Sequence record: MK524178.1
Reading direction: 5' to 3' (one strand)
Length of the DNA stretch: 64,000 bases
Source: Escherichia phage PHB12
Shown here: in pieces, positions 1-64,000 of the stretch
How positions within the stretch are numbered: the first letter of the stretch is position 1
How the letters are laid out: each line of letters starts with the position of its first letter
Made by a program: the position numbers and the translations under genes
The notes under the pieces: generated by a model
Databases searched by the model: none
Seen by the model: only the letters and a program-made list of their open reading frames with translations
Told to the model about the DNA's origin: nothing

Positions 1-1009
1 ATGTGTCAGTGAATTCTAATACAGCTTTTGTGTAAAGCGCAACTACTTCTTTCTTAGGAGTAGAGGAATCAATTTCTACACGCACAGTATCTGGGTCGTA
101 TTCAAATGTCGCATGAGGATAATCCTTAAAAACTAACTGGATTACAGGGACACCTTTAGAGATGGCTTCAATAGAACTATTCTCTACCGTACCTGTGTTA
201 GGACACGTATTAATAAGTGCTTTAGCTGTTTTAAGACGTTCCATGATTTCACTGTGTGGAGCATCAATAATAACAGGATATTTAGCTGGTGGTGCCCATT
301 TGCTTGGACAGTATCCTACACCATTTTCGCCTAGTGCTTTAATCGCTTCAAGAGCAACATCAGTACGACGCATTTTAGTGTCATAACGTTGTGCACTAAT
401 AATCAGATCAGTCGCCGGAAGAACTTCAGGTTTCTCATTCAAACAAATAACCGGATAATCTTCGGCTTCAAACAACGGATTTGCTCGCCAATAATCATAA
501 TCAATTTTGTCAGTCAGACCTGAAGTCATATAACAATATTTGCGTTCAAATTCACGGAAGGCTTTAGTAGGAGCATAACTCTTACCACCATTCTTATGAA
601 TTTGAATAGTCTGGTCCCAAATTTGAACAATGCCACGAGATACAGGTTCAAATGGTGTTGCCATAAAATTCTTATGAACTTTAGAGAGACCTGCGTCTTT
701 AATTGCCTGAACGGTTAGTTTAGTCGGTTCCATAGTAACAACAAAATCGTATTCATGGATGCCGGCTAGTTCAACAATCTTACGAGCCATAGTATAACTC
801 ATACCTAGACTGAATTTAGTCAGATGACCAACAGGATGGTGTGTAACTTTCCAGTCACCAAACGTGTCATTATCAAAACCGATATAATCAATATCAGCAC
901 CAATAGAAACTAAATATTTCAACACATTTAAATGTACTGCTTCAAGGCCACCTTGTACACGGTCAGGATTAAATGGGACTGCACGAGATGGGATAAACAT
1001 AACTTTCAT
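1..1009 (-). CDS. GT-B fold glycosyltransferase, N-terminal ~336 aa (C-terminus lies beyond window edge); candidate DNA sugar transferase
   Basis: Minus-strand translation from ATG at 1009..1007 gives MKVMFIPSRAVPFNPDRVQGGLEAVHLNVLKYLVSIGADIDYIGFD..., open to position 1; absent from ORF track because its stop is outside the window. N-terminus resembles GT1/GT4 and T4 alpha-glucosyltransferase (hydrophobic strand, then GG-x-E). Confidence 0.5.
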   Translation of the reverse strand, partial: MKVMFIPSRAVPFNPDRVQGGLEAVHLNVLKYLVSIGADIDYIGFDNDTFGDWKVTHHPVGHLTKFSLGMSYTMARKIVELAGIHEYDFVVTMEPTKLTVQAIKDAGLSKVHKNFMATPFEPVSRGIVQIWDQTIQIHKNGGKSYAPTKAFREFERKYCYMTSGLTDKIDYDYWRANPLFEAEDYPVICLNEKPEVLPATDLIISAQRYDTKMRRTDVALEAIKALGENGVGYCPSKWAPPAKYPVIIDAPHSEIMERLKTAKALINTCPNTGTVENSSIEAISKGVPVIQLVFKDYPHATFEYDPDTVRVEIDSSTPKKEVVALYTKAVLEFTDT

Positions 1010-1034
1010 AATTAAGCCTTATTAAATTAAAATG

Positions 1035-1052
1035 AAGCTCCCGAAGGAGCTT
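1035..1052 (-). terminator. hairpin terminator after gene 39 (UUCG loop)
   Basis: AAGCTCC-cgaa-GGAGCTT on plus; U-rich tract follows on minus strand. Confidence 0.5.
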
Positions 1053-2868
1053 AGGACATCCATTCTTTACGAAGTTCTGAATCATCACCCAACAACATTT
1101 CAAAGAGTTCTTTCCAATTTTCAGGAAGTTTAACTACGTCGTACACAGGGTTTTGAATCATTTCACGATATTCTGACTTTTCAAGGGAGCCCAATCCCTT
1201 GATGTATCGAATACTATGCTTAGGCAGTGTATCTTTAGCTTCTTCATACTCAGCTACAGTATAAAACCATTTTTGAGTTTTGCCAATTTGTGCAATAATT
1301 ACAGGCGTTTTAACAAAGCGAATACGTCCTTGTTCAAACAATTCAGGCCAATTACTAAAGAAAGCAAGCAAAGCCGGATAAATACTTCCAAGACCGTCAT
1401 GATCGGCATCGGTCATAATTGCAATATTACGATAGTTCGTATTCTCTGCCTTTTCACCAAGAATAAGACCTGTGATAGCACAGATATCAAAGAGCTCTTT
1501 GTTCTTCATCATATCAGCATATGACATACCCCAGCTATTCATTACCTTACCACGTAATGGGAACCCGCCGTGTAGTTCACGGTCACGAACATCAATGAGA
1601 TAACCAATTGCCGAATCACCTTCTGTTAAAAACAATGTCGTATCTGCATCTTTACCACATTGGTTAGCTTTAATATGCTTATGAACCTTAGCTTTAGTTG
1701 CCTTTTTAGCTGCTTTAGTTTCTGCAGCCTTTTCTGCTGCCAATTTACGAGCTAATGCTGCTTCAACAATAGGCATAATCAAGGCTTCGTTTTTAAGAAG
1801 TGCCTGAGCAATTTTCTTAGTATCTAATTGGATATGATTACGAATATCACCATACGTTGACGTTAAACGTTCTTTAGTCTGAGAATCAAAACGCATGTTG
1901 CTCATGTCTCTAATAAACATCAACATTGTGAGACATTCTTTAACACGAGCTTTAGTGACTTCAATACCCTTATATTTCTTTTTAATACCAGGCAAAAGAT
2001 GTTCGCAGATATCATCCATTACACATTCAACGTGATGACCGCCATTTTTAGTATGGATGTTATTCACATAAGTTAAATGTCGGAAGCCATCTGGTGATGT
2101 TGTGAATGCTATAGAGACTTTATCATTTTCTTGAATGATGTTATCTTCGCCAAATTGTTTAGCAAATCGTTTAAAATTACCATCAACCTTTTTACCATTA
2201 AATGTGAACTTGATATCAGGATAAACGACTGCCAATGTTTGAAGTCGGTCTAAAGTAATATCTAAATAAATTTGAGATAAATTATGCTCTTCAAATGAAG
2301 AGAAATCAGGAGTGAAGATTACTTTAGTGCCTTTACCTTTAGATTTCTTAGAAGACCATGATTTGTTTTCCATTCCGTTTGAACAGTTAACAGTGATTTC
2401 ATTTTCGCCATCTGACGTGATGCCTGTAAACAACGTAGAGAAGATATTAGTTAAACTACTCCCGACGCCGTTCATACCACCAGTCTTACGTTCAGAGTCA
2501 TCGCCAAAGTTACCACCAGCCTTTGGAATAGTCCAGGCTGCTACAGGCCCAGGAATTTGTTCACCTGTTTGGTCGGTAACTAAACCTTGAGGAATACCAC
2601 GCCCGTTATCTTCCACCGAAACTTGATTATTTTTAATTTGCACATCAATTTTATTTGCAAACTTAAATGATGTACGAATAGCTTCATCAACCGAGTTGTC
2701 AATAATCTCATCGATTAATTTAACCAGACCAGGAACATATTCAACTTGTTGATATTTACCAAACAAAAAACGCTCGTGGGCTTCTTTGGCCGAAGAACCA
2801 ATATACATGCCACTACGTTTCTTAATATGTTCTACATCTGACAATACCTTAATTTCATTTTTAATCAT
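1051..2868 (-). CDS. 39: DNA topoisomerase II large (ATPase) subunit, fused 39+60 form
   Basis: 605 aa; N-terminus MIKNEIKVLSDVEHIKKRSGMYIGS and GHKL motif DNGRGIP match T4 gp39; length implies the region that is separate gene 60 in T4 is fused in. Confidence 0.9.
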   Translation of the reverse strand: MIKNEIKVLSDVEHIKKRSGMYIGSSAKEAHERFLFGKYQQVEYVPGLVKLIDEIIDNSVDEAIRTSFKFANKIDVQIKNNQVSVEDNGRGIPQGLVTDQTGEQIPGPVAAWTIPKAGGNFGDDSERKTGGMNGVGSSLTNIFSTLFTGITSDGENEITVNCSNGMENKSWSSKKSKGKGTKVIFTPDFSSFEEHNLSQIYLDITLDRLQTLAVVYPDIKFTFNGKKVDGNFKRFAKQFGEDNIIQENDKVSIAFTTSPDGFRHLTYVNNIHTKNGGHHVECVMDDICEHLLPGIKKKYKGIEVTKARVKECLTMLMFIRDMSNMRFDSQTKERLTSTYGDIRNHIQLDTKKIAQALLKNEALIMPIVEAALARKLAAEKAAETKAAKKATKAKVHKHIKANQCGKDADTTLFLTEGDSAIGYLIDVRDRELHGGFPLRGKVMNSWGMSYADMMKNKELFDICAITGLILGEKAENTNYRNIAIMTDADHDGLGSIYPALLAFFSNWPELFEQGRIRFVKTPVIIAQIGKTQKWFYTVAEYEEAKDTLPKHSIRYIKGLGSLEKSEYREMIQNPVYDVVKLPENWKELFEMLLGDDSELRKEWMS

Positions 2869-2914
2869 GTTGTCTCCTCGTTATGAAGGTATTCTATCAT
2901 CCGAAATCTAAAGC

Positions 2915-2933
2915 AAAAAGGGCCGAAGCCCTT
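2915..2933 (-). terminator. hairpin terminator (GGGC-UUCG-GCCC + U-run)
   Basis: aaaaaGGGCcgaaGCCCtt on plus; sits between 2932..3357 and gene 39. Confidence 0.5.
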
Positions 2934-3357
2934 ATTTAAATTTAATTTTCTGAAGTGCATCAATTGCAGCCAAACGCCCTTGTTCACTTTTAACTGTAAT
3001 GACCACATCACCTGATACGATCACCGAACCATCAACAAATTCTACAGAGCCTTTTTTGAAATCGACAGATGTATCTGGTTCCGGAACTTCTTCAAAGAAT
3101 TTAAATTCTGCACCATAAAGCAGAATATCACCTTGCATACTATGAATAGTTCGGCCATAATCGCCTACGGCTTCTACGGCAATAACCGAAACGCCGTAAC
3201 CAATCATCTCTTCCACAATAAAATCTTTGGACAATAAAGTAGTATGCAGATTAGTATTAAGACGTTTACCAGTCGTATTAAGAATTCTCAAGAAATTATC
3301 TTCCTGTCCTTTGATAATACGATATTTCTTACCAACTTCAAAACCTTTAAAAGCCAT
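2932..3357 (-). CDS. hypothetical protein (39.1 position)
   Basis: 141-aa ORF directly upstream of gene 39, co-directional; no recognisable motif. Confidence 0.4.
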   Translation of the reverse strand: MAFKGFEVGKKYRIIKGQEDNFLRILNTTGKRLNTNLHTTLLSKDFIVEEMIGYGVSVIAVEAVGDYGRTIHSMQGDILLYGAEFKFFEEVPEPDTSVDFKKGSVEFVDGSVIVSGDVVITVKSEQGRLAAIDALQKIKFK

Positions 3358-3359
3358 AA

Positions 3360-3539
3360 TTAACCCTTCTTAAGTAAGTCGTAAAAACCACCGTTCACAT
3401 GTTTAGGAGCAGAAACCCGACGAGTAGACAGACGATGACATTCAGGGCAAACATCGTTTTCTCGTTCAGAAATTCTTTTAATTTTTTCATATTCATGGCC
3501 ACAATCTTCAGATTGACATTTATAGTCGTATAACGGCAT
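3360..3539 (-). CDS. small zinc-ribbon protein, FmdB-like (59 aa)
   Basis: Not in ORF track (<60 aa). MPLYDYKCQSEDCGHEYEKIKRISERENDVCPECHRLSTRRV... has two CxxC pairs and the MP-x-Y-x-Y-x-C start typical of FmdB zinc ribbons. Confidence 0.4.
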   Translation of the reverse strand: MPLYDYKCQSEDCGHEYEKIKRISERENDVCPECHRLSTRRVSAPKHVNGGFYDLLKKG

Positions 3540-3541
3540 TA

Positions 3542-3970
3542 TTATTCCTTAAAATGTGCTTTCAACATTTGATACAAAGACCATGCCTGGTCGTTATTTT
3601 CGATAGTAATCGTCATCACCGGAAATTCAGACAATTCGCCAAGTTCACCAGAATCTTGCTCTTCGGACGCTTGATATGGATTTCCCACTTCATCAAAAAA
3701 CTCTGCTTCACTAGTAGAGAGCCAGATAAAGTTTTCATCAAGGATATCACCGCCTGTTGCGTATCCAACCGTGCCAGTAGATGTCACAATTTTAGTAGGA
3801 CGACCAAGATGGTCAACATCTAATACTTTAAATGGTTCCATGCCAAGACGTCGTGCATAAATCCCATTATCAGTGTGGTTTTTAATAAACTCTTTTTGGG
3901 TACGTTTATCTTTAAATTGGTACCATGAGTTAACGCGGAATTTATTAGCCATTAGTAAGTTTCCTTCCAA
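3542..3970 (-). CDS. hypothetical protein
   Basis: 142-aa ORF in the 39-dexA interval; no motif. Confidence 0.45.
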
Positions 3971-4224
3971 TAAGTTGTACCGTTTTCAGTGATTTCACGG
4001 AAGATACCATAGATAGGCATTTCGTCACCGAGTTTTTCGTAAACGTAAACCACTTCGGTGTAGCATAAAAATTCGGTCCAGTTTTTCTGTACAACAACTA
4101 AATCAGGATTAAACAGAACATCTTCAAACTCATCGATGTTTGAATCAGTAGTTACGTTTTTAATGATTTGACGTTTCATAATATTCTCCTCTTGTTTTGA
4201 TAGGTCTATAGTATCATAGACCAT
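3952..4224 (-). CDS. hypothetical protein
   Basis: 90-aa ORF; promoter-like palindrome upstream near 4201-4240. Confidence 0.4.
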
Positions 4225-4236
4225 AGTTGTTGTACA

Positions 4237-4761
4237 TCATTTTAGCAAAATAAAATCAACTTGTTCTGCCAATGAACGTCTAAACATTAATTGACAACTT
4301 CCGAGGATGAAATCAGGTGCTTCATAGACCGCGATGTAGTATCCTTTAGCTTTCAAGAGTTCAACATCCACCTGGTCATCAAACCATGCATAAACCGCGT
4401 CAACACTTTCAAATCCAAAATAGAACCCTTGGGCCCAATCTTCACTCAATTCAAATGTGTGCTCAATTCTATAGTATCTTAAGATATTTTGTTCAAGGAG
4501 TTTGTCTTCATTTACTGTAGGACGATTAGGGACATTATAGTTGTCACCGTGATGGTAGAAGTTACCTGAGATTATTCCATGTTTATCAAGGAACTCCCAT
4601 GTTTCTTCAGAGTTGTCGGTGCCCGACCAACCGTATGGTGAACGAGGTTCTTTATTCCAAGAGGTTTCCCAAATTCTGACGGCTTTACCGTCTTCGATAG
4701 CAATTCCTGGTAATGATTCACGTTGAGTACAAAAACTACGTTCTACACGATAAACTAACAT
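4237..4761 (-). CDS. hypothetical protein (start moved to internal ATG after GAGGAG)
   Basis: Track ORF 4237..4818 begins upstream of the promoter; MLVYRVERSF at 4761 has RBS GAGGAG. Confidence 0.45.
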   Translation of the reverse strand: MLVYRVERSFCTQRESLPGIAIEDGKAVRIWETSWNKEPRSPYGWSGTDNSEETWEFLDKHGIISGNFYHHGDNYNVPNRPTVNEDKLLEQNILRYYRIEHTFELSEDWAQGFYFGFESVDAVYAWFDDQVDVELLKAKGYYIAVYEAPDFILGSCQLMFRRSLAEQVDFILLK

Positions 4762-4787
4762 ATTATTCTCCTCTGGTTGATATGGGT

Positions 4788-4816
4788 ATAATATCAAAAC
4801 CAGAGGAGAAGTAAAC
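4788..4816 (-). promoter_or_regulatory. early promoter (-35 GTTTAC, 17-bp spacer, -10 TATTAT) nested in 11-bp inverted repeat
   Basis: Minus strand GTTTAC-ttctcctctggttttga-TATTAT; arms 4768-4778 and 4798-4808, downstream arm carries the RBS GAGGAG. Confidence 0.55.
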
Positions 4817-4820
4817 AACT

Positions 4821-5240
4821 TTATGCGAAAGCAGCTGGGGTATATTTTTTAATTTGGAATTCAGGAACTACCATGAACTGACCAGCGAAAACGATGTTAT
4901 AAAGCTTAACACCATCTTCAACCCATTGGTCGCTGATAAATCCGGCGATTTGCTTAGTTTTCCACGGTGTTCCATCAGTTGCCGCAGCAATAGTGAATTC
5001 ATGGTCTTTTTCAACAGAAACTGATCTGCATAGTCCCCATTTGAACGCTTTTTCTTCTGGTTCAATGAATTGGCTTGAGACGTAGCCAATATTACCATTA
5101 GCATCACGAACTTTAACTTGGTTACGACCAAAAACCGGATCACTCACAGAAAGAACTTCAACCAACTTCCCGGCAACTTTAGAGCGAGAAGCAACAGATA
5201 CATATACGTAATCACCTGTAGAGAGATTTACAATATTCAT
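4821..5240 (-). CDS. hypothetical protein, member 1 of tandem paralogue family
   Basis: C-terminal FISDQWVEDGVKLYNIVF shared with the next two genes; N-terminal SVASRSKVAGKLVEV shared with 5250..5705. Confidence 0.5.
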   Translation of the reverse strand: MNIVNLSTGDYVYVSVASRSKVAGKLVEVLSVSDPVFGRNQVKVRDANGNIGYVSSQFIEPEEKAFKWGLCRSVSVEKDHEFTIAAATDGTPWKTKQIAGFISDQWVEDGVKLYNIVFAGQFMVVPEFQIKKYTPAAFA

Positions 5241-5249
5241 AATAATTCC

Positions 5250-5705
5250 TTAAGCTTTACGAGGAGACACATAGCGAGTGATTTCAGATTCTTTAACAAC
5301 TCGGAAGTCACCTAAGAATACGATATTGTATAACTTTTCACCATCTTCAACCCATTGGTCACTAATGAAGCCACACATAGTATCAGTTTTGCTTGGATAA
5401 CCGTATTCATCGATGAAGTCAAATTCTTTATCAGTCTGGAATTCAACGCCTTTGCAAAGGGCCCATTTGAACTGTACATTAGGTTCAGTGGAAGCAAAAT
5501 GAGCGCTCACAGGAGTTTCCAAGAATTTAGGACTTACGTAAGCGTACTGAGTATCCTGACGTCCAAAACTAGGAATGATTCGAACTTTAACTTCTTTAAT
5601 ACGTCCCATGCCATTTGTGCGAAGTCCGATAACTTCAACCAGACGACCTGCGGCTTTAGACCGGGATGCAATTGATACACGCTTAATTTCACCAATAGTA
5701 ATCAT
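5250..5705 (-). CDS. hypothetical protein, member 2 of tandem paralogue family
   Basis: GFISDQWVEDGEKLYNIVF and SIASRSKAAGRLVEV motifs. Confidence 0.5.
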   Translation of the reverse strand: MITIGEIKRVSIASRSKAAGRLVEVIGLRTNGMGRIKEVKVRIIPSFGRQDTQYAYVSPKFLETPVSAHFASTEPNVQFKWALCKGVEFQTDKEFDFIDEYGYPSKTDTMCGFISDQWVEDGEKLYNIVFLGDFRVVKESEITRYVSPRKA

Positions 5706-5734
5706 AATTTCTCTCTCTTTGTTAAATTGAATTC

Positions 5735-5764
5735 ACTATACTCCATCCGTCCTTGGATGTACAA
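5735..5764 (-). promoter_or_regulatory. early promoter-like (TTGTAC / TATAGT)
   Basis: Minus strand TTGTACAtccaaggacggatggagTATAGT upstream of 5250..5705. Confidence 0.4.
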
Positions 5765-5766
5765 CA

Positions 5767-6261
5767 TTAATTAAGGATATTAACCACAGCACTACGTGGA
5801 ACTACACTAAAATCACTTGAGTGAACAACGTTCAGAAGTTCAACACCGTCTTCAATCCATTGGTCAGTTACCCATCCATTTACTGGACCAGCGAATGGGC
5901 GTCGAATTGAAACATATTTACACAATAAATCAGTAGGCTCAATAGGCTTAATCAGAGTACCGTACATACAAGCGATATCCATATCAATACAGATGTCTTT
6001 AACGGGTTCTACTTCTTCAATCAACAGTTCAAAGTCGGTGCTTGGGATGGCAGTAGTAGAAATTGTACCGTATGAATTTTTAATTTCTAAGAATAACCAA
6101 GGGCCTTCAGCTTGTTTAATGAAGTTAACAATAGTGAAACTATTACCTTGAGTGGCACCTAAAATTTCACAAAACTTTTCATAAGCTCGCACTGAAGCAC
6201 CGTACCAGTTGATTTGTTTTTCGTCTTTCAGGATGTAAGTAGCCGTAGTATTGATATTCAT
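5767..6261 (-). CDS. hypothetical protein, member 3 of tandem paralogue family
   Basis: C-terminal GWVTDQWIEDGVELLNVV motif; own early promoter upstream. Confidence 0.5.
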   Translation of the reverse strand: MNINTTATYILKDEKQINWYGASVRAYEKFCEILGATQGNSFTIVNFIKQAEGPWLFLEIKNSYGTISTTAIPSTDFELLIEEVEPVKDICIDMDIACMYGTLIKPIEPTDLLCKYVSIRRPFAGPVNGWVTDQWIEDGVELLNVVHSSDFSVVPRSAVVNILN

Positions 6262-6292
6262 AATGTTTTTCCTGTTTGGTTAAGATAGAAAG

Positions 6293-6322
6293 ATTATACT
6301 CCAACCATCCTTGGTTGTAAAC
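6293..6322 (-). promoter_or_regulatory. early promoter (GTTTAC / TATAAT)
   Basis: GTTTACAACCAAGGATGGTTGGAGTATAAT; near-identical copies at 46653-46682 and 47643-47671. Confidence 0.55.
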
Positions 6323-6327
6323 TGGTT

Positions 6328-7005
6328 TTATCGCTGTTTTACACTTAACGGGTCAGGATTCTCAGGGACATCTTCAAGGCCAAGCGCATAACGCTGAGCA
6401 TATTTTAACATCAAAATATCTTTAGCACAATCATGAATACTATCATGGGCAACGAATCCTTTTAACGTACCCATCGGTAATGGACACATACTTAATCCTC
6501 GTGTCAACGAGTAAGCTTCGATTGCCGTACGAATATCGCGTTGAGCCCAGAATTTAACTGGTTCTAAGTTATCAGTATCGATCTCTGGTTCAAGAACACC
6601 TTCATCACGATAGAGGTCACGAATCAAATCGACCAAGATCGGGAAGTCAAAGCTCATACCACGGCACCACATCTGTGATTTCCATTGGTCGACTTTATTA
6701 GCTCGGCAATAGTCTAAAAAGATTTTAATACCTTCAAGCGTAGTGACATCGTCTTCAGACGGAGCCAAGTTTTTACGTGCTTCAGCCGATTGTTCTTTCC
6801 ACCATTTCATAGTGGATTTAGCGAAAACTCGCTTCCCTTTCTGAGAAGCTAAATTAAATTTAATTCGCTTACCTCGTTGAACAAGTTCTTCAAATGATTC
6901 AACAACTTCAGGGTCGGAATTATATGCAATAACCGCAAGGTCAATAACAGCCGCTTTTGATGTATTGCCGAATGTTTCAAAATCTATAATAACATCAGTG
7001 CTCAT
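6328..7005 (-). CDS. dexA: exonuclease A (DEDDh 3'-5' exonuclease)
   Basis: 225 aa; DFETFG (Exo I) and HDSIHDCAKD (Exo III) motifs; sits immediately before dda as in T4. Confidence 0.75.
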   Translation of the reverse strand: MSTDVIIDFETFGNTSKAAVIDLAVIAYNSDPEVVESFEELVQRGKRIKFNLASQKGKRVFAKSTMKWWKEQSAEARKNLAPSEDDVTTLEGIKIFLDYCRANKVDQWKSQMWCRGMSFDFPILVDLIRDLYRDEGVLEPEIDTDNLEPVKFWAQRDIRTAIEAYSLTRGLSMCPLPMGTLKGFVAHDSIHDCAKDILMLKYAQRYALGLEDVPENPDPLSVKQR

Positions 7006-7014
7006 AATTTTCTC

Positions 7015-8328
7015 TCAAATAAAATGGACGTCAAAACGACCACGAGTTGTACCGACATACAATAACTGTTTAGCTAATTCTGAATCGGCATAATGGATAC
7101 ACGGTGTATAAACAAAGGCCGTGTCAACAGACATACCCTGGGCCTTATGGAAGGTTGATACTGGTAGTGCCTTCACCTTAGTGAACATACGTTTAGCATC
7201 CCAGAATTCGCTCCATGGAGCTTTACCACCTTTATTCCAAAATTTGTATGTTTCTGCGGTCTTAGCCAAAAACAAATTGAATTTATAAAGCTCTTCTTCA
7301 GAAGAAATAACCTTTATATCTTCGCGGATGTATTCTTCATCATCCCCATATGTTTCTACTGTAAGATTCCAGTATCGTATCATATATTCGCCTGAAACAC
7401 CACGTGCTTTAACGAATGTAGACGTTTCTACAGCATCTCGAATACGAACGAATTGGCCGTTATTGAAAAGCATTTCGGTCATATTTTTACCATCTAGCTT
7501 ATATGTCTTAGTAAATGGCTCTTGTAGAACAATGACTTCGTCTTTAATAAATGGTTTTTCTGTTTCAAGAAGTTTTCGTCGAATAATTGAATTTAACTTG
7601 TCCACTGACTTATTTGTGAATGCCATCATTCGATTTTCGAAAAGGTCTTCAGGAGTTTTAACGACGTTAAAATAGTTCATCATATACGATTTAAGGTCTG
7701 TATATCCGTGAACACCGTGCCCATCAACTACTTTATCGTAAATCCATTTGCCATTACGAATATCAGTCGCAACATCAATAATTGGTGCATTGCTACGTTT
7801 AACTTCTGTAAGGTTGCATTGCACGAAGTCTTTGTGAGTGAAGAAAGGACTTAGATACGCAGTTGATTCGCCTGGGTCTACCGGACGAATCTGGCATCGG
7901 TCACCGATTCCAATTACTGTACACCATTTAGGGATACTAGCTAACATTATTTTAAACAGAGAACGGTCGCACATTGACGCTTCATCAAATAACAGTACAC
8001 GGCACAAGGCTAAGTCGGGGACCTTTTTCTGTTCAAACAATACGTTTTCTTCGTATGTAGTTGGGTTGATTTTAAGAATGCTATGAATAGTCGATGCTTC
8101 TTGACCAGCAAGTTTGCTTAGAACCTTTTTAGCAGCATGTGTAGGGGCTGCTAAAATAATACCTGATTCTCCAGAAGAAATAAGGGCTTCAACGATGAAT
8201 CTAGTAAGGGTTGTTTTACCTGTACCAGCAGGCCCATTAATAGTTACGTGATGTTTCTTTTCTTTAATAGCGTTCATAACAACGTTGAAGGCGTTTTTCT
8301 GGCCTTCAGTCAAATCATCAAATGTCAT
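7015..8328 (-). CDS. dda: Dda DNA helicase (SF1)
   Basis: 437 aa; Walker A GPAGTGKTT, Walker B LLFDEASM, T4 Dda-like N-terminus. Confidence 0.85.
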   Translation of the reverse strand: MTFDDLTEGQKNAFNVVMNAIKEKKHHVTINGPAGTGKTTLTRFIVEALISSGESGIILAAPTHAAKKVLSKLAGQEASTIHSILKINPTTYEENVLFEQKKVPDLALCRVLLFDEASMCDRSLFKIMLASIPKWCTVIGIGDRCQIRPVDPGESTAYLSPFFTHKDFVQCNLTEVKRSNAPIIDVATDIRNGKWIYDKVVDGHGVHGYTDLKSYMMNYFNVVKTPEDLFENRMMAFTNKSVDKLNSIIRRKLLETEKPFIKDEVIVLQEPFTKTYKLDGKNMTEMLFNNGQFVRIRDAVETSTFVKARGVSGEYMIRYWNLTVETYGDDEEYIREDIKVISSEEELYKFNLFLAKTAETYKFWNKGGKAPWSEFWDAKRMFTKVKALPVSTFHKAQGMSVDTAFVYTPCIHYADSELAKQLLYVGTTRGRFDVHFI

Positions 8329-8636
8329 CGTAAAGTCCCTGCAATTGGAATACTAACAATACGGCCTGTATCCAGGATTCGTTGATACAATTTTTGCGTC
8401 TCCGCATCTAGTTTAATGTGTTTCATTTCAAGCTTATTAAACCAGAACTTACGCGGAGTTTCGACCATTCTTAGAACTCCCATTTTTAAATCTGTTTTAT
8501 ATTGGGTTTTCAAAGTATCGAAAACTTTATCTGCAATATCCTTTCTAAAAAATACTGCAGGACGATGCTCATCAAGTGGAACCGGGACAGTAAATCCTTC
8601 CATATCTCGATAAACTATTGCATATACATAAACCAT
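8325..8636 (-). CDS. hypothetical protein (dda.1 position)
   Basis: 103-aa ORF overlapping dda start by 4 nt. Confidence 0.4.
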   Translation of the reverse strand: MVYVYAIVYRDMEGFTVPVPLDEHRPAVFFRKDIADKVFDTLKTQYKTDLKMGVLRMVETPRKFWFNKLEMKHIKLDAETQKLYQRILDTGRIVSIPIAGTLR

Positions 8637-8638
8637 AA

Positions 8639-9385
8639 TTAACCTTTAATCAGTTGGAATAATGATGCGCTAAGTGGTAAGCCACGTTTCAATTTTAATT
8701 TACCAATGAAACCGATCTTTTCAAAACGTTGCAGACCTTGGATAACTTTATCATATGTATCGAAAAGCGATTCAGCGTCAGTTAATTTAGTTTTAGTTTT
8801 CCAGTCAGAGCCTTTAAGAAGAACGTTGAGTTTAGTAAGTTCATGGCCTTCTGCTTGATGTGAGCCATTAATGCGTGCTTTCAAAGCAACAATTCTAAGT
8901 TTAGATTCGTTAGATAAAGGTTGATTTTTCATCATGTTCGCCATATGCTTAACACGATTTTCACGTTTTGCTCGGATTTTTAAAATAGTACCATAAACCT
9001 TTTTAATTTGGGCCCATTTCTTCTCGTCGAGATTAAGTTTCTCTACTTTACGGACAGAAGGATTAGCGATACGTCTTGCAATGGCATCACGTTTTTCAAT
9101 AAGTTCTTCTAATGTTAAATCAGAACGAGCCGTGTTATATTTTTTCTTAACTGGGATAACATTACCTTTAATGTAGCCTATATCATTATTAAAACGTTCT
9201 AAGGATAATTTCTCACCTTCAACAGAGTTATTGAAAGATTCACCTGAGTAAGCGCAGACCTTTTGATCAAGAATGTTTTTAAGGTAATTAAAGTCTAAGT
9301 TAAAATCCTTAGAGCGTCTCTTCGCAGAAGCTCTGGTGTGGTCAAGACGACGATTAATTTTGTTAATTTTATTATTTGATAACAT
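8639..9385 (-). CDS. hypothetical basic protein with HNH-like motif
   Basis: 248 aa; CAYSGESF...LERFNNDIGYIKGNV resembles His-Me finger/HNH endonuclease signatures; lysine/arginine rich. Confidence 0.4.
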   Translation of the reverse strand: MLSNNKINKINRRLDHTRASAKRRSKDFNLDFNYLKNILDQKVCAYSGESFNNSVEGEKLSLERFNNDIGYIKGNVIPVKKKYNTARSDLTLEELIEKRDAIARRIANPSVRKVEKLNLDEKKWAQIKKVYGTILKIRAKRENRVKHMANMMKNQPLSNESKLRIVALKARINGSHQAEGHELTKLNVLLKGSDWKTKTKLTDAESLFDTYDKVIQGLQRFEKIGFIGKLKLKRGLPLSASLFQLIKG

Positions 9386-9435
9386 AATATTTTCCTCTGT
9401 CTTACGGACGTTAGGTCATTTAGCTGATAGGTCTT

Positions 9436-9464
9436 ATAATATCATGCCCTCAGGTAGTGTACAC
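9436..9464 (-). promoter_or_regulatory. early promoter-like (GTGTAC / TATTAT)
   Basis: gtGTACACtacctgagggcatgaTATTATaagacctatc upstream of 8639..9385. Confidence 0.4.
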
Positions 9465-9538
9465 TCTTTTTTCGTAAAATGCTTTAATTTTTTATGTGTT
9501 ATAATGGTTCTGAGTTCCATCCGGTTATTCCAATCTAG

Positions 9539-10147
9539 TCAGTAACCGACAATAGACAGATTCCAGATTGTATAACTTCCATCTTGAATAATAGAATCTA
9601 CACGCAGTGTAGTCCCTATAGGGAGCATAAATTCACATTCGTCAGATATAAGTCTAGCATTAGACCGTCTTGTCGCTTCAGGGAAAGCTCCATTGAACTC
9701 ACAAGATGGCGCAGCCAGAATCATATTAAGCATATGTTCACGGAAGTTGAAAGCAAATGGTGCATCTTTGACGCAGAACATATTAAATGTTCCATAAAAA
9801 TTATATGAAGCGAAGTTACGTGCTACACCGAACACTGGACTAAAGCTCATTACTCTGTCAAATTTAATAATACTACCAACGCCTTTATCGTCGAGTGTGG
9901 ACATAGTTTTCTTAGAGATTCCACGATACATTGTCTCAGGAACAGAAGACGACCAATTTCTACGAACAATTGCACTTAAATCTTGTTGGATGCTGTCTGG
10001 CTTGTTTTCCATACATTGCCACAGTACACTTTGTTCAATGTCACTGAATTGCTCATCGATTTTGTACTGAAGTTCATCCTGATAGTCTGGGCATTGAGCA
10101 CGTCGAACCATTTCTTCAATTTCACACTCGTTATACGGCATAAACAT
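9539..10147 (-). CDS. modA: ADP-ribosyltransferase, ModA/ModB-like
   Basis: 202 aa (T4 ModA about 200 aa); candidate R-S-E triad: YRG, FS, DECEF; position after dda as in T4. Confidence 0.5.
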   Translation of the reverse strand: MFMPYNECEIEEMVRRAQCPDYQDELQYKIDEQFSDIEQSVLWQCMENKPDSIQQDLSAIVRRNWSSSVPETMYRGISKKTMSTLDDKGVGSIIKFDRVMSFSPVFGVARNFASYNFYGTFNMFCVKDAPFAFNFREHMLNMILAAPSCEFNGAFPEATRRSNARLISDECEFMLPIGTTLRVDSIIQDGSYTIWNLSIVGY

Positions 10148-10175
10148 TTAGGTTTCTCCTGTGGTTGATAAAAGT

Positions 10176-10204
10176 ATAGTATCATCGTCGGTAGAGTTTG
10201 TACA
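10176..10204 (-). promoter_or_regulatory. early promoter-like (TGTACA / TACTAT)
   Basis: Upstream of modA-like start; a second GTTTAC/TATGAT element at about 10306-10334. Confidence 0.4.
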
Positions 10205-10494
10205 CTAAAAATTCAACATTTTCAAATGAATGTTTTTGTTAGGTATTCGCGTTCTTGAAGTTCAGATTGACATGTCATGATAGACCTCCATTTAAAGATA
10301 AGCCTATCATAACACGAGAGGAGGGAATGTAAACTACTTTTTAAGCTTTCCTACTAAAGGTCCATCAGGACCAGGTTGTTCTAACATGAATAAGGATGCT
10401 TTAAAAAGCAATGTCAACCCTTTCACCATTCGATACCATGTCTCAAAGTCTTTTTCCTTGATTTCTAGTAAGAATTTCTCTTTAAATTTCTCTT

Positions 10495-10683
10495 TCATTT
10501 CCAAGGACTCCATGGTGGAGGGTCGTCATAATAAGAGGCAAGGTCTTTCAAGGCTTCAACAGGTAAACTAAAGCCATGTCGTTGTATAATACTATCTAGT
10601 TCATCAACAAGTTCACTACGATGCACTTTAGGAGCCTCAACTTCAGGCTCATCAAACATACTCATCAAGTCCATATTATTCAC
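10495..10683 (-). CDS. hypothetical acidic protein
   Basis: 62-aa ORF. Confidence 0.35.
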   Translation of the reverse strand: MNNMDLMSMFDEPEVEAPKVHRSELVDELDSIIQRHGFSLPVEALKDLASYYDDPPPWSPWK

Positions 10684-11140
10684 CGAGATAAAAACTAGCA
10701 GGTTCAGAGAATGTTTCTAGTGCTACACCTTTTGTCTTAAAAAATTTCCAAATAGCTCGTTGCAAATGGATTAAATCTGCTAATGATGTAATAAAGTATT
10801 TTTTGGCAAAATACTTATGGTCTCGCTTTTCAAACAAGTCTAAACGCTTTTCAGGATTCACATAAACGGCATTTTCCGTAGATTCATAACCTAAGTCCTT
10901 TATGCCTTCTTCAAGACTAAATGGAGAATTTTTAGAACGAGTAATAGCTCCAACTCGCTCTACACGAATTTTGTAACCTTTAGGAATCTGCAATTTGCAG
11001 AATTCTTCTACGATATATTGCGGATTATTTAGACTTTTGTTAATGAGAATAGCTATTTCTAGTGGAGTCTTATCTTCTACTGGTATATGTTTAAATGACT
11101 TGGCTTCAAGCAAATACATTTTAAATAACATAGCATCCAT
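10676..11140 (-). CDS. hypothetical protein
   Basis: 154-aa ORF. Confidence 0.4.
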   Translation of the reverse strand: MDAMLFKMYLLEAKSFKHIPVEDKTPLEIAILINKSLNNPQYIVEEFCKLQIPKGYKIRVERVGAITRSKNSPFSLEEGIKDLGYESTENAVYVNPEKRLDLFEKRDHKYFAKKYFITSLADLIHLQRAIWKFFKTKGVALETFSEPASFYLGE

Positions 11141-11315
11141 TATAATTTCCTCGATGGTTCACCCATATAAAGTTTTACAATACGTTCGCCTTCATCTTCG
11201 ACGAGCTTCTCTTCATGTTTCTGGAGTTCTTTGACCATTTTCTCTTCAAAAACATCTAACCAATCTTCTGGTCCGACTCCATCATTCCAGCTTTTAAACC
11301 ATTTTACTATTCTGT

Positions 11316-11516
11316 TCATTCACAGCTCCCTGAGCTTGAACCACAATCAGAATAACTTGACCCAGAATCACCAGGCCAAGACGATACGTATGAATGATTA
11401 TAACTTGAAGAGCTTGAAACATTAACCTGTTTTGTTTTTGGACGAACAACTTCTTCCATCATTCCATCACCGATATATTCCCAACTTTTTTCATGTGTAT
11501 CAGGAATAGGCATCAT
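11316..11516 (-). CDS. small protein with serine-rich C-terminus
   Basis: Internal start MMPIPDTHEK...; C-terminus SSSSSYNHSYVSSWPGDSGSSYSDCGSSSGSCE. Confidence 0.3.
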   Translation of the reverse strand: MMPIPDTHEKSWEYIGDGMMEEVVRPKTKQVNVSSSSSYNHSYVSSWPGDSGSSYSDCGSSSGSCE

Positions 11517-11529
11517 ACCTTCGCCTGGA

Positions 11530-11759
11530 TTAACAGCAAACAACTTCTTCAGTATCGTAAGCATTAATTGTTCCTCGAACAAAACGAACACCACCGTCAT
11601 CCCAGCGGATTTCGGCATTAAATTTGACGTCTTCACCGTCCATCATGAATGAGTGTACGACTACATCATCATAATATCCAAGACCGTATTTCAACGAAAC
11701 TTCTTGAGCAATTAAAGCACCTAATGTGTTATTAGGTTTAATCCAACGATTTAACATAT
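11530..11759 (-). CDS. hypothetical protein
   Basis: Start moved to MLNRWIKPNN after GAGGAG, downstream of promoter. Confidence 0.35.
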
Positions 11760-11823
11760 TGTTCTCCTCTTGAGTAAGTAAGAATATCTTAACACAGTTT
11801 TTAGTGGTTGTAAACTGTAGAAA

Positions 11824-11853
11824 CAAAAAAAAAGGAATCCCGAAGGATTCCTT
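11824..11853 (-). terminator. strong rho-independent terminator after soc
   Basis: 9-bp stem AAGGAATCC/GGATTCCTT, loop UUCG, then nine U on minus strand. Confidence 0.7.
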
Positions 11854-11860
11854 AAATTAT

Positions 11861-12097
11861 TTAACCACTTACTGGTGTAGGGGTAAACATTGCAGCATTC
11901 TTAGTTTTCCAAGTTGCTGCATCAGAAACTACAGTAGAATATGCTGCCTTTTCTGATGGAAAGATTTGGTAATGAGAATCTGCAATCCGATGTTCGTTTG
12001 AATAAATCTCAAACGGTACAGAAACTTCCATACCTTTAACTTCTTTACCTTCACCGGCAGGATGCGTAAAGGTTTTGATGTTTACATAACCACCCAT
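11861..12097 (-). CDS. soc: small outer capsid protein Soc
   Basis: 78 aa; GYVNIKTF...HYQIFPSEKAAYSTV matches T4 Soc; UUCG terminator directly downstream. Confidence 0.8.
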   Translation of the reverse strand: MGGYVNIKTFTHPAGEGKEVKGMEVSVPFEIYSNEHRIADSHYQIFPSEKAAYSTVVSDAATWKTKNAAMFTPTPVSG

Positions 12098-12142
12098 AAT
12101 TAACTCCTTTGTTGTTTAATTACAGGTGTATTTATAACTTAA

Positions 12143-12664
12143 TCAGTAACCATTATCCTGGCGTTCAAAGTTGTGTTGGTTTTTCAAGTAGTAAAGTTTA
12201 AAGATTTCTTCAGCGGAAAGACCCAGACCTTGGAACATATTCAGAACGAAATGCAGAATATCAATCATCTCGAATTTAATTTCAAGCTGGTCTTCAGGAG
12301 ACAGTTCATCGATACGACGATTTCGATATTCAGCATGTTGAGCTTTCCAAGGCTTCCATACAGAGCTAGCGGCTTTTTCACCATTGCTCATACCACCAAG
12401 TGAAGTCAGCAGTTCACGGAATTCATCATCAATATAATCTTTTTGATTACGCAGCCAATCAACAACATCGCCAGCAGTGGCCAATTCATCAGGATGTTTG
12501 TTATGTTCAGGCTTGTCATTTGCCAGACGAACCTGTAAAGATTTCTGCATATCAAGCATTACCTGCAGAGGGTCTTTATCTTCGTGAATCAGAGCATTAA
12601 AATAAGCTTCTTCTGCTTTATCAACACCAGAAATAAGTTGTGAACATTCGTTAAAGTGTGCCAT
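12143..12664 (-). CDS. 56: dCTP pyrophosphatase (MazG-like)
   Basis: MAHFNEC...DPLQVMLDMQ...LEIKFE..IDILHFVLNMF...FKLYYLKN..NF.RQDNGY matches T4 gp56. Confidence 0.85.
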   Translation of the reverse strand: MAHFNECSQLISGVDKAEEAYFNALIHEDKDPLQVMLDMQKSLQVRLANDKPEHNKHPDELATAGDVVDWLRNQKDYIDDEFRELLTSLGGMSNGEKAASSVWKPWKAQHAEYRNRRIDELSPEDQLEIKFEMIDILHFVLNMFQGLGLSAEEIFKLYYLKNQHNFERQDNGY

Positions 12665-12754
12665 TATTTTTCCTTTCAATTCAGTATAAGAGAAGTTAAT
12701 TCTAACATTAATTTTATAAAGCGTAATAAATAATAAGGTAACTAAGGAGATATT

Positions 12755-12952
12755 ATGTTTAAACTTCCATCGTTAATCAACGCTATTAAAGGCAATAAAA
12801 AGAAAACTGCTATCGCTGCAATAGTTGTAGGTGGCATTATTTCATGGAACTTCGGGATTGCACCATTGTTAGTTGCTAATGGTATTATAGTTCCTTCTGT
12901 TCCATTGGATACTGTAGTTGATTTGGCCTTTGCTATTATAGGGCTTGTTTAA
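12755..12952 (+). CDS. small hydrophobic membrane protein on plus strand
   Basis: 65 aa; RBS AAGGAG 6 nt before ATG; two hydrophobic helices; convergent with gene 61. Confidence 0.35.
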   Translation: MFKLPSLINAIKGNKKKTAIAAIVVGGIISWNFGIAPLLVANGIIVPSVPLDTVVDLAFAIIGLV

Positions 12953-13971
12953 ATCTTAGAATAACGAGATAATCTCATTTTAGCATGCAACCCACTTGAA
13001 ATATTCTGTTTCATATATTCTAAAATTTCTTGTGGTGTTGCATTTTCTTTCATTACCATATCATTCACATCCTTTGATCTCCATGGAGCTCGGTCCCAGA
13101 ACATAACACGTTCGCCTGCATCAACTAATCGCTTCATGCGAGCTATAGTATCCGGATGCCTAGGTTCATTATCCATTACCCATACCCGACGTTCTTTAAA
13201 TGGTGCCACATCTAAATCTATTGAGCCGCCTGTAATAGCGATTGCATTGGGTATGAATAAACTATCAATAGGGCCTTCCATTACCCAGACGTCTCCTTCC
13301 TTAACACGTTCAACACCATAAATTTTTGTTGCAGACTCAAACGCTTTAATAGTGATATATTTCTGAGGAGCATCTTTACGAAGTGCACGTCCTTGGAATG
13401 ACTCGGCCTTCCCGTCTTTATTAAAAATAGGAATCACTAAACGTGGTTCGGGAATCTCTTTCTTATACGTACCAGGTTGAATCTTGTTGACCAATTTAGG
13501 CCATTCTAATGTGAACCATAATCTGTTCCATGATTCTTTAGGAATGCATCGAGACTTAACATATTTCACAATAGGATGCTCTTCAGGCAGCTTGTCCAGA
13601 CGAGAACAAGACGGCAAAGAATTTATAGTCTTTTTCTCTGGCTCCGGCTTAGCTTCAGGAACCTTTTCAATCTTTGGTTCCATTCTAGCTTTTTCTTTAC
13701 GAACTTCCATTAGATACTCGCGATAAAGCTCTTCATCATACTCTTTTAAGTATCCGGAAATTGTATTGTGGTATTGACAATTATAGCAATGTACATTACC
13801 AGGAGTACCACCATAATACCATCCGCGGGCTTTCATTGCATCTGTCTGAGAGTCACCACAAACTGGACATCGAAATGTTAATTTAAACGTGCTTGAATTA
13901 TTGATTTGTCTAAAACGAGGTAGGTGAGAAAACGCACGATAAGCAAATTCATTATCTATCCATTCAGCCAT
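12949..13971 (-). CDS. 61: DNA primase
   Basis: 340 aa; zinc motif CPVCGDS...CYNC; strong match to T4 gp61 N- and C-termini. Confidence 0.9.
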   Translation of the reverse strand: MAEWIDNEFAYRAFSHLPRFRQINNSSTFKLTFRCPVCGDSQTDAMKARGWYYGGTPGNVHCYNCQYHNTISGYLKEYDEELYREYLMEVRKEKARMEPKIEKVPEAKPEPEKKTINSLPSCSRLDKLPEEHPIVKYVKSRCIPKESWNRLWFTLEWPKLVNKIQPGTYKKEIPEPRLVIPIFNKDGKAESFQGRALRKDAPQKYITIKAFESATKIYGVERVKEGDVWVMEGPIDSLFIPNAIAITGGSIDLDVAPFKERRVWVMDNEPRHPDTIARMKRLVDAGERVMFWDRAPWRSKDVNDMVMKENATPQEILEYMKQNISSGLHAKMRLSRYSKI

Positions 13972-14010
13972 AGTATTCTCCAGAGGCCTTAAATTAATAA
14001 GGCCATCATA

Positions 14011-14505
14011 TCACAACTTATTAATATTTACTTTAATTCGCTTTCTTTTCTTGGAAGGAATTTGTTCTGGACCTTTATTTACGACTGCACCTGTAGTTGT
14101 TCCTGATGCAATAGCTTGAGGACTACCGCCTGAATCACCAGCAACCATATCCTCAAATAAAGGGAGTTCTTTAAATATTTCTTTCTGTTGTTCTTCCGTA
14201 ATGTTATAGCGTGAAGCTACAGCACTCCAGGCAGACATCATTGAGGCCATTCCATTAAGACCTGGAACAGTGCTCATCATTCGCTTCATTGAACGAACTG
14301 AAGCATGAAAAGGTGTATACGCCGCTTTCTCTTCGGGAGTAGAAGGACGTTTAAGAACACTTCCACGTTCATCGATGATTTTGGCTTCGTATGCTTTCCA
14401 TTCGGTAAAAGGTTTTTGCATTAGTCGAATAAACTTATATGCATAAACAGAATCTATTGCAGTGTTAATAATACCCATAGGTACCTCCTGAGTATATTTA
14501 ATCAA
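14011..14505 (-). CDS. hypothetical protein (61.1 position)
   Basis: 164-aa ORF. Confidence 0.4.
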   Translation of the reverse strand: MIKYTQEVPMGIINTAIDSVYAYKFIRLMQKPFTEWKAYEAKIIDERGSVLKRPSTPEEKAAYTPFHASVRSMKRMMSTVPGLNGMASMMSAWSAVASRYNITEEQQKEIFKELPLFEDMVAGDSGGSPQAIASGTTTGAVVNKGPEQIPSKKRKRIKVNINKL

Positions 14506-14695
14506 TTACAAAGATTGCTTTGTCACCATTTATATCTGTGACTTCATATGTAGTGCCTTCATACTGTGGAATATTCCAAATTACACCGTCATTGGCTTTT
14601 ACGCTAATATGGTATTGGTGTTTTGAAACAACTTCATAATCTTCAAAACTTGTAAAAACACTAATTTTGGAACCAGTGCAAATTGCAGTAGTCAT
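14498..14695 (-). CDS. hypothetical protein
   Basis: 65-aa ORF, overlapping neighbours. Confidence 0.3.
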   Translation of the reverse strand: MTTAICTGSKISVFTSFEDYEVVSKHQYHISVKANDGVIWNIPQYEGTTYEVTDINGDKAIFVID

Positions 14696-14696
14696 T

Positions 14697-15356
14697 TTAA
14701 CCTCGATTCATAAATGCATTAAATATTTGGTCATCAACAGAAATTTCTAATTCGACTTCAATTGTTTCAGCCTTTTCTTCAGGTGGTAATTCGTATCCAC
14801 ACACTACAATTTTTTCATCGATATCAAAATATACAGAAGCAATACGATTAATGTTATTTTCGGTTAAGTCTAAATCAACATCAACGTCTTTTTGACCTAC
14901 ACTTAAAGGATAACTAATACGGGTTATTTTATTATCTTTAACAAAGAGTCCACCGACATACTCTGTACTACGTTTGAAGTTTACACGTTTCCGAAATGAA
15001 AGATATGATGCATCTTTACCGTGAGCTCGGCTCATAGGACATAATGAATAGCTAGAATAAGAGATGTCAAATCCTACACCTTCAATATGAGCCAACGCGT
15101 CATGATTAAACCAATTATAATCATATGCCAAATCCATTATATTGTAATATGTGAAAGGCACCGGATTAACATCGTACGTTGTACCTTTAAAATCTGCCCA
15201 GGCAACGATTTCGTTATCTTTAACAATTACAAAAATTACACCAATATGGTATCCGTTATTATTTTCATTCGGCGTTATATTATAACATTGTGCATTAGGA
15301 AATTTACCATATTTAAACGGCGCATTTTTGTGCATATAATAAATCATATTATTCAC
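14697..15356 (-). CDS. hypothetical protein (61.2 position)
   Basis: 219-aa ORF. Confidence 0.45.
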   Translation of the reverse strand: MNNMIYYMHKNAPFKYGKFPNAQCYNITPNENNNGYHIGVIFVIVKDNEIVAWADFKGTTYDVNPVPFTYYNIMDLAYDYNWFNHDALAHIEGVGFDISYSSYSLCPMSRAHGKDASYLSFRKRVNFKRSTEYVGGLFVKDNKITRISYPLSVGQKDVDVDLDLTENNINRIASVYFDIDEKIVVCGYELPPEEKAETIEVELEISVDDQIFNAFMNRG

Positions 15357-15642
15357 CTGTGATTTCGGTTACGATATCTTTGTTATCGAAATTAGGGTCA
15401 CAATACAAAACATAATTGTACTGCATGATACCACCAGACTTAAGTTGTTCAACAACTTTATTAACCATATTAGGACGGTCTCGTTTAGTGATGTTCATGA
15501 TATCAGAGAAGATTTGTTGTTCAACATCTTCTTGATTTGCAGTCATTGACCACTCACAGAGGTCTTTATCATAACCTGCCGTAACTGGAGCTGGTGCACA
15601 TGATACTGCAAGTAAGATTGCTGCCAATGATAACTTTTTCAT
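15349..15642 (-). CDS. sp: spackle periplasmic protein
   Basis: 97 aa with signal peptide; GYDKDLCEWSMTA...SGG.MQYNYVLYCD matches T4 Sp. Confidence 0.75.
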   Translation of the reverse strand: MKKLSLAAILLAVSCAPAPVTAGYDKDLCEWSMTANQEDVEQQIFSDIMNITKRDRPNMVNKVVEQLKSGGIMQYNYVLYCDPNFDNKDIVTEITGE

Positions 15643-15705
15643 TTTAACTCCTTAGTTGATTTGATAGGACTACTATACTATAGTCCATCTATAATGTAAA
15701 CAAGT

Positions 15706-15954
15706 TTATTCTTTTTCGCGAATAATAATTACTTGTTGAGGCTGCTGAGCAGATTTCTTTTCGGCAACGATAGACCAAATTAAAGTTCCAATCCAACCAA
15801 TCATCGTCCAGTTAAAGAGTAAAGATACAAAGAAGATTGCTGTTGTGCTTTTTGTGCCACGAATAAGTGCGATTACCCAAGGCAACATGTAAATGATGAT
15901 TGAACCAATACCTGCGATTAAAACTGCTACTGAACTAGCTACGAATAATTCCAT
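15706..15954 (-). CDS. small inner-membrane protein, Imm-like
   Basis: 82 aa, two TM helices, motif PWVIALIRG similar to superinfection-immunity family. Confidence 0.45.
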   Translation of the reverse strand: MELFVASSVAVLIAGIGSIIIYMLPWVIALIRGTKSTTAIFFVSLLFNWTMIGWIGTLIWSIVAEKKSAQQPQQVIIIREKE

Positions 15955-16015
15955 GTTAATTTCCTCTTGATTTGTTATGTTTATAATATCTTGTTTTAAC
16001 TTTGGTGTAAACCAA

Positions 16016-16384
16016 TTAATTAAATTTGTTTAAACGTTCAATACACTGGACGTAGTTATTCGCAATTTGTTTCTGGGTAGGCTCTTTACCAGTTGTTTCA
16101 ACATGGCGAATGAATGCGATTTCAGTAGCCTGTAGACAATGTTCTTTAACGCGTTGTTCTTTTGACAATGCTACAGTATCAGAATCACGATAACGTTGAG
16201 CATGAGCATCAGCTTGAATCATTCGATTGCCTACAGTAACCGGGTCTTCCACTTCAACTTTAGGTTGGTCGTACTGTTTAACATTCGGATTGTAAATCAG
16301 TTGGCCAACGTTATTAGGGATAAAGCCATGGGCACCACATCCAGTTAATCCAAATATCATTGTTAAAGCGATTAATTTTTTCAT
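16016..16384 (-). CDS. lipoprotein
   Basis: Signal peptide with lipobox LTGC (MKKLIALTMIFGLTGCGA). Confidence 0.5.
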   Translation of the reverse strand: MKKLIALTMIFGLTGCGAHGFIPNNVGQLIYNPNVKQYDQPKVEVEDPVTVGNRMIQADAHAQRYRDSDTVALSKEQRVKEHCLQATEIAFIRHVETTGKEPTQKQIANNYVQCIERLNKFN

Positions 16385-16454
16385 TTTAATTTCCTCTGTA
16401 GTTGATAAAAAGATAGTAACACAGTATGTGGTGCTTGTAAACAGTTATTTAAAA

Positions 16455-16643
16455 TTATCGAAAATCTGCTTCGAAAACTTTCTCGTCATTAACAAATGCT
16501 TTAACTAATGCGTTGTTCACTTCAGCAAGTTGTACCGCAACCCACTCGATTTCTTCGCGATCACCTGATAACATGATATCTTTAGTGAACATCTCACCGC
16601 TTTTAAACCAACCAATAAAAGTAACTTTAGTTAATTTGCTCAT
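16455..16643 (-). CDS. dmd: Dmd antitoxin (inhibitor of host RnlA/LsoA)
   Basis: MSKLTKVTFIGWFKSGEMFTKDI...AEVNNALVKAF.ND.KV.E.D.R matches T4 Dmd (about 60 aa). Confidence 0.75.
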   Translation of the reverse strand: MSKLTKVTFIGWFKSGEMFTKDIMLSGDREEIEWVAVQLAEVNNALVKAFVNDEKVFEADFR

Positions 16644-16957
16644 ATTTCCTCGCAAAATGCCCATTCAGCGTGATAAACTGTGGCGCCTTTAGTATTATTC
16701 ATTTGAACTACGTCTACCGGAGAAATTACTCGATAGAGACGTGGTTCACCTCCATAAGAGCGTGCTGCTCGTCCTGCATAAATCTTTGCTAAACCGATAT
16801 CTTCAGTAAAGAATACACGATCCAAGTTTTTCTTACGTCCAGTTTCAGACAGAACTCCTGTTTCCTCAGGAGGACAAAGCATGTTTTCGATGTTAGCTGA
16901 ACTACTTGAACCGTGATAAAAAATCTTAAATTCTGCTTTACAATCGATGGTTTTCAT
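16640..16957 (-). CDS. hypothetical protein
   Basis: 105 aa; stop overlaps dmd start (ATGA); promoter within RBS-sequestering inverted repeat upstream. Confidence 0.45.
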   Translation of the reverse strand: MKTIDCKAEFKIFYHGSSSSANIENMLCPPEETGVLSETGRKKNLDRVFFTEDIGLAKIYAGRAARSYGGEPRLYRVISPVDVVQMNNTKGATVYHAEWAFCEEI

Positions 16958-16983
16958 TTTGTTCTCCAGTAGTTGATAGGTCT

Positions 16984-17012
16984 ATAATAACACAACTACT
17001 GGAGAAGTAAAC
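16984..17012 (-). promoter_or_regulatory. early promoter (GTTTAC / TATTAT) nested in 12-bp inverted repeat
   Basis: Arms ctccagtagttg (16964-16975) and caactactggag (16993-17004); downstream arm contains the RBS. Confidence 0.55.
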
Positions 17013-17387
17013 TTAAAAATGTAATTTAGATATATCTGCGTTGATTTCGTTTTGGTTTGCGTCATATGCAATTAAACGAACCGCTTTAGATGGGTCATTC
17101 AATGCATAGAAATGATGGAACATTGCTCGAACGATATCACCATTTACGAGTTTTACCTGGATAGGAGAACCTTTTTCGAGTTGGAAATGTTCATAAGCTT
17201 TGATGGTTCGCAGATAATCAAGTTTTTGATTTCCGGCTCCAACAATTTGTACGATACGTTTGCCCATGTTTTCCATACGAGATACAATAGTTTTAGGAGC
17301 AAGAATAACATAGGTTGCCAGCGGAGAATCTACTTCAACAGTTGTGTTTTCGGTGATTGCAGTAAAAATTGCTTGAGACATATTCAT
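17013..17387 (-). CDS. hypothetical protein
   Basis: 124-aa ORF with promoter at about 17417-17446. Confidence 0.45.
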   Translation of the reverse strand: MNMSQAIFTAITENTTVEVDSPLATYVILAPKTIVSRMENMGKRIVQIVGAGNQKLDYLRTIKAYEHFQLEKGSPIQVKLVNGDIVRAMFHHFYALNDPSKAVRLIAYDANQNEINADISKLHF

Positions 17388-17416
17388 AGTGTTTTCCTCT
17401 TGGTTGGTGTAAGTAC

Positions 17417-17446
17417 ATCATATCATGCCTAGAGGAAGATGTAAAC
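17417..17446 (-). promoter_or_regulatory. early promoter-like (GTTTAC / TATGAT)
   Basis: gGTTTACatcttcctctaggcatgaTATGAT upstream of 17013..17387. Confidence 0.45.
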
Positions 17447-17452
17447 CCCGAA

Positions 17453-17475
17453 AGGAGACCGAAGTCTCCTTTTTA
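17453..17475. terminator. hairpin after gene 41 (orientation ambiguous)
   Basis: AGGAGAC-cgaa-GTCTCCT followed by TTTTT on plus; on minus followed by UUUCGGGG. Confidence 0.4.
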
Positions 17476-18918
17476 TTAAAATTTTAACTCATTGGCTAAG
17501 CTATCTAGGTCAGCACGTGTTGTTTTGGCTTTACCTACGCGTTCCGTACGATTCACCTCTGCCTGACGCATCTGAGCACCTGCGTTTTCATTTACTGTGT
17601 TAGGTGTGTTCATGCCTTCTTGCTCAATCTCAATCCATTTCTGGTTGCCTTTACGTACACCCATCAGGAATTTATTCCACTTATTCTTATCACCATATCG
17701 TGATTTGATTTGTTTGATAAGTTGTTGTTCAGCTTGTGCAAGTTCTTCGGTTTCAATTACGGCCAACATGAAATCTGCCGTTGCTGGTAAACCTGCTGAT
17801 TCTGCAATATCGCGCATGTTCATATCCGAAGCATCCCATGCTGCACGTCCTACTTGAGCTGCAGTCCATAGAACTGTTTCAGATTCTACTGCTAATGCAC
17901 GAAGTTCTTCTGCGATAGCTTTAACTAATGTGTAGCTATTTTCAGTGTAAACTCTGATACGACAAGACCCACAAATACCTAAGTAATCAACCATGATTAC
18001 AGATGGCACAAAGTTCTTCTTAAGTTTTAACTCATTAAGCAATGCACGGAATGTATTAGCATTAGCTCCGCCAGTAGGATACTGTTTAACTACTAAACGT
18101 CCTAATGTGGATTTTGAACGCCATTTTTCCATCTTGGCTTTATATTCAGCATAAGATACGTTACCATCATCAATATCATCAAGTGATACGTCAAGCATGT
18201 TTGCATCTATACGCTTAGCGCAAACTTCTTCAGCCATTTCCATGGAAATATAAAGAACATTATGACCTGTTTGAAGATAATCTGCAGCAAGTGAACAAAG
18301 GCCTAAAGATTTACCAACGTTAACACCGGCCATTAAAACATTCAGTGTACCGGTTTCAGCACCACCTTTAGTGATTTTATTCAGAATGTTTAATTTGAAC
18401 GGGACCTTACGTGCTTTGTTCAGATAAGAAAGCCAGCGTGCTTCATAGTCTTCCATCCAGTCATGCCCAACATAACTATCAAACGAAATTGAAAGTGCTT
18501 GACGCATAATATCAGGAATAGCTCCTACGTCAGGCATTTTCTTGTTACGTTGTTCTGGAGGTAGTTCAGCATTAGATTGAATCTCAATGATTTTAGATGT
18601 AGCATTATACATCGCTTTTTGCTGGACATATTTCTCAGTTTCTTTAACCAACCATTCGTGGTCTTCAGGAGTATCAGCCAATTTTTCAATTAGGTCTGAA
18701 GTTCCTTTATATTCGGCTTCAGTTAAAGAACTGTTATCTAAAGCCACCTTTAACGCATTGATAGATGGCATTGCATTATATTCGTTAACGTGGCTCTTTA
18801 TAATTTTAAAGACGTTTTTTGCCGGTCCACGCTCAAAATACTCAGAATCCATATAAGGCCAGACCTTAGAAAAATAAGCCTGGTCATATACTAGATGAGA
18901 CAAAATAATTTCTACCAC
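17476..18918 (-). CDS. 41: replicative DNA helicase (DnaB-like)
   Basis: 480 aa; Walker A GVNVGKS and RecA-like core; T4 gp41-like. Confidence 0.9.
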   Translation of the reverse strand: MVEIILSHLVYDQAYFSKVWPYMDSEYFERGPAKNVFKIIKSHVNEYNAMPSINALKVALDNSSLTEAEYKGTSDLIEKLADTPEDHEWLVKETEKYVQQKAMYNATSKIIEIQSNAELPPEQRNKKMPDVGAIPDIMRQALSISFDSYVGHDWMEDYEARWLSYLNKARKVPFKLNILNKITKGGAETGTLNVLMAGVNVGKSLGLCSLAADYLQTGHNVLYISMEMAEEVCAKRIDANMLDVSLDDIDDGNVSYAEYKAKMEKWRSKSTLGRLVVKQYPTGGANANTFRALLNELKLKKNFVPSVIMVDYLGICGSCRIRVYTENSYTLVKAIAEELRALAVESETVLWTAAQVGRAAWDASDMNMRDIAESAGLPATADFMLAVIETEELAQAEQQLIKQIKSRYGDKNKWNKFLMGVRKGNQKWIEIEQEGMNTPNTVNENAGAQMRQAEVNRTERVGKAKTTRADLDSLANELKF

Positions 18919-18927
18919 GATAACTCC

Positions 18928-19269
18928 TTAAAAGAATTTAAATTTTTTCTTGGTCCGTTCATTAAAAGCTTGTTGTACTTGCATTGTAACACATTTTTCA
19001 ACATGTGGTGCAAGTTCTGCTTTTCTGTCCTGGTCAAGAACTGCAAAGTCCATTACGATTTTACCATCAACCCAGTCTAGTTTTGTAATATAGACTATAT
19101 GATGAGAACCATCTTCAAGTGTAATCAGAATCTCTTGAATGACATTTTCCATTGCTGAACGGATAATTTTAAGAGATTCATTAAACACTCGTTCTTTGCG
19201 AATGTCTTCCCCTTCCGAAGAAGGGGATTCATCAACGATTTCTAGATTTAAATCATCGAGATTATTCAT
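18928..19269 (-). CDS. hypothetical protein at gene 40 position
   Basis: Between 41 and uvsX as T4 gene 40; start moved to MNNLDDL. Confidence 0.4.
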   Translation of the reverse strand: MNNLDDLNLEIVDESPSSEGEDIRKERVFNESLKIIRSAMENVIQEILITLEDGSHHIVYITKLDWVDGKIVMDFAVLDQDRKAELAPHVEKCVTMQVQQAFNERTKKKFKFF

Positions 19270-20434
19270 CGAAATCTTCCATTTCGTCAAGGTCGTTTTC
19301 TATATCTGCTGCAGACGGAGCATCAGAAGTTTTAACTGGAACTTTAGTTGTTGCTTTGCAATTAATAAGGTCGTTAACAGCGTCATCAACTTCTTTAATA
19401 GAAGAGATAGCACCTAGTTTATATTTAGTTTCAATTGCATCTCGGAAAGGTTTGTGTTTAAACAAAGGTCCCCAGAATTCTACACAATCAGTAGCTTTAG
19501 CACGCCATGATTTCTCTTCACGAATCATTTCGCCTGTTTCTTCGTCAAGGAATTCTCGAGCATACCACCCGGCTTTAGGCTTAACTACAAAACCAATTTC
19601 AGTTGCCATTTCTAACAAGCCACTGAATGGGTCAATACCACCATCAAAATTAACCGTGATCGGGAAAGTAGATTTTTCTTTAACGGTTCGAGATTTTTCT
19701 GCTTTCAACGTGAAGTCATAACCGGTCAATTCTGTGCCTTCTTTAACCTGACGTTTAGAGATAAAGAATACAGTGTTAGCAGAGTAAAGAATACCTGTAC
19801 CACCACCCATAATCTCTTTAGGATATAGACCGCCGATTTCCATTGCTGTATGGTTGATTGCAACACATGGAATATCTTTAATAGTCAGATAAGGAGTCAC
19901 AATGCGGAACAGAGATTTAAGTGCCTTAGCACGAGACATATCACCTACGACTTTCTCGTTCAATGCATCTTCGGTTTCTTTCTTAGATGCAGTATTACCA
20001 ATCGAGTCAATAAAGATAATAACTTTATCACCACGTTCAATCGCGTCAAGCTGATTAGTCATATCAACTTTAAGTTGTTCGACAGATTGAATCGGAGTAT
20101 GAACTACACGGTCTAAATCAACACCCATTGAACGAAAATAAGATTCTGAAGCACCAAATTCTGAATCATAGAACAAACAAATTGCATCTTTATATTTCTT
20201 CATATATGCTGCAACCATGGTCAGTCCAAACAACGTTTTAAAGTGTTTAGAAGGAGCAGCAAAAATAGTTAAGCCTGATTGCAACCCAGCATTCAGTGCA
20301 CCACCTAATGCAATATTCAACATCGGAATACGAGTAGGGACTTCATCGCGATTATTAAACAACTTAGACTTAGTCAAGTCTGCAGTCATTTTAGAAGTAG
20401 AAGCTTTAATCAGACGAGATTTTAAATCAGACAT
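19262..20434 (-). CDS. uvsX: UvsX recombinase (RecA/Rad51 family)
   Basis: 390 aa; MSDLKSRLIKASTSK... N-terminus and RecA core match T4 UvsX. Confidence 0.9.
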   Translation of the reverse strand: MSDLKSRLIKASTSKMTADLTKSKLFNNRDEVPTRIPMLNIALGGALNAGLQSGLTIFAAPSKHFKTLFGLTMVAAYMKKYKDAICLFYDSEFGASESYFRSMGVDLDRVVHTPIQSVEQLKVDMTNQLDAIERGDKVIIFIDSIGNTASKKETEDALNEKVVGDMSRAKALKSLFRIVTPYLTIKDIPCVAINHTAMEIGGLYPKEIMGGGTGILYSANTVFFISKRQVKEGTELTGYDFTLKAEKSRTVKEKSTFPITVNFDGGIDPFSGLLEMATEIGFVVKPKAGWYAREFLDEETGEMIREEKSWRAKATDCVEFWGPLFKHKPFRDAIETKYKLGAISSIKEVDDAVNDLINCKATTKVPVKTSDAPSAADIENDLDEMEDFDE

Positions 20435-20533
20435 TGTATTTTTCCATAGGCATCATTATATTTTACTCATGTTTAAAAGATAAGACGATTATATACTAAG
20501 GGTTATACAGCATTTAAAACTTTAAACAGGCTC

Positions 20534-21082
20534 TTAACGAGCCCATTTGATAATTTCTGTAATCAAATTATTACGTTCGCTTGCATTAAATCCTATAACT
20601 TTGTTAGCACCATCATGATTAAGTAATTGATACGTTTGGATTTTGTTATGAATTGCAAACTCTTCAAAATATGAAATGACTGTATTAAAACCAAATGAAG
20701 ACAAAGTAATAAGGTCGTCTTCAAAACTTTCAGTCATTTCGTTACGTGTTAAAATAATTGTGAACACATCATGGTTTTGGCAAAGACGAACATAATCCTG
20801 TTCATAAACGTCAAGAACCGAGTCCACATCTTGTCGAATACGTCCATAAACCCAGTTACTAATATATCCACGGTCTAACAGATAAATCTTAGTAGGGTCT
20901 AAATAATTCAACATCGTTTCGAAACAGCCAACTTCATTTCGAGACTTAACATCGAAACGTCCATCAACTGTTCGTTTAGGGAAATCAATCTTTACATATC
21001 TTTCACTAATTTCCATTATGTCATTAATGAAAGTTGTTTTACCAGCATTATCCGGGCCATCTACTAAAATAATTTTAGCCAT
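20534..21082 (-). CDS. P-loop kinase-like protein (nucleoside/nucleotide or sugar kinase fold)
   Basis: 182 aa; Walker A GPDNAGKTT at residues 9-17; DRGY lid-like motif; not a T4 gene at this position. Confidence 0.5.
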   Translation of the reverse strand: MAKIILVDGPDNAGKTTFINDIMEISERYVKIDFPKRTVDGRFDVKSRNEVGCFETMLNYLDPTKIYLLDRGYISNWVYGRIRQDVDSVLDVYEQDYVRLCQNHDVFTIILTRNEMTESFEDDLITLSSFGFNTVISYFEEFAIHNKIQTYQLLNHDGANKVIGFNASERNNLITEIIKWAR

Positions 21083-21083
21083 T

Positions 21084-21983
21084 TTATTCCTCGATTATGA
21101 CATCTTCGTATTTAGGTATATTATACGGTGAAGAAATTAAAGCATTAAAGTAGATGAACTCACCAAGACCTGGATGGAATACTTCTTCAGGATTTTCGAA
21201 ATATTGAATCTTCGGCCGTCCTTTAAGAATTTGATAGTACTCAGTTTTAGTTGGTTTAAAAATTCGAATCAGTGCTTCTTCAGGATACTTATTTCTGTCG
21301 AAGCTATTATTTGGATCGGTTATATAAAGCGGTTGACCTAATTGAATTGCACATTCAACCACTTGTTCAAAACGATAACACGGGTCACTAATTCGAAATG
21401 GATGAAAAATACCATCTAGATGAATAGGAGCCAAATCACCTACAAGACGCTGCATGATGGAAGGACGTATAACTTTCTGCGTTACGATAATCTTATTACC
21501 ATCTGCACCTGCGTTAACCAGCACTTCTTTTTGACGTTCATTCAACACAGTAGTTTGAAGTGAACGATTAACAGACAACATGTCGGTTTTTAAGAATTCG
21601 TCAATATAAAAACGTGGTTTATTAGAGTCTGCAGTAATATTGAAATTGAATTCTACGTCAAAAGTGCCGTCATATCCAGTGATATCTGTGATTAGAAAAT
21701 CACAATCATAATAATCAATTAATGAATCAACCACAAATTCATTTTCAGACCAGAAATATTTACGAGTGTTATATGCGTTATCTTTATACCATAATGGAAC
21801 AAACTTAAATTCTGGGAAAAGACGTTCACATTCTTTAATATCAGATGCATTACGTGGATATGTAATTACATCACCCGGATTAGCACGGTGCAAATGAAGT
21901 TGGAAGTTGCCATCCTTAAGGATAGCATACTGTCCAGTTTCATAAGACCGCATACTCAAGATAGGTACGCGGAAAATAGCCAT
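21084..21983 (-). CDS. hypothetical protein at the beta-glucosyltransferase position
   Basis: 299 aa; no resemblance by eye to T4 Bgt; tightly packed between P-loop gene and gene 42 homologue. Confidence 0.5.
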   Translation of the reverse strand: MAIFRVPILSMRSYETGQYAILKDGNFQLHLHRANPGDVITYPRNASDIKECERLFPEFKFVPLWYKDNAYNTRKYFWSENEFVVDSLIDYYDCDFLITDITGYDGTFDVEFNFNITADSNKPRFYIDEFLKTDMLSVNRSLQTTVLNERQKEVLVNAGADGNKIIVTQKVIRPSIMQRLVGDLAPIHLDGIFHPFRISDPCYRFEQVVECAIQLGQPLYITDPNNSFDRNKYPEEALIRIFKPTKTEYYQILKGRPKIQYFENPEEVFHPGLGEFIYFNALISSPYNIPKYEDVIIEE

Positions 21984-22699
21984 TAGTCAAGGAATCCTTT
22001 AACATAATCAAAATCACGTTCAAACACATGGGCACTTACCATGGTATGAGTATAATCACCAACTTCTACACCACATTCGTTAGCGATATAATGAAGTAAT
22101 TTTCCTTGGAGATAAAAATCCAACTGCATAACAACAGCACAGTTCTGAGAACGCATATGACAGTGGGTATAAAGCTTACCATCACGAATATAATAAGTCA
22201 CTGAGTCAGTACATGGATATTCAAGTGTTTCATCCGAATCAAGCAAAGCCTGATCTGAACTTTCAAGAATTTGAAACACAACTCTTCGTGAATTAGGTTT
22301 CTCTTTAAGTTCTTTTAGAAGAGTTGGTAACTGGGCCGCAATGCGAGGACCATAGAAAGTGTTGAAGTTCGCAGGCAAAGCATCTGATTTTGGTTTAGAA
22401 ATAAATTTAGCGACGTTAGGATATGCCTTAAATGCTTCTTCTGCATCAGTACCACCAGAAATCATAAATTTCCAGAAATCTTCAGCATATTCATAAGAGA
22501 TGCGATTAATACGTGGGTCGGTCATTTTGAATGATGAAGGGGTATCAACAACTACTGTCATAGACCCAATTTCATTACAACGTCCAATACGAGAGTCAGT
22601 AACGAACTGTGGATTTTCTAAAATTTCACGATTGACAGCTTTAAATGCGGATTGAAAATCTGCGGCTTTAATATATTTCATTGTGTTATGTTTTCCCAT
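21983..22699 (-). CDS. 42: thymidylate-synthase-fold pyrimidine C5 hydroxymethylase (gene 42-like, divergent)
   Basis: 238 aa; catalytic-Cys block YPCTDSVTYYIRDGK...HMRSQN parallels T4 gp42 FMCTNTVQYLIRD...NMRSND. Confidence 0.6.
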   Translation of the reverse strand: MGKHNTMKYIKAADFQSAFKAVNREILENPQFVTDSRIGRCNEIGSMTVVVDTPSSFKMTDPRINRISYEYAEDFWKFMISGGTDAEEAFKAYPNVAKFISKPKSDALPANFNTFYGPRIAAQLPTLLKELKEKPNSRRVVFQILESSDQALLDSDETLEYPCTDSVTYYIRDGKLYTHCHMRSQNCAVVMQLDFYLQGKLLHYIANECGVEVGDYTHTMVSAHVFERDFDYVKGFLD

Positions 22700-22978
22700 G
22701 TTTACCTCAATACAGTTATTATATACTCAATTCATAAAAGCTTATTTGAATTTCTTAGCGATGTTGATATAACGTAAAGCTTCAGCATCGATACTTCCAA
22801 GAACACTATGAAGAAATGCATCAGCGTAGTATTCTAGTTGAACAGGTTTCTTTAATCACTTTAGCCGCTTTAGTTTCAAACAGGCCCATAAGGGCCTTTT
22901 TAAGAATTTGTTCGTTGCTGTTAATTTTCATAGTCAAAATCTCTTCATTAAGTTGGTGGTTAAAAGTTTTTCTAGAAA

Positions 22979-24139
22979 TCATTCCGGGTACCTCAAAGCG
23001 TCATCAGAGTTAGTTATATCAATAATAGATATAGAGTTTTCTGCTAACCCATTTTTAGATAACTGACGTTTATAATATCTTTCACAATATGTACACGTCG
23101 TCCCGCAGATTTCATTAGCACAATCGAAATCTGGATGTCTGAACCACCTTTTTTCTAAAAAGCCATCTAACAAAGAGGTTTCAATATTTACTGTATGTGA
23201 AAACTCGGTTTCGTTTTCAAGAGTGAAAATAGTCTCTAAAGGCTTCCACAATTCCAACAAATTACCTTCAAATTTTTCAGAAGCATAAGCTTCAAGAACT
23301 TTCAAAATGTAGTCTGTGCTACCTGTACGTCCTGAAACTTTGAATTGAGTGATACCAATATCATTATAAAGTTTCAAATCTTGAGGACGAACAAAACGAG
23401 TTCTCAACCAGTTAAATGGGTCTGTATCACGAGCTTTAATACAGTGTTGCATTGGATATCCATTTAAGGATTTGGCATCATCTACTGTAACGTCGGTGCT
23501 ATGGAAAATATAGCAAGAGTCACGATAGCTACAATGTGTTGTATACCCTTTACCAGCATTAGAACAGAACTCATTTACAAGAACTTCAAATATTATATTG
23601 TTCTTATTACAAAACTCTGCTGCGCGTTTCAGGAAAGAAACTGAACGGTTCTTATGAATTCCACAGCAGACCTTTTTGATATTATATTGGTCATGCAAAT
23701 ATTTGATTTGAGTTACAGCATCAACATGTAGAATTGTTGAAACTTCAATCTCAATGTCTTTATTGACTTCACGAACAATTTCCATAACAACAGGGTTAGC
23801 GATAGTAATACGCCATACGCCTATTGACCAAAGATACTGAACATAATCCTGAATAGCTTTCTTCTTCCACTCAACTAGTTCTCTTTTTGAACCAGGATTT
23901 ATCGTGTTGAGTGTATAGTTAAAGCAAATACCTAATTCGTTACAACGTTTAACATAATCTTCTAACATCTTTTTGTCAACGTCAGGAAGCCTAAAATCAG
24001 GTCTGGCTGCTACAAAAGCCATTTCTCTTGTAGAGCCGTATACTTCGTTTATCAAGCTATTAGGATAAGTTTTATTGAGCTCTACGATTTTATCAAGAAG
24101 AGCTAAATCAAAATTCGTTCCGATTTTAAAGGTATTCAT
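22979..24139 (-). CDS. cysteine-cluster enzyme-like protein, unknown function
   Basis: 386 aa, 14 Cys including C-terminal CANEICGTTCTYC (C-x3-C-x3-C-x2-C); possible Fe-S or Zn site. Confidence 0.5.
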   Translation of the reverse strand: MNTFKIGTNFDLALLDKIVELNKTYPNSLINEVYGSTREMAFVAARPDFRLPDVDKKMLEDYVKRCNELGICFNYTLNTINPGSKRELVEWKKKAIQDYVQYLWSIGVWRITIANPVVMEIVREVNKDIEIEVSTILHVDAVTQIKYLHDQYNIKKVCCGIHKNRSVSFLKRAAEFCNKNNIIFEVLVNEFCSNAGKGYTTHCSYRDSCYIFHSTDVTVDDAKSLNGYPMQHCIKARDTDPFNWLRTRFVRPQDLKLYNDIGITQFKVSGRTGSTDYILKVLEAYASEKFEGNLLELWKPLETIFTLENETEFSHTVNIETSLLDGFLEKRWFRHPDFDCANEICGTTCTYCERYYKRQLSKNGLAENSISIIDITNSDDALRYPE

Positions 24140-24193
24140 TTTTGCATCTCGCGTTAATTGTTGCGATGGTTTTTGCAGGTCTTACTTAAATTA

Positions 24194-24595
24194 TTATAGA
24201 TTCGGTTTATATGATTTAAATGTTTCGAATTCGCCTTTATTCATAAGAGCTTTGAATTCGTCAGGACGCATAGCTTTGTCGTCGATAATCCAATCATATA
24301 CTGGTTTATGTGTTAGCAAATTATGGTACTTCAATCCAATGTTTGCCAAGTTCTGAATCAGACTTGGGAGAATGTCAATTGCTATACGACCAGGACCGAC
24401 TGACTTCATACCGCGAGCAGTGTAAAGAGTTATTGTATGCCCTGCATCATACAGGGCATTAATGGCAGACACCATTTCGACGTCTGGTTTGAAGTTCACG
24501 TAATCACGATTGTTATTCCACTCTGTTATACAATCATCGACATCAAAACAAAGATTAAGCATGTTTTCTACACGGTGCATTAGATTCGTTCCCAT
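24194..24595 (-). CDS. HAD-superfamily phosphatase-like protein
   Basis: 133 aa; motif I FDVDDCIT and motif II TLYTARG. Confidence 0.5.
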   Translation of the reverse strand: MGTNLMHRVENMLNLCFDVDDCITEWNNNRDYVNFKPDVEMVSAINALYDAGHTITLYTARGMKSVGPGRIAIDILPSLIQNLANIGLKYHNLLTHKPVYDWIIDDKAMRPDEFKALMNKGEFETFKSYKPNL

Positions 24596-26265
24596 TGATG
24601 AGTGATATCGCCACCGATTGGACGATAGGAAACACCAGTTTCTTTATCAGTTAGTACCCATTTACCAGGATTTTTTGTAATCAGAGTAGCCGTTACAGGT
24701 TCTGCTACGTCATAACTAATAGAGCCGTCTTGAAGTACACGGCCCATGTTACGTAATTGCTTAGTCAGAAGTTCCATACCTTTATAATATGCGGCTACCG
24801 CTTTAAGTGGATTATTCTTGAAATAACCACCTAATGCAATCCAGATAATTGCTACAGCCAAATGATGATATTCATTAAACGAACTCATCTTTCCATATTT
24901 GTAAACTAATGGATTGATGTTAATAGTCACATTACAAGTTGTTTCATCAATAGTAAACTGTCCCCAGGTCGGATTAGCGTTGAATTCATCATAACCTGAA
25001 ACAGCATAAAGCACTTTAGCTTCATCGTACAATTTTGGCCCATAAATCTTGGTTTCGCCAAAATATCCACGAGGGTCGATAAACTTAACTTCGCCGTTAT
25101 CAGTAATCATAGTATTACTGAAGTTCGGGTCACCATGAATAACAGAGTACTGTCCCTGAGAACGATTATGATAACGAATAAGGTGTTCTAAAGCTTGTTT
25201 CAGCATTGGCTTCAGACGTCCAATCTTAGTGTAGTTCACATGTGTGATTTTACCAAATGAATCAATCAATGGTTGAATGCTTTCACAACGATCAATAACT
25301 TTCGTATAGAATTCTTTAGTGAAATCACGACGAACAGTTTCAGGACTTACAAAATAAGTGTCTGTGCTGAATTTCAGTGCATCTAAAATTGCATCAACAA
25401 TTTGTGGACGAGCAAGACTCGATTTGGATTTAATATATTCAAATGCCGGCTTACCTTTAATGCGTTCCATTTCAAAGTTATTTTCATTAACAGAAACTAA
25501 CTGAGGAACTGAATCTGATTTCACTTTAAGATACCATGAAATCTCATCTTTCTGAAGAGCTCGGCCCTGTTCGGTTAATGCGAATTTAGTTACAGTTTCT
25601 TCACCAATTTCAACTGCATTAAAACTACGATTAAGTTCACGAACTTCATGAGCTTTTTCAAGTTTAGGCATATCACCTAAATCAATTAGATTCATAAGCT
25701 CTGATTTATTGAATGCGCTGCCGTAAAGGAATTCTACGAAATCACGTCCTTTGCAGTATTCATGAATTTCCTCATCAGTAGAACCCATATAGAATTCCCA
25801 GTCTTTGAACTGATAAATTCCTACAACATTACCACCTGTTGAACCTACGTTAGTGATATTTTCACCGTCGAAATTATATCGACATTCGTCACCCTTAACA
25901 TAGATTGCGTTAACATTCCAAGACCATGAGCCAAAATCAGGAATAATATCACACCAGTTAACAATTACATTATGGCCGTCTAAATCTTTGTGTAATTTAG
26001 CAAGAGCATAAGCAGAACCATACGCTTCATCAACTGTACGAATAGTCACATTGAACCCTTCTTGCTCACAATAAGCTCGAACAGTTTCAGCAAATTTTGA
26101 ATGAACTACTACAATAATTTCATCTGCGCCAAGGTCAGAATAAATTGTATACAAATTGCTCAGAATAGTGTCTTGTTTATAGTTAACAAGCACCTTAGGA
26201 ATATGATGCGTTATTGGATACAAACGAGTTGCCAGTCCAGCACCAAGAATAACAGCTTTTTTCAT
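24580..26265 (-). CDS. bifunctional sugar-1-phosphate nucleotidyltransferase / APH-like sugar kinase
   Basis: 561 aa; N-terminal ILGAGLATRL (NTP-transferase G-x-G-x-R) and C-terminal HGDPNFSNTM...IDPRG (kinase catalytic/DFG-like). Confidence 0.65.
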   Translation of the reverse strand: MKKAVILGAGLATRLYPITHHIPKVLVNYKQDTILSNLYTIYSDLGADEIIVVVHSKFAETVRAYCEQEGFNVTIRTVDEAYGSAYALAKLHKDLDGHNVIVNWCDIIPDFGSWSWNVNAIYVKGDECRYNFDGENITNVGSTGGNVVGIYQFKDWEFYMGSTDEEIHEYCKGRDFVEFLYGSAFNKSELMNLIDLGDMPKLEKAHEVRELNRSFNAVEIGEETVTKFALTEQGRALQKDEISWYLKVKSDSVPQLVSVNENNFEMERIKGKPAFEYIKSKSSLARPQIVDAILDALKFSTDTYFVSPETVRRDFTKEFYTKVIDRCESIQPLIDSFGKITHVNYTKIGRLKPMLKQALEHLIRYHNRSQGQYSVIHGDPNFSNTMITDNGEVKFIDPRGYFGETKIYGPKLYDEAKVLYAVSGYDEFNANPTWGQFTIDETTCNVTININPLVYKYGKMSSFNEYHHLAVAIIWIALGGYFKNNPLKAVAAYYKGMELLTKQLRNMGRVLQDGSISYDVAEPVTATLITKNPGKWVLTDKETGVSYRPIGGDITHQWERI

Positions 26266-26306
26266 GTTGTGGTCCTCATTGGTAAGTAGGAGTATTGTAC
26301 ACTATT

Positions 26307-26450
26307 CTAGTTAAAGCATTCATACTTTGCTTGTAGTCCAATCATAATCCATCCGATTATAAGAGTCGGAATCATTACTGGAGCCGTTAAGCTCCAGTAG
26401 ATAGTCATGACAAGCATCAATAGTAAAAGTCCTATTGTTATTGCTTTCAT
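26307..26450 (-). CDS. small hydrophobic ORF coupled to isomerase gene
   Basis: 47 aa MKAITIGLLLLMLVMTIYW...; ATG overlaps stop of 26447..27082 (ATGA). Confidence 0.3.
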   Translation of the reverse strand: MKAITIGLLLLMLVMTIYWSLTAPVMIPTLIIGWIMIGLQAKYECFN

Positions 26451-27082
26451 TGTTCGCCTCGTAACATGGCACCTAGTGCACCGCCAGGGTGGAACTTAAG
26501 GAAGTCATTAGAGGTAAATCCACGTTCAGACGAAAGGTTGATAGCAAACGTATCGATAAGCGCTAACAACAATGTAGTGGACATGGTCGGAGCCAGAGAA
26601 TTCTCATCGACCTCTACTGCGATGCCTGTACAGAACGTATAATCAAAAAGAGCTTCGTATTCTTGTGGAATGTCTGGGTTACAATGCAACAGAATCTGTT
26701 TGACGTTCGGACGAATCATTTTAAGATGCTTAGCCACGCCTATCATTTCTTCAGTTTTACCGGAACGACTAATATGAATCAACACATCATTAGGCGCAAT
26801 GAATCCTGCATCACCGTGAGAATAATGCCCAGTGTTCAAGTACATACTCGGGATACCGAGTGAAGCAAATGTCTCAGAAGCTTTAGTTGCAATATTAGCA
26901 TTCTTACCAACACCTGTAATAATTACTCGGCTTTCATAATTACTAAGTCCAGGGCGTCGAAGAGTTTCTAGAATAGCATTATAACGAGCAGGGTTTTGAC
27001 TAATTACTTTGGCCATAGCGGCCAAAGAAGAAGCTTGTTTTATGATTGCGTCAATAGCGATAGTAATAGGAGTAGTTTTCAT
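26447..27082 (-). CDS. SIS-domain sugar-phosphate isomerase (KdsD/GutQ/GmhA-like)
   Basis: 211 aa; VIITGVGKNANIATKASETFASLGIPS and SRSGKTEE resemble SIS phosphosugar-binding motifs. Confidence 0.65.
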   Translation of the reverse strand: MKTTPITIAIDAIIKQASSLAAMAKVISQNPARYNAILETLRRPGLSNYESRVIITGVGKNANIATKASETFASLGIPSMYLNTGHYSHGDAGFIAPNDVLIHISRSGKTEEMIGVAKHLKMIRPNVKQILLHCNPDIPQEYEALFDYTFCTGIAVEVDENSLAPTMSTTLLLALIDTFAINLSSERGFTSNDFLKFHPGGALGAMLRGEQ

Positions 27083-27122
27083 ATTTCTCTCATTTAATTA
27101 GTTTGCCGTCAATGTCATTATA

Positions 27123-29834
27123 TCAAAAATCGAACATATCGAACAGAGATGCTTTCTTCTCGTAATCGAGTTTCGCTGCTGATGTGAATCCTTCAAGTGG
27201 TTTAATAAATGTCTTCTCAAGGAGAACAGTGTAGTCCATCCAATGAAGTACGTCGTCTTTAATTAAATCTGTGATTTCAGTGCCAGAAGGCCATGCGATA
27301 CATTTATCACCGAATGGGTTTCCTTCACGTAAAGGCAGAACATATACTTTTTCACCTTCTACAACTTGTGGTGCATCGATATTACCTTTGATAGCCCGGT
27401 TATACGTCAGAATTCCACGAATATGGAATGGGCATTTGGGACCAGGGAATCCACCTACGTCATATTTAGCAATGTTATTCGCAGAAGATACCGACGCGAT
27501 GCTAATATAATTCAATTGACGGAATTCTTTTTCAAACTCTTTAAAATATTCTTGTAATGATTCTTCACCTTCTTGAAGCATACGACGAATACATTCTTTA
27601 AGAGCTTTCTGTACTGCTTTAGGAGTCGAAGATTTCTGAGTCTCTAGACCCATGATTTTGAGTTTAGGCTCAGCGTAACGAGTACCTTCCATATCCCACA
27701 CGTTTAATGCATAACGTTTCTTACCAGTCCAGAATCCACCAATACCTTTAGAACCTAATGGAGGCCCAGCGATAGCTTCTCGGTCCATGAACATTAAGTG
27801 TTGTTTATTGTTCATGTATTCACACATTTCACGGAAACCTCTATCAATAGCTGGTTCCATACGTTCACGTGCAAACTTATCTAAGAAGTCTACCCAATGG
27901 TTGGTATCACGGAATTTAGATTCACCAACCTTATCGATAATTTTATCAGCAGATACGTAAATAGAGTCTGTATCACCATAAAGAACGAAAGCTTCACCTT
28001 CTGTACCACAAACTTCATTCAGATATTCATTAACTTTACGTTCAATCCACTGTAAAGCCATTTGACCAAATGTTGTGATTGCAGTAGCATTACGCAAATC
28101 ATAATAACGGAACCAAACGTTTCCAAGTGCACCATAAAGTGAGTTGATAAGCAATTTACGGTTAATTTGAGCAGTCATACCTGCAACTTCAGTACGTTGA
28201 GCTCTAAACAACATTTCATTAAGAGATTTAGCAGACAACTTTTTAATCTTTTCTTTAATCTCATCACTGAAGTCGAAACGATAATCAACATCTAATGGTT
28301 CGTCAACAGAAAGATTAGGATTATGCAATGCCTCTTTAATTATTTCACCATTACGTTGAGCTGCAAGCATGTAACCTTTATGTTCTTTACGTTGATTAAA
28401 GACCTTAGTGATTTCAGTTGGAACTACACCATCACGGTCTTTATAATACATCATGCCGTTAGGAGAGCAACTGTACACATCTGAAGGACGTTCAGCAACA
28501 GCGTTAATATAATCATGCAATGGAGCTACTTTAAACGTTCCTGCTATTGTTTCTGGGCTAATATTCACTTGGCGAATAATACTTGGATACAGAGATGTAA
28601 GGTCGAAACTCATTACATATTTGTATCGATTCGGAATAGGTTCCTTAACAAAAGCGCCGGGATAAGGTTGAACCGGGTGAGAACGACCTTGTGGAATCAC
28701 CTTGTTCTGCTCTTTAAGGCTATTAAAAATAATAGCATCCCATGTTTTAATTGGACTAAACACAGATTGAATCTGTATCTTAGCATAATAACCCATGTCC
28801 AAACTCAAGTTGATGAACTGACGCTTAGCATCAATTTGCAATACACGGTACACGTCGATAATGTTATAAGAAATATATCGTTGGTGATTGCTTTCACGAA
28901 GCTTAGAAATAGGGCCGTCATATTTCAGTTTACCAACGTTCAATTCAAATTCTGAAATGTAATCCAGAGAATATGATGGTTGATTGGTAAAAGAGAATTT
29001 TTTGTAAAGGTCAATGTAATCAAGAACAGAGATACCGAACAATGTAATGATTTCACGAGAACCATACATGTTTTCGATAACTTTAACACGAGTTTTACGA
29101 TGTGGTGATAAACGTTTCGCAGTAGATTCGCCAAAAATATTCTTGATTCGGTTATACACATACGGAATATCAAATGACTCAACGTTCCATCCAGTCAAAA
29201 TGACAGGAGTTTTCTGTTGCCAGAAGTTGAGATATTCCATCAACAATTCTTTTTCGTTATCGAACGGCATATAAATGATTTTATCGATAATTTCAGATGG
29301 AACTTCATCACCACCTTGTTCTTGAAGCTTAGCAGCGATTTCAATAGACCATTCTTCTACATTACCATATGGAGAATTCAATAGATCAAATACATAGAAC
29401 CTGTCGTCAATTGAGTCATAATGGGTGATAGCATCAATCGGATGTTTTGCTTGTGACGGCTCAGGGAACCCATCCGGAGATGTTACTTCGATGTCGAAGT
29501 TAGCCACACGAATTTTTGTATGGTCATATTTGATTTCATAGTTATAAGTGTCAGACAAATACGCCAATTTGAAATCGTCCATGCCAAGTGCTTCAAGTCC
29601 GATATCTTCCATGCGTTTAATCCATTGGGAGGCATCACGCATATTGGCGAACAACTTACGAGTACACGGCTTACCGTAGATATCGAAATATTTCGTAGCC
29701 TGACTTTCTGGGCAATGAGCAAACAGTGATGGTTTATATTCTACTTCACGAGTACGTTCACGGCCATTAGAATCGATGTAACGTTCAAAAATTGAATCAC
29801 CAATCTGTTCAACCGTTAAGTAAAATTCTTTCAT
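27123..29834 (-). CDS. 43: DNA polymerase (family B)
   Basis: 903 aa; MKEFYLTVEQIGDSIFERYIDSNGRERTREV...; exo motifs FDIE and YNIIDV, pol motifs DLTSLYPS and YGDTDS; matches RB69 gp43 from memory. Confidence 0.97.
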   Translation of the reverse strand: MKEFYLTVEQIGDSIFERYIDSNGRERTREVEYKPSLFAHCPESQATKYFDIYGKPCTRKLFANMRDASQWIKRMEDIGLEALGMDDFKLAYLSDTYNYEIKYDHTKIRVANFDIEVTSPDGFPEPSQAKHPIDAITHYDSIDDRFYVFDLLNSPYGNVEEWSIEIAAKLQEQGGDEVPSEIIDKIIYMPFDNEKELLMEYLNFWQQKTPVILTGWNVESFDIPYVYNRIKNIFGESTAKRLSPHRKTRVKVIENMYGSREIITLFGISVLDYIDLYKKFSFTNQPSYSLDYISEFELNVGKLKYDGPISKLRESNHQRYISYNIIDVYRVLQIDAKRQFINLSLDMGYYAKIQIQSVFSPIKTWDAIIFNSLKEQNKVIPQGRSHPVQPYPGAFVKEPIPNRYKYVMSFDLTSLYPSIIRQVNISPETIAGTFKVAPLHDYINAVAERPSDVYSCSPNGMMYYKDRDGVVPTEITKVFNQRKEHKGYMLAAQRNGEIIKEALHNPNLSVDEPLDVDYRFDFSDEIKEKIKKLSAKSLNEMLFRAQRTEVAGMTAQINRKLLINSLYGALGNVWFRYYDLRNATAITTFGQMALQWIERKVNEYLNEVCGTEGEAFVLYGDTDSIYVSADKIIDKVGESKFRDTNHWVDFLDKFARERMEPAIDRGFREMCEYMNNKQHLMFMDREAIAGPPLGSKGIGGFWTGKKRYALNVWDMEGTRYAEPKLKIMGLETQKSSTPKAVQKALKECIRRMLQEGEESLQEYFKEFEKEFRQLNYISIASVSSANNIAKYDVGGFPGPKCPFHIRGILTYNRAIKGNIDAPQVVEGEKVYVLPLREGNPFGDKCIAWPSGTEITDLIKDDVLHWMDYTVLLEKTFIKPLEGFTSAAKLDYEKKASLFDMFDF

Positions 29835-29846
29835 TTAATTTCCTTT

Positions 29847-29862
29847 AGACGAGTTATTGTCT
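29847..29862 (-). promoter_or_regulatory. gene 43 translational operator hairpin (autoregulation site)
   Basis: Minus strand AGAC-AAUAACUC-GUCU immediately 5' of RBS AAGGAAA and ATG; same architecture and loop core as the T4 gp43 operator. Confidence 0.6.
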
Positions 29863-29892
29863 TTTGTTTGTTGATGAACTTATTATACTCCA

Positions 29893-29912
29893 AATGGGAC
29901 CGAAGTCCCATT
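29893..29912 (-). terminator. hairpin after regA (8-bp stem, UUCG loop)
   Basis: AATGGGAC-cgaa-GTCCCATT immediately 3' of regA stop; separates regA from gene 43. Confidence 0.5.
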
Positions 29913-29915
29913 GCT

Positions 29916-30293
29916 TTAATTACCAATTGTATATTTTGCTTTCAAAGTCCAGTCATCTTTCTGTTTAAAAGAGATAACACGGAAGTTATTAGTCAGGCCA
30001 AACAGATCTTCACGAGCAGAGTCTTCAATAACAATCAATCCCCAGTCTTCAAGCAACTGAGCAATCGAATCACGTCGCTGATAGTCTTCACCATCAATAT
30101 CAACCTGACGTCCGTCCATACGCAGCATTTCTTTAAAGTGGACGATGTAATATTTACCTTGCTTTTGGAGGATATGACAAGACTGGTAAAGGACTTTATC
30201 CTTGTTATTAGCGATGCCCATACGGGTCAGAGTCTCTTTGACTTTCAGAAAATCTTCAGGGTTCTTCAATTTAATTTCAATCATTTTTACCAT
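29916..30293 (-). CDS. regA: translational repressor RegA
   Basis: 125 aa; [41 protein letters not shown]... matches T4 RegA. Confidence 0.9.
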
Positions 30294-30871
30294 TCCAATG
30301 CTAATTTTTTAAATTGTTTTTGTTCTTTCACGTTTTTGGTAACTTCTTTGAGAAATTCATCAGTGACCATGGCCTTCAGTTCTTTAAGGACTATCGGCAA
30401 CTTGTTATTTTTTTCAAGGAGCCGCTTATACTCAGTAGCATCGTTCATGTTGATTGTGTAATGTTTCATCAACAGTTTGATAACTAGTAACTCTGAAGTG
30501 TCTTCTACTAGTTTAGCCCATTTAGAGAATCGACGACCACGCGGAATTGCCGCCATCATATAGTTGAAGTGCGCTTCATCACTTAATTCAGAACCGACTA
30601 AGTTCATCATGTAAACAGCTGGCATACATTCTGGGAACTGGGATAATGAGTTCTCAACCATAAATTTTGAGTAGTCGACCTGAGCAATTGACATAGATTT
30701 CTTTTCATTAATAGCATTAATGATTTTAAAGAATTCATTCTCAGGTTTTTCTTTAAACATATCAGCACATTTTTGAATCGCATCAGTGTCATTAGACTTC
30801 CATGCAATTTGGTGCTCGTTAAGCCGGACGTCATCATCGAATAAGTTCATATTATTTCCAAGTAAGTTCAC
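30287..30871 (-). CDS. 62: clamp loader small subunit
   Basis: 194 aa; LNEHQ.AW...[20 protein letters not shown]...KEQKQ.KKLALEW matches T4 gp62. Confidence 0.85.
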
Positions 30872-31814
30872 AGGTCAGTTGAAGAAGCATATACATAACA
30901 TGTAATTCAATATTACTTGCTAATCCATGAAACTTATTGTTTTCGCCTGCAATTTCATAAAGCGAAATAATACTTTTACCAGGTGCAACTTGGTCATAAC
31001 ATTCTGAAACTAATTTATCGATGAACCATGAATAATCTGCGGCATATTTTGGAGCTAATGCACGAAGCTGTTTGATATCTTTGTTCTTCATTGCTTCAAT
31101 AACATCAGAGACTGTGCCACGGTCATTAGTTACGATAGACAAAATACCTGCATCAAGAACACCTTTAGACGAGTACTGGTCTAATTGACCAATTGTGCGA
31201 CGAAAGTCTGGGAAGTTCTTTTTAACCAGAGCTGCAACAACTTTCATATCAGCGATTTCGATATTTTCGTTCTTACAGATTTCAACCATACGATGAATCA
31301 TTTTCTTCATCATCGAGATTTTATCTTCTTCGGTTGGACGTCCGAATTCGATAACTCGACAACGACTACGTAATGGTTCAATAATTCCATCGATGTTGTT
31401 AGCAGTAATAACAATAGAGCAGTTACTAGAGAATTCTTCCATAAACGTACGAAGGTGACGTTGTGATTCGGCGAGGCCACTACGGTCAAATTCATCAATA
31501 ACAATAACTTTAGGCTTGCCTTCCATTGAGACTGAACGAGCGAATGCGGTTAACGGACCCCGCACAAAATCAATCTTACAATCAGAACCGTTGACAAACA
31601 TCATTTCGGCATTGATATCATTGCATAATGCTTTTGCCACGGTTGTTTTACCTGTACCAGGAGAAGGAGAGTGCAAAATAATATGAGGAAGTTTTCCTTT
31701 AGATACTAAAGACTTGAATGTTTCATGGTCATACGCAGGCAGAATACATTCGTCAATGGAAGAAGGACGATATTTCTGTTCTAGAATGTGTTCTTTGGAA
31801 TTGATAGTAATCAT
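30852..31814 (-). CDS. 44: clamp loader ATPase subunit
   Basis: 320 aa; Walker [15 protein letters not shown] box, SRC motif; overlaps gene 62 start as in T4. Confidence 0.9.
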
Positions 31815-31889
31815 GTAATTTTCCTCATTATCATTAAACTGGAGGATTTCTCCTCCATAATCGTATCACAATAAACGTAAAGCTTTGAC

Positions 31890-32576
31890 TTAGAAGTCGT
31901 GAGTAGAATCGGCTTCCATCGCAATAACATAACTTACTTGAGAGCTTTCAAACTTGGCTGCAACTTTATCACCAGCTCCCCACAACATTACTTTATAGTT
32001 ACCTGGCTGGATTTTCATATTAGCCATATTGATTACGAAGTTAAAGTTGTTAGAACCATCATAATCGGTAAGAGTCAAAGAATACTTAGGACGAGTTAGT
32101 CCGGAATCTTCAACTTTATTATAGCCATTGATAACAATTTTACCATCTTTATTTGTAATAGCAATTGTATCAATCTGAAGACCACGTGAAACTCGAAGCA
32201 ATTGTTGAAGGTCTTCAGCTTTAATTTCAGTAATCACAGAAGCCACTGGGAATTGAATTGGCTTATTAGGAAAAACAATGGTGCTCTTGTCAGCGGCAGG
32301 CCAATAAACCGTGGAACGTGTATCTGCAATTTTAATATTGCCATCGGTGTGCATTGAAATTTCAGCATCATCAGACACTAGACTCAAAATGCTTAAGAAG
32401 CTATTCAAATCATAAAGTGCTACGTCAAAATCAATTTCATCAGAGATATTTGCTTCCGCATAAGTGGTGCCGTTAACTGCACGAGTCATAATAAATTTAC
32501 CTTGACTCAGCAGAATGCCGGAGTTAATAGAGGCAAAGTTTTTCAGAATAGCGATAGTATCTTTAGACAGTTTCAT
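31890..32576 (-). CDS. 45: sliding clamp
   Basis: Start moved to MKLSKDTIAILKNF (RBS AAGGAA); matches T4 gp45 throughout. Confidence 0.9.
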   Translation of the reverse strand: MKLSKDTIAILKNFASINSGILLSQGKFIMTRAVNGTTYAEANISDEIDFDVALYDLNSFLSILSLVSDDAEISMHTDGNIKIADTRSTVYWPAADKSTIVFPNKPIQFPVASVITEIKAEDLQQLLRVSRGLQIDTIAITNKDGKIVINGYNKVEDSGLTRPKYSLTLTDYDGSNNFNFVINMANMKIQPGNYKVMLWGAGDKVAAKFESSQVSYVIAMEADSTHDF

Positions 32577-32618
32577 TTTATTTCCTTTCAAGACAATTCA
32601 AAGTTTATAACAAATTTA

Positions 32619-33035
32619 TTATGCAGCAACCATCTGCTTTTTAATAGCTTCAGGCAGTGATTCAATATATTCTGGAATTTTGGAAGCAACAATTTCGCCA
32701 GCTGCAATTAGTTGTTCGTCGGCATCAACACAATAGAAATCTTCCAGACGCTCAGAACCGTCTTTATCAAGAACGATTTTTCCGCCGGCTTCAATAGAAT
32801 CTTTATAGTGCTTACGCATCAGATGAATCCACATATCAGATACATCGTTATCAATAAAACCATAAATCATAAAACGAGTTTCTTGTGGCAAAGATTGGAG
32901 TTTTTTAGCACTTGCGTCATCACAATGCAGGACCCATGCTTTACGAACACGATTATGGTTATGTGGGTTAGCGTCAGTACGGATAGAAGTAACTTTCAGA
33001 TCAGCAGCAGTGAAACCTTTAGCAGTAGTAAACAT
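32619..33035 (-). CDS. rpbA: hypothetical protein at rpbA position
   Basis: 138 aa, directly downstream of gene 45; assignment positional only. Confidence 0.4.
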   Translation of the reverse strand: MFTTAKGFTAADLKVTSIRTDANPHNHNRVRKAWVLHCDDASAKKLQSLPQETRFMIYGFIDNDVSDMWIHLMRKHYKDSIEAGGKIVLDKDGSERLEDFYCVDADEQLIAAGEIVASKIPEYIESLPEAIKKQMVAA

Positions 33036-33047
33036 ATTATTTCTCTC

Positions 33048-33248
33048 TTATTCGTAGAAGTCGGTAACTGTCCATGCGGAATTGCGATTAGACATTATTT
33101 TATTATACTCATCTTTAAAAGCAGATTTGAGCATTTGTTCAGTAACAATATGTTCTTCACCTGAAAACGTATTGGTCAAAACATATTTTTTAATTTCAGG
33201 GACAACGAGAAGATGTTGGCCAGTTGAATACTCCATGTTGTTCTCCAT
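33048..33248 (-). CDS. hypothetical protein (45.2 position)
   Basis: 66-aa ORF. Confidence 0.4.
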   Translation of the reverse strand: MENNMEYSTGQHLLVVPEIKKYVLTNTFSGEEHIVTEQMLKSAFKDEYNKIMSNRNSAWTVTDFYE

Positions 33249-33290
33249 TTAATTTGATGTGGTCATTATAACCACATCGTGTTAAAGCGT

Positions 33291-34979
33291 TTATGAAACA
33301 GTCATTACAGTAAATCGTCCAACTTTGCTCATTTGAAGATGTTGTCCATAAGCTTGTGGGTCATGGTCTCTGTGACTAATTATAAACACGTTTGCATCGG
33401 TTAGAGAGTTAAGAATTGTTGAAATAGCTTTAATACCTTCAGAATCAGTCGCGGAATCCATGACTTCGTCCATAATTAATGTATTGATTCTAACACCAGA
33501 GACCTTTTCAGCAATATCTCGCCATGTAAACAACAATGCGATATCGATACGCGCTTTTTCGCCTTGACTAAATGAAGCATAACTGAACTCTTCACGGCCA
33601 CGTGATTTTATAGATTCATTGAATTCTTCGTCAATAGAAAACACGTAATCAGCTTCCATGATTTTAAGATAATGGTTAATCTGCTTGTTGAACAGAGGCA
33701 CATATTTTTTAATGATAGCACCTTTAATACCAGAATCTTTTAACATATCTGTGATAATACCACGATGGTATTTTTCAAGAACGATATCTGATTTTGTTTT
33801 AATGATTTTATCAAGTTCTTTTTGAAGCAAAGCTATCTCATCGGCATGGTCGATAAATTCAGCTGAGGCTTGTTCTATTGCAGCTTTAACTTTCTTAGCT
33901 TTATCAATAGTGGCAATCATTGCTTGTTTCTTGGTACGAATATCAGATGCAAGGTCCTGTTTAGTCTTAACATTAGCTCTATATTCGTCCACTAGGACAC
34001 TCAGATTATCTCTGTGACATGTAAGTTGCTCGAATGAGTGATTACATTCTTGAAGCTTATTGGTAATCTTAGAGACAATAGGATCACCCTGGTGCAACTG
34101 TGATGCACAAGTAGGACATGTACCACCGTCATGATACATCTTAATAACTTTGTTATATGAGTCGATTTTAGATTTAATCAAGAATGCTTCTTGTCCGATC
34201 TTGTTGAATGCCTCAGTAGGGTCTTCGTCAAGAACGATATTAAGTAGTCGCTCATTAGCTTCTTCGATTTCTGCTTTTAATGAACGAGCTTCTTTGGCTA
34301 GGTCGTCATACATATTCTGTAGACGCGCTACATTATCACCAGATAATTTCTTTTGACGTTCGATATTCTCGTTATAAATCTTAATTTGTTGGATAATACC
34401 ATCTTTCTTGGCATCGAGAACTTGTCCTTGGGAATTAAGTTCTCGAACTTGAGACTTATTGATTTTATCCATTTCAGCGAGTGTGCCGACTTCTAAAAGG
34501 TCTTCGACAAGTTTTCTACGAGCAGGGGTGCTAAGAGCCATGAAAGGGGTATACCCTGCCGTCCCAAGCACAACGATTTGTTTAAAAGACGAGTATGACA
34601 TTCCGATGCTACGTTCAAATTCTTCTTGGAAGTCCCGACTGCTGGCAGATTCATCAAGACGAACACCGTCAACGGAGATTTCGAAAATATTGGGCTTTTG
34701 GCCACGTTTAATGAAGTATTTTTTATCATCGAATTCCATCCAAAGCTCAACTAAGAGCTCTTTCTTGTTCGTGCTATTAATGATTTGTCCTTTCTTAACA
34801 TCACGAAATGGTTTACCGAAAAGTCCGAAAGTAATGGCTTCTAACATCGTAGATTTACCACCGCCATTTTTACCAGTGATTAATGTCTTTTGGACTTTAT
34901 CTAATTGGATATCAATAGGATTCCCACCTACTGACATGATGTTTTGATAACGAACACGATTTAATTTAAATGATTTCAT
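33291..34979 (-). CDS. 46: recombination nuclease ATPase subunit (Rad50/SbcC-like)
   Basis: 562 aa; Walker A GKNGGGKST, coiled-coil with CPTC zinc hook, signature SQGEKARIDIA, Walker B LIMDEV. Confidence 0.9.
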   Translation of the reverse strand: MKSFKLNRVRYQNIMSVGGNPIDIQLDKVQKTLITGKNGGGKSTMLEAITFGLFGKPFRDVKKGQIINSTNKKELLVELWMEFDDKKYFIKRGQKPNIFEISVDGVRLDESASSRDFQEEFERSIGMSYSSFKQIVVLGTAGYTPFMALSTPARRKLVEDLLEVGTLAEMDKINKSQVRELNSQGQVLDAKKDGIIQQIKIYNENIERQKKLSGDNVARLQNMYDDLAKEARSLKAEIEEANERLLNIVLDEDPTEAFNKIGQEAFLIKSKIDSYNKVIKMYHDGGTCPTCASQLHQGDPIVSKITNKLQECNHSFEQLTCHRDNLSVLVDEYRANVKTKQDLASDIRTKKQAMIATIDKAKKVKAAIEQASAEFIDHADEIALLQKELDKIIKTKSDIVLEKYHRGIITDMLKDSGIKGAIIKKYVPLFNKQINHYLKIMEADYVFSIDEEFNESIKSRGREEFSYASFSQGEKARIDIALLFTWRDIAEKVSGVRINTLIMDEVMDSATDSEGIKAISTILNSLTDANVFIISHRDHDPQAYGQHLQMSKVGRFTVMTVS

Positions 34980-35230
34980 ATGTATTCTCTTCGAATGAAG
35001 TCCTCTACATATTTTAACATGTCATCTCTATCAGCAAAATATTCATCTAGTTCTGCATACATAACAACACCTGGTGCGTACTCACAGGTAACATACATTG
35101 TTCCAAAGAAACGAGGAGTTGATTCCTCGCAATTCTCAGTCCATTCAACGATACCAATATAACCGTCACCAATACTAAATTCATGACGATGGATTTCATA
35201 ATCAGTCTTCGTCATTATACGCATCCTCAA
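34976..35230 (-). CDS. hypothetical protein (46.1 position)
   Basis: 84-aa ORF. Confidence 0.4.
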   Translation of the reverse strand: MRMRIMTKTDYEIHRHEFSIGDGYIGIVEWTENCEESTPRFFGTMYVTCEYAPGVVMYAELDEYFADRDDMLKYVEDFIRREYI

Positions 35231-35459
35231 TACACGCTTCAGCCATTTTAAGAATAGAGCCAGGAGTATCGTTGTCCATTATATTAAAGCTAAATTCAAT
35301 AGCCCAGTCGGTACAAACATGAACAGCTTTAACTTCATTGCCTTCAACACGTAATGGTTCAATCCAATACGTGATAGTGTTCTCGAATCCATCATCATCT
35401 TTAACGTCCATTTCAACTTCAAGCCCGAGCCCAGCATTGTTAAATTCATCTAAAGTCAT
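35202..35459 (-). CDS. hypothetical acidic protein (46.2 position)
   Basis: 85-aa ORF. Confidence 0.4.
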   Translation of the reverse strand: MTLDEFNNAGLGLEVEMDVKDDDGFENTITYWIEPLRVEGNEVKAVHVCTDWAIEFSFNIMDNDTPGSILKMAEACIEDAYNDED

Positions 35460-36475
35460 TGTGTTGCCTCAATATAAAGTTCGTTGGAATATTTGACCAG
35501 TGCTTCTCTGTCTTCGTCTGAGATATCTGGAATCGCGTCAATATATTCTTTAATGATATCTTGAAGTGATTTAATCTCGATTTCCTGGTCGTCATCAGAT
35601 TCAACACTGTTATCAACTTTAGAAACCATACGAAGAGAGTGAACTACTTTTTCAAGTTCAGATTCAAACTTAGTCAACTCTGAATCAATTTCTGATACTA
35701 TAACACGTAAGGCTAGATTAGTATAATCAGAATAATTGATTTTGCCTTTAAACGGATAAGTGATTCGTCGATGCCATGTTGTTTCATTAGGAATAAATTC
35801 CATACGTTCAACATCAGTGTCAAATACCCAGAATCCGCGCGGGTCGTTCTCATCACCCGCAGTAAGGGTCCATGGTGTCCCAATATATTTGACGTTAGCA
35901 GCTTCAGAGATTGTGTGGAAGTGGCCGGACCAGACTTGTTTATAGGTCTTTAAGAAATCAGGTTCAAGCCCATGAGACTTCATTCCTTTATAGAAATAAA
36001 AGCCGTTCAGTTCCCAGTGCCCAACACAATACGCTGCAGAAGAAGTCTTGATGTGCTCTAAGATTTCACCTGTATTTTCTTCACACATCCATGGAACGAT
36101 ATCAATCAGACATCCGTCAAAATCTACAGTAGTTGGATGTTCGTAAATAGTAAAGTTTTCAAATTGAGTTAACAATTCAGAAACAGTGTTAGGTGTTATT
36201 GTATTCTTAAACGCCATGTCATGGTTTCCTATCGTGACATGAACGTGAATGCCTGCTTTAGAAATCATATCAACGATTTCACGATTGAATTCCATTGTAC
36301 GATGTGTAATTGCTTTACGGACGTCAAACCAATCACCATACTGAATCCAAGTTTTAATCCCGTGTTTCTTAGAGTATTCAATTGCTTGACGAATACCATC
36401 ACGTTGAATATCTTGGACCCATGGGTCGTCTTGTTTGACTCCGATATGGAAGTCGCCTAAGTGCAAAATTTTCAT
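35456..36475 (-). CDS. 47: recombination nuclease subunit (Mre11/SbcD-like)
   Basis: 339 aa; phosphoesterase motifs MKILHLGDFH, GDWFD, GNHD. Confidence 0.9.
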   Translation of the reverse strand: MKILHLGDFHIGVKQDDPWVQDIQRDGIRQAIEYSKKHGIKTWIQYGDWFDVRKAITHRTMEFNREIVDMISKAGIHVHVTIGNHDMAFKNTITPNTVSELLTQFENFTIYEHPTTVDFDGCLIDIVPWMCEENTGEILEHIKTSSAAYCVGHWELNGFYFYKGMKSHGLEPDFLKTYKQVWSGHFHTISEAANVKYIGTPWTLTAGDENDPRGFWVFDTDVERMEFIPNETTWHRRITYPFKGKINYSDYTNLALRVIVSEIDSELTKFESELEKVVHSLRMVSKVDNSVESDDDQEIEIKSLQDIIKEYIDAIPDISDEDREALVKYSNELYIEATQ

Positions 36476-36521
36476 ATTATTTCCTCATTAGTTAATTCAT
36501 TCTATCATCCGTTTATAAAGC

Positions 36522-36545
36522 AAAAAAGGAACTCCGAAGAGTTCC
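36522..36545 (-). terminator. rho-independent terminator (GGAACTC-UUCG-GAGTTCC + U6)
   Basis: aaaaaaGGAACTCcgaaGAGTTCC on plus, between small ORF 36545..36718 and gene 47. Confidence 0.65.
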
Positions 36546-36718
36546 TATCCACATAGTACACCGTACAGAGGCTCATTTGAACTTTTAAATCGAATGGGCT
36601 TGTACGTAATAGTTCCTTCGGCTTTAGCTTTATCATAAGACTCTTTAAAACGTCTCATTCTTTCTGCTTTGCCTTTACGGATTTTATCGAAATTTTCAGA
36701 AGTCGGGATGTTCGTCAT
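36545..36718 (-). CDS. small basic ORF (57 aa)
   Basis: Not in track; MTNIPTSENFDKIRKGKAERMRRFKESYDKAKAEG...; terminator hairpin at its 3' end. Confidence 0.3.
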   Translation of the reverse strand: MTNIPTSENFDKIRKGKAERMRRFKESYDKAKAEGTITYKPIRFKSSNEPLYGVLCG

Positions 36719-36757
36719 GCATAAGCACCTCTCAGAAAATGCCTAAATCGATTTCTC

Positions 36758-36979
36758 TCATCGTTTCCACCATTTCTTAACTTGAAATGAATCAACCCAC
36801 ACGAGTTGTTTTGGGTCTGCCTTTACAATAGGCGGACAAATTTCTGTAATAGAACCGTCGTGATATTCCTTTTCGGAAATTTTAACACAAAGAGGACCAC
36901 CCAATTTAACGGTGAACCCTGCGTTCAGCTTCAGACGTTTAAACTTTGTTTGAACTAGCGCCATTAATGATGTCCTCAA
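36758..36979 (-). CDS. hypothetical protein
   Basis: 73-aa ORF. Confidence 0.35.
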   Translation of the reverse strand: MRTSLMALVQTKFKRLKLNAGFTVKLGGPLCVKISEKEYHDGSITEICPPIVKADPKQLVWVDSFQVKKWWKR

Positions 36980-37262
36980 TAGCCTGACGAGTAGTAACCC
37001 ACTGGATTTTAATTAACTTGTCATTATACGGTTGTCGTAGAATACCCCGAGATTTCTTAATAGCATATTCGTAAGCTTCGAAGTTGTTTTGAATTGCTGC
37101 TTCTTGAGCATGTGCATAAAGACGGTTTAGTTCAAAACGATTCTTTTTAAGAATCTTTTCGGATTTTTTACGTGCTTCAGCTTCATTTTTCTTTTGGATT
37201 TCTTGTAGCATTTTAGCTACTGCATCTTCTGCTTCTTTATTTTCAATAATCTCGGTAGTCAT
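36939..37262 (-). CDS. hypothetical protein
   Basis: 107-aa ORF. Confidence 0.4.
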   Translation of the reverse strand: MTTEIIENKEAEDAVAKMLQEIQKKNEAEARKKSEKILKKNRFELNRLYAHAQEAAIQNNFEAYEYAIKKSRGILRQPYNDKLIKIQWVTTRQAIEDIINGASSNKV

Positions 37263-37263
37263 A

Positions 37264-37479
37264 TTATCTCATTAAATTAAAATAAAAACGTCCGTCCTCT
37301 TCAATGCAGAACTCGTACTCAACCGGAGTCCCATTTATCGAAAATGACACGTCGTGTGGGTTCAAAGGATCGATGTCAAAATTAATTTTAAATTCTCGAC
37401 CCAACAGTTTTACCAAATAAGGGATTGCTTCGTCAAAAGGTTCTTCTAAGTAGTTAGAGATATCAATTGTCATCCTCAT
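37264..37479 (-). CDS. hypothetical protein
   Basis: Start moved to internal [10 protein letters not shown]. Confidence 0.35.
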
Positions 37480-38020
37480 ATAAAAAATCCAAACTAGGCG
37501 AATCGCTAACAACTTCCTTCTTTTCAGCCCCAGGAGCTTTATAAGCGGATTCTTCATAATGCGTCATTTTATCGTAGATGTCTTGAATAAACGTTTCATC
37601 TACCAACGCTACCATATCATCGTCATGACTGTCGTAGACATTATGAACGAAGTAACTATATTTCTTTGCAACTTCCTTACGTTCTTTTTTGATACGTTGG
37701 ACAAAAGCATTAAAACAAGCTCGAGTTATGTATGCATGTGGGTTATTGTACTTAGTTTCGTCGAAATTATGAAGTCCCTTAATAGAGGCTTCAATCCCAT
37801 CTGCGATCATCTCCTGCTTCCAAGACTGGGTGTATCCTGAAAAGTTGAAACGTTTGGACAGGCCTTCGGCGATAAGCATAATTGCTAAACCGATGGTATC
37901 ATTCTGACGAATAATTTTGTTTGGGTCTTTATTATTTAAGAGCTCCTTTTTCCACTCGATTATAGCGGCGAGAAGCTCTTTATTATTCACATAGTTATTT
38001 TTAGGTTTTTGTTCAGTCAT
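37463..38020 (-). CDS. 55: late-transcription sigma factor
   Basis: 185 aa; [33 protein letters not shown] parallels the T4 gp55 N-terminus. Confidence 0.85.
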
Positions 38021-38175
38021 AAGTACCTCTTAGCTCAATTCATAGGTCTATTATATCATAATATTTAGAGACCTATCTTAAAGCACGAGATACTATCAAA
38101 GATACATAACTTTCATAAAGTTGTTGACTTAAAATTCACCAAACTTTTCTTCAGTTATACTGATTCGAGTTAATT

Positions 38176-38403
38176 TCATTCTAGTTCCTTTGCTGCTTCA
38201 AGAGCAGCATCCAGCGAATCAAATTGGTCAACGAAATCAATATTCAACGCATCGTCAACCGTAGCATATAACCACCATTGTTTGAATTCATATTCTAGGA
38301 TAAATCCAGGCCCTTCAATCTGAGGAAGACCTAGGCTATTTGTACCAACTTCGTAACCAGCTAGACGCAGGTCATTAATCAAAGTTTCTGTTAATACGCT
38401 CAT
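38176..38403 (-). CDS. hypothetical acidic protein
   Basis: 75-aa ORF. Confidence 0.4.
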   Translation of the reverse strand: MSVLTETLINDLRLAGYEVGTNSLGLPQIEGPGFILEYEFKQWWLYATVDDALNIDFVDQFDSLDAALEAAKELE

Positions 38404-38732
38404 TTTACCGCCTTAACAATTTTCAGGTCAACGAATTTTTTCTTACGTTGATTTTTCATACGACGGATAGTCTTTTCAGAGATTTCATGTTTCTGATAAG
38501 CTTTAGATTCAACACCAAATGCAGCAACGTCAAATTCAGAAAGAATATATTGTACTAGAATTTCGCGAATAGAATTACGTCCAATTTTCTGGCCATGTTT
38601 TTGCATGATTTCATAAAGACGGAATTCCCACGCGTCAAGAACTTGAGGAGTAACAATATTGCCGGATTCCAGAAGAGCAACAACTTTATCGAAAGCGAAA
38701 GAATTAACTACGTTTTTGATTTTAGTAGACAT
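38400..38732 (-). CDS. hypothetical protein
   Basis: Start at MSTKIKNVVN with RBS GAGGAAA. Confidence 0.4.
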   Translation of the reverse strand: MSTKIKNVVNSFAFDKVVALLESGNIVTPQVLDAWEFRLYEIMQKHGQKIGRNSIREILVQYILSEFDVAAFGVESKAYQKHEISEKTIRRMKNQRKKKFVDLKIVKAVK

Positions 38733-38797
38733 ATTATTTTCCTCGGTTATTTTATTATCCAACTAGAGAATTATACTCATCTCTCAAGAGTTGTATA

Positions 38798-39037
38798 TTA
38801 TTTTTTAAGCATGAAAAGTAAGTAATTTGTATCACGTGGAGTGATATCAACACCCATATCAAAGATGCCTTTATAGATTGGGTATTTGTTTTCGGTTGTA
38901 TCGAAGCTGAAACTATTTCCATCACAACTAACAGTAATAGCATCTGTTAAAATGTCATACTCAATCCTAACAATTGAATCCCCAATTTTAACGTCGAGGT
39001 GTTTTTTGAATTTGATAAAATCTAATTCTTGGGCCAT
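38798..39037 (-). CDS. hypothetical protein
   Basis: 79-aa ORF. Confidence 0.4.
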   Translation of the reverse strand: MAQELDFIKFKKHLDVKIGDSIVRIEYDILTDAITVSCDGNSFSFDTTENKYPIYKGIFDMGVDITPRDTNYLLFMLKK

Positions 39038-39100
39038 GATATTTTCCTCATTTTAAGACGATAGGAAGATAATAACATGTCTTCCTATCGTTGTACATTA

Positions 39101-39301
39101 TTAACCGAACTTTTTAGCGCCTTTCCAGCCTTCGTACATAACTGCACAAGTCAGTAGTACAGCGTGCTGGAATTCTTTGTATTTGTAAATCCAGAACCAA
39201 CGTAAGAAGTCTTCATCCTCAACGCCGTTGAGTTTCATATTGGCAAAGAATTCTGCACGTTCTTCACGAAGTTGCCATGACACAATATTTTCAGGATTCA
39301 T
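39101..39301 (-). CDS. hypothetical protein
   Basis: 66-aa ORF. Confidence 0.35.
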   Translation of the reverse strand: MNPENIVSWQLREERAEFFANMKLNGVEDEDFLRWFWIYKYKEFQHAVLLTCAVMYEGWKGAKKFG

Positions 39302-39440
39302 TTAAATTTTCCAGTTACCGTTTTCATCAATAAATTTAATCCAGTCATTTACTGACCACTTAGTTGTATCGCCTTTTGGAGCAGAATTTAAAGTGTAGAA
39401 CCCTTGCTTAAAAAGCCAGCGTTTGATATTCATAATTTCC

Positions 39441-39734
39441 TCAACTGTAACGATAACATTCGTTAGCTTTACGTTTGGCTTCAGTATGAGAAGTATTATA
39501 ATCATAATCTTCTTTACTGTAAACATCTTTTTTCAACTTACGAACTTCTTTGCGGAGTTGTCGATTCATTTCGTTCTTGACTTCAGAATCAACACCTTTC
39601 ATACGTTTCCATTTATCTGAGCGGAAGATGTTTTCAACCATGTCTTTGTGGCTAACACCGTCAGGAGCTTTACGCTTACCAAAATAGTCGTAATCGCGAA
39701 CTTTCAAATCTTTACGACGATATGTTTTACCCAT
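39441..39734 (-). CDS. small highly basic protein (possible nucleic-acid binder)
   Basis: Start at MGKTYRRKDLK; Lys/Arg-rich throughout. Confidence 0.4.
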   Translation of the reverse strand: MGKTYRRKDLKVRDYDYFGKRKAPDGVSHKDMVENIFRSDKWKRMKGVDSEVKNEMNRQLRKEVRKLKKDVYSKEDYDYNTSHTEAKRKANECYRYS

Positions 39735-39741
39735 AAGTACC

Positions 39742-39990
39742 TCAGAGGTTGATTGATACAATGCGTTTGATAAAATTCACTTCACTTACTGAAAGGTCTT
39801 TAAGACCGATTGATTCTAAACGCTGAGTAAGCGTCAACATTGGGATATAGTCCCAATGAGTTTTATTTGCTTGATAAGTACGAACGCCATTAGCAATTTC
39901 AACATGCAAATCGGAAATGGTAATGAATACCGGATGCTCGTCATTAACTTTAAGGGTTAGAACAACCTTCTTTGAATCTAAACTAATCAT
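39742..39990 (-). CDS. hypothetical protein
   Basis: 82-aa ORF. Confidence 0.4.
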   Translation of the reverse strand: MISLDSKKVVLTLKVNDEHPVFITISDLHVEIANGVRTYQANKTHWDYIPMLTLTQRLESIGLKDLSVSEVNFIKRIVSINL

Positions 39991-40169
39991 GGCTTAATTT
40001 CCTTCGCAATTGAACAGAAGATACTACGGTCACAAAGCATTTCACCAATTTCTGGATATTTGATTGAACGGTACCAAACATCCAGGCTTGAAACTCCGGT
40101 TATCTGTACTGCGTTACCGTTGACAGAATAGTACTGGTCAACCTTAATTTCTTTATCTTCAATTGTCAT
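39987..40169 (-). CDS. hypothetical protein
   Basis: Start moved to MTIEDKEIKV after AGGAAA. Confidence 0.3.
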   Translation of the reverse strand: MTIEDKEIKVDQYYSVNGNAVQITGVSSLDVWYRSIKYPEIGEMLCDRSIFCSIAKEIKP

Positions 40170-40335
40170 TTTGTTTTCCTCTATAGCAGTTGGTTTAATC
40201 TTAACACATCTATCGAGGATGTAAACTGTTTTATGAAAAATATTTTTGATTTGAGAGGGGCACAAGGAGATAGTGAAGTGAAGATTCCAATGGATTATAT
40301 TAGAAATGAGATAAAGAAGACCAGGCGGCACCTGG

Positions 40336-40659
40336 TCAATCTTCTATGATATCAGAGTCGTATCCTAATGAAATCAAGGACTTTTTAAACTCTGCAATAT
40401 TCTTTTGTTTCTTATCATTTAAAAATATGACAGGATAACGAATATTAAGTGAAGTGAATCCTGCACGTTTAGCAAGAGATACAATTAAAGGACGGTCGTA
40501 TTCAATCTTACCATTATTAGTGAGGACTTTATAAAATGTATAAGGAGCATTGAGCTCCTTTAAAAGTTTTGTAACAGTATAACATCCCGGACAACGTCCT
40601 ACTTCTTCAGGGATGCCATAGATTTCAATCTTGTTCTTTAAGTTCGAGTTTTGTTCCAC
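40336..40659 (-). CDS. thioredoxin/glutaredoxin-fold protein with CPGC motif (NrdH-like)
   Basis: IEIYGIPEEVGRCPGCYTV...YPVIFLND; start uncertain (GTG at 40659 after AAGGAA). Confidence 0.4.
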   Translation of the reverse strand: MEQNSNLKNKIEIYGIPEEVGRCPGCYTVTKLLKELNAPYTFYKVLTNNGKIEYDRPLIVSLAKRAGFTSLNIRYPVIFLNDKKQKNIAEFKKSLISLGYDSDIIED

Positions 40660-40942
40660 GAGAAATAATTCCTTGGTAAGCCCAATAAGGAGGATTAACA
40701 GAATCCTCACCCGAGTTTTCTTCAGGAAAATAAACCTGGATAACGAAGCCGGATTCATCAAATGTAAAATAAACTGTAGGCAGTTCACCTAACAATTCGG
40801 CACGAGCATTAATTTCTTCGAGATCTCGTTCACGTCCAGCCCAAAAACTAGGATTTAGATTACATTCGTAAAAATAATAGTCATTACCGAACATATCAAA
40901 CCCATTCCAACTCTCTACCACGTACCGCTCAAAACTAATCAT
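40625..40942 (-). CDS. hypothetical protein
   Basis: 105-aa ORF. Confidence 0.4.
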   Translation of the reverse strand: MISFERYVVESWNGFDMFGNDYYFYECNLNPSFWAGRERDLEEINARAELLGELPTVYFTFDESGFVIQVYFPEENSGEDSVNPPYWAYQGIISRGTKLELKEQD

Positions 40943-40944
40943 AA

Positions 40945-41160
40945 TTAAGCCTTTTTATCAAGAACAGAATTCAGTTTGTTAGTAATTTTGTCCAAACGTT
41001 CATTGAATTCGCTGGAGGATAATCCCTTTTCCGGAGAAATTAAACTAATCACGAAAAATACAACAGTAAAAGGAATAAGAAAAATAGCTCCAACTGCCAT
41101 AAACAGAAAGAATGTTACAGTTGTAAGAAAATCAGCTAAACCTTTACGAAATTTATACAT
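40945..41160 (-). CDS. small membrane protein
   Basis: 71 aa with central hydrophobic helix. Confidence 0.4.
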   Translation of the reverse strand: MYKFRKGLADFLTTVTFFLFMAVGAIFLIPFTVVFFVISLISPEKGLSSSEFNERLDKITNKLNSVLDKKA

Positions 41161-41274
41161 ATTTTACCCTAATTGATTAACCAAGCATTGATAAGCACTA
41201 AACTATACTGCGAATAAAATTCTGGACCAAAATGAAAAATCATATCATTTATAGTATCCATAATATAATTCAAT

Positions 41275-41745
41275 TTAATCATGTTTCCACACCCCATCGG
41301 TATTTGACCAAAGTCGCTGATTATCTGATCCTCGCCACAGTTTTTTGGTCGGAAAATTTTTCTCATACTTCCCATCAATAATAACATCAACATATTTAAG
41401 CATTTCTAGTTGTTTAATATCTTCAAACTTATATCCTGTCCACAACCAAATGCTTTTATTGGGATAAAGATTTTTTACTGTTTGAGCAATGCAATGAACA
41501 ACATCTCTGTTATCAGGATAGAGAGGGTCTCCTCCAGTTATAGTTAATCCTTCTATATAATCATTATTCAAACATTCAATTAATTGTTCTAGCGTTTCAT
41601 CCGTGAATGGAATACCATTTCTAGCATTCCATGTTGATTTATTATAACACCCTTCACATTTATGCAAACAACCTGTAACGAAAAGAACGACCCTGCATCC
41701 AGGGCCATTCACAAAATCGCAGGGATAAAATCTATCATAATTCAT
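41275..41745 (-). CDS. nrdG: anaerobic ribonucleotide reductase activating protein (radical SAM)
   Basis: 156 aa; CLHKCEGC (C-x3-C-x2-C) near N-terminus. Confidence 0.9.
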   Translation of the reverse strand: MNYDRFYPCDFVNGPGCRVVLFVTGCLHKCEGCYNKSTWNARNGIPFTDETLEQLIECLNNDYIEGLTITGGDPLYPDNRDVVHCIAQTVKNLYPNKSIWLWTGYKFEDIKQLEMLKYVDVIIDGKYEKNFPTKKLWRGSDNQRLWSNTDGVWKHD

Positions 41746-43559
41746 TGGTGTTTAACCCTATGCATGATTTCTTTATTTTTACCGAGATTAAATCCGCGTT
41801 CGTTCGGATTTCCAAGATAACCGCATGTTCTTCTTATGGTGTTCATCTTTTTAGGATCAGTTTCTCCACAAACTGAACAAACAAATCCGTTTTCAGTAGG
41901 AGTCATTTCATGGGTACTTCCGCATGTAAAACATTTATCTACTGGCATGTTAACACCAAAATAATCTAAATGTTGCGCAGCATAATCCCATACGGCCTCA
42001 AGTCCTTTTAAGTTATTTTTCATATCAGGAAGTTCAACATAAGAAATGTGTCCGCCGGTCGCAATGAAATGATATGGTGCTTCGCGAGAAATCTTTTCAA
42101 ACGGAGTAATATTTTCTTCTACCGAAACGTGGAAACTATTAGTGTACCAGCCTTTATCAGTAACATCTTTTACACTTCCATATTTCTCAGTATCAAGTTT
42201 ACAGAAGCGATAGCACAGGTTTTCAGCGGGTGTAGAATACAAGCTAAAAGCAAAACCAGTTCTTTCGGTCCACTGCTTAAGACGAGCATTCATTTTAGTT
42301 AAAATTTCTTGTCCAATATCACGACCGACAAGAATATTCAATTCGTGAATACCAATGTATCCTAAGGACACCGAACTTCTACCGTTTTTAAATAACTCAA
42401 TTATATCATCGTCAGGTTTCAGACGAACCCCAAATGCACCTTCTTGGTAAAGAATAGGAGCAACTGTTGCTTTAACTCCTTTTAATGAACTAATTCTACA
42501 CATCAATGCTTCAAAACACAGATCCATTCGTTCATTAAATAGCTCAACAAATTTCTGTTCATTGAATTGTGTTCCAATATAAGAATCTAACGCAATACGA
42601 GGAAGATTCAGTGTTACAACACCAAGATTATTACGTCCATCAAGAATTTCATTACCAGTCGAATCTTTCCATACACTCAAGAAACTACGACAACCCATTG
42701 GAGAAACAGGAATAGATGAACCAGTGATAGCTTTATTGTTCTTAACTGAAATAATATCAGGATACATTCTTTTGCTTGCACACTCTAGAGCAAGCTGCTT
42801 AATATCATAGTTCGGGTCGTCTTTATAAAGATTGACACCCTCTTCAACGAACATAACAAGTTTAGGGAAAATAGGAGTTATTCCATCACGACCAAGGCCT
42901 TTAATGCGGTTTTTAAGAATTGCCTTCTGAATCATTCGTTCAGTCCAATCGGTTCCCGTACCAAATGTAATTGTTACAAAAGGCGTTTGTCCGTTTGAAC
43001 TAAAGAGAGTATTTACTTCATATTCATAAGCTTGGAATGCATCGTATACGTCTTTTTCTGTTTTAGATTGGGCATAATTCAACGCATCAGCGATTTGCCA
43101 TTTTTCTGCATCCTCAATATGTTTTGCATAGGTGCGTTTAACATAAGGAGAAAGTACTTTATCTACATTCGCAAAAGTCGTTCCGCCATATTGATGGGAA
43201 GCGACCTGTGCAGTAATTTGTGCCATAATTGCAGTAGCAACACCGATCGATTTAGGCGTTTCAATTTGAGCATTACCTAGCTTAAATCCGTTCTCAAGCA
43301 TTCCTTTTAAATCTACTAAACAGCAATTAGTAAACGGAAGAGCAGGAGAATAATCAATATCATGGAAATGGATAATTCCGCTTTCATGTGCTTTCATAAT
43401 AAAAGACGGGACCATATTTTTGGCAATGTGCTTAGACACAATACCAGCCATAAGGTCCCGTTGAGTTGGAAAAACACGAGAATCTTTATTAGCATTCTCG
43501 TTCAAAAGATCTTTATTAGTTTTATGAATTAATCCTTCAATTTCTTTTTCAATTTTCAT
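41742..43559 (-). CDS. nrdD: anaerobic ribonucleotide reductase (glycyl radical enzyme), uninterrupted
   Basis: 605 aa; C-terminal Zn cysteines and glycyl-radical motif RTCGYLG; continuous frame, no intron. Confidence 0.95.
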   Translation of the reverse strand: MKIEKEIEGLIHKTNKDLLNENANKDSRVFPTQRDLMAGIVSKHIAKNMVPSFIMKAHESGIIHFHDIDYSPALPFTNCCLVDLKGMLENGFKLGNAQIETPKSIGVATAIMAQITAQVASHQYGGTTFANVDKVLSPYVKRTYAKHIEDAEKWQIADALNYAQSKTEKDVYDAFQAYEYEVNTLFSSNGQTPFVTITFGTGTDWTERMIQKAILKNRIKGLGRDGITPIFPKLVMFVEEGVNLYKDDPNYDIKQLALECASKRMYPDIISVKNNKAITGSSIPVSPMGCRSFLSVWKDSTGNEILDGRNNLGVVTLNLPRIALDSYIGTQFNEQKFVELFNERMDLCFEALMCRISSLKGVKATVAPILYQEGAFGVRLKPDDDIIELFKNGRSSVSLGYIGIHELNILVGRDIGQEILTKMNARLKQWTERTGFAFSLYSTPAENLCYRFCKLDTEKYGSVKDVTDKGWYTNSFHVSVEENITPFEKISREAPYHFIATGGHISYVELPDMKNNLKGLEAVWDYAAQHLDYFGVNMPVDKCFTCGSTHEMTPTENGFVCSVCGETDPKKMNTIRRTCGYLGNPNERGFNLGKNKEIMHRVKHQ

Positions 43560-44029
43560 TTTAAACTCTTTCTAAGCTGCTTTTTGAATGAAGCTATTAA
43601 TTGTGTTTTGGTATCAGATTCATTATATTCAAATCCTCTTTGAAGCATCTCAGCCATCATTTCCTCTTTACCTAGTCTTGAGAACTCTTTAGTTTTGTCT
43701 GGAACAAAATTAGGATGGATATTATTATCAGAATAATCTTGTTTCAAATAAGCAAGAAGAGCTTCAAGCCATTCTAAGTAGTCAACGTTTTGTCCTTTCA
43801 AACCGGAACGGTTGAACTTATGCTTCATTTGGCCTTCTGCTGCGTTGCACAGATTACAGAGTAACCCACGAACTCTACCTGCTTTTGGCCCGTTTAATTC
43901 GTGGTCGTGGTCAAGATGGTTACCTTGAACATCAGGGTCTAATTCACGGTGGCAAATAGGACACTTACCATTCTGTGCATCATAAAATTTTTGTTTTTCT
44001 TCTTTATATTTTGCGCCTGATAATAACAT
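43556..44029 (-). CDS. 49: endonuclease VII (Holliday junction resolvase)
   Basis: 157 aa; CPICHREL, HLDHDHE, CNLCN motifs; TATAAATA late promoter upstream. Confidence 0.85.
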   Translation of the reverse strand: MLLSGAKYKEEKQKFYDAQNGKCPICHRELDPDVQGNHLDHDHELNGPKAGRVRGLLCNLCNAAEGQMKHKFNRSGLKGQNVDYLEWLEALLAYLKQDYSDNNIHPNFVPDKTKEFSRLGKEEMMAEMLQRGFEYNESDTKTQLIASFKKQLRKSLK

Positions 44030-44058
44030 GATAAACCCTTACCTTAAATAGATAAGGG

Positions 44059-44066
44059 TATTTATA
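44059..44066 (-). promoter_or_regulatory. late promoter TATAAATA upstream of gene 49
   Basis: Exact TATAAATA on minus strand about 30 nt before the ATG. Confidence 0.55.
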
Positions 44067-44068
44067 AT

Positions 44069-44239
44069 TTAGTAAACGTTATAAAAGTTACGATGAGAAC
44101 GTTTAGCTTTGCGAAGCTGACGTTTAGTAGGACGAACTGTAAATGGTTGTCCAGAGAAAAAATTCGGATCGGTTTTAATAAGCAAATACCAATCATGCTT
44201 GCCATTTTTTAATAAACGGTACAATAATTTAACTTGCAT
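44069..44239 (-). CDS. small basic protein
   Basis: Start at MQVKLLYRLL. Confidence 0.3.
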   Translation of the reverse strand: MQVKLLYRLLKNGKHDWYLLIKTDPNFFSGQPFTVRPTKRQLRKAKRSHRNFYNVY

Positions 44240-44367
44240 AATAATCTCTTCCCATTTCCATATCAATTAATTCATTTATTGAAGGCTCATCATAACATGT
44301 TTCTTCGTCGTTGTAAACTGTTTCGACGTCTGGCTCAACAGTCTCCCATCGAGCCGAATACCACGGT

Positions 44368-44703
44368 TTAACCGCGGAGCTTATTGAGCTCTTCATAATA
44401 AATCCAGGATTCTAGCCCAGACGGCAAATCAGATTCAACATTCCACAGAAGCTCTTCGATGGCTTGTAGGCGATTATATTCTTCAACAGTAATAGTAACC
44501 ATTGTTTCAGGCTTTTTAACCATCATGTCATTCATCAGAATGTACAGGTCTTCACAAACAGCCGGGTCGTCCCATGTCCATATTTCAGCATCTCGAACCA
44601 ATGAAGTCGGAATCGAATTTAAAACTTCAAGCTTAGTAGGAGCGTCAGGGCCGAGAAGAGTTGCTACAAATTTATATGCTTTGGCGAAATCAATATCGTT
44701 CAT
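44368..44703 (-). CDS. hypothetical protein
   Basis: 111-aa ORF. Confidence 0.4.
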   Translation of the reverse strand: MNDIDFAKAYKFVATLLGPDAPTKLEVLNSIPTSLVRDAEIWTWDDPAVCEDLYILMNDMMVKKPETMVTITVEEYNRLQAIEELLWNVESDLPSGLESWIYYEELNKLRG

Positions 44704-44963
44704 TTAAAATATTCTCGCAGTTGGTCGAATCCACCAATATGACTTCCGTCAGGAGCAAACACTTGAGGCATAGTCAATCCGACTTGTGATTCACGTCCAA
44801 GCTTAACCAGAAGCTCAGCAATTTTCTCATCATCAAAAACACCCTTTTCTGGCATAACATTAATGAATTCGAATGGCTGTTTCTTAACAGTCAGCAATCG
44901 TTTCGCATTATCGCAATAAATGCATTTATGAATAGTAGAGTCGTACCCGTACACTTTAAACAT
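44700..44963 (-). CDS. nrdC: thioredoxin (glutaredoxin-like)
   Basis: MFKVYGYDSTIHKCIYCDNAKRLL...FAPDGSHIGGFDQLREYFK matches T4 NrdC. Confidence 0.85.
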   Translation of the reverse strand: MFKVYGYDSTIHKCIYCDNAKRLLTVKKQPFEFINVMPEKGVFDDEKIAELLVKLGRESQVGLTMPQVFAPDGSHIGGFDQLREYFK

Positions 44964-45369
44964 TATTTTTCCTTTCATCAATTAAATATGCAACGCCAAA
45001 TACAATACATGTAATAAAACCTGTGATACAGATAGAAACCAACAACACTGTACCAAAGAACCAAATCAAGTTATCTTTAGTAGTTTGTTTGATATCCATC
45101 TCACGAATTTCTATAGCTATCGTATCACCTTTATTCAGAAGCGTATAAAACGATGGCGATACACGCCTGTCAAAAACTCGACCTTGTTCATCTTTATAAA
45201 CTGCAATAAATTCCAATTTAGAATATTTTCCTGTAGATTGTCCTGAAATTAATTCCACTACCTCTACAGGAATTACTTTAGTTTCCATGTAAGTATTCTG
45301 GCTGTTCCAAATGAATGGAATGATGGCAAAAACTAAAGCTGCAATAAAACAACGAAGGCTATATCTCAT
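44956..45369 (-). CDS. membrane protein
   Basis: 137 aa with N- and C-terminal hydrophobic helices. Confidence 0.4.
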   Translation of the reverse strand: MRYSLRCFIAALVFAIIPFIWNSQNTYMETKVIPVEVVELISGQSTGKYSKLEFIAVYKDEQGRVFDRRVSPSFYTLLNKGDTIAIEIREMDIKQTTKDNLIWFFGTVLLVSICITGFITCIVFGVAYLIDERKNNV

Positions 45370-45674
45370 TATAATGTTCTCTCAAATTTGTGGAAGCATT
45401 TACGGCATTTCAATTTCAAGTTATCAGTGGTCCAGTTAACCAGTTGGACTTGGATAGTTCCACATTCCGGGCATGGATGTTTTGCTGCCGATTTGGCAGC
45501 ATTTTCACGTCGTTCAACCATTTTCATTATTTCGTTCCATGCCGGAGGAACGAACTCTTCTTCACCGTGGATTTTATCTCGCTGAACAAATTCAATCTTT
45601 GAACTATCGTCAATAAACTTAACCAAGCCATGATTAGTGCTCATATCAATATCCTCTAAAAGACGTAGTTTCAT
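45369..45674 (-). CDS. zinc-ribbon protein
   Basis: 101 aa; CPECG...CRKC. Confidence 0.4.
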   Translation of the reverse strand: MKLRLLEDIDMSTNHGLVKFIDDSSKIEFVQRDKIHGEEEFVPPAWNEIMKMVERRENAAKSAAKHPCPECGTIQVQLVNWTTDNLKLKCRKCFHKFERTL

Positions 45675-46624
45675 TATAAAACCTCAATAGCATTTCGTAA
45701 ACCATCAGCTTTTGCATTCAGAGCTTTTAATGATTTAGTTTGTTCTGCAATCTGGGCTTCGACTTCTTTCAGACGAGATTTGAGATATTCGCGTTCTTCT
45801 CTTAAATTATCAACTTTTTCTACTTTAGTCTCTTTAATAGGCTTAGGTTTATACTCGTTAGGGTTCTTCAACTTAATTTGAATGCGAGAACTGTATAACA
45901 TTGAACCATTATCTTCAGTTTCATCATACATTTCTACCACGTCCATAGTCTGTAACATCATACGAAGTTTATAAGACAGCGAACGAACGGTTTTGTTGCG
46001 CTTATTAATTTCTTCGGCTTTCATGGTACCGAGATTACGTGAGTAGTAATAAGGAACCTGGATATCAATTGATAACGATGCAGCGCCATTACCGGTTGGT
46101 TTGAATACTGCAGTAACCCAATCTTTAACATGAACTTTATTTGTACGACCATCACCGCCTGTGAATAATTTACGTGAATGTTTAAAAAGCATATTCACTT
46201 GGTTATTGAATTCACAAGCAAATTTATCAGCAAATTTAGTTTCAGGAATGGTAGATAACCAATCAGCCAAATGAGTCTTTTTAACATCGTTAATAATAGT
46301 AAATTCAACCAAATCAGTTTTAGATGTCACAGATTTAATAAAGCTCGGCTTCATAAAGTTTTTAATGTTATCTCGAGCTACAGTAGAAGATAATAAACGA
46401 GAACGTTTGAACCATTGAAGCAGTGTCCCTAATGAATGAGAATACGCATTCTGAGTATCTTTACAGATATGATTTTCTTGGCCTGTGTATGTACCAAAAT
46501 CGCGAAGAATGCCACTTACTACAACTCGGTGTGGAACATCAAATCCTAATAAACCAGAAGCACGTTGGGCATGAACGTTAGCGATAAGACCTGCAAAATA
46601 ATCAACATAATGTGAACGTGTCAT
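45674..46624 (-). CDS. hypothetical protein with C-terminal coiled coil
   Basis: 316 aa; identical early promoter copy upstream. Confidence 0.5.
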   Translation of the reverse strand: MTRSHYVDYFAGLIANVHAQRASGLLGFDVPHRVVVSGILRDFGTYTGQENHICKDTQNAYSHSLGTLLQWFKRSRLLSSTVARDNIKNFMKPSFIKSVTSKTDLVEFTIINDVKKTHLADWLSTIPETKFADKFACEFNNQVNMLFKHSRKLFTGGDGRTNKVHVKDWVTAVFKPTGNGAASLSIDIQVPYYYSRNLGTMKAEEINKRNKTVRSLSYKLRMMLQTMDVVEMYDETEDNGSMLYSSRIQIKLKNPNEYKPKPIKETKVEKVDNLREEREYLKSRLKEVEAQIAEQTKSLKALNAKADGLRNAIEVL

Positions 46625-46652
46625 AATATTTTCCTCTCGTTAAGATAGAAAG

Positions 46653-46682
46653 ATTATACTCCAACCATCCTTGGTTGTAAAC
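46653..46682 (-). promoter_or_regulatory. early promoter (copy of the 6293 element)
   Basis: Same ~45-bp sequence gttaagatagaaagattatactccaaccatccttggttgtaaactg. Confidence 0.55.
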
Positions 46683-46686
46683 TGAT

Positions 46687-47616
46687 TTATGATTTTAATG
46701 CATTCATTGCATTAAAAAGTTTAGAGTATTGCAACTGGAGTTTGGTAACTACTTGTTGAGCATCACGAAGCTTAGCTTGTGCTTTGTCAAGTTCAACAGA
46801 CAGTTGGTCCACAGTGGCTTTGATTTGATTATAATAGTAATCTTCGGCAGGAAGAAGACCGTTAGAGATTTCCAGTTTAGTCGACGGTGTGCCGTTAAAC
46901 ATAACAGGTTGTGCTGAAGCTGCATTAATCTTACCGATAGTCGGGGCGACAATAATTGACGCTTCGAACGTTGCATTTTCCTTTTTAAGATTTTGATAGT
47001 ATTCAGAGTCTTTGTGCCACCATGGCGCAGGAACCTTTTTACCAATAGATACACGAGCCTGGATAGCGATATGGCCCTTATTCTTGATAACGTCGATAAT
47101 ATTAAGCTCACGAGAATAAATTGCTTTAATCTGGTGGATATTATCACCTAACACTTCCAACGCTTGGTGGAATACACGAGCAACGTTATCATTCTTAGGT
47201 TTATACGTAAGAGTGAACTCGTTCTCACTGATAACCATGATTTCTAACTTATCGTAAGTATATTTCAAATGTTTCATGTTAATTGCTTGAGGACGAATAC
47301 GAGAAGCAATGGCCATCAGATTGTTAAGGTTATTCCGGAACTGCTTAGCGAAATATTGTCCTTCACCGCCAATACAAAAATTACGAAGTTTCTGTTTGGC
47401 TAATAAACGGCTGAACTCACCATTTTTAATGAACTCTTTAACGGGTGTGTTAGTAACGCATTCAAATTGAGTAAACTTACGAGAAGTAATCCCATAATAT
47501 GAACAGATTTCCTCAATCTCTTCAGGAGTCTTTACAGGCATACGGATAGGATTAGGACCTGGGGTATATGCGTTAGAGGTAAATTCTTTGATAAGTTCTC
47601 TACGTGTAATAGCCAT
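46687..47616 (-). CDS. hypothetical protein with C-terminal coiled coil
   Basis: 309 aa; near-identical promoter copy upstream. Confidence 0.5.
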   Translation of the reverse strand: MAITRRELIKEFTSNAYTPGPNPIRMPVKTPEEIEEICSYYGITSRKFTQFECVTNTPVKEFIKNGEFSRLLAKQKLRNFCIGGEGQYFAKQFRNNLNNLMAIASRIRPQAINMKHLKYTYDKLEIMVISENEFTLTYKPKNDNVARVFHQALEVLGDNIHQIKAIYSRELNIIDVIKNKGHIAIQARVSIGKKVPAPWWHKDSEYYQNLKKENATFEASIIVAPTIGKINAASAQPVMFNGTPSTKLEISNGLLPAEDYYYNQIKATVDQLSVELDKAQAKLRDAQQVVTKLQLQYSKLFNAMNALKS

Positions 47617-47642
47617 TTTATATTCCTCATGTTGAAAAATTT

Positions 47643-47671
47643 ATTATACTCCAACCATCCTTGGTTGTACA
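47643..47671 (-). promoter_or_regulatory. early promoter (variant copy, -35 TGTACA)
   Basis: ttattatactccaaccatccttggttgtacatc upstream of 46687..47616. Confidence 0.45.
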
Positions 47672-48667
47672 TCATTCCTTAAGAAGTTTTACTACTTGAA
47701 TAAGATTAGCTCGTTCTGTTTTATTTTTACTGTTTAAGCCTGCTAATCGTGAGATTTCATCATCAGTCTGTTGAATAGTTACATTAAGTTCGCTAATCAA
47801 AGCTTCAAAGTATTTGATTTGCTCAGCATGTTTTGATTCAAATTTCTGAACCGGAATAACGTCCTGGTTTAGTTCATCAATAAGGTCTTTAAGAGCATCT
47901 TCTTGATTGATATCATATTCAACTTCTTTTATTTCTTCAACGAGCTCGTCTTTATATCTAACGTCTTTTAGTCCTGGTGATGGTCCTGAAATCTCTTCTT
48001 TAAGAGTACAAACATATCCAATACGGTATCCAATGCCGTCTCGCTTGATATCAACTTCGTCAATAAATCCACAATGTTTAAGACCAGAGCCGATTAGGTC
48101 AAAATATCCTTGACGTCGTCCTTCAAACGTTACACGAACTACTAAGACAGTTTTACCTGCAACCTTTTGAAGCTCACATTTATAAAAGTCTGTTGAACCT
48201 GAATAACGTGGATGAGTTTTAAAGTTCATCTGACGATCTAGGCCCATTTGTAAGCGTGCTGATACGGCCATAAAACGTGTTTGGTTCTCGTTAAGATGAG
48301 CAACAATCCATTTCAAAGGCATTTTACACTGTTCACGACCGAACAAATCAGTACGTCCTAGATTACGCAGGATGTTGTTAGAGTTAATCATCGACAGAAC
48401 GTTAAGTTTATTCAGCGCGCTGAAGATTCCATCGGCCATTGATTTTCCGTAACCTTTACACGCTTTAATAAGCGCTCGCGGTAGATTAGTATAAATTTCA
48501 GACGGCATATGAAAATCAAATTTACTAGTCAGTAATTGATGAACTTGGATAGCAATTTGCTCATAATTAAGTGCTCTGCGATCATTATGGTCTTTAAACC
48601 ACACTTTAATCTGTGAAGCACATAAACCGTTAATTTCATGTTTTACCGCATCAGATGTAATGCTCAT
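47672..48667 (-). CDS. hypothetical protein with C-terminal coiled coil
   Basis: 331-aa ORF. Confidence 0.5.
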   Translation of the reverse strand: MSITSDAVKHEINGLCASQIKVWFKDHNDRRALNYEQIAIQVHQLLTSKFDFHMPSEIYTNLPRALIKACKGYGKSMADGIFSALNKLNVLSMINSNNILRNLGRTDLFGREQCKMPLKWIVAHLNENQTRFMAVSARLQMGLDRQMNFKTHPRYSGSTDFYKCELQKVAGKTVLVVRVTFEGRRQGYFDLIGSGLKHCGFIDEVDIKRDGIGYRIGYVCTLKEEISGPSPGLKDVRYKDELVEEIKEVEYDINQEDALKDLIDELNQDVIPVQKFESKHAEQIKYFEALISELNVTIQQTDDEISRLAGLNSKNKTERANLIQVVKLLKE

Positions 48668-48729
48668 AACTATTTCCTCAGATTGAATTGGAACTCAAAA
48701 CCATTATAACCCGTCCTTGGGTAAAGCGT

Positions 48730-49257
48730 TTATGCGTGAACCGTCTTTAAACGTTCTTCAAATTTCCGAAGAGTACTAATACGTTCTGCTTTCTGTTTTG
48801 TATAGTTTGCAATACGTTCTGAAGTGAGAGCGTATCGTTCGTTTACTGTTTCTTTCATGAAGTCAGGGATTTCACGAGAAGCTTTAATTTCATCAAACTT
48901 ATCGAGTACTGCCTGGTCTTCAGCGATTAAATTTTCGTACATCTCGATATCTTTCTTGATAAACTCGATATCTTCCTGGGTTACTTTGGATAAACGAGAT
49001 GCTTTATCCTTTTTGTACTGCTCGTTAGTTTCACGAGACCAGAATAATGTACGTTTTTTGTTAGTGTTTTTGTAGACTTCCACAATTCCAACTGAATCGA
49101 TGATAGCAATCCAATTCCAGTGAGATTTGAAAATCTGACCTCCGTCCACGGTAATCTCGTTACCATAAGCAACGTCATTAAAGAACTTGCTTTGTGCTTC
49201 AGATTTAAATTTACCGTCGTTATAATTTACCAGGTTGAAAATATCTTTAGCGTTCAT
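48730..49257 (-). CDS. hypothetical protein
   Basis: 175 aa; RBS GGAGG; promoter upstream. Confidence 0.45.
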   Translation of the reverse strand: MNAKDIFNLVNYNDGKFKSEAQSKFFNDVAYGNEITVDGGQIFKSHWNWIAIIDSVGIVEVYKNTNKKRTLFWSRETNEQYKKDKASRLSKVTQEDIEFIKKDIEMYENLIAEDQAVLDKFDEIKASREIPDFMKETVNERYALTSERIANYTKQKAERISTLRKFEERLKTVHA

Positions 49258-49284
49258 GTTTTACCTCCAGTAGTTGATAGGTCT

Positions 49285-49313
49285 ATAATAACATAACCAT
49301 AGACCTTGTAAAC
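49285..49313 (-). promoter_or_regulatory. early promoter (GTTTAC / TATTAT) with ATAGACC palindrome around -10
   Basis: GTTTACaaggtctatggttatgtTATTATagacctatc; inverted repeat AGGTCTAT / ATAGACCT at 49279-49306. Confidence 0.55.
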
Positions 49314-49315
49314 AA

Positions 49316-49657
49316 CTAAAAGAAACTTTTTTCGGTATTTTTTCCACTGAACCAAGCGGATTGGGTAGTATTTTTCCGTTGGTGTTCGATACGAATGCGA
49401 TATTCATTCCTGATGGCGCAGAGTTCACCTCGGAAGTCGCCTGCCAACTTTACCTGCTTTCGGTCTAGATTTATTAAGGCCTGAGTCTTCGCGGCCAAGA
49501 GCAGTCTCTTGTAGTCTCCTTCTTCACAATCGGTTTTATAAACTCTATTGGTATATCCGTTGATAACTTCTTTATCATAGTCCTCGACGGATTGTTTCAT
49601 AGCTTTGGAAAAAGTCTGACCTGCGTTATAAAGATTGTAAATAAATTGTTCAAACAT
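49316..49657 (-). CDS. hypothetical protein
   Basis: 113-aa ORF. Confidence 0.4.
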   Translation of the reverse strand: MFEQFIYNLYNAGQTFSKAMKQSVEDYDKEVINGYTNRVYKTDCEEGDYKRLLLAAKTQALINLDRKQVKLAGDFRGELCAIRNEYRIRIEHQRKNTTQSAWFSGKNTEKSFF

Positions 49658-49667
49658 AATTTCACCT

Positions 49668-50648
49668 TTATTTCAGAAGTGTAACTTCAGAGATTTCCTC
49701 CCAACCGTCTTTATCAGTTGAAATAAAATCTGCTACATAAAGAGCCGTACGTAATGATACATTGCGAAGACGAGATACGTTAGCCTTCATCCAGGACAAT
49801 GCTTTATACGTTTCTGCATCTGTCAGACCACGTTTCTGCATCATGTCAGTAGATAATATTACATCTTCAACTCGAACCATAATCTCTTCATTAGAGTGTA
49901 CTCCAAGGTCGAGATACACTGAACGAGATACTAAAGCTTGAAGGTGCGGGGCAAGCTTCGAACCGCGTTCTAACTCTTTATCGATATCAACGTTTGTAAT
50001 GAAAACGATAGTACCTTCAAACACAAATTCTTTATCAATACCCTTATCATCGAGATAAGACGACGCAGTGCTCCAGCAAACTTTGCGTTTATCTCCAGTA
50101 TCTAATGCTGCTTTAAGAAGGTTCAAGATGTCCATATCCGAGAATACGTCAACGTCGTCGATTAAGAGAACGCTGTCTGCATCACGGTTGAGCCAAAGTT
50201 GTTCGTAAAGGCCTATACCAGAGATTTTACCATTAATGCTTTTGTATTTGATGAAACCGTTATCATTAGCATTATTAAGCGCTTTATCCAGAGAATACGT
50301 CTTACCAATACCTGCTGCACCTGAAATAATGAGTGAACGAATTTTGCCATCGATAATGCCATTCGTCATCATGTTCATTACTTTAAAGCGTTTGTTGATA
50401 CGAGTTTTCATATCTTCACTGCTTTCAACAACTGCAACTGGTGATGTCTCAGCTCCTTCCATTACGATGTCTGATTTGAAGACCCATACTCCACGTTCAG
50501 AACCATCAATCATAACGAAAATTTTACCATCACCTAAGTGGGAACATTCAGGATTAAGCTTTGCCGGGAACCATGTCTTTGTGGCAACATAAGAACCAGA
50601 GATTTCGTTATTACGATAGATACCTTTTTTGATTTGAACGTTGAACAT
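49668..50648 (-). CDS. P-loop ATPase (AAA-like), unknown function
   Basis: Walker A ISGAAGIGKTY and Walker B VLLIDDVD; start at MFNVQIKKG after GGAGAA. Confidence 0.5.
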   Translation of the reverse strand: MFNVQIKKGIYRNNEISGSYVATKTWFPAKLNPECSHLGDGKIFVMIDGSERGVWVFKSDIVMEGAETSPVAVVESSEDMKTRINKRFKVMNMMTNGIIDGKIRSLIISGAAGIGKTYSLDKALNNANDNGFIKYKSINGKISGIGLYEQLWLNRDADSVLLIDDVDVFSDMDILNLLKAALDTGDKRKVCWSTASSYLDDKGIDKEFVFEGTIVFITNVDIDKELERGSKLAPHLQALVSRSVYLDLGVHSNEEIMVRVEDVILSTDMMQKRGLTDAETYKALSWMKANVSRLRNVSLRTALYVADFISTDKDGWEEISEVTLLK

Positions 50649-50686
50649 TTTATTCTCCAATTTACTCATTTCGTTTCGATAGGTCT

Positions 50687-50715
50687 ATAATAACATGTTT
50701 AAAGCAAAAGTAAAC
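50687..50715 (-). promoter_or_regulatory. early promoter (GTTTAC / TATTAT)
   Basis: GTTTACttttgctttaaacatgtTATTATagacctatc upstream of the P-loop ATPase gene. Confidence 0.55.
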
Positions 50716-50717
50716 AA

Positions 50718-50936
50718 TTATTTGCGACGAGATTTTTTGGTAAGAGGTTGAAAGAACACTGCTTTACCTGCAGGAGTCAAAGTAACTCGTAATGCATTAC
50801 CGATTCCCAAGGATGCTTTAACAAGACCTTTAGATTTCAGTTCACCGAATGCTTGACGTTGGTCTGCATCACGAGTGTTAACCATAAGACCTTTATCACC
50901 AGCTTCACGAATCATTTCTAACATTTTGGTTTTCAT
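50718..50936 (-). CDS. small hypothetical protein
   Basis: Start at MKTKMLEMIREAG after GAGGAG. Confidence 0.35.
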   Translation of the reverse strand: MKTKMLEMIREAGDKGLMVNTRDADQRQAFGELKSKGLVKASLGIGNALRVTLTPAGKAVFFQPLTKKSRRK

Positions 50937-50964
50937 TTTGTTCTCCTCTTGTTTTGATAGGTCT

Positions 50965-50993
50965 ATAATAACATATCCTAAAAGCATGTACAC
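50965..50993 (-). promoter_or_regulatory. early promoter-like (GTGTAC / TATTAT)
   Basis: GTGTACatgcttttaggatatgtTATTATagacctatc. Confidence 0.45.
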
Positions 50994-51021
50994 CACTTTT
51001 TAAAAATATTTTGACCCCCTA

Positions 51022-51039
51022 AAGGGCCCGAAGGCCCTT
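51022..51039 (-). terminator. 3' stabilising hairpin after nucleotidyltransferase gene
   Basis: AAGGGCC-cgaa-GGCCCTT; weak U tract on minus strand. Confidence 0.35.
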
Positions 51040-51040
51040 A

Positions 51041-52030
51041 TCATTTATAGTACGAATTGTGGTTTTCTAAGTAGACTTGCTCAAGGAAATCATCCCAGAA
51101 ACTCATATCTACTTTTTGTTGCATACCGTTCTTGGCAGCTTGTTCTGATGCTTGTTCAACTTTGTCAACGATATCTTCTAGGAATTCTTGTACAGTTTTA
51201 AACGTATGTTTACCAAGCTTAACATCTAGAATAAATGGAGCATCCCGAAGTGGGTAAACCAGGTCGCCGGTTTTATAAATTTCTAATAGTTGAAGTCCAC
51301 CACGACATGCATGACTCAATGCTTTCCAGTCAATACCTTCGTTAGCTTCTGCCTTACGAGCACGTTCGCCATAGTTCTCTTCCAGTTTAACCAGGATGGC
51401 ATTGAACTCTTTATTGGTTAATGTGTCTTGGAATTTACGGTCTAACAGATTATAGAACGTTTGCTTACCTGTTTTCTCGTTTTCGGTTTCAACCCACGAA
51501 GCAAATTCACCTACGGGCAGAACATTCTTCATATGTGATAAACGAATTACTGCACCATTATCAAAGTATTGTCCCCATTCGTTAGAACGTTTAAGGGCTT
51601 GTCGAAGAACAGCCAGTCGAGAACCCTTGACACCATATTTAGAAGCTTGCTTACGGACATACCCTAAATAAGATTTCATGTTAGTAGTATAGAAACGAGA
51701 CCTGTTGTCTTGAATATACTTCCACACGTCAGGCAAATCAGATTTAACTACTAGACTTTGCGGAGTGTGAAGCATATCTAATGCGACAGTTTCACCATCC
51801 ATAGCTAGTTTAAAGAAATATTTGAGACTATACAACTCGTGGTCCACGTCGTCTTTTGTGTTCTTAGAAGATGTGTTATTCGTGTTCTTGCTCATGTGTT
51901 CTTTAACGTTACCAGTCAAGATATCACGAGCATGAGGGACATAAATTTCTTTAAAATCGACGTCAGATTCAGGAGTAGACGTTCCATAAAGGTGACTACC
52001 AAAGTAGCCTTTCATAATTGTTTTCATCAT
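51041..52030 (-). CDS. Pol-beta-superfamily nucleotidyltransferase, unknown substrate
   Basis: 329 aa; N-terminal GSHLYGTSTPESDVDF (G-S...D-x-D). Confidence 0.5.
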   Translation of the reverse strand: MMKTIMKGYFGSHLYGTSTPESDVDFKEIYVPHARDILTGNVKEHMSKNTNNTSSKNTKDDVDHELYSLKYFFKLAMDGETVALDMLHTPQSLVVKSDLPDVWKYIQDNRSRFYTTNMKSYLGYVRKQASKYGVKGSRLAVLRQALKRSNEWGQYFDNGAVIRLSHMKNVLPVGEFASWVETENEKTGKQTFYNLLDRKFQDTLTNKEFNAILVKLEENYGERARKAEANEGIDWKALSHACRGGLQLLEIYKTGDLVYPLRDAPFILDVKLGKHTFKTVQEFLEDIVDKVEQASEQAAKNGMQQKVDMSFWDDFLEQVYLENHNSYYK

Positions 52031-52500
52031 TTAGCCTTATATTCAAGAGTAGGACAGACTTTTTCTTTACGAGCTTTAAGGTATTCACCTATTAATGATT
52101 TCTTACGTTCAATAGGCTCAAGTCCATTTTTAATTCGTTCTTGGTTTTTCGCAATGAGCTCGATTTCTTTATAATATTTTCTGTCGTTATATTTGTCTAA
52201 CAACCAAGACGGACCAATTATCAACCCGGCAGCAATAAAAGCCATGACTGCTACTATTAAAATGCCTACGCCAATTGAGGCTGGAACTAATGTCCATAGA
52301 CTGCTAAAAACAAAGAATTTAGTTAAAATTTCCTGGCCAATGATTACGACTGCTGCTAAAATCGCAAATCCGATAATTGAAACAGACAATACCGGGATTA
52401 ACGTTTTCCAAAAATAAGCACACAACGTTTTCGGGCGATTCCATGTACTATTGAACGCGGCATAAATTTTAAAGTGCCAAGAGTTTTCATTGATAATCAT
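52027..52500 (-). CDS. membrane protein
   Basis: 157 aa with two or three TM helices. Confidence 0.4.
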   Translation of the reverse strand: MIINENSWHFKIYAAFNSTWNRPKTLCAYFWKTLIPVLSVSIIGFAILAAVVIIGQEILTKFFVFSSLWTLVPASIGVGILIVAVMAFIAAGLIIGPSWLLDKYNDRKYYKEIELIAKNQERIKNGLEPIERKKSLIGEYLKARKEKVCPTLEYKAK

Positions 52501-52509
52501 AATAATTCC

Positions 52510-53040
52510 TTATTTCAAAGTCGGGATAATAGAATCAAGATAAGCTTTAAGAGCAACTGCTTCATCTTTGTCTAATGTAATGATATGTTGACGAAGGTCA
52601 TCAATTTGACGAATAACTACGACATCACCATCTTCATAAGAAGGATTAACGCCTAAGACCGTTGTAGAGTCAGAGTTGGCCGGATTTGTAATAAAAGCAT
52701 TACGGCATTTAGCCCATTGAAGTTTGGCCTTTTTGGCTGTTTCAGATTCCACGAATTCTTTCACCTTAGTGACGAATGTTTTCCAATTATTAATAGAAAA
52801 ACATTCGTCTTCAGTTTCGATATTAACCCCACTATAAAGTCCATGATAAAAACGAACTTGAAGGTCTTCGTCAATGTTAATTACAGATGCATGGCCCGGT
52901 GGATTGAGTTTCAAAATCTTGTCCAGTTCCATAGGAAGAATAGTAACCGCATCATCTTCTTGTGTCAGAACGTAAGCACAACCACGTTTTTCTATACATA
53001 AATCACCAAACAACTCAGTCGTTTCAATTACCGTTTTCAT
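52510..53040 (-). CDS. hypothetical protein
   Basis: Start at ATG MKTVIETTELF (track start is TTG). Confidence 0.4.
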   Translation of the reverse strand: MKTVIETTELFGDLCIEKRGCAYVLTQEDDAVTILPMELDKILKLNPPGHASVINIDEDLQVRFYHGLYSGVNIETEDECFSINNWKTFVTKVKEFVESETAKKAKLQWAKCRNAFITNPANSDSTTVLGVNPSYEDGDVVVIRQIDDLRQHIITLDKDEAVALKAYLDSIIPTLK

Positions 53041-53385
53041 ATTATTCACCAATTAAAGTTTCAACAAAATTCACTAAATCATTCTGACAAGCATCAACCT
53101 GATTTTCATAAAAATCTCCGTTATCATTTACCGCGTGATAAGCTACATCATTCAAATCTGAATCGGCTTCACGTAAGTCACGGATAAGGTCCATCAATTT
53201 ATTAGCTTGTTCACGGGTCATTTTACCATACTCGTTTCAATAAGATTCACTATGCCGTTTACCATGTTATAAGTAAACATCGGATAATTGTATTGTACTA
53301 CAACATAAGCGATAAGCAAAAGTTTCATTTTGTTCTCCATTTGTTTTGGTAGGATTACTATATCATAGTCCTACCAAGACGTAAA

Positions 53386-53619
53386 CTACCGATTGTGTTT
53401 TAAATGTTGATAAAGCTCTTCAACTTGTTTAGGGTCCAAAACAATTAAGTCATTTTCTTGGCGAAGATAAATCCATCCCTTATCCCCAGGACCATTTTTA
53501 CAAAACATCACCACCGTATCATCATCTTCAGCGCTTTCAGGTAAAAGTTCAAGTACACCGTCTTCAGATTTTCCAGTATAATCGTAAAGCATAATGACCT
53601 CACATAATCTCGTTAACAT
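53386..53619 (-). CDS. hypothetical protein
   Basis: 77-aa ORF. Confidence 0.35.
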   Translation of the reverse strand: MLTRLCEVIMLYDYTGKSEDGVLELLPESAEDDDTVVMFCKNGPGDKGWIYLRQENDLIVLDPKQVEELYQHLKHNR

Positions 53620-53779
53620 ACATTTGCAATTCGGTGTGGGCAGATGCCATCTTTTTCATTGCCTTATTGATATCGATATCACCGTCTTCACACCCGTGGG
53701 CATTTTCCCAATCGGATACAGCGTTAGCGTACTCTTCAATCAAAAACATTAACTTAGAAATTTTTTCTTTACGTGACAT
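53600..53779 (-). CDS. hypothetical protein
   Basis: Start at MSRKEKISKL after GAGGAG. Confidence 0.35.
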   Translation of the reverse strand: MSRKEKISKLMFLIEEYANAVSDWENAHGCEDGDIDINKAMKKMASAHTELQMYVNEIM

Positions 53780-53806
53780 AACGTTCTCCTCTAGTAAGTA
53801 AGGTCT

Positions 53807-53835
53807 ACTATAACACAACCTGAGGAGAAGTAAAC
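53807..53835 (-). promoter_or_regulatory. early promoter (GTTTAC / TATAGT) flanked by CTCCTC/GAGGAG repeat
   Basis: GTTTACttctcctcaggttgtgtTATAGT; 6-bp arms at about 53786-53791 and 53822-53827. Confidence 0.5.
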
Positions 53836-53845
53836 TGCTAAATGC

Positions 53846-53874
53846 AAAAAAAGCCCCAACCTTTCGGAAGGGGC
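53846..53874 (-). terminator. rho-independent terminator, repeat copy 1
   Basis: aaaaaaaGCCCCaaCCtttcGGaaGGGGC on plus; U-run on minus strand after hairpin. Confidence 0.65.
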
Positions 53875-53879
53875 TTTGA

Positions 53880-54437
53880 TTAGTTTTTGTAATATCGTAA
53901 AGGGTTGATATGGAATGAAAGCATTGCGCGTGGAATAGGACGACTCAAAAGACTCTTAAGTTTCCAACCACAATAAACACGCAGATAAAATGTAATACCA
54001 CCAACCTTAAGATAAGGTATAGCAGCGAATAATCCCCATGCAGACTCGTTCCAAACTAAAAGATATCCATGATGTGCCGGATCAGGAGATCCAGATTTAG
54101 TTTCGGCGTTGCCTTTATAGTGCCATTCTGATGAAGCTTCGCGACCTAAAACATGATACGAAAAATTATATGCTTTGTTGCGCCATAGCCAAGCTACGCG
54201 TTGAGCATATTTACCTATAACAGGAATTTTACGTATTTTAGACCAACGTTCAACATGGCCGCGGTCACCATCGATAGGATTATCGTAAGTCATCATCCAG
54301 TCAAAGCCATAAGGTAGTTTACCGGTTTTTTCACTATGGAATGGAACTACAAATGGTGCTAGAATAATTGCTAAAATCGCTGCGATCCAATCTATAGGAA
54401 CAAGAACAACCCAACTTATATATTTTAAAAATTTCAT
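53880..54437 (-). CDS. membrane protein with late promoter (rI.-1 position)
   Basis: 185 aa, N-terminal TM helix; TATAAATA upstream; bracketed by two identical terminator hairpins. Confidence 0.5.
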   Translation of the reverse strand: MKFLKYISWVVLVPIDWIAAILAIILAPFVVPFHSEKTGKLPYGFDWMMTYDNPIDGDRGHVERWSKIRKIPVIGKYAQRVAWLWRNKAYNFSYHVLGREASSEWHYKGNAETKSGSPDPAHHGYLLVWNESAWGLFAAIPYLKVGGITFYLRVYCGWKLKSLLSRPIPRAMLSFHINPLRYYKN

Positions 54438-54461
54438 ATATCCTCTCTTAGTTTACAAGGA

Positions 54462-54469
54462 TATTTATA
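54462..54469 (-). promoter_or_regulatory. late promoter TATAAATA upstream of 53880..54437
   Basis: gTATAAATAtccttgtaaactaagagaggatatATG. Confidence 0.55.
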
Positions 54470-54470
54470 C

Positions 54471-54497
54471 AAAAAGCCCCAACCTTTCGGAAGGGGC
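54471..54497 (-). terminator. rho-independent terminator, repeat copy 2 (identical)
   Basis: aaaaaGCCCCaacctttcggaaGGGGC, identical to 53848-53874, directly after rI. Confidence 0.65.
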
Positions 54498-54504
54498 AGG
54501 TAAA

Positions 54505-54807
54505 TTAGATAGATGTAGGCTCTAATTTTATTTTCATGAACTCGGCAAATTGTCTGGCAGTTTTTATGCCTTGTTCATGACATTCAAATGCATCATCACA
54601 GGGGCTATTTTTGTAATGCTTTACCATATACTTATAGAATTTTTCAGAATTCTCGACATTTTGAATTTCAAACAAAGTATATACGTTTTTAATCCCTGAT
54701 TCCATAAAGTTATCAAAATATGGGTCGGTATACGCAGTGCCAACGATAGGAGTTGTTGCTGCAAAAAACCCCAGCATCGCCACAATGGCTATCGCTCTTA
54801 AGGCCAT
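54505..54807 (-). CDS. rI: lysis inhibition protein RI
   Basis: 100 aa; signal anchor MALRAIAIVAMLG, FMESGI..VY.LFE, YKN.PC...FEC match T4 RI. Confidence 0.8.
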   Translation of the reverse strand: MALRAIAIVAMLGFFAATTPIVGTAYTDPYFDNFMESGIKNVYTLFEIQNVENSEKFYKYMVKHYKNSPCDDAFECHEQGIKTARQFAEFMKIKLEPTSI

Positions 54808-54819
54808 ATAGGCCTCCTG

Positions 54820-55032
54820 TTAATTTTGGCCAGTATTTATTTTTCGCCTTTGGACGGCCTTAACATCTGCGAGGTATTTTTCCAGCTTACGCTTACGAGT
54901 ATAATCTGCTTTAGAACCGGTTTGACGGATATCCTCATTTAAATGAGAAATAGAATGTCCTAATTCTCTTCGGATTTCATCCAATTGGGTTACAGTAAGA
55001 TTACGAAGTTGTCTTTCGTTTAATTGCTGCAT
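54820..55032 (-). CDS. hypothetical protein
   Basis: 70 aa; TATAAATA late promoter upstream. Confidence 0.4.
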
Positions 55033-55056
55033 ATATACCTCTTGGTTAGATATTAG

Positions 55057-55064
55057 TATTTATA
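55057..55064 (-). promoter_or_regulatory. late promoter TATAAATA upstream of 54820..55032
   Basis: gttaTAAATActaatatctaaccaagaggtatatATG. Confidence 0.5.
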
Positions 55065-55641
55065 ACAACCCTGTCAAATCATTCCAATGCTTCCGGCATA
55101 ATGACACATATCTATCGGTGTCACCAATTTCAATTTGACTGCCATCTGTAATTGGAAGTCCGTCTTCAGTGACTCTAGCTACCATTGTGGCCTTTTTACC
55201 ACAATGACAGACACCTTTAAGTTCAACAAGCTTATCGGCAATAGCCATTAATGCTTGAGAACCTTCAAATAGATTACCTTTAAAATCTGTTCGTAGTCCA
55301 TATGCCATTACCGGCACATTGTATACGTCAACAATACGACTAAGTTGATACACCTTTTCAGTAGTTAAGAACTGAGCTTCGTCAACAAATACACAATGAA
55401 TATCCTTTTGTGCTGCAGCCCATTTATAGAATTCAAAGATATCCATGTCTTTTGTAATTATATTGGCGTCCTGACGAATACCAATACGAGAGACTATTTC
55501 ACCTTTTGAATCGCGAGTATCAATAGCCGGTTTAAGAACTAATACACCCATGCCACGTTCTTTATAGTTATGTGCGGCAGTAAGTAATGAAGCAGACTTA
55601 CCAGCGTTCATAGCGGCATATGTAAAAATTAAACTAGCCAT
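55060..55641 (-). CDS. tk: thymidine kinase
   Basis: 193 aa; MASLIFTYAAMNAGKSASLL P-loop, CHCGKKA zinc site; matches T4 Tk. Confidence 0.9.
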   Translation of the reverse strand: MASLIFTYAAMNAGKSASLLTAAHNYKERGMGVLVLKPAIDTRDSKGEIVSRIGIRQDANIITKDMDIFEFYKWAAAQKDIHCVFVDEAQFLTTEKVYQLSRIVDVYNVPVMAYGLRTDFKGNLFEGSQALMAIADKLVELKGVCHCGKKATMVARVTEDGLPITDGSQIEIGDTDRYVSLCRKHWNDLTGLL

Positions 55642-55831
55642 AAGAGTCCTTAGTTAAATTTTCTAAATATGTTTCTAAATCATTTTCAGCTTTATCGATA
55701 GATTTTACTAATTCGTAGTATGTTTCAGCATCTCCATAATCCGAAGCCAATTCAAAAGATAAATCTCGTTCTAAACCAATAATTTCGCTGATTAAAAATC
55801 GTATTTCATTCTTTTGTTCGCGAGTAATCAT
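55634..55831 (-). CDS. hypothetical protein (tk.1 position)
   Basis: 65-aa acidic ORF. Confidence 0.35.
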   Translation of the reverse strand: MITREQKNEIRFLISEIIGLERDLSFELASDYGDAETYYELVKSIDKAENDLETYLENLTKDSYG

Positions 55832-56019
55832 AAGGAATTTATATAATCAATAAGTTCTTGTTCTTTATCGTCGAAATCTTTACACAGTTCTTCATATTCA
55901 TCGGTATTAAAAGGACCGCATTCATCACAAACTTTTTCCAATTCATTGTTTTTATCCATAACTTCATGAATAAGAGAAAACAGTCTGTCTTTTTGTTCTT
56001 TGCTTAAACTCATAACCAT
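55828..56019 (-). CDS. hypothetical protein
   Basis: 63-aa acidic ORF. Confidence 0.35.
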   Translation of the reverse strand: MVMSLSKEQKDRLFSLIHEVMDKNNELEKVCDECGPFNTDEYEELCKDFDDKEQELIDYINSL

Positions 56020-56237
56020 GTCACCTTTAAGCAGTATTCTTCTACATGTTGTTTACGACCTTTCTTATCAATAAAGGTATATTCAACGAATGTTCCAATG
56101 TAGTCTTTATCTACATCATGTGGACTATTAATTGGGCATTTAGTACGACAAATGCGTTCCCATTGACGAATAATTACTGCCTTATTCTTTGGGTCGTATG
56201 GATGTGGATAATGTATATTCATAATAATGGTTCCCAA
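56010..56237 (-). CDS. hypothetical protein
   Basis: 75-aa ORF. Confidence 0.35.
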   Translation of the reverse strand: MGTIIMNIHYPHPYDPKNKAVIIRQWERICRTKCPINSPHDVDKDYIGTFVEYTFIDKKGRKQHVEEYCLKVTWL

Positions 56238-56716
56238 TCAACAATCACAATTTCTAGTTTAGTGGAATACGTATCTAAAATCTCTTCGATGACAACCCAG
56301 TTTCCACCACCGATACCTGCACCAATTCTTGGCATATAAATTACAGGCTTTGTTATCTTATTCTTTCCGAATTCATTTAATTCTATTATACAATTCATTA
56401 AAGCAAAGTACTCAAAATTAGGTCCCGGCTCAAACTGTGTATAAAGATTAAAGCAATAAGCTTTATGGGTCTTAAAATATTTTTCATAAACCGAATAAGT
56501 CCCGAGTTTAGACTCGTCTCCGAATTCGGTTTGAAGTTTATCGGCTTCTAAAATTTTTGGATAAGCCTTTGCTAATTGTCCTGCCACACCAGCGCCCATT
56601 GTATGAAAACAATTACACCCATGAGCAATATTATTACCTTTAGAAAACAGGGCGACAATATCGCCCTTGATATAGTTTTTAATCACTTGCTGCAAGTCCT
56701 CTAGTATAAGAGTCAA
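56219..56716 (-). CDS. macro-domain protein (ADP-ribose binding/hydrolase fold)
   Basis: 165 aa; GCNCFHTMGAGVAGQLAKAYP and PRIGAGIGGGNW resemble the two macro-domain glycine-rich motifs. Confidence 0.55.
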   Translation of the reverse strand: MTLILEDLQQVIKNYIKGDIVALFSKGNNIAHGCNCFHTMGAGVAGQLAKAYPKILEADKLQTEFGDESKLGTYSVYEKYFKTHKAYCFNLYTQFEPGPNFEYFALMNCIIELNEFGKNKITKPVIYMPRIGAGIGGGNWVVIEEILDTYSTKLEIVIVDWEPLL

Positions 56717-57026
56717 CTAGACGGTCCACCATAGAATTGCATGCTGCCTTATCTTTAGGTTCCGCCACCGAGCATTCTAATATTTGCCATTTTTTATGAT
56801 ATCGTTTAATTAAGGTAGACGCCTTGAACCTACTAGACGCCCCATCTTTTTCTCCGTCTTTATATGCGTATAACAATTTTTGTGAAAAATCTACTTTACA
56901 CTCTTGACTTTTACCACAATAATCAGATGCCGTTCTGTTTGTATACTCCGTTACATCAGTATATGTAGTATTAGCAAGAGCGTTAAATGAAACCAAGCCA
57001 ACTATTAAAGCCAACATTTTGGTCAT
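56679..57026 (-). CDS. secreted protein
   Basis: 115 aa with N-terminal signal peptide; four Cys. Confidence 0.4.
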   Translation of the reverse strand: MTKMLALIVGLVSFNALANTTYTDVTEYTNRTASDYCGKSQECKVDFSQKLLYAYKDGEKDGASSRFKASTLIKRYHKKWQILECSVAEPKDKAACNSMVDRLVDSYTRGLAASD

Positions 57027-57565
57027 TCTTTTATTTCCAGTAGTTTATTTGATTTAAGGTAATTAGCCTTTTCTAGGACTTCAGAAGCATATTTACTTCC
57101 AGCACTTGTCTTCCATCCCGCATTATATGAGGATATAGCTTTTCTTATATCCCCGTTATGTATATTTAACCAATAAGAAAATTCGATATAAGCCCATCTG
57201 GCTGAATTAGACCGCTTAGATAGCATTTTCTTAATTTGGGCATCAGTCATATTATAACCAAGCTGGTTAATTCTTGCCCTCATTGTCGGTAGATAATTTT
57301 GGAACATTCCATACGCATGGTGACCTTTCTTATCTTTAAGATTAATACCGGCAGATGATTCCTGCCATAGTATTGCGGCCATTATGTATCCAAGTCCTTT
57401 CTTATGCATATTTTCATGCGTTTTAAATTTTCCATCCTTAGAAAACTGTTCCCCAAACTGATAAGCATAATTCAAGTTATCGAGTTGGACATTACTAAAA
57501 GTATGCTCGGAGCTATGTGCTGATAACGAAAGAGCAAATAGACCAGCGAGTAGTGCTTTTCTCAT
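57023..57565 (-). CDS. secreted lytic-transglycosylase-like protein (SLT domain)
   Basis: Signal peptide MRKALLAGLFALSLSA; WQESS, AYGMFQ, SSYNAGW motifs. Confidence 0.55.
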   Translation of the reverse strand: MRKALLAGLFALSLSAHSSEHTFSNVQLDNLNYAYQFGEQFSKDGKFKTHENMHKKGLGYIMAAILWQESSAGINLKDKKGHHAYGMFQNYLPTMRARINQLGYNMTDAQIKKMLSKRSNSARWAYIEFSYWLNIHNGDIRKAISSYNAGWKTSAGSKYASEVLEKANYLKSNKLLEIKE

Positions 57566-57573
57566 GTTTACCT

Positions 57574-58032
57574 CTAGATTTTAATCACTGCTTTAGAAGC
57601 TTTTCCTGGTAGTCGTTTATTGTTAATAATAGCCATTCTGCATTGAAGAGTCTTCATTTTGAATGCTGGATTTTCACGACAAACTGTAAGTCCTAACCAA
57701 AGATTTCCATCAGTTATTTCTAAACGGCCTGGGCGATATTCGACACCTTCGACAAAATCTTCATCAACATCTGGACGGGCCGGCATTGATAAAAATTCTG
57801 CAACTTCTTTAACATGATTTTTTACTTTACGAAATAATTCAAAAACGTAGTTCTCATCTATTTCTCTCTGGATGGCACGATCTAAGAGATGTTGAGAATA
57901 CTTGATATGAAAGCCTGGTAGTCCAAGAGACTTTGCAGCATCTTTTATACCGGCATTTATTTTGCGGAACTCCGTTTCAAAGATTCGACGGAGTTTATTA
58001 CGGCGGATAAAAACGTCTGAATTGATAGTCAT
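57574..58032 (-). CDS. regB: endoribonuclease RegB
   Basis: 152 aa; FIRRNKLRR.FE.EFR.IN, YSQHLLDRAIQREIDE, GRLEITDGNLWLG match T4 RegB. Confidence 0.85.
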   Translation of the reverse strand: MTINSDVFIRRNKLRRIFETEFRKINAGIKDAAKSLGLPGFHIKYSQHLLDRAIQREIDENYVFELFRKVKNHVKEVAEFLSMPARPDVDEDFVEGVEYRPGRLEITDGNLWLGLTVCRENPAFKMKTLQCRMAIINNKRLPGKASKAVIKI

Positions 58033-58060
58033 TTTGATTTCTCCTCTAGTTGACAGGTCT

Positions 58061-58089
58061 ATAGTAACACAACTAGAGGAGAAGTAAAC
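58061..58089 (-). promoter_or_regulatory. early promoter for regB (GTTTAC / TACTAT) nested in 12-bp inverted repeat
   Basis: Arms ctcctctagttg (58041-58052) and caactagaggag (58070-58081); downstream arm holds the RBS GAGGAG. Confidence 0.55.
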
Positions 58090-58093
58090 TACT

Positions 58094-58309
58094 TTATTGA
58101 TAAAATGGAGTTAAAGCCCAAGATTCTTTAGATACCATGTTGGCGAAATGCCTCATCTCTTCGATTTGGCGACGACGCTGGTCAGCATAGTCTTCTTCGC
58201 CTTCTTCCTTACAATCTTCAAGGTCTTCTTCAAGATACTTTAAGTATTCACTACAAATTTTGTTGACCTTTTCTTGAAAGTCCAATAACCCAGTAATAGT
58301 AGAAGCCAT
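58094..58309 (-). CDS. hypothetical acidic protein
   Basis: 71-aa ORF. Confidence 0.35.
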   Translation of the reverse strand: MASTITGLLDFQEKVNKICSEYLKYLEEDLEDCKEEGEEDYADQRRRQIEEMRHFANMVSKESWALTPFYQ

Positions 58310-58575
58310 TAGTATTTTTCCTCAGGTCGAAATACTGCACGACATGCCCACATGCTGGCTTCTTTTAGATGTTGCTTAGCATACTTAAGAGCCTGCACTG
58401 CATCCATATCTTCTTTGGTTTGTTGCTCTGATTCATTTTCTTTCAAGATATATGCTTCTTCAATCAGAGCATCAAACATCAATCCAAGACGGACTTCTGC
58501 ATCTTTAATAGCGTTCACTTTACTGATTTTATCATCGGTATGCGGCTTGTAGCCTTTGATGTCTTCAATCGACAT
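58309..58575 (-). CDS. hypothetical protein
   Basis: Start at MSIEDIKGYK after GAGGAAA; the track's longer N-terminus is out-of-frame overlap. Confidence 0.4.
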   Translation of the reverse strand: MSIEDIKGYKPHTDDKISKVNAIKDAEVRLGLMFDALIEEAYILKENESEQQTKEDMDAVQALKYAKQHLKEASMWACRAVFRPEEKY

Positions 58576-58789
58576 AAGGAATTTCCTCATCGGTGGCAAG
58601 GTCATATTCGACCAATTGGATAGGCTCGTTAATACCATATCCACGTACAGTGATATCGGTTGTCGGATATTTTCCAGTAATATCACCCATTCTAAATGCT
58701 TCAGTGAATGATTGCTCGCCTGAGCAACTAAACCAGGCGGCAAAACATTTTAAAACATCTTCAGACCCTTCTATAATCAATTTAGCCAT
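58565..58789 (-). CDS. hypothetical protein
   Basis: 74-aa ORF. Confidence 0.35.
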   Translation of the reverse strand: MAKLIIEGSEDVLKCFAAWFSCSGEQSFTEAFRMGDITGKYPTTDITVRGYGINEPIQLVEYDLATDEEIPYVD

Positions 58790-59151
58790 TATAGACTCTC
58801 AGTAAAGGTACGAGCGATAACGTCGCGTTGCTGTTCTGGAGTCAGAGAGTTAAAGCGAACTGCATAACCGGATACACGGATGGTCAGCTGTGGATATTTT
58901 TCCGGATGCTTAACTGCATCTTCCAGAGTTTCACGACGCAGAACGTTAACGTTCAGATGTTGACCACCTTCAATTTTAACTTTAGGTTGATGTTCAATTT
59001 CAATTTCACGGGCATTCAAACCGTAGAAAATTTCCGGGTCTACAATAGCGTCTTCTTTAAAAGTCTTAGAGACGATAATCCGGGCTTGAGTACCGTCTTC
59101 AAAATAAATAGTGCCTTTATGTGCACCTTCAAGAATTTGATATGCTTTCAT
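58789..59151 (-). CDS. autonomous glycyl radical cofactor (GrcA/YfiD-like)
   Basis: 120 aa; C-terminal [56 protein letters not shown] is the glycyl-radical domain of PFL/GrcA (radical Gly in RVSGYAV). Confidence 0.8.
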
Positions 59152-59157
59152 ATAACC

Positions 59158-59466
59158 TCAATTAGAAAATAAATTTATCCAAGATTTTTCTTTAATCAAA
59201 AATGGGTCGGAATTAAACGCCATTAAACTTTGAGTGATTAATCCCTTAAATGGCCCATCAATAAATTCCATTTTGAAATGTGGAATACTAGTCATCAACC
59301 GTGCATTAGGAGCAGTACAAAGAACGTGCTGCCCTGCGAACGGACCTTTAGTCAAACGATATCGTTTAGGTTTAAAATGGTAAATCTCGTAATTTTCTAC
59401 AAGAGCCCTTTTATTGCATACTGGGCTGTTATAACAATACTCAAAAACTTCAATAGTGGTCATCAT
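59158..59466 (-). CDS. hypothetical protein
   Basis: Start at MMTTIEVFEY. Confidence 0.4.
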   Translation of the reverse strand: MMTTIEVFEYCYNSPVCNKRALVENYEIYHFKPKRYRLTKGPFAGQHVLCTAPNARLMTSIPHFKMEFIDGPFKGLITQSLMAFNSDPFLIKEKSWINLFSN

Positions 59467-60002
59467 TGCATTCCAATCACAAAAAATTGAGGACGAGCAA
59501 TACCGCCGATGCAATATTTGCTTTTGCAGCAGTGCTGTACTGATTTAATATGGACATTGTAAATCTTATCCATATCAGGAGCTTTAATAGGCTCGTCAAT
59601 TATATACAGAATACGAGAAAGCGTTAATCCACGGAATTTAGAACCTTCATTGCCAATAAAACTACGGACAGAATCAGTAAATAAACGGAATCGAATATCA
59701 TCGCTAGAATAACGAGAAAATTCTTTTTTAATGTTGCCAACAGAAATTTTAGCATAAGCTGAAGTATTAGAAAGAACAATAACTGTTCCACCGTCGTACA
59801 GCCAATTAACAGCAAAATTAGTTACTGCGGTCGATTTACCTGATTGTCTGCCGCCGTCTAAACGAAGTGTACAGTACTGCTTGAGTACGTCTTCAAATGG
59901 CGGGATATAACCATTCTTACAAATTTCTTCTACTCTAGCATCAGAATGGTGTGTAAAAGCATTCATCAGGGATAGATAAGGTCCGGTTAAAAATGTTCTC
60001 AT
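59463..60002 (-). CDS. small P-loop NTPase
   Basis: 179 aa; Walker A GGRQSGKST, Walker B ILYIIDEP. Confidence 0.45.
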   Translation of the reverse strand: MRTFLTGPYLSLMNAFTHHSDARVEEICKNGYIPPFEDVLKQYCTLRLDGGRQSGKSTAVTNFAVNWLYDGGTVIVLSNTSAYAKISVGNIKKEFSRYSSDDIRFRLFTDSVRSFIGNEGSKFRGLTLSRILYIIDEPIKAPDMDKIYNVHIKSVQHCCKSKYCIGGIARPQFFVIGMQ

Positions 60003-60243
60003 TTAGTTTCTCTTTTAGGTTGGGCTGTTCCGTGGCACATGAATTGTCCATTTCTGTATTTACCCATTACCGCACTTGGGCTCGACCTTATTACAGGTTG
60101 GCGGGAATCCCTCATAGAATCATGAGGTCCAGGTTGTTCCCATGTTATTTGAATGTAAATATTTTTGCCTTAATACTTATACCAGTGTGGCTTCATTAAA
60201 ATTTTTTCATCGAGTCATTTTACCTCTCCAAGTAATTATGAAT

Positions 60244-60273
60244 ATACTATCACAATTTTAGGAGAAAGTAAAC
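60244..60273 (-). promoter_or_regulatory. early promoter-like element heading a ~250-nt untranslated leader
   Basis: GTTTACtttctcctaaaattgtgATAGTAT; next sizeable ORF starts at 60002. Confidence 0.45.
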
Positions 60274-60275
60274 TG

Positions 60276-60578
60276 TTATTTACCTTTAATTACTTTAGCT
60301 GCTTCGATAGCCGCTTGCTGAAGGTCGTCCATAGACATACCGAATTTAGAAGCAAAGTTATCAATTTTCTTTTCGACAGCATTCAAAGGCTTGGCCTGTT
60401 TACCTTCATTAGCGCCAGGAAGAGCGAGAATACGCTCTTTGTCAATATAAAGGCTTACAAGTTTCTTACGGTCTTTATCGGATAAATCATGAAATGAATG
60501 GGCCTTTTTATTTATAGCGGCTTCTAATTTACCTGCACTCACTCGCGCTTCAGTAATAAATTCTTGATATGTTTTCAT
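60276..60578 (-). CDS. ipII: internal protein II (capsid-targeted)
   Basis: 100 aa; capsid targeting sequence MKTYQEFITEA. Confidence 0.7.
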   Translation of the reverse strand: MKTYQEFITEARVSAGKLEAAINKKAHSFHDLSDKDRKKLVSLYIDKERILALPGANEGKQAKPLNAVEKKIDNFASKFGMSMDDLQQAAIEAAKVIKGK

Positions 60579-60619
60579 ATGTTTCCTTTAAATGTAAATA
60601 GGCCTAAGTATCGGCCTTA

Positions 60620-61198
60620 TTAATTACCACGGGCTGCATTAGCAACGGCATAAGCGTACTGAACATTAGCGTCTTTAAACGTACCTTTAGAGGTGTCTAT
60701 TTCTGCCTTAAAGCCGCCTTTAGCCATAACATCGGCAAATTCTTTACGGAAGGCCATTGCATCAAGACCCTTCCATGATGATTTATGCTTGGCAAATTCA
60801 AGACCTGCGAAGTTGACAGCTTTAGCCAATTTATTATCAATGACCCATTTACCGGCTTTAGGCACAAACTTCGGGCCTTTTTGTTTAGAGAACAGTTTTA
60901 AATTCCAGCGACGAAGATCACTGTCGGCTTTAACAAAAGCTGCGTCTAAGTTACTAGCAACAACATCTTCAATATGAGCAAATTTAAGTCCGTCAACTTC
61001 AATATTTAGATCGTTACGCCAGCGAAGTCCTTCCCAAGCGAAGGCTTTAAAATCAGAAGCTTTTGTGGCTAGATATCGTTCAAGTGGAGCAGTTTTAGGG
61101 TCGAAGCCGTTTCCACCACGATAAGTCCACTCGTCCTTATTAATGCCTTGAGCTTTTCCTGCAAAGGCCTCGGCGATAAATTCTTTATATGTTTTCAT
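60620..61198 (-). CDS. ipIII: internal protein III (capsid-targeted)
   Basis: 192 aa; capsid targeting sequence MKTYKEFIAEA. Confidence 0.7.
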   Translation of the reverse strand: MKTYKEFIAEAFAGKAQGINKDEWTYRGGNGFDPKTAPLERYLATKASDFKAFAWEGLRWRNDLNIEVDGLKFAHIEDVVASNLDAAFVKADSDLRRWNLKLFSKQKGPKFVPKAGKWVIDNKLAKAVNFAGLEFAKHKSSWKGLDAMAFRKEFADVMAKGGFKAEIDTSKGTFKDANVQYAYAVANAARGN

Positions 61199-61228
61199 TT
61201 TTGTTTCCTTGTTTGTTTTGATAGAGTA

Positions 61229-61258
61229 ATTATACCATATTAATACTTAAGCGTAAAC
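61229..61258 (-). promoter_or_regulatory. early promoter for ipIII (GTTTAC / TATAAT)
   Basis: GTTTACgcttaagtattaatatggTATAAT. Confidence 0.5.
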
Positions 61259-61261
61259 TGT

Positions 61262-61522
61262 TTAAGCTTTACCGCCGGAAATAATTCCGAAGTTGTTAAA
61301 ATCGTATCCAATATCGTCGACATCTACTTTAGGGCTTGCTACAACATAAGCAATTTCACTACGTTTTGCATAGGTGTTGATTTCTTTACCATCGCCACCT
61401 AAGAAAGAATACCCATTACGTTTTAATGAGCCAAAGTCTTCCGCATCACCAATGAAAGCTTTAACTTTAAATTTGGGGTCTTTGGCATCTGCTTCAATGA
61501 TAAATTCTTGATACATTTTCAT
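61262..61522 (-). CDS. internal-protein-like ORF with capsid targeting sequence
   Basis: 86 aa; MKMYQEFIIEA then unrelated cargo. Confidence 0.55.
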   Translation of the reverse strand: MKMYQEFIIEADAKDPKFKVKAFIGDAEDFGSLKRNGYSFLGGDGKEINTYAKRSEIAYVVASPKVDVDDIGYDFNNFGIISGGKA

Positions 61523-61530
61523 TTTTTTCC

Positions 61531-61944
61531 TTAGTAAATTGATTTACCATAGTATTTGTACCAAGTCGGACGTTGAGCAATTTTTTCATCTAAGCGTGCT
61601 TGACTTATCGCAATGGACGCTTCGGACGGGACGTAATTATTACGAAATTCTACAGGAATGTCGGAAATATCCTGGACTGTCGTGTCCTTGATTTTGAAAC
61701 CACGTTTCAAACATTCGGTGATTAGCTCGATTTGACGTAAACGTAAAAATTCGAGTTTGTCGTAAAAGAATGTTACGTGACCTGTGCCTAAGATAAATGT
61801 TGGAGAGATTTTAAAATCTTTTACACGTTTACCGTTTTGAACATGTTTACGGACTGCACCAAATACGCGTGGTAATTCACGATACTCAGCCATAAGATGT
61901 TGGTCGGTCAGTTCGGAAACGAGTGTTAAATTGATACGAGTCAT
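61531..61944 (-). CDS. denV: endonuclease V (pyrimidine dimer DNA glycosylase)
   Basis: Start at [34 protein letters not shown]; near-identical to T4 DenV over its length. Confidence 0.9.
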
Positions 61945-61971
61945 AATTTCCTCCAAGTAGTTGATGAATGT

Positions 61972-62001
61972 ATAGTATCAAAGTCCTTGGAGGAAGTAAA
62001 C
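61972..62001 (-). promoter_or_regulatory. early promoter for denV nested in 8-bp inverted repeat
   Basis: GTTTAC at 61996-62001; arms CCTCCAAG / CTTGGAGG at 61950-61957 and 61986-61993, downstream arm holds the RBS GGAGG. Confidence 0.5.
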
Positions 62002-62002
62002 A

Positions 62003-62284
62003 CTATTTTTCTGAAGCGCCCGAAATATATTTTTCAAGACGTTGTTTCATCAGCGAGCCGTTCTTAGCGATTTCTTCCGGTTTATCGCACATACGCAACA
62101 AGGCTTCAAGCTTAACGATATCACTGGTACGTTCAAATTTGCGAGTATCTATCTTACTAGCAAGTTCAGAAATACGTGCTAATAGACTTTCAGCTTCAAC
62201 CAAAGCTGCACCTAGCTTAGTTGCAAATGTGTCAGTAGCTTCGTTAAGAATAGATTCTGATAAAAATTCACTATATGTTTTCAT
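62003..62284 (-). CDS. internal-protein-like ORF with capsid targeting sequence
   Basis: Start at [11 protein letters not shown]; ATG overlaps lysozyme stop (ATGA). Confidence 0.5.
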
Positions 62285-62769
62285 ATATACGCTTTCCAAG
62301 TTCCTGTTTTAAATGTTGAGATTACGCGTTTCGCGCGATTAGGTGTCTGACGATACCATTTAGATTGGGCTAGATTTACTGCCGCTTCGTCCCAACGTTT
62401 CTGTTGAAGCATACGAAGAGAATTAGTAAAACCAGCGACGCCTGCTACACCCATTTGGAAGACCATATTGACCAATGCACATCGACGAACTGCATCTAAA
62501 GAATCATATACCGGTTTAAGTTTAGCATTACCCAAGATTCCGCGAACGGCTTTATCAACGTCTTCATTAAATAGCTTTTCAGCCTCATCAAGGGTAATTG
62601 TACCGTTGCATTTACGTCCGATCATTCTGTCAAGTTCAGCTTTAGCTACGGCTAAAGACGGGTTCTTTGTTACTAAATGGCCTATGCCAATCGTCCAAAA
62701 GCCTTCAGTGTCTTTGTATAAAGACAGTCTAAGACCTTCGTCATTACGAAGCATTTCAAATATATTCAT
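62281..62769 (-). CDS. e: lysozyme (endolysin)
   Basis: [32 protein letters not shown]... near-identical to T4 lysozyme; catalytic E11, D20, T26 conserved. Confidence 0.9.
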
Positions 62770-62772
62770 AAT

Positions 62773-62794
62773 ACCTCCCACGTTTATAGGAGGT
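62773..62794 (-). promoter_or_regulatory. lysozyme RBS-sequestering hairpin with late-promoter-like box in loop
   Basis: Minus strand ACCTCC-TATAAACGTG-GGAGGT-ATT-ATG; downstream arm is the RBS. Confidence 0.6.
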
Positions 62795-62803
62795 ATTTAT
62801 TAC

Positions 62804-63262
62804 TTATAAGAGGGTAGTGAGCACCTTATATAATGATTTGCCCATTACATATTCCCATTGAGAAGGTTTAATTAAAGCGAATGCATCAAATTCAGGAATC
62901 TGTCGTCCATCCGGGAACGTATGATAGGAATTACAAACACTGTTTCTGAATTGCTCGTGCTCTACAGGGATGGTATATAAGAACAGATGAATATTCTTAT
63001 TGTCTGAGTAATGATGTTCACCTAGGTCTTTCAGGAAGGCAGGGTCATATTGTGTAAACCCAGTTTCTTCTTCGCATTCACGAATAGCGGCTTCGATAGG
63101 AGATTCACCGGGCTCGACACGACCTTTAGGAATATCCCACCGATGAGCTAATGCACCTTTAGGACGAGAACCAGTTACACGGCCCATGAATAACTCTTTA
63201 TCTTCGGTAAGGAAAATAATACCGGCTGATAGTTCTTTCACTTTATTTTTCTTACTCATCAT
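62804..63262 (-). CDS. nudE: Nudix hydrolase
   Basis: 152 aa; Nudix box GRVEPGESPIEAAIRECEEETGF. Confidence 0.85.
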   Translation of the reverse strand: MMSKKNKVKELSAGIIFLTEDKELFMGRVTGSRPKGALAHRWDIPKGRVEPGESPIEAAIRECEEETGFTQYDPAFLKDLGEHHYSDNKNIHLFLYTIPVEHEQFRNSVCNSYHTFPDGRQIPEFDAFALIKPSQWEYVMGKSLYKVLTTLL

Positions 63263-63503
63263 CTCGGTCCCATGATTTGGCCATTAATTCGGACATAAAT
63301 TCTTCAATGCGCGTTTCTTTAGATGGACTTTCACTATTAGAGACCGCAAGTTTGTAATCTGCAATAGGACAGAACATATCAAGGTCCATATTAAGGTCGT
63401 CTTTGATTTTTTCTTCTGACACATCTTTATCGTATGTGTACAGATAACTATCACATGATTCTGATTTAATGTAAATTGCTATACTCATCTCAAATTCCTG
63501 CAT
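63252..63503 (-). CDS. hypothetical acidic protein
   Basis: 83-aa ORF. Confidence 0.4.
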   Translation of the reverse strand: MQEFEMSIAIYIKSESCDSYLYTYDKDVSEEKIKDDLNMDLDMFCPIADYKLAVSNSESPSKETRIEEFMSELMAKSWDRDDE

Positions 63504-63964
63504 TCGGTAATAAAACGTTCAACTTCATTATTCTTGGCTTTTATCTTGTCTTTATGTTCTTGTAAACTACTTTTAATAAGATTAATAATGATGGCGGCGG
63601 TACCGCCGCCAATGATGCCACCAACAACGCTTATGATACTAGATGCTAATAAGATAGCAATAATATCAACAAAACCGAAAGAACTCACCTTAGTACTGAA
63701 AAACCATATAGATGGTACAAATATAATCCATCCTGTTATCCATTGGCACTTATTGAAAAACTTTTCAAGCTCAGCTTGAGTTGTTCGTATTACTTCATCG
63801 ATAGGTTGATATCCATTAATGTATCTGTTCACGATAATACCTGCTGGCTGGTCGATTTTAAATTCTTGGCAAATATGTTTCACTAAGTAGGATGGACATC
63901 CTGTCCAATCTACTGAATAGTATGAAATACCTTCATTGCCATCGTCTATATTATTGTTAATCAT
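63485..63964 (-). CDS. membrane protein
   Basis: 159 aa with glycine-rich TM segment VVGGIIGGGTAAIII. Confidence 0.4.
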   Translation of the reverse strand: MINNNIDDGNEGISYYSVDWTGCPSYLVKHICQEFKIDQPAGIIVNRYINGYQPIDEVIRTTQAELEKFFNKCQWITGWIIFVPSIWFFSTKVSSFGFVDIIAILLASSIISVVGGIIGGGTAAIIINLIKSSLQEHKDKIKAKNNEVERFITECRNLR

Positions 63965-64000
63965 TACCAGCCTTCCATAGGGAATTCCAGATAAACTTGA

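Follow-up and report, generated by a model that had tools for sequence, protein, structure and literature searches.

A GT-B Glycosyltransferase Gene Next to Gene 39 of an RB69-Type Phage and Its Probable Role in DNA Arabinosylation

The Gene at the Edge of the Window

The window, the whole 64,000-nucleotide stretch of Escherichia phage PHB12 DNA (MK524178.1) analyzed here, begins inside a gene on the minus strand (Table 1). The reading frame starts at an ATG (1009-1007), is still open at base 2, and comprises 336 stop-free codons. Its product begins with MKVMFIPSRAVPFNPDRVQGGLEAVHLNVLKYL, exactly the N terminus quoted in an earlier sequence-only reading of this DNA, which had reported a cut-off minus-strand frame beside gene 39. 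In the closest complete genomes, the orthologue measures 1101 nt (366 aa), and rIIA.1 and rIIA come after it. The window holds 336 of these 366 codons (92%); the last 30 lie past its edge, and their absence relative to the complete orthologues is an artefact of that edge. The first 3 kb of the window are 98%–99% identical to about 150 Mosigvirus (RB69-like) genomes. The Mosigvirus gene order is rIIA - rIIA.1 - glycosyltransferase - gene 39; the gene 39 side lies in the window, and the rIIA.1 side, seen in the genomes that are 98%–99% identical, is predicted beyond its edge. Under uniform codon usage, the estimated chance that AT-rich phage DNA would hold an open frame of 336 codons is <1e-7. 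This length, far beyond chance, and the 99% identity to a structurally solved protein indicate that the frame is a real gene. The plus-strand ORFs within 1-1009 (≤74 aa) were rejected as antisense artefacts, given the well-supported gene on the minus strand.

The stop codon of the fused gene 39+60 lies 41 nt upstream of the edge gene and is overlapped by a hairpin, which is followed by a weak T-run. The hairpin may act as a partial terminator or as an mRNA stabilizer between gene 39 and the transferase gene. A scan for sigma-70 promoters around the edge gene gave fewer sites than shuffled controls and none in the 41-nt upstream gap.

Table 1. Features of the Window at the Edge Gene, in the Arabinose Cluster, and between Genes 47 and 55
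Feature	Coordinates	Strand	Evidence
RB69 ORF003c/gp3-type GT-B glycosyltransferase, 5' 92%	1..1009	-	ORF; 332/336 residues identical to RB69 gp3; 98.8% identical to 9IQZ/9IR0; AF2 pLDDT 88.8; PHROG 8302
Shine-Dalgarno-like TAAGG, 7 nt upstream of the edge-gene ATG	1017..1021	-	Direct sequence reading
7-bp hairpin with UUCG loop (AAGCUCC-UUCG-GGAGCUU)	1035..1052	-	Sequence; terminator-like site, same place in locus L001
Gene 39, fused 39+60 DNA topoisomerase II large subunit, 605 aa	1051..2868	-	79% identical to T4 gp39
Thymidylate-kinase-like nucleotide kinase (RB69 gp45 equivalent)	20534..21082	-	PHROG 761, E 7e-45; PMC13326640 Table 1
Second GT-B glycosyltransferase, 299 aa (RB69 gp46:47 equivalent), in the T4 b-gt slot	21084..21983	-	AF2 pLDDT 93.3; Foldseek
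Thymidylate-synthase homologue, 5-hydroxy-dCMP synthase type (RB69 gp48 equivalent)	21983..22699	-	PF00303; D169N signature
Peptidase-U32-like protein (RB69 gp50 equivalent)	22979..24139	-	PF01136, E 6e-11
HAD-type phosphatase (RB69 gp51 / HY126 AfhF equivalent)	24194..24595	-	PHROG 1238; PMC13326640
Bifunctional sugar-1-kinase and UDP-arabinose pyrophosphorylase (RB69 gp52:53 / HY126 AfhE equivalent)	24580..26265	-	Pfam
SIS-domain arabinose-5-phosphate isomerase (RB69 gp55 equivalent)	26447..27082	-	PF01380; PMC13326640
Gene 47-55 interval, orthologues of T4 a-gt.2, a-gt.3, a-gt.4, and a-gt.5 only	36476..37462	-	tblastn

Comparison with RB69 and its relatives, which the sequence-only reading had proposed as a check, identifies the gene. 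Its product shares 332 of 336 residues (99%) with RB69 ORF003c/gp3 (NP_861693), and ORF003c is the novel transferase to which the same reading referred as lying near the genome start of RB69-type phages (Thomas, 2018; PMC6024577). The protein is also 98.8% identical (E 4e-229) to the glycosyltransferase of phage HY126, for which an apo structure (9IQZ) and a UDP-bound structure (9IR0) were both released on 2025-07-16; a literature search for these two entries returned unrelated chemistry papers only. From the UDP complex of so close a homologue, UDP binding by the edge protein is predicted. Four residues distinguish it from the HY126 protein: Y160H, G164A, N271D, and S315F (window residue first). 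At position 271, Asn is found in the window and in the Acinetobacter homologues, whereas the compared orthologues from SF, RB69, HY126, and vB_Eco_F31 have Asp. The full-length SF orthologue matches PHROG 8302 (E 1e-222), a family listed as of unknown function. The edge gene is orthologous to RB69 ORF003c/gp3 and encodes the Mosigvirus version of a GT-B (GT4-like) glycosyltransferase that depends on a UDP-sugar; being the orthologue of a described and structurally solved protein, it is already known.

Fold, Motifs, and Family Size

Searches of Pfam with the full-length orthologue, the window fragment, and the 299-aa second glycosyltransferase gave no match even at E ≤ 10, and the Glyco_transf_4 and Glycos_transf_1 profiles in particular did not match the edge protein directly. 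The assignment of fold and family was therefore drawn from structure prediction and profile searches. The AF2 model (pLDDT 88.8) has a GT-B fold with two Rossmann-like domains, a cleft between them, and a C-terminal helix that crosses back. Its top structural neighbors are sucrose-phosphate synthase, BshA, PimA, WaaG/WaaB, and PglA (Foldseek E 1e-11 to 1e-12). Distant relatives retrieved with the family profile (E 1e-13 to 1e-5) do match Glyco_transf_4 and Glycos_transf_1.

Several motifs are conserved. G20 and G21, which form the N-terminal GG loop after strand beta-1, are invariant in 11 family members and in the distant relatives, and R208 and E281-A-x3-G-x-P are invariant across the gp3-type family and its GT4-like relatives. 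The EX7E motif is absent from the gp3-type family: the position of the canonical first Glu is occupied by Thr or Gly, and a family-invariant Glu, E276, lies three residues after it, giving E276-x4-E281. E281, which lies in IEAISKGVPV, is the second Glu and is invariant. A true E-x7-E is retained in the distant relatives. Fold and some of the motifs thus make the edge protein GT-B and GT4-like, although neither Pfam profile matches it and the canonical EX7E is lacking. The GT1/GT4-type N terminus noted from the letters of the DNA is consequently upheld by the GG loop, the fold, and the Pfam matches of the relatives, though not by a direct Pfam match. The family is small: a search of 5.8 billion proteins found 9 clusters at 90% identity, and one of 1.84 billion found 25 representatives at E ≤ 0.001.

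The alpha-Glucosyltransferase Slot

The interval between gene 47 (35456-36475) and gene 55 (37463-38020) contains ORFs of 57, 73, 107, and about 70 aa, which correspond to T4 a-gt.2, a-gt.3, a-gt.4, and a-gt.5 (tblastn E 1e-14 to 1e-31). T4 a-gt, 47.1, mobB, and b-gt found no match in the 64-kb window, the best E values of 1.8-2.9 being at chance level. The earlier description of this slot as empty of a-gt is therefore accurate. That the edge gene might be a displaced a-gt or b-gt was considered and rejected: profile-profile comparison of the gp3 family with T4 a-gt and b-gt gave no signal (hhalign probability 0.1%, E 0.4-0.5).

The Arabinose Cluster

The region from uvsX (19262-20434) to gene 43 (27123-29834) contains seven genes; in T4 it is occupied by segA, b-gt, 42, and imm. 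The sequence-only reading had covered the a-gt slot; the b-gt slot, from uvsX to the gene-42 homologue, holds a second GT-B gene. The product of this gene (hereafter the cluster GT) resembles MshA, BH4 (tetrahydrobiopterin) glucosyltransferase, and UDP-GlcNAc 2-epimerases (Foldseek E 3e-6 to 1e-4). BLASTP between the edge and cluster glycosyltransferases returned chance matches only, and comparison of the two family profiles gave no signal. The edge gene was accordingly rejected as a paralogue of the cluster GT, given no detectable sequence similarity.

Of the remaining products, the bifunctional enzyme has an N-terminal NTP_transferase match and weak C-terminal matches to kinase families (Pfam). 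The AfhF-type phosphatase converts Araf-1,5-P2 to Araf-1-P, as far as the HY126 work is quoted in PMC13326640; a literature search on AfhA-AfhF found nothing relevant besides that paper. The peptidase-U32-like gene is absent from the Acinetobacter and metagenomic arabinose clusters examined.

The Acceptor Base

The thymidylate-synthase homologue of the cluster is only 25% identical to T4 gp42. At the position of D169 in ThyA it has Asn, reading MRSQN where E. coli ThyA has QRSCD and T4 gp42 has MRSND. The D169N change marks 5-hydroxy-dCMP synthases, according to Lee et al. (NAR 2026; PMC13326640). RB69 DNA contains no hmC and carries instead beta-D-Araf-(1->3)-alpha-D-Araf-O5-2'-deoxycytidine, together with a mono-arabinosyl form (PMC13326640). 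Mosigvirus NP has the same chemistry, and the earlier assignment as "ara-hmC" was erroneous (Durham Collection paper; PMC13390438). Judged from its synthase sequence, the window phage makes 5-hydroxycytosine in place of hmC, and the thymidylate-synthase homologue is not a dCMP hydroxymethylase. The synthase signature and the published chemistry of RB69-type DNA together argue that the acceptor is not hmC, as the sequence-only reading had supposed, and this part of its proposal has to be abandoned. With 5-hydroxycytosine (5hoC) as the acceptor base, inactivity on hmC DNA would be expected even of a true DNA transferase.

Distribution and Copy Number of the Two Glycosyltransferases

The two genes were traced through a collection of 50,697 phage records to compare their distribution. 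The cluster GT is present in 348 of these and in at least 138 protein clusters, and among the matches listed it lies beside the thymidylate-synthase homologue. These records include phages of Klebsiella, Serratia, Enterobacter, Proteus, Yersinia, and Edwardsiella as well as Dhakavirus-type coliphages; the synthase homologue is found in the same taxa and also in Rhizobium phages. The gp3-type gene occurs in 211 records, as one copy in Escherichia/Shigella Mosigvirus and, among the matches listed, at two places per Acinetobacter record. Its taxa and identity-band counts (211) fall within those of the cluster GT (348), and about 137 records have the 5hodCMP synthase and the arabinose cluster without a gp3-type gene.

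In Acinetobacter phage Lazarus the order is isomerase, pyrophosphorylase/kinase, phosphatase, synthase, cluster GT, kinase, gp3-type, gp3-type. The two Lazarus copies (gp072/gp073) are 57% identical to each other and 41%–43% identical to gp3. In an uncultured T4-like contig, a single gp3-type gene (37% identity) separates the kinase from uvsX. In both cases the gp3-type genes are embedded in the arabinose cluster (loci L004 and L008).

This distribution bears on the possibility that the edge gene encodes a non-DNA enzyme, which would glycosylate a component of the host envelope, a lipid, or a protein, as its GT4 neighbors do. The structural neighbors listed above, and the distance of 20 kb between the Mosigvirus gene and the arabinose cluster, are compatible with such a role. 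The family is, however, tiny. In the phage collection it occurs only among Mosigvirus-type coliphages and Acinetobacter T4-like phages, groups that possess the arabinose cluster, and in other lineages it lies inside that cluster; in addition, its paralogues act on DNA in vitro. A non-DNA role is accordingly considered very improbable. The sequence-only reading had named a match to a host LPS enzyme as grounds for discarding a DNA transferase. LPS and cell-wall GT4 enzymes are indeed among the structural neighbors, but this likeness reflects the ancestry of the fold and not the substrate.

The number of gp3-type genes can be set beside the number of sugars on the DNA. Thanatos, which has the cluster GT only, is mono-arabinosylated (PMC13326640). 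Phages with one gp3-type gene, RB69, NP, Bas46, and Bas47, are di-arabinosylated. DLP3, with two, is tri-arabinosylated (PMC13326640). Whether a phage has mono-, di-, or tri-arabinosylated DNA can apparently be predicted from its gp3-type gene count (0, 1, or 2). This explicit tabulation of copy number is the sole addition made here to the literature of 2018-2026.

Assignment of the Two Transfer Steps

By analogy with its relatives, the product of the edge gene probably catalyzes the second step, in which the first sugar on DNA receives a beta-D-Araf at O3. Two lines of evidence point to a second, chain-extending transferase: the relation of gp3-type copy number to sugar number and the assay of the DLP3 enzymes, in which gp76 and gp77 together added a third Araf from UDP-Araf onto RB69 DNA in vitro (PMC13326640). 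UDP-D-arabinofuranose is, by the same comparison with the DLP3 paralogues, the predicted donor of the edge protein. For the base-proximal alpha-arabinosyltransferase, the cluster GT is proposed as the better candidate, since it adjoins the synthase of the modified base and is found in every one of the 348 arabinosylating phage records. Lee et al. arrived at the same allocation and presented it openly as hypothetical, with "arabinosyltransferase 1" as their name for gp46:47 and "beta-arabinosyltransferase 2" as that for RB69 gp3 (PMC13326640). They could not tell whether the first sugar is attached to DNA or to the mononucleotide (PMC13326640). From sequence, the edge gene had been ranked above all others in the window as a candidate DNA sugar transferase; it does encode a GT-B enzyme of an RB69-type modification system, but the cluster GT outranks it for the base-proximal step.

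The opposite allocation, in which the edge gene product is the primary enzyme and places arabinose directly on the modified cytosine, was the sense of that earlier proposal and of Thomas 2018, where ORF003c was put forward as "the" arabinosyltransferase (PMC6024577); the BASEL annotation of the Bas46 orthologue, a putative hmC-arabinosyltransferase, agrees with it. The glycosyltransferase signature is also clearer in the edge protein than in the cluster GT (Foldseek E about 1e-6 for the latter). In vitro, moreover, no DLP3 transferase acted on bare-5hoC DNA, and gp79, the presumed first-step enzyme, was inactive on it (PMC13326640). Against this allocation, the roughly 137 records with synthase and cluster but without a gp3-type gene imply that another enzyme attaches the first sugar there, as does mono-arabinosylated Thanatos with its cluster GT only, and gp3-type copy number tracks the extra arabinoses. 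In the form with hmC as acceptor, it is contradicted by the D169N signature of the synthase. Primary transfer by the edge gene product is thus regarded as improbable.

Another arrangement, which we also judge to be unlikely, is that the two GT-B proteins function solely as a complex, with the edge gene required for both additions, for example, as a DNA-binding or activating partner. DLP3 gp76 and gp77 were active only in combination, no single glycosyltransferase working alone (PMC13326640), and the chain labels of 9IQZ, which run up to H, suggest an oligomer or several copies per asymmetric unit. On the other hand, the cluster GT alone suffices for the first step in many phages, and, unlike gp3 and the cluster GT, which have no detectable similarity, gp76 and gp77 are paralogues (57% identical). 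Bas46 without its "arabinosyltransferase Aat" is described in a citing paper (PMC13216743) as viable and as becoming susceptible to a plasmid-borne defence, and this viability also speaks against a complex needed for both additions. Chain extension by the edge gene product is the reading retained here.

The name Aat, according to what is reportedly the usage of Mahler et al. in 2025, denotes transferases that add extra arabinoses. The edge gene is probably the Aat of Bas46, with the cluster GT as the other possible bearer of the name.

Proposed Pathway and Stereochemistry

The modification may proceed in four steps. In the first, the dCTPase and the D169N synthase would produce 5hodCMP, which would then be phosphorylated and incorporated at replication, as published experiments on orthologues suggest. 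In the second, the isomerase, the kinase/pyrophosphorylase, and the phosphatase would convert ribulose-5-P to UDP-D-Araf, to judge from the HY126 AfhE/AfhF work quoted in PMC13326640. The cluster GT would next attach alpha-D-Araf to O5 of the base. In the last step, the product of the edge gene would bind UDP-Araf in its C-terminal domain and extend the first sugar at O3 with beta-D-Araf; on the model of GT4 enzymes, R208 would likely contact the diphosphate and E281 the ribose of UDP. The resulting di-arabinosylated cytosine would shield the genome from DNA-targeting defences.

GT4 enzymes are retaining. If an alpha and then a beta linkage are formed from a single UDP-Araf donor, one of the two GT-B enzymes must invert. 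It is suggested, tentatively and as a rather doubtful possibility, that the edge gene product is this enzyme, an inverting furanosyl transferase built on a GT4-like scaffold and acting on a DNA-bound sugar. The displaced catalytic acid (E276-x4-E281 in place of EX7E) could be the structural basis of inversion.

Significance

Through the pathway to which the edge gene belongs, the cytosine of RB69-type (Mosigvirus) phages gives way to 5-hydroxycytosine bearing one or two arabinoses. Arabinosylation blocks many restriction enzymes and DNA-targeting CRISPR systems and is relevant to phage therapy and engineering. The analysis brings no new biology: the gene was proposed in 2018, its structure dates from 2025, and the pathway appeared in print in 2025-2026. 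Its value lies in annotation, as many GenBank records name the gene "hypothetical," "hmC-arabinosyltransferase," or "DNA alpha-glucosyltransferase," and many name the adjacent synthase "dCMP hydroxymethylase."

Comparison with Known Systems

The alpha-glucosyltransferase (GT72) and beta-glucosyltransferase (GT63) of T4 occupy genomic slots other than that of the edge gene and have no detectable sequence relationship to it. T4 AGT and BGT transfer Glc to hmC, whereas the edge protein is proposed to transfer D-Araf to a sugar on 5-hydroxycytosine. In structure, T4 AGT is further from the edge protein than are the bacterial GT4 enzymes. The latter (PimA, MshA, BshA, WaaG, and sucrose-phosphate synthase) share with the gp3 type the two Rossmann-like domains, the N-terminal GG loop, the Arg of the diphosphate motif, the E-A-x3-G-x-P ribose-binding motif, and UDP binding. 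They differ in that identity is only 10%–15%, the gp3 type has no Pfam match, and the first Glu of its EX7E is displaced; its proposed acceptor is a DNA-linked arabinose and its proposed linkage is beta.

Closer are gp76 and gp77 of DLP3 (gp072 and gp073 of Lazarus), members of the same family that align end to end with 41%–43% identity (E about 1e-100) and keep its invariant motifs. Their donor is UDP-Araf, and their substrate is 5hoC DNA that already carries arabinose (PMC13326640). In DLP3 they form a tandem pair within the arabinose cluster and the product is tri-arabinosyl, whereas the Mosigvirus gene is single and relocated to the rIIA-39 junction. Closest of all are RB69 gp3, the HY126 glycosyltransferase, and bas46_0103 of Bas46, which at 98%–99% amino acid identity are the same gene as the one at the edge of the window. 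In these relatives the gene lies between rIIA.1 and gene 39, a position that the window copy, with its gene 39 neighbor, would share, and an arabinose cluster accompanies it in all of them as in the window.

Residue 271 of the Transferase

The minus-strand GT-B glycosyltransferase at window positions 1-1009, the orthologue of RB69 gp3, carries asparagine at codon 271 (window 197-199; TCPNTG), whereas the orthologues from phages RB69, HY126, and SF have aspartate at this position (TCPDTG). Asparagine, as in the window, is also found in the homologues from Acinetobacter phages. Because residue 271 directly precedes the invariant TGTVEN motif, it may be in contact with the sugar-binding site.

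In Shigella phage JK45 (MK962757), the full transferase gene is followed by a 411-nt ORF (2694-3104 of the extracted locus, L007) that repeats the 3′ part of the gene. Either ∼500 bp have been duplicated in tandem, copying part of the gene, or the repeat is an artefact of assembly. Although JK45 is filed under Tequatrovirus, its transferase region is of the Mosigvirus type.

The Arabinosylation Cluster

Two clusters that are otherwise collinear with that of the window, one in Acinetobacter phage Lazarus (L004) and one in an uncultured T4-like contig (L008; Logan SRR34397668), do not contain the peptidase-U32-like gene (see table). For the product of this gene, "sugar or heterocycle reductase" is offered as a guess in a published table (NAR 2026; PMC13326640). 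The ORFs for the second GT-B protein (21084-21983; 299 aa) and for the bifunctional sugar-1-kinase/UDP-arabinose pyrophosphorylase (24580-26265; 561 aa) are both unbroken in the window, whereas the RB69 reference record has each in two pieces, gp46/47 and gp52/53. The intact ORFs are consistent with the published claim that these splits in RB69 are sequencing errors. The DNA polymerase gene of contig L008 (1540-5201) is divided into two ORFs of 502 and 390 aa lying ∼1 kb apart with three small ORFs in the gap, as might be expected if gene 43 were split or a mobile element had inserted.

Naming of the pathway in GenBank is not uniform, as seen in records L002 and L004 and in further database matches. 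Proteins of the gp3 type are labeled "hypothetical," "putative hmC-arabinosyltransferase," "putative DNA alpha-glucosyltransferase," or "GDP-mannose-dependent ... mannosyltransferase"; the 5-hydroxy-dCMP synthase appears as "dCMP hydroxymethylase" or "thymidylate synthase," and the HAD phosphatase as "phosphoheptose isomerase."

Features located in the window
Feature	Position	Strand	Remark
Hairpin, 7 bp, UUCG tetraloop	1035-1052	minus	overlaps gene 39 stop codon
Gene 39, single ORF, 605 aa	1051-2868	minus	T4 gp39 and gp60 parts fused
Peptidase-U32-like gene	22979-24139	minus	within arabinosylation cluster

Gene 39 and the Adjoining Hairpin

The hairpin, which is also found in phage SF, is followed on its 3′ side by a weak T-run, with the transferase gene directly downstream, and may act as a partial terminator or stabilize mRNA. 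In T4, this region also contains 60.1 and a remnant of mobA, and gene 60 has a 50-nt translational bypass region; none of these is present in the window. Intercistronic regions of T4 commonly contain mRNA-stabilizing hairpins, and the one described here is possibly of that kind.

Follow-up and report, generated by a model that had tools for sequence, protein, structure and literature searches.

[quoted passage not shown] The question is raised by a 64,000-nucleotide stretch of Escherichia phage PHB12 (MK524178.1; hereafter the window), which belongs to a Tequatrovirus (T4-type coliphage), shares about 98% identity with phage SF across dda-dexA-srd and has its early genes on the minus strand. 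An earlier note had listed five genes with such repeats (starts 4761, 16957, 53779, 58032 and 61944) and had proposed that transcripts from the local promoter keep the Shine-Dalgarno (SD) sequence free, while read-through transcripts would fold and hide it. All five repeats are present at the positions given (Table 1). Along the minus strand, each of these sites has the order GTTTAC (-35), a spacer of 17-18 nt, TAnnnT (-10), 8-16 nt, the 3′ arm, 3-6 nt and the ATG, with the 5′ arm occupying the first 8-14 nt of the spacer. The arms had been described as 6-12 bp; the repeats are real, but the perfect arms are longer (13, 14, 14 and 10 bp, with 8 bp at site 53835). The promoter had been placed between the arms, which holds for the -10, located in the loop, but not for the -35 GTTTAC, located outside the stem and immediately 5′ of the upstream arm. 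As the note had it, the 3′ arm contains the SD; at the cited sites this reads GGAG or GAGG, and the arm is followed by A-rich sequences (AAUAAUAUG, CAAAAUG, AUCAAAAUG, AUUAUG).

Promoter geometry puts the predicted transcription start about 7 nt past the -10, likewise inside the loop. Since the 5′ arm is upstream of the -10, it would therefore be absent from the local-promoter transcript, in agreement with the earlier proposal. Domain matches confirmed the identities of two of the genes, regB (PF10715, ORF start 58032) and denV (PF03013, ORF start 61944); the other cited genes are small phage ORFs with no assigned function, and the leader of ORF 16957 is an exact match to the RegB/S1 consensus GGAGRAYARAA. 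No Rfam 15 family matched at gathering score across the whole window, and the T4 GenBank/RefSeq records have no promoter or stem-loop features annotated in the retrieved stretches.

Table 1. Promoter-stem modules of the window. Sites are named in the text by the last position of the module; energies refer to the stretch from the -35 to the ATG, and SD values are predicted unpaired probabilities in read-through and local RNA.
Module	Strand	Gene	Class	-35	5′ arm	-10	Predicted start	3′ arm	ATG	Stem	Energy (kcal/mol)	z	SD unpaired, read-through	SD unpaired, local
4759..4816	minus	ORF 4761 (174 aa, phrog_1106, function unknown)	A	GTTTAC 4811-4816	TTCTCCTCTGGTT 4798-4810	TATTAT 4788-4793	~4781	AACCAGAGGAGAA (SD) 4766-4778	4759-4761	13 bp, perfect	-23.9	-6.2	0.02	0.79
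16955..17012	minus	ORF 16957 (105 aa, phrog_2110)	A	17007-17012	TTCTCCAGTAGTTG 16993-17006	TATTAT 16984-16989		CAACTACTGGAGAA 16962-16975	16955-16957	14 bp, perfect	-21.7	-5.4	0.01	0.63
58030..58089	minus	regB (PF10715)	A	58084-58089	TTCTCCTCTAGTTG 58070-58083	TACTAT 58061-58066		CAACTAGAGGAGAA 58039-58052	58030-58032	14 bp, perfect	-21.6	-4.3	0.22	0.69
61942..62001	minus	denV (PF03013)	A	61996-62001	TTCCTCCAAG 61986-61995	TACTAT 61972-61977		CTTGGAGGAA 61948-61957	61942-61944	10 bp, perfect	-17.8	-4.7	0.10	0.60
53777..53835	minus	ORF 53779 (59 aa, DUF7438)	A, weak		TTCTCCTC 53822-53829	TATAGT 53807-53812		GAGGAGAA 53784-53791		8 bp, loop 30 nt	-14.0	-0.8	0.16	0.68
17385..17446	minus	ORF 17387	A, marginal		TTCCTCT 17431-17437	TATGAT 17417-17422		AGAGGAA 17394-17400		7 bp	-10.0	-0.8	0.27	0.73
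40167..40226	minus	ORF 40169	A, marginal		TCCTCGATAG 40210-40219	TAAGAT 40198-40203		CTATAGAGGA 40177-40186		10 bp, one mismatch	-10.4	-1.8	0.37	0.89
53326..53386	minus	mobD.2 ortholog	B		TTGGTAGGA 53369-53377	53357-53362		TCCTACCAA 53346-53354		brackets -10, SD outside stem				
49255..49313	minus	nrdC.8 ortholog	B		AGGTCTAT 49299-49306			ATAGACCT 49279-49286		overlaps -10				

For 23 GTTTAC-type promoters in the window, each with an SD and an ATG downstream, we measured pairing between the spacer and the 22 nt preceding the ATG. At least seven contiguous Watson-Crick pairs were found at 6 of the 23, compared to a mean of 0.31 and a maximum of 3 in 2000 shuffles of the spacers. Four promoters had at least nine pairs, compared to 0.47 with permuted partners (P<0.0005), and the complementarity is therefore site-specific rather than mere pairing of pyrimidine-rich with purine-rich sequence. 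The summed duplex energy gave z = -10. Taken together, the shuffles and the permuted-partner control rule out chance or base composition as the explanation.

The effect of the stems on the SD was predicted by folding. Hairpin energies were computed for the stretch from the -35 to the ATG, with z relative to dinucleotide shuffles, and SD accessibility was taken from partition-function folding as the probability of being unpaired, averaged over the SD window, with the local RNA modelled from 7 nt past the -10. This comparison of read-through with promoter-proximal RNA, which the earlier note had suggested, came out in favour of its proposal: over seven sites, including two sub-threshold ones found beyond the five cited (17446 and 40226), the SD was predicted to be unpaired with a probability of 0.01-0.37 in read-through RNA versus 0.60-0.89 in local RNA. 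Three of these seven hairpins (53835, 17446 and 40226) were not predicted to be more stable than shuffled sequence. One of the three, at gene 53779, was among those originally cited; its repeat exists, but it is weak, and an intrinsic-terminator-like hairpin lies directly upstream.

To place these sites in a larger set, we surveyed 33 T4-type genomes, represented by the window, 5-76 kb of T4 and 31 loci of 20 kb, which together gave 271 unique promoter-leader sequences. Stems bracketing the -10, at a score threshold of at least 8, were found at 44.6% of the 271 promoters versus 5.5% with shuffled spacers. The positions of the 3′ arm were bimodal, with a separate peak on the SD/ATG. In class A (48 of 271, 18%) the end of the 3′ arm falls between -3 and +8 nt relative to the ATG, and the arm covers either the SD or the start codon; in class B (73 of 271, 27%) it starts no more than 2 nt from the -10 and stops 14-21 nt short of the ATG, so that the SD is not included. 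A wider scan of the window gave class A at 5 of 24 promoters, with two more just under the threshold, and class B at 2 of 24. The same region of T4 has two class A stems (regB and denV) and six of class B (ipI, ipII, ipIII, dmd, mobD.2 and modB), together with near-misses at score 7 for motB and trna.4, which are of the class B type, and for nrdC.8, where T4 has an SD-pairing stem (GTTCCTCTGT/ACGGAGGAAC, just under threshold) in place of the class B stem of the window. The T4 mobD.2 ortholog carries GTTGACAAGATT/AATCTTGTCAAC at the same place as its window counterpart. To call the SD-masking arrangement systematic for early genes, as had been done, was thus an overstatement, the share being 5 of 24 window promoters (7 with the marginal sites) and about 18% across the 33 genomes. 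Class B stems match class A in enrichment, ortholog covariation and anti-correlation with upstream terminators. Since they do so without the SD, its masking cannot be the sole reason for these repeats, and it is possible that the stems share some function other than SD masking.

The arms change quickly between relatives while pairing is retained. Copies within the window differ by compensatory changes (TCTAGTTG/CAACTAGA, AGTAGTTG/CAACTACT, TCTGGTT/AACCAGA). The early note's two named genes, regB and denV, have T4 orthologs that keep SD-pairing stems of different sequence, TTTTCCTCTTGACTG/CAGTTAAGAGGAGAA for regB (15 bp including two G.U pairs) and TCTCCTGTAG/CTACAGGAGA for denV. Among IMG/VR relatives, regB leaders show four versions of the SD-pairing stem; in one lineage the only stem is one surrounding the -10, and a distant lineage has no stem. 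The denV leaders show at least seven arm versions, and in several of these the 5′ arm has moved onto the -10/+1 region (GATGTCTTCC/GGAGGACATC, TAGTAGCCT/AGGCTACTA), where it still precedes the expected start. When 11 regB leaders were aligned with MAFFT and folded with RNAalifold, no more than a 5-bp CUCC/GGAG core came out, since arm positions shift from lineage to lineage; per-sequence stems and a register-anchored alignment were used in its place. With 29 class A stems in a common register, the covariation score was 0.48, versus 0.19 for shuffles (0 of 500 reached 0.48) and 0.10-0.13 for slid registers; pairs 7-11 of these stems include all four Watson-Crick types, and unpaired cells are nearly absent. 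These 29 were chosen for having stems, and the unbiased evidence is therefore the shuffle enrichment together with the ortholog series.

Stems that work on RNA coming from upstream should seldom be found at promoters where a terminator already halts it. A folding-based search covering up to 60 nt upstream of the -35 found an intrinsic-terminator-like hairpin at 9% of stem-bearing versus 33% of stem-less promoters (odds ratio 5, P = 2e-6); a stricter detector had missed imperfect hairpins such as those at 53835 and 17446. When the promoters were collapsed to 116 gene clusters, terminators were present at 4 of 36 stem-bearing versus 31 of 80 stem-less clusters (P = 0.002). The median distance from the upstream ORF stop to the -35 was 5 nt in both stem classes versus 39.5 nt for stem-less promoters. 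At the four strong window sites the upstream stop lies 9-13 nt before the 5′ arm (13 nt at site 4816 and 9 nt at site 17012) and a terminator is absent. Upstream hairpins are present at the weak sites 53835, where a terminator-like one lies between the upstream stop and the -35, and 17446, where it is GGAGAC-TTCG-GTCTCC upstream of the -35. The stems themselves are followed by no U-tract at any site and the terminator scan flagged none of them, so that by sequence they do not qualify as Rho-independent terminators. Termination of translation 9-13 nt upstream might let the ribosome open part of the stem, which would count against masking.

The best explanation for the class A stems, to which we assign a probability of roughly 0.6, is that they mask the SD in read-through RNA. 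In this view, the spacer of a sigma-70-type early promoter holds an anti-SD segment, made up of the consensus UUCUCC and a further 4-8 nt that vary, which can pair with the SD and its immediately preceding bases 17-30 nt downstream. Local initiation, predicted to occur in the loop, would give a transcript with the 3′ arm only and hence a free SD. RNA arriving from the upstream gene, with no terminator between and its stop codon 9-13 nt before the 5′ arm, would contain both arms and could bury the SD in a hairpin of 10-14 bp (-18 to -24 kcal/mol). In that case the cistron would be translated essentially from its own-promoter transcript only, and its synthesis would be tied to the brief window of early-promoter activity. 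Two corollaries may follow: GGAG paired in read-through RNA would be protected from RegB while the free GGAG is exposed, and the untranslated stretch of read-through RNA might be prone to Rho-dependent polarity. The analysis shows the repeats and their statistical excess, predicts their structures, and finds covariation as well as anti-correlation with terminators; in vivo folding of the hairpin and a reduction of translation by it are inferred. The mechanism of the earlier note is thus partly supported: it is the best explanation for class A only, and class B is left over.

Class B argues for a different account, in which the stem-loop is a generic, stable feature of read-through RNA at compact, terminator-less junctions and its coverage of the SD in class A is incidental. 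It could attenuate transcription or make the polymerase pause, stabilise the upstream cistron by blocking 3′ exonucleases, or serve as a processing signal. This would unify both classes, given that class B stems (27%) exclude the SD and are equally enriched, covarying and terminator-avoiding, and it is in line with their 2.3 kcal/mol greater stability on the sense strand and with the terminator-like activity of the RB49-type PeSL stem-loop reported by Arbiol et al. (PMC2839356). However, the stems have neither the U-tract nor the signature that a terminator scan would flag, and the separate peak of 3′ arms on the SD/ATG would be left unexplained. Because long loops are destabilising, the short-loop class B would be expected to prevail if the role were purely structural. 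Moreover, if the class A hairpin forms at all, burial of the SD is a physical consequence. We consider a junction hairpin of this kind unlikely as the account.

Whether the repeats act in RNA or in DNA bears on a second alternative, a DNA-level element with no action in RNA, which would serve recombination and cassette shuffling, as in the PeSL model, or the extrusion of a cruciform or hairpin that exposes the -10. Internal mismatches favoured G.U over A.C (10:3 and 18:7, P = 0.02) when detection treated all mismatches alike, and under a lax penalty the ratio was 32:24, which is not significant; this bias is only suggestive of an RNA role. As sense and antisense hairpins share their Watson-Crick stacks, an energy difference between them mainly reports G.U pairs. 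In class B, the sense RNA stem exceeded its antisense counterpart in stability by 2.3 kcal/mol (40 of 47 non-tied stems, P = 4e-7), a bias that may come in part from the G/T-rich extended -10, and no asymmetry was seen in class A (14 versus 16) or in the stem-less controls. Given that nearly every class A stem is perfect Watson-Crick and that no asymmetry is seen, selection at the RNA level is not proven for this class; the case for its RNA role rests on the coincidence of 3′ arm and SD, the long loops, the missing terminators and the mild G.U bias.

Several observations would suit a DNA-level element. Perfect Watson-Crick stems of class A form equally on either strand, promoter-leader cassettes are repeated in the genome, and the PeSL papers tie such cassettes to indels. 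Most class A genes have no match in T4 5-76 kb and look like accessory ORFs. Furthermore, denV has been relocated relative to T4, with breakpoints at the promoter-leader junctions, leaving behind an orphan promoter with the first 8 nt of a denV start after it. A BLAST match that had put the ‘ORF’ at 60218 inside T4 denV was spurious, and re-mapping showed this orphan promoter instead. However, recombination needs direct repeats between cassettes, not an inverted repeat within one, compensatory changes within the cassette are not predicted, and loops of 17-30 nt are unfavourable for cruciform extrusion. Nor would a DNA-level role give a reason for a 3′ arm on the SD, for terminator avoidance, or for the biases towards G.U pairs and sense-strand stability, and we regard it as quite improbable.

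Still more improbable is translational coupling, in which ribosomes ending the upstream ORF open the hairpin and downstream translation of read-through RNA depends on upstream translation: the stop codons are suitably close (at the four strong sites 9-13 nt separate them from the 5′ arm, and at stem-bearing promoters their median distance to the -35 is 5 nt), but a ribosome whose A site holds a stop codon unwinds RNA only to about 8-10 nt past the codon's first base, so that it would open at most 0-2 of the 10-14 pairs, with the downstream start about 55 nt away.

Masking of the SD in read-through RNA has known relatives in T4. As the earlier note had pointed out for T4 lysozyme (e) and soc, the principle is established: for e, soc, 49 and I-TevI, control of translation by a hairpin with an embedded promoter has been demonstrated experimentally (PMC3014915 section 29), and the same control has been proposed for the homing-endonuclease genes I-TevII/III and segB and for Aeh1 mobE (PMC2988022). 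All these examples come from the phage family to which PHB12 belongs. Similar to e, soc, 49 and I-TevI, the class A sites are predicted to place the SD and/or AUG in a helix on transcripts started upstream, and the predicted start of their own transcript lies within the hairpin, so that the 5′ strand would be missing from it. The difference is in the promoter. The known T4 cases use gp55 late promoters (TATAAATA), or middle/late promoters for the homing-endonuclease genes, and expression is delayed until late, whereas the PHB12 sites have no such late promoter and instead a sigma-70 early promoter, GTTTAC-N17/18-TAnnnT, with the 5′ arm in its spacer. The predicted timing is accordingly the reverse of that of the e/soc type, with expression confined to the earliest minutes.

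The layout also resembles that of the PeSL (promoter-early stem-loop) cassettes known from T4-type phages (Arbiol 2010; Comeau 2014), which are intergenic, about 60-100 bp long, consist of an AT-rich upstream region, early promoter, stem-loop, SD and ATG, and likewise adjoin variable ORFs. In those papers the stem-loop is read as a terminator or attenuator and as a recombination site; in T4 and PST it is placed just upstream of the promoter, and in RB49 and phi1 between the -35 and -10 or over the -10. The words translation, ribosome and sequester are absent from the main text of Arbiol 2010 (PMC2839356). Compared with the RB49/phi1 stems, the class A 5′ arm is likewise in the spacer, but the 3′ arm is 17-30 nt away on the SD. 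Class B stems, with their 3′ arm at the +1 region, fit the PeSL description of a stem overlapping the -10. As for the terminator function assigned to PeSL stems, its sequence features are missing here, with no U-tract and no stem flagged.

The closest case with an ordinary sigma-70 promoter is the fold-back inhibition of IS10. PMC13181058 gives IS10 as an example of sequestered translation signals, citing Davis, Simons & Kleckner 1985. Similar to IS10, the segment upstream of the gene's own start is predicted here to pair with the translation start region. In IS10/Tn10, the element's own sigma-70 transcript is reportedly translatable, and in transcripts from outside an upstream segment is said to pair with the translation start and silence it. 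IS10 is a transposon guarding one gene against fortuitous activation, whereas the genes here are regB, denV and small phage ORFs; unlike in IS10, the device recurs at many genes of a densely co-oriented early region, and its arms turn over quickly.

The endoribonuclease RegB targets GGAG in the SD sequences of early genes, and the 3′ arms here contain GGAG. RegB cleavage is blocked by secondary structure, and in T4 the denV GGAG is resistant to RegB in vivo, for reasons of sequence (Durand et al. 2006). These data agree with differing fates of two RNA isoforms. RegB is itself a trans-acting nuclease, and it does not explain an upstream complementary arm.

We found no description of early promoters within SD-masking stems in the accessible literature, although older T4 sources may hold an earlier mention; Srikant et al. 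2022 concerns generic microhomology recombination. The masking principle is already known, and its use at early promoters looks new; for a subset of them the mechanism is plausible and backed by several independent calculations. The most useful new points are that stems occur at 45% of early promoters, that they fall into two discrete classes, that their arms turn over quickly by compensatory change, and that they are anti-correlated with upstream terminators.

More tentatively, and with less than even confidence, the stems might form a genome-wide layer that tells RNA isoforms apart and replaces terminators at compact junctions, at nearly half of T4-type early promoters. A cistron would then be translatable and RegB-exposed only on its own-promoter transcript, and silent and RegB-protected on read-through RNA, so that for roughly a fifth of the early genes, RegB among them, immediate-early expression would be enforced post-transcriptionally and not by promoter timing alone. 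The design is a compact one for isoform-specific translation in synthetic operons.

The shut-off of T4 early genes has so far been only partly explained. If read-through RNA is untranslatable, switching off the early promoters would end protein synthesis despite continued transcription of the region, which would be a simple cis-encoded account of the sharp burst of proteins such as RegB. PeSL-type cassettes would also gain a regulatory meaning, since a mobile gene would bring with it both its promoter and insulation from the transcripts of its neighbours, and such insulation would make the shuffling of cassettes safer.

In a second type of inverted repeat found at early promoters (class B), the -10 alone is bracketed, with the 3′ arm at about +1 and the Shine-Dalgarno (SD) sequence outside the stem. 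This arrangement was observed at 27% of the 271 T4-type early promoters and is commoner than class A, in which the repeat pairs the promoter spacer with the SD. Class B stems covary in the ortholog comparison, and folding of the sense RNA is favoured over that of the antisense RNA by 2.3 kcal/mol.

[quoted passage not shown] At gene junctions, a terminator and a stem look like alternative solutions. Two weak class A promoters each have a strong hairpin upstream, and read-through is probably already limited at both. At the denV homologs of four phage contigs of ~350 kb (L042, L046, L049 and L050), a GC-rich hairpin includes the -35 (TTGAC) in its 5′ arm and runs into a stretch of T (e.g. GGGTTGACTTCGGTCAGCCCTTTTTGCTATAAT); no pairing of the SD by this hairpin was found at these four homologs. 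Judged by its sequence, the element is an overlapping terminator-promoter of the type described for the RB49 promoter-early stem-loop (PeSL) cassettes.

The denV region itself has been rearranged, the gene order being denV-ipIII-ipII-vs.8 in the window and ipIII-ipII-denV-vs.8 in T4. At the former denV position a promoter persists and is followed by ATGACTCG TGA ('MTR-stop'), which represents the initial 8 nt of a denV start; the rest of the gene, the T4-type body, has been deleted from this position. The breakpoints coincide with promoter-leader junctions, a placement expected under the PeSL shuffling model.

The same stretch of ~44 nt, GTTTACAACCAAGGATGGTTGGAGTATAATCTTTCTATCTTAAC, occurs without any difference in two promoter-leader cassettes that are separated by 40 kb and precede different ORFs; the spacer of these cassettes includes an internal mini-hairpin, CCAA..TTGG. 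Further, an initial transcribed motif, TATAGACCTATCAACTAC, is present 3′ of the -10 in three copies with at most three mismatches (0.06 expected), and looser versions follow several further early promoters of the window and of T4 (ACAACTATCAACTAC). At class A sites, the SD and part of this motif are complementary to the 5′ arm.

Features of early promoters and leaders in the window and T4
Feature	Position	Strand	Remark
Cassettes sharing GTTTACAACCAAGGATGGTTGGAGTATAATCTTTCTATCTTAAC	6279-6322; 46639-46682	minus	
TATAGACCTATCAACTAC copies	16969-16986; 49270-49287; 58046-58063	minus	
Former denV position	60141-60273	minus	compared with 61531-61980
Class B repeat	53346-53377		
Class B repeat	49279-49306		
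Class B repeats, T4			leaders of ipI, ipII, ipIII, dmd, mobD.2, modB
Class B type at score 7, T4			leaders of motB, trna.4
Hairpin GCCCC..GGGGC, then TTTTTTT	~53836-53880	minus	directly 5′ of -35, weak class A promoter
Hairpin GGAGAC-TTCG-GTCTCC	~17447-17476	minus	directly 5′ of -35, weak class A promoter
GGAGAACAAAA, ORF 16957 leader	16958-16968		

The leader of ORF 16957 contains GGAGAACAAAA, an exact match to the published RegB/S1 target consensus GGAGRAYARAA, so that the transcript from the local promoter is likely to be a substrate of this phage endoribonuclease. In read-through RNA, by contrast, the GGAG is predicted to be paired.

Follow-up and report, generated by a model that had tools for sequence, protein, structure and literature searches.

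Three MotB-family genes lie in tandem between dexA and cef

Between dexA (6328–7005) and cef (3952–4224) of Escherichia phage PHB12 (MK524178.1), three complete open reading frames follow one another on the minus strand and encode proteins of 164, 151 and 139 aa, with exactly the boundaries given in a first-pass annotation of the 64,000-nt stretch analyzed here (the window). These genes are motB.1, motB and a second motB-type gene (motB′), and together with a motB.2 homologue they occupy the early-region position between dexA and cef (Table 1). Judged by its sequence, the source phage is a Mosigvirus, that is, an RB69-like T-even phage: the 3.1-kb locus shares 97.9% DNA identity with Escherichia phage SF (Mosigvirus), is syntenic with the annotations of RB69, T4 and SF, and is found in the same arrangement, at least 80% covered, in 147 phage records. 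The gene order here (dexA-motB.1-motB-motB′-motB.2-cef) differs from that of T4 (dexA-motB.2-motB.1-motB-cef), and T4 has one MotB-type gene where PHB12 has two in tandem. The gene at the cef-proximal end, whose counterpart carries the motB.2 annotation in RB69, encodes a protein that is not significantly similar to any of the three paralogues. At the other end, dda and dexA directly adjoin in PHB12 (6328–8328), whereas dexA.1 and dexA.2 intervene in T4 (3726–6230 of T4 locus L002). Antisense frames on the plus strand within the genes, the longest of 106 aa, were set aside as mechanical ORFs without supporting evidence, and an Rfam search of the whole window returned no RNA family.

Table 1 Features of the motB region of PHB12 (positions in the window)
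Feature	Position	Strand	Basis
motB.2 homologue (context only; without the module)	4237..4761	-	T4 MotB.2, 34% identity, E 4e-15
Second motB paralogue (motB′), 139 aa, two-domain architecture as motB	4821..5240	-	BLASTP, PF17613
motB orthologue, 151 aa: basic KOW-like NTD and shared CTD	5250..5705	-	T4 MotB, PF17613, phrog_1671
motB shared CTD (aa 78-151)	5253..5474	-	AF2, charge
motB NTD (aa 1-63), holds SIASRSKAAGRLVEV	5517..5705	-	Charge, conservation, AF2
Weaker promoter-like site upstream of motB	5735..5763	-	TGTACA-17-TATAGT, 9/12
motB.1 homologue, 164 aa: NTD, linker motif and shared CTD	5767..6261	-	T4 MotB.1, phrog_2333, PF17613
motB.1 shared CTD (aa 108-164)	5770..5940	-	hhalign, AF2
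motB.1 linker with conserved short motif DICIDMDIACMYGTLIKPI (aa 88-106)	5944..6000	-	pLDDT, recurrence in family
motB.1 NTD (aa 1-84), beta-rich, one helix	6010..6261	-	AF2, fold in PMC12152347
Sigma-70/T4-early-type promoter-like site upstream of motB.1	6293..6321	-	TTTACA-17-TATAAT, 11/12

Promoter-like sites precede motB.1 (a strong one of the early type) and motB (a weaker one), although these are consensus matches only and their regional total is no higher than in shuffled sequence. Both lie within a 44-nt intergenic repeat (D4) whose two copies, at 5718–5761 and 6276–6319, are 73% identical. The repeat resembles promoter-bearing cassettes that have been proposed to serve gene shuffling in T4-type phages. 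The 139-aa gene begins 9 nt past the motB stop codon, and the two are therefore probably co-transcribed.

A shared C-terminal domain is joined to two unrelated N-terminal domains

The first-pass annotation had described the three genes as tandem paralogues with a common C-terminal module, a reading that BLASTP and profile-profile comparison bear out at the level of the module. All pairwise similarities were significant: the 139-aa and 151-aa proteins share 44% identity over 145 aa (E 6e-34), the 139-aa and 164-aa proteins 52% over 29 aa (E 7e-10), and the 151-aa and 164-aa proteins 42% over 36 aa (E 3e-9). Alignment placed the noted block G-(F/W)-(I/V)-(S/T)-DQW-(V/I)-EDG-x-x-L-x-N-(I/V)-V in all three proteins, within a common core of the C-terminal domain (CTD) that reads G-[WFY]-[IV]-[ST]-D-Q-W-[VI]-E-D-G...L-x-N-[IV]-V, and likewise placed the S(V/I)ASRSK(V/A)AG(K/R)LVEV block in the 139-aa and 151-aa proteins. 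At the DNA level, the module appears as a 92-nt three-copy repeat (72% and 61% identity). When MotB-type and MotB.1-type CTD profiles were compared using hhalign, with sequences common to both profiles taken out beforehand, the match spanned 50 columns at a probability of 99.0% (E 4e-18); homology therefore takes in the whole CTD (~55–70 residues) and extends beyond the 20-residue block. An HMM and regular-expression search of all six frames of the 64-kb window found no fourth copy.

The paralogue reading holds less well for the 164-aa protein as a simple duplicate. Its N-terminal domain (NTD) is unrelated to that of the MotB-type proteins (hhalign probability <6%), and by profile comparison the protein is a domain-swapped relative, in which the shared CTD sits on a different head. 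Two further relationships, an internal duplication in which the NTD would resemble the CTD and a link between the KOW and LSm types of NTD, were each ruled out at the sequence level (hhalign probability ≤6%).

This division was already known. Patterson-West et al. 2021 (PMC7827196, section 3.2) reported that MotB and MotB.1 share a CTD and differ in their N-terminal domains, sorted homologues into categories by N-terminal domain, considered that one of motB and motB.1 probably arose by duplication of the other, and stated that “RB69 has two motB and one motB.1”; given the shared CTD and the RB69 copy numbers in that report, the tandem arrangement in PHB12 is not a new finding. What is added here is the charge contrast between the domains, the motB.1 linker motif and the 1-nt insertions that truncate MotB.1 in the T4 and RB69 reference records. 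We regard these as corrections rather than discoveries; their value lies in clarifying the length of MotB.1, the fold of the CTD and the linker motif for work on T-even host takeover.

The three proteins belong to a narrowly distributed two-domain family

All three proteins passed the curated gathering cut-off of the Pfam family PF17613 (MotB; 25 bits, whole-protein score), with 126 bits for the 151-aa protein (E 1.6e-36, full length), 75.9 bits for the 139-aa protein and 32.1 bits for the 164-aa protein, the last through a match confined to the CTD. PHROGs assigned the 151-aa (E 9e-64) and 139-aa proteins to phrog_1671 (“MotB-like transcriptional regulator”) and the 164-aa protein to phrog_2333 (E 6e-81). 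The 151-aa protein is 48% identical to T4 MotB (E 8e-42; residues 1–145 against T4 residues 2–156) and 92% identical to RB69 MotB, and the 139-aa protein is 37% identical to T4 MotB over its full length (E 7e-25). Both accordingly align full-length with MotB proper (Category 1 of PMC7827196), which the 164-aa protein does not; the latter instead carries the NTD and CTD of MotB.1 (Category 2; DPTDLLC...GWVTDQWIEDGVELLNVVH...SVVPRSAV). It shares 38% identity with the annotated T4 MotB.1 (E 2e-26) and 46% with the intact 143-aa form described below, aligns over 98–99% of its length with intact MotB.1 homologues (45–51% identity), and matches its counterpart in phage SF at 99% identity.

Selection on the two motB genes is purifying rather than diversifying, as follows from dN/dS ratios against RB69 of 0.19 for the 151-aa gene and 0.13 for the 139-aa copy. 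In a neighbor-joining tree (without bootstrap support), the 139-aa clade branched outside all canonical MotB orthologues, a placement that would fit an ancient duplication retained in this lineage alone or, alternatively, a copy that evolves fast. Clustering of 303 homologues yielded N-terminal classes of the KOW type (177), the PP01 type (91) and the T4/RB69 MotB.1 type (29). The family as a whole is narrowly distributed: a CTD profile search of 1.84 billion representative proteins returned only 35 clusters at E ≤0.001, and all credible clusters among them belong to the same two-domain family. Multi-stretch matches in proteins of 449–1544 aa were rejected, as they covered only profile positions ~3–35 and look like unrelated repeats. 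A PDB sequence search with the 151-aa protein returned nothing at E ≤1, and a BFVD fold search (E ≤0.001) recovered MotB/MotB.1-family members, one KOW-domain protein and uncharacterised phage proteins, with no protein of known function.

Predicted structures and charge set a basic head apart from an acidic tail in MotB

AlphaFold2 (AF2), run with family alignments on the 151-aa and 164-aa proteins, predicted for each a disordered linker between two beta-rich domains of high confidence (pLDDT 85.3 and 80.1, respectively); the low pTM values (0.47–0.49) make the models uninformative on how the domains are arranged relative to each other. The NTD of the 151-aa protein, for which a KOW assignment has been published (PMC7827196), was modeled as four strands and a short helix (pLDDT 76–91), and V10, S11, S14, R15, S16, A19 and G20 within it are nearly invariant across 49 homologues. 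The NTD of the 164-aa protein was modeled with strands at residues 8–11, 42–49, 55–61, 67–73 and 80–83 and a helix at 26–37 (pLDDT 79–90). Kim et al. 2025 (PMC12152347) grouped the NTD of MotB.1 with GoF and Frd.2 in an LSm-like/SH3-like fold family, which is defined by an N-terminal bent five-stranded antiparallel beta-sheet. These two published structural relatives lack the shared MotB CTD (no match in the six-frame search).

The shared CTD has the same order in both models, namely β1-β2 (a long hairpin), β3, β4, a 3-10 turn and β5, with strands at residues 86–98, 104–120, 123–130, 133–138 and 142–145 of the 151-aa protein (pLDDT 88–94 from residue 81) and at 116–119, 127–137, 140–147, 150–155 and 159–163 of the 164-aa protein (pLDDT 86–93). 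An OB-fold would be a five-stranded barrel of the order β1-β2-β3-helix-β4-β5 with OB-fold structural neighbors; no helix lies between β3 and β4 here, and the modeled CTD resembles an acidic barrel of the SH3/Tudor-like kind more than it does an OB-fold. Among the nearest known systems to the three proteins are SH3-like small beta-barrels that serve as chromatin readers or as binders of RNA polymerase or nucleic acid, namely the tandem Tudor of 53BP1, the PHF19 Tudor, the MRG15 chromo, PWWP and the Spt5/NusG KOW domains.

Charge is divided unequally between the domains. In the 151-aa protein the NTD carries +7 (pI 10.6) and the CTD −4 (pI 4.7), and the CTD is also acidic in the 164-aa protein (−3) and in intact T4 MotB.1 (−4), both of which are acidic throughout (pI ~4.5–4.6). 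D, W, E, G, L, N and V make up the invariant positions of the CTD, and none of its conserved residues is basic. The 139-aa protein is approximately neutral and, compared with T4 MotB, retains little of the positive charge in its NTD.

The linker of motB.1 holds a recurrent short motif

Residues 86–106 of the 164-aa protein fall below pLDDT 50 in the AF2 model and contain a conserved motif of ~20 aa, h-h-D-x-D-[VIL]-[AV]-x-[MTA]-Y-[GVA]-x-[PL]-h-x-P across the family and D-x-D-h-A-x-M-Y-G-x-L/P-h-K-P in the version of the 164-aa protein. The motif recurs in ~100 family members at varying positions relative to the domains: it lies in the linker both of the 164-aa protein and of divergent KOW-type members, and it stands at the extreme N-terminus in a class of 176–183 aa. 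T4-type MotB.1 proteins differ in lacking the ~20-aa insert that holds the motif between the two domains of the 164-aa protein. Within the window it occurs this one time, with no second occurrence. The motif is a candidate partner-binding peptide.

Reference records of T4 and RB69 carry broken versions of motB.1

In the T4 reference (AF158101/NC_000866), a single additional G within the codons for DQWIEDG in motB.1 (record positions 7291–7650 of NC_000866.4, or 2792–3151 of T4 locus L002; counterpart in the window at 5824–5877) changes the reading to ...DQWIGRWR* and ends the protein at 119 aa. The extra G is absent from all 13 other near-identical T4-type records listed (T4T, the KJ4776xx, OZ, OL and MT records, RB55 and RB59), and T4T annotates a 143-aa MotB.1 identical to a protein found on 256 contigs. 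The 119-aa product has a mass of 13.80 kDa, and 13.8 kDa is the size of MotB.1 quoted by Kim et al. (PMC12152347) and UniProt P39415. From these comparisons, native T4 MotB.1 is probably a protein of 143 aa and 16.2 kDa with a complete CTD, which would leave the reference annotation ~24 residues short.

In the RB69 reference (NC_004928.1; record positions 8376–8872, or 3877–4373 of RB69 locus L003), motB.1 contains a surplus T at each of two sites 51 nt apart, as scored against the window and other Mosigvirus genomes, and these coincide with the annotated split of the gene into a 132-aa ORF and a separate 29-aa ORF. The 29-aa ORF, which is the “Category 3” of PMC7827196, maps, past both insertions, to the tail end of the intact gene. 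This version of motB.1 is found only in the two RB69 reference records, and the extra T residues are either a sequencing error or a stock mutation. A shared hotspot or programmed frameshift, as might be considered from the break near DQWIEDG in both references, was ruled out because AF158101/NC_000866 alone carries the T4 insertion, RB69 instead shows two distinct T insertions, and every other genome listed is in frame.

A division of labor between heads and tail is proposed

T7 gp5.5 and T4 Arn counteract the host protein H-NS, gp5.5 by binding H-NS directly and Arn as a DNA mimic. T4 MotB resembles these in being an early phage protein that interferes with H-NS–DNA complexes, yet it is unrelated to them in sequence and mechanism, as MotB binds DNA. 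It does so tightly and non-specifically, alters the H-NS footprint, up-regulates part of the H-NS regulon and improves phage fitness, its over-expression is toxic, and it co-purifies with H-NS/StpA only when DNA is present (PMC7827196, PMC6070864). DNA compaction by MotB is the subject of Son et al. 2021, as represented by its title in PMC12152347 and by a comment in PMC13096335. For motB.1, T4 deletion and amber mutants showed no laboratory phenotype (PMC12152347).

The explanation that we consider likely as a whole is that this cluster comprises motB.1, motB and a motB duplicate of a Mosigvirus. Their family identity and homology, domain architecture, narrow distribution and purifying selection are established by the results above, whereas DNA binding by the PHB12 proteins and a role for the CTD are proposals. 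Each small protein has two beta-barrel domains with a flexible linker between them, and one C-terminal barrel is common to all; the 151-aa and 139-aa proteins place a KOW-like barrel (SRSKxAG motif) in front of it, and the 164-aa protein an unrelated barrel, published as LSm-like, together with the conserved linker motif. Given its orthology with T4 MotB, the 151-aa protein most likely acts as an early nucleoid-associated protein made in abundance, which would bind DNA without sequence specificity, shift host H-NS/StpA on DNA and improve phage yield. With an acidic SH3/Tudor-like CTD, the basic NTD becomes the likelier surface for DNA binding, and we infer that DNA contact in MotB would be made mainly through this strongly basic, KOW-like domain. 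The charge of the 151-aa NTD is compatible with MotB-type DNA binding and that of the 139-aa NTD less so; since the latter is nearly neutral (+1), the 139-aa protein may not bind DNA as MotB does. The acidic, aromatic-rich CTD barrel would then act as a common protein-contact module, through self- or cross-association or through one shared partner, by which different nucleic-acid-binding heads could plug into the same process.

Several other accounts of the cluster were weighed against this reading. The shared CTD could itself be a nucleic-acid-binding OB-fold of the cold-shock/eIF5A type, through which all three paralogues would bind DNA or RNA and whose binding the N-terminal domains would only modulate; Patterson-West et al. 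2021 (PMC7827196) proposed an OB-fold for it on the basis of HHpred. We consider this unlikely, given that the CTD is net negative in both modeled proteins and in intact T4 MotB.1, the want of a conserved basic residue among its invariant positions and the SH3-like strand order. A further reading, in which the CTD is a docking or oligomerisation module, perhaps with the linker motif, and the paralogues co-assemble or bind one host target such as H-NS/StpA or RNA polymerase, seems to us improbable and is offered as speculation. If it held, a DNA-binding KOW head and a possibly RNA-binding LSm-like head would meet in one nucleoid-remodelling complex, and published MotB.1 experiments, which may have used a C-terminally truncated protein, would need repeating.

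That one or two of the copies are merely redundant or decaying duplicates without a function of their own would fit the dispensability of the region in T4 (PMC12152347), the motB.1 mutants without a laboratory phenotype and the broken motB.1 of the T4 and RB69 reference records. We nevertheless judge it very improbable, as all three frames are intact both here and in SF within a locus that recurs in so many records, intact homologues are widespread, the dN/dS ratios of the two motB genes fall far short of 1, the T4 break is peculiar to the old reference record, and the 139-aa clade is old and distinct in the tree. The first-pass annotation had also taken tandem diversification of the module as typical of host-interaction proteins. 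As intracellular host takeover this is tenable; in the sense of diversifying receptor-binding or host-range proteins engaged in an arms race at the cell surface, we give it almost no credence, since nothing speaks for it beyond the general occurrence of tandem paralogues that have a module in common. Searches of Pfam and PHROGs gave no match to a structural-protein family, and the genes lie in an early non-structural region (dda/dexA to cef/goF), beside early-type promoter-like sites. Furthermore, their products are small (139–164 aa), cytoplasmic-looking two-barrel proteins, the T4 orthologue MotB is an intracellular DNA-binding protein, and the selection on both motB copies is purifying.

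Related genes nearby and rearranged family members

A second paralogue pair lies nearby on the minus strand, comprising GoF (3542–3970; 72% identical to T4 GoF) and a second phrog_622 member (2932–3357). The latter weakly matches the MotB.1 PHROG (E 0.0012), in agreement with the published LSm-like N-terminal family. Among the homologues, a 43-aa protein of Escherichia phage BYEP01 (P0099) consists of the first ~17 residues of MotB.2 and the last ~26 residues of the MotB.1 CTD, and is apparently, from this composition, a deletion product that fused the neighboring MotB.2 and MotB.1 genes. Some homologues of 241–252 aa, including P0158, carry the N-terminal motif followed by seemingly two tandem PP01-type N-terminal domains, with the GKTYQL block present twice, and then the shared CTD.

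Follow-up and report, generated by a model that had tools for sequence, protein, structure and literature searches.

A conserved membrane-protein gene facing the early genes of T-even phages, with a probable relationship to a holin core

The 65-codon plus-strand open reading frame at 12755..12952 of the window (the whole 64-kb stretch of Escherichia phage PHB12 that was analyzed) is almost certainly a genuine protein-coding gene. As a whole, the best explanation is that it is a late membrane gene of T-even phages, whose product is related to the core of a holin family and serves the envelope or lysis program as a dispensable accessory (a reading to which we give a probability of roughly 60%). 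The gene itself is already known, having been listed as a hypothetical protein since the publication of the RB69 genome and grouped in PHROG 2024, and to that extent the find is modest. What is added is an annotation missing from T4, a conserved late-promoter-like box and a link to a holin family, which together make a cheap T4 experiment worthwhile. The sequence-only reading that had drawn attention to this frame missed the existing RB69 annotation, the late-promoter-like box and the holin-family ancestry.

The frame starts with an ATG at 12755 and ends with a TAA at 12950-12952. It is preceded on the same strand by the Shine-Dalgarno sequence AAGGAG (12744..12749), separated from the ATG by a 5-nt spacer (atatt). 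It fills the gap between two minus-strand genes: to its left and divergent from it, gene 56 (12143..12664, dCTPase/dUTPase; phrog_173, E 1.8e-45, and the HX01 and RB69 annotations), and to its right and convergent with it, gene 61 (12949..13971, DNA primase; phrog_47, E 1.2e-101, and the annotation of relatives). Gene 61 ends in the complement of TTA at 12949-12951, and the two stops therefore overlap in a 4-nt palindrome, TTAA (12949..12952), that is common to both. This arrangement bears out what had been described from the letters: a 65-aa plus-strand frame behind an AAGGAG (the gap being 5 or 6 nt depending on counting), converging on gene 61 with overlapping stops and opposing the general gene direction, the neighboring real genes being all on the minus strand. 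The window is that of a Mosigvirus, an RB69-like T-even phage, with about 98% identity to phages PTK, TU01 and HX01 over bases 12100-14000. The length of the frame is unremarkable by itself, since this DNA is AT-rich and the list of open reading frames holds several frames of 60-98 aa antisense to real genes that are apparently spurious; such a length is within chance, and the case for a gene must therefore rest on conservation.

That conservation is extensive. The translated product matches the phrog_2024 profile at E 1.4e-26, with residues 1-65 aligned to profile positions 1-65 of 65, and the same gene is annotated as RB69ORF029w (NP_861719) in RB69 and as gp163 in HX01. With tblastn, 692 phage records match, and when the version of Salmonella phage S16 is used as a second query, 165 further records appear, mostly from Klebsiella phages, bringing the homologues to about 850 phage records, with at least six Tevenvirinae genera carrying the gene in the same slot. 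In Mosigvirus, Tequatrovirus, Gaprivervirus, Moonvirus, Gelderlandvirus and Jiaodavirus, this slot holds a plus-strand frame of 63-69 aa: in RB69, HX01, T4, CJ20 (Gaprivervirus), Merlin (Moonvirus), S16 (Gelderlandvirus) and KPV15 (Jiaodavirus) it is flanked by gene 56 (or dam) on one side and by the 3' end of gene 61 on the other. The copies of T4, CJ20, Merlin, S16 and KPV15 each match phrog_2024 in turn, at about 1e-24 to 1e-31. The TTAA overlap with gene 61 is found also in T4, Merlin and S16; in CJ20 and KPV15 a gap lies between the two genes, which in CJ20 is occupied by the strong hairpin and U-run described below. When 1.84 billion cluster representatives were searched exhaustively with HMMER, two clusters only came back, both from T-even phages, which means that the family in its T-even form is restricted to these phages and that more distant relatives are out of reach of the T-even profile alone. 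The homologues are almost all named "hypothetical" or "uncharacterized" in the databases, with two entries called "membrane protein" and one "Holin".

The pattern of change within the frame is that of a protein under constraint. Differences between the window and T4 fall at codon positions 1, 2 and 3 in numbers of 32, 12 and 41, and dN/dS (Nei-Gojobori) is 0.09-0.15 within genera and 0.11-0.43 between them. At amino-acid identities of 27-52%, length, start, Shine-Dalgarno sequence and hydrophobic pattern are kept across six genera, AGGAG or AGGAGG standing at the same place in all 10 genomes compared. The frame is thus under purifying selection, and in no fewer than six genera it has stayed next to the 3' end of gene 61. 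The sequence-only reading had left the choice between a real small membrane protein and an antisense artefact. Conserved frame, synteny, third-position substitutions and dN/dS support the former; the artefact can be rejected, given that the frame is under purifying selection and that no gene lies opposite it (the longest minus-strand frame there has 31 aa). Checking the frame in relatives had been proposed as a test, and it is full length in 685 of the 692 tblastn records (at least 80% of the query covered in one frame). Broken copies occur in two laboratory T4 derivatives only, T4_ev240, with a 1-nt deletion in an A-run of the frame, and the engineered T4_583L, with a 2-nt deletion; either the gene is dispensable in culture or these are sequencing errors.

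T4 itself carries a 66-aa copy (NC_000866, 17738..17938, plus strand) that is annotated neither in NC_000866 nor in AF158101, and no NCBI accession in the protein collection corresponds exactly to the T4 protein sequence. There, dam is inserted between gene 56 and the frame, which is still attached to the end of gene 61. The T4 reference is the standard of the family, meaning that transcriptomic, proteomic and knock-down screens using its annotation would have missed the gene. Few late-strand genes lie within the early replication-gene block, and this is one of them; its conservation in such a place across at least six genera implies a selected function.

The region upstream of the gene suggests when it is expressed. 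A predicted late-promoter-like box, AATAAATA, lies on the plus strand at 12725..12732 and ends 22 nt upstream of the ATG, with transcription probably starting near 12738. T4 late promoters consist of an 8-bp box, TATAAATA, about one helical turn upstream of the start, and 9 of 50 listed promoters have the A(-13) variant (PMC2988020). The box of the window differs from this consensus by that same A at -13 and fits the T4-type late unit, in which a TATAAATA-type box stands about 10 bp upstream of the start with no -35 element. Position -13 is G in T4 and C in Gaprivervirus and Jiaodavirus: the box reads AATAAATA in the Mosigvirus of the window, GATAAATA or AATAAATA in Tequatrovirus (T4 itself having GATAAATA), CATAAATA in both Gaprivervirus and Jiaodavirus, and ATTAAATA in Moonvirus and Gelderlandvirus. 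The distance from the end of the TAAATA core to the ATG is 12-22 nt in 10 of 10 genomes from six genera, and the flanks diverge. ATAAATA occurs three times on the plus strand of the window, and only the copy within this box is then followed by a Shine-Dalgarno sequence and an ATG. As a sanity check, the late gene soc is preceded by a perfect TATAAATA (12129-12136, minus strand). We found no start-site map, ribosome-profiling or proteomic record of the frame in the published literature; from its sequence context, late expression from the TAAATA box is likely. The gp55-RNA polymerase would then transcribe the gene late, from the strand opposed to that of the early and middle genes around it.

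Where this transcript ends may differ between genera. Terminator scans gave nothing after the frame in the window, CJ20 or KPV15. Direct folding subsequently revealed a strong hairpin followed by a U-run in CJ20 (-23.2 kcal/mol, z -7.4) and a weaker GC hairpin in KPV15, and no terminator-like hairpin just downstream of the stop in the window or in T4. In Mosigvirus and T4 the late transcript should consequently run on antisense into gene 61. A search of Rfam matched no relevant family.

The protein is small, basic at its N-terminus (K3, K12, K15-17) and hydrophobic from about residue 18 to residue 65, with a Gly/Pro turn breaking the hydrophobic stretch. An AlphaFold model built from a 24-sequence alignment (mean pLDDT 85) places helices at residues 4-11, 15-41 and 51-62. 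The second of these (12797..12877, plus strand) is predicted by the model and by hydropathy to be a long transmembrane helix and carries the invariant residues W31-N32 and P37. It is followed by a conserved turn, non-helical in the model, at residues 42-50 (12878..12904; G43, P47, P50), which leads into L51-D52 and a C-terminal hydrophobic helix (residues 51-62, 12905..12940) with the acidic residues D52 and D56; the protein ends G63-L-V. In an alignment of 10 sequences from six genera, W31, N32, P37, G43, P47 and G63 are invariant, and the PHROG 2024 pattern W-N-[FY]...P...G...P...G is present in the hydrophobic hairpin. The two hydrophobic helices of the sequence-only reading are thus essentially right, by hydropathy and by model, except that the second is short; as modeled, it is too short for a standard membrane span. 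The positive-inside rule indicates that the N-terminus should be cytoplasmic. The protein would thus enter the inner membrane by one full transmembrane helix, its lysine-rich N-terminus staying in the cytoplasm, make a tight Gly/Pro turn on the periplasmic side and continue into a short second hydrophobic helix with conserved acidic residues.

The hairpin has relatives outside the T-even phages. A degenerate-pattern scan of viral contigs led to a 92-aa prophage protein of Yersinia rohdei (P0009), which matches PHROG 2024 at E 7.7e-13 and whose score against PF11351 (GTA_holin_3TM, TCDB 1.E.54) equals the gathering threshold (24.8 bits, E 3.3e-5). It belongs to a family of about 96 aa that is widespread in prophages of E. 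coli, Klebsiella, Serratia, Pectobacterium and Yersinia (a second example, P0047, is found in E. coli and Klebsiella). Another match of this family to phrog_2024 reaches E 9.7e-11, and PF11351 is matched at E<=1 by each of the 18 members scanned, P0009 alone attaining the gathering score. Compared as profiles with hhalign, the T-even and prophage families align with a probability of 98.2% (E 6.4e-14, score 72.1); in 200 shuffles of the T-even hydrophobic columns against the prophage family the score was at most 26.3. Profile comparison shows homology between the T-even hairpin and the C-terminal membrane core of the 96-aa prophage family.

The next step, to PF11351 itself, was examined with a set of nine PF11351-type phage holins, of which the query alone was scanned with the Pfam model (84.9 bits) and the remaining eight were taken in as its tblastn matches. 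The prophage family aligns with these nine at 96.8% (E 3e-10, score 61.2), and the T-even family aligns with them directly at 82.9% (E 9.3e-6, score 34.3), against control scores of 13-16 for reversed templates and a maximum of 20.4 in 200 column shuffles. The direct alignment pairs residues 21-64 with TM2-loop-TM3, and its register agrees with that of the two-step route via the prophage family, the helix at residues 15-41 corresponding to TM2 and that at 51-62 to TM3. Other comparisons do not reach this far: in HMMER scans at E<=10 neither the window and T4 proteins nor those of Merlin, S16 and KPV15 match any Pfam family, PF11351 (gathering 24.8 bits) included, comparison with a single PF11351 member sequence detected nothing, and a word-indexed search with the merged alignment found the 96-aa family only, without reaching PF11351 members. 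A fold search of BFVD returned mainly family members and is uninformative for a 65-aa hairpin; one Tequatrovirus homologue is labeled "Holin" in UniProt. From these profile alignments we judge that homology to the TM2-TM3 core of PF11351 holins is probably real.

PF11351 is named for the release holin of RcGTA, in which the endolysin-holin locus rcc00555-rcc00556 is required for lysis and release (PMC5026251); its phage members carry holin annotations beside endolysin genes. The ICP1 holin TeaA, which collapses the proton-motive force, has been assigned to PF11351 by remote homology (PMC7182436). ICP1 ORF135-139 have no PF11351 HMMER match, and a link between our family and TeaA was rejected, hhalign of the prophage family against ORF137 having found nothing.

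T4 gene t mutants do not lyse and keep metabolizing, so that the small protein cannot be a sufficient holin and is better seen as an accessory than as the holin itself. Our best guess is a non-essential late membrane accessory, possibly lysis-related, which in the inner membrane late in infection might oligomerize or bind partners (a suggestion made with low confidence) and serve as a dispensable accessory of the envelope or lysis program. That its function is related to lysis is, taken by itself, less likely than not. Should the gene prove to be without phenotype, it would be an ordinary conserved small membrane protein.

A real, late, small membrane protein unrelated to lysis is a possibility that we take seriously, at odds well short of even. 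Such a protein might modulate a host or phage membrane component (in transport, exclusion, counter-defence or membrane-bound assembly), and its resemblance to PF11351 would reflect an old shared helical hairpin only. The gene indeed sits far from the lysis genes and beside replication genes, and its product has no holin hallmarks; in the enterobacterial prophages, three unrelated genes stand between the 96-aa relative and the lysozyme gene, and this block of four genes is also found away from any phage tail or lysis gene, beside a KAP NTPase and a restriction-modification pair. Against this, holins are the only functionally labeled families that the protein resembles, and no alternative partner or motif was found.

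A more specific proposal goes the other way: in T4 and most T-even phages, the overlooked late gene (between dam and 61 in T4) would encode a minimal holin-core membrane protein with a part in the T4 lysis or lysis-inhibition system, where it might, for example, sense or tune membrane energization and hence the triggering of holin T. We consider this improbable; if it is true, one of phage biology's oldest model systems would gain a player that had been missing.

It is very unlikely that the protein is a stand-alone holin or pinholin that depolarizes or permeabilizes the inner membrane at a late stage of infection. In its small size and hairpin topology it resembles class II holins and pinholins, and the homology to the PF11351 core, the late-promoter-like box and the single UniProt "Holin" label all lean in this direction; they have to be set against the lysis defect of T4 lacking gene t, the missing charged C-terminal tail, the lack of an adjacent endolysin gene, a score below the Pfam threshold and the apparent dispensability of the gene in laboratory T4 derivatives. 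Finally, that the frame is untranslated and conserved only as regulatory DNA or RNA (the 3' end of gene 61, the promoter region of gene 56 or dam, or a late RNA antisense to gene 61) is extremely improbable, for a sigma-70-like promoter match on the minus strand inside its 5' end (12780 to 12752) and the course antisense to gene 61 that any plus-strand RNA would take in Mosigvirus and T4, where no terminator follows, are outweighed by coding-type substitutions with the second codon position most conserved and dN/dS near 0.1, by a length, start, Shine-Dalgarno sequence and hydrophobic pattern held over six genera at such low identity and by the lack of an Rfam match, the sigma-70-like match being moreover no commoner than in shuffled sequence.

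The preferred reading, a late membrane accessory built on a holin core, can be set beside three known systems, apart from PHROG 2024, of which the frame is a member that differs in nothing of note. (i), T4 late genes that lie in early regions, such as soc with its gp55-dependent TATAAATA, share with it a TAAATA-core box one helical turn upstream of the inferred start, a short leader, a strong Shine-Dalgarno sequence and an orientation independent of the early neighbors; here, in contrast, the box is a variant (AATAAATA, and GATAAATA in T4) and the start is predicted from sequence. (ii), in the 96-aa prophage family, the N-terminal MFxLxxLIxxIKxG...KK and the whole C-terminal hairpin (WN[FY]xxxP...G..LP..PL[DE]...G) align to the T-even protein, whereas the extra hydrophilic segment of about 36 aa that lies between these two parts (...QNxITLEETRKGFTWRQ...) is absent from the T-even form, which looks like the 96-aa form minus this middle (MAFFT aligns both ends). 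The prophage genes come last in a late operon, with genes for a lysozyme and a holin-like DUF2730 protein at a distance of 1.4-2 kb. (iii), the PF11351 holins share with the T-even protein an aromatic-[NQ]-[FY]xxxP, then G, then P..[LI]D and an L/I-G-L-G end, the G...P..P[LI]D pattern being common to all three families. The T-even protein is nevertheless about half their length and without TM1 or the linker, having in this respect fewer than three transmembrane segments. The GWRP motif before TM2 and the charged tail (LRxxEKxKG), present in all or nearly all of the nine phage PF11351 members, are likewise absent from the T-even proteins, which have KKKT or KKRI in place of the former and end in GLV or GLI, and whereas several PF11351-type genes adjoin a gene for an endolysin or other cell-wall enzyme, the neighbors of the T-even gene are those of dCTPase and primase. 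Linker, GWRP motif and charged C-terminal tail all appear to have been lost from the T-even version, which is best called a minimized relative of the PF11351 membrane core rather than a holin or a PF11351 member.

T4 itself carries an intact homologue of the small membrane-protein ORF: a 66-aa reading frame on the plus strand of the reference genome (NC_000866 / AF158101 17738..17938; 3239..3439 of locus L002), preceded by GATAAATA and AAAGGAGG and placed within the 310-bp gap between dam and gene 61. A CDS at these coordinates is absent from the annotation of both reference records, and no NCBI accession was found for the exact T4 protein sequence. The neighbourhood of genes 56 to 61 is an insertion hot spot: T4 has acquired dam and segF there, while Shigella phage SSE1 (MK639187) has a homing endonuclease. 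Despite these insertions, the small ORF has kept its place against the 3' end of gene 61.

Broken copies are found in two laboratory derivatives of T4. In an alignment that includes T4_ev240 (LR597657) and T4_583L (MZ375356), the frame is shifted in both, by deletion of 1 nt in an AAGAAA run in the former and of 2 nt in TTTTACTATTT in the latter, which also lacks a further 4 nt beside the Shine-Dalgarno sequence of the ORF. These frameshifts reflect either true loss during culture or sequencing errors. In the RefSeq record of the close relative HX01 (NC_018855), small early proteins bear implausible product names ('molybdenum ABC transporter' for 59 aa, 'iduronate sulfatase' for 122 aa), and a 25-aa plus-strand CDS that overlaps the start of gene 56 looks like an over-prediction; the doubtful entries lie at 898..1077, 3057..3134 and 6417..6785 of the HX01 locus (L001).

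A sigma-70-like promoter match on the minus strand (12752..12780; TTGATT, 17 nt, CATAAT) lies within the 5' end of the small ORF and is directed at gene 56, although shuffled sequence gives such matches no less often; its position is where an early or middle promoter of gene 56 would be expected. Perfect late-promoter boxes number only five in the window, all on the minus strand, and include TATAAATA at 12129..12136, 31 nt upstream of the start of soc (11861..12097, minus strand). The nearby mrh-soc region also holds a candidate 106-aa ORF (11316..11636, minus strand) that overlaps other candidate ORFs and whose product has, at its C-terminal end, a long tail rich in Ser, Gly and Cys (…SSSSSYNHSYVSSWPGDSGSSYSDCGSSSGSCE). 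In Gaprivervirus CJ20, a 19-bp hairpin (3253..3295 of locus L004) separates the small ORF from gene 61, which converges on it. The hairpin is bordered by an A-rich run and, on its opposite side, by a U-run; it resembles a bidirectional terminator and went undetected in a simple terminator scan.

The 96-aa enterobacterial relative is the last member of a conserved four-gene block, in which it follows a GIY-YIG-like protein of 149 aa and proteins of 189 and 103 aa (locus L017, 4670..6291; L020, 4681..6291; L015, 949..2614). For the 189-aa and 103-aa proteins, a PHROG scan matched no family and no Pfam matches are recorded. Within prophages, the genes ahead of the block encode tail-tip J, a holin-like DUF2730 protein and a lysozyme. 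One Klebsiella genome carries the block with neither tail nor lysis genes around it; its neighbours there are a KAP NTPase and a restriction-modification pair of the EcoRII type.
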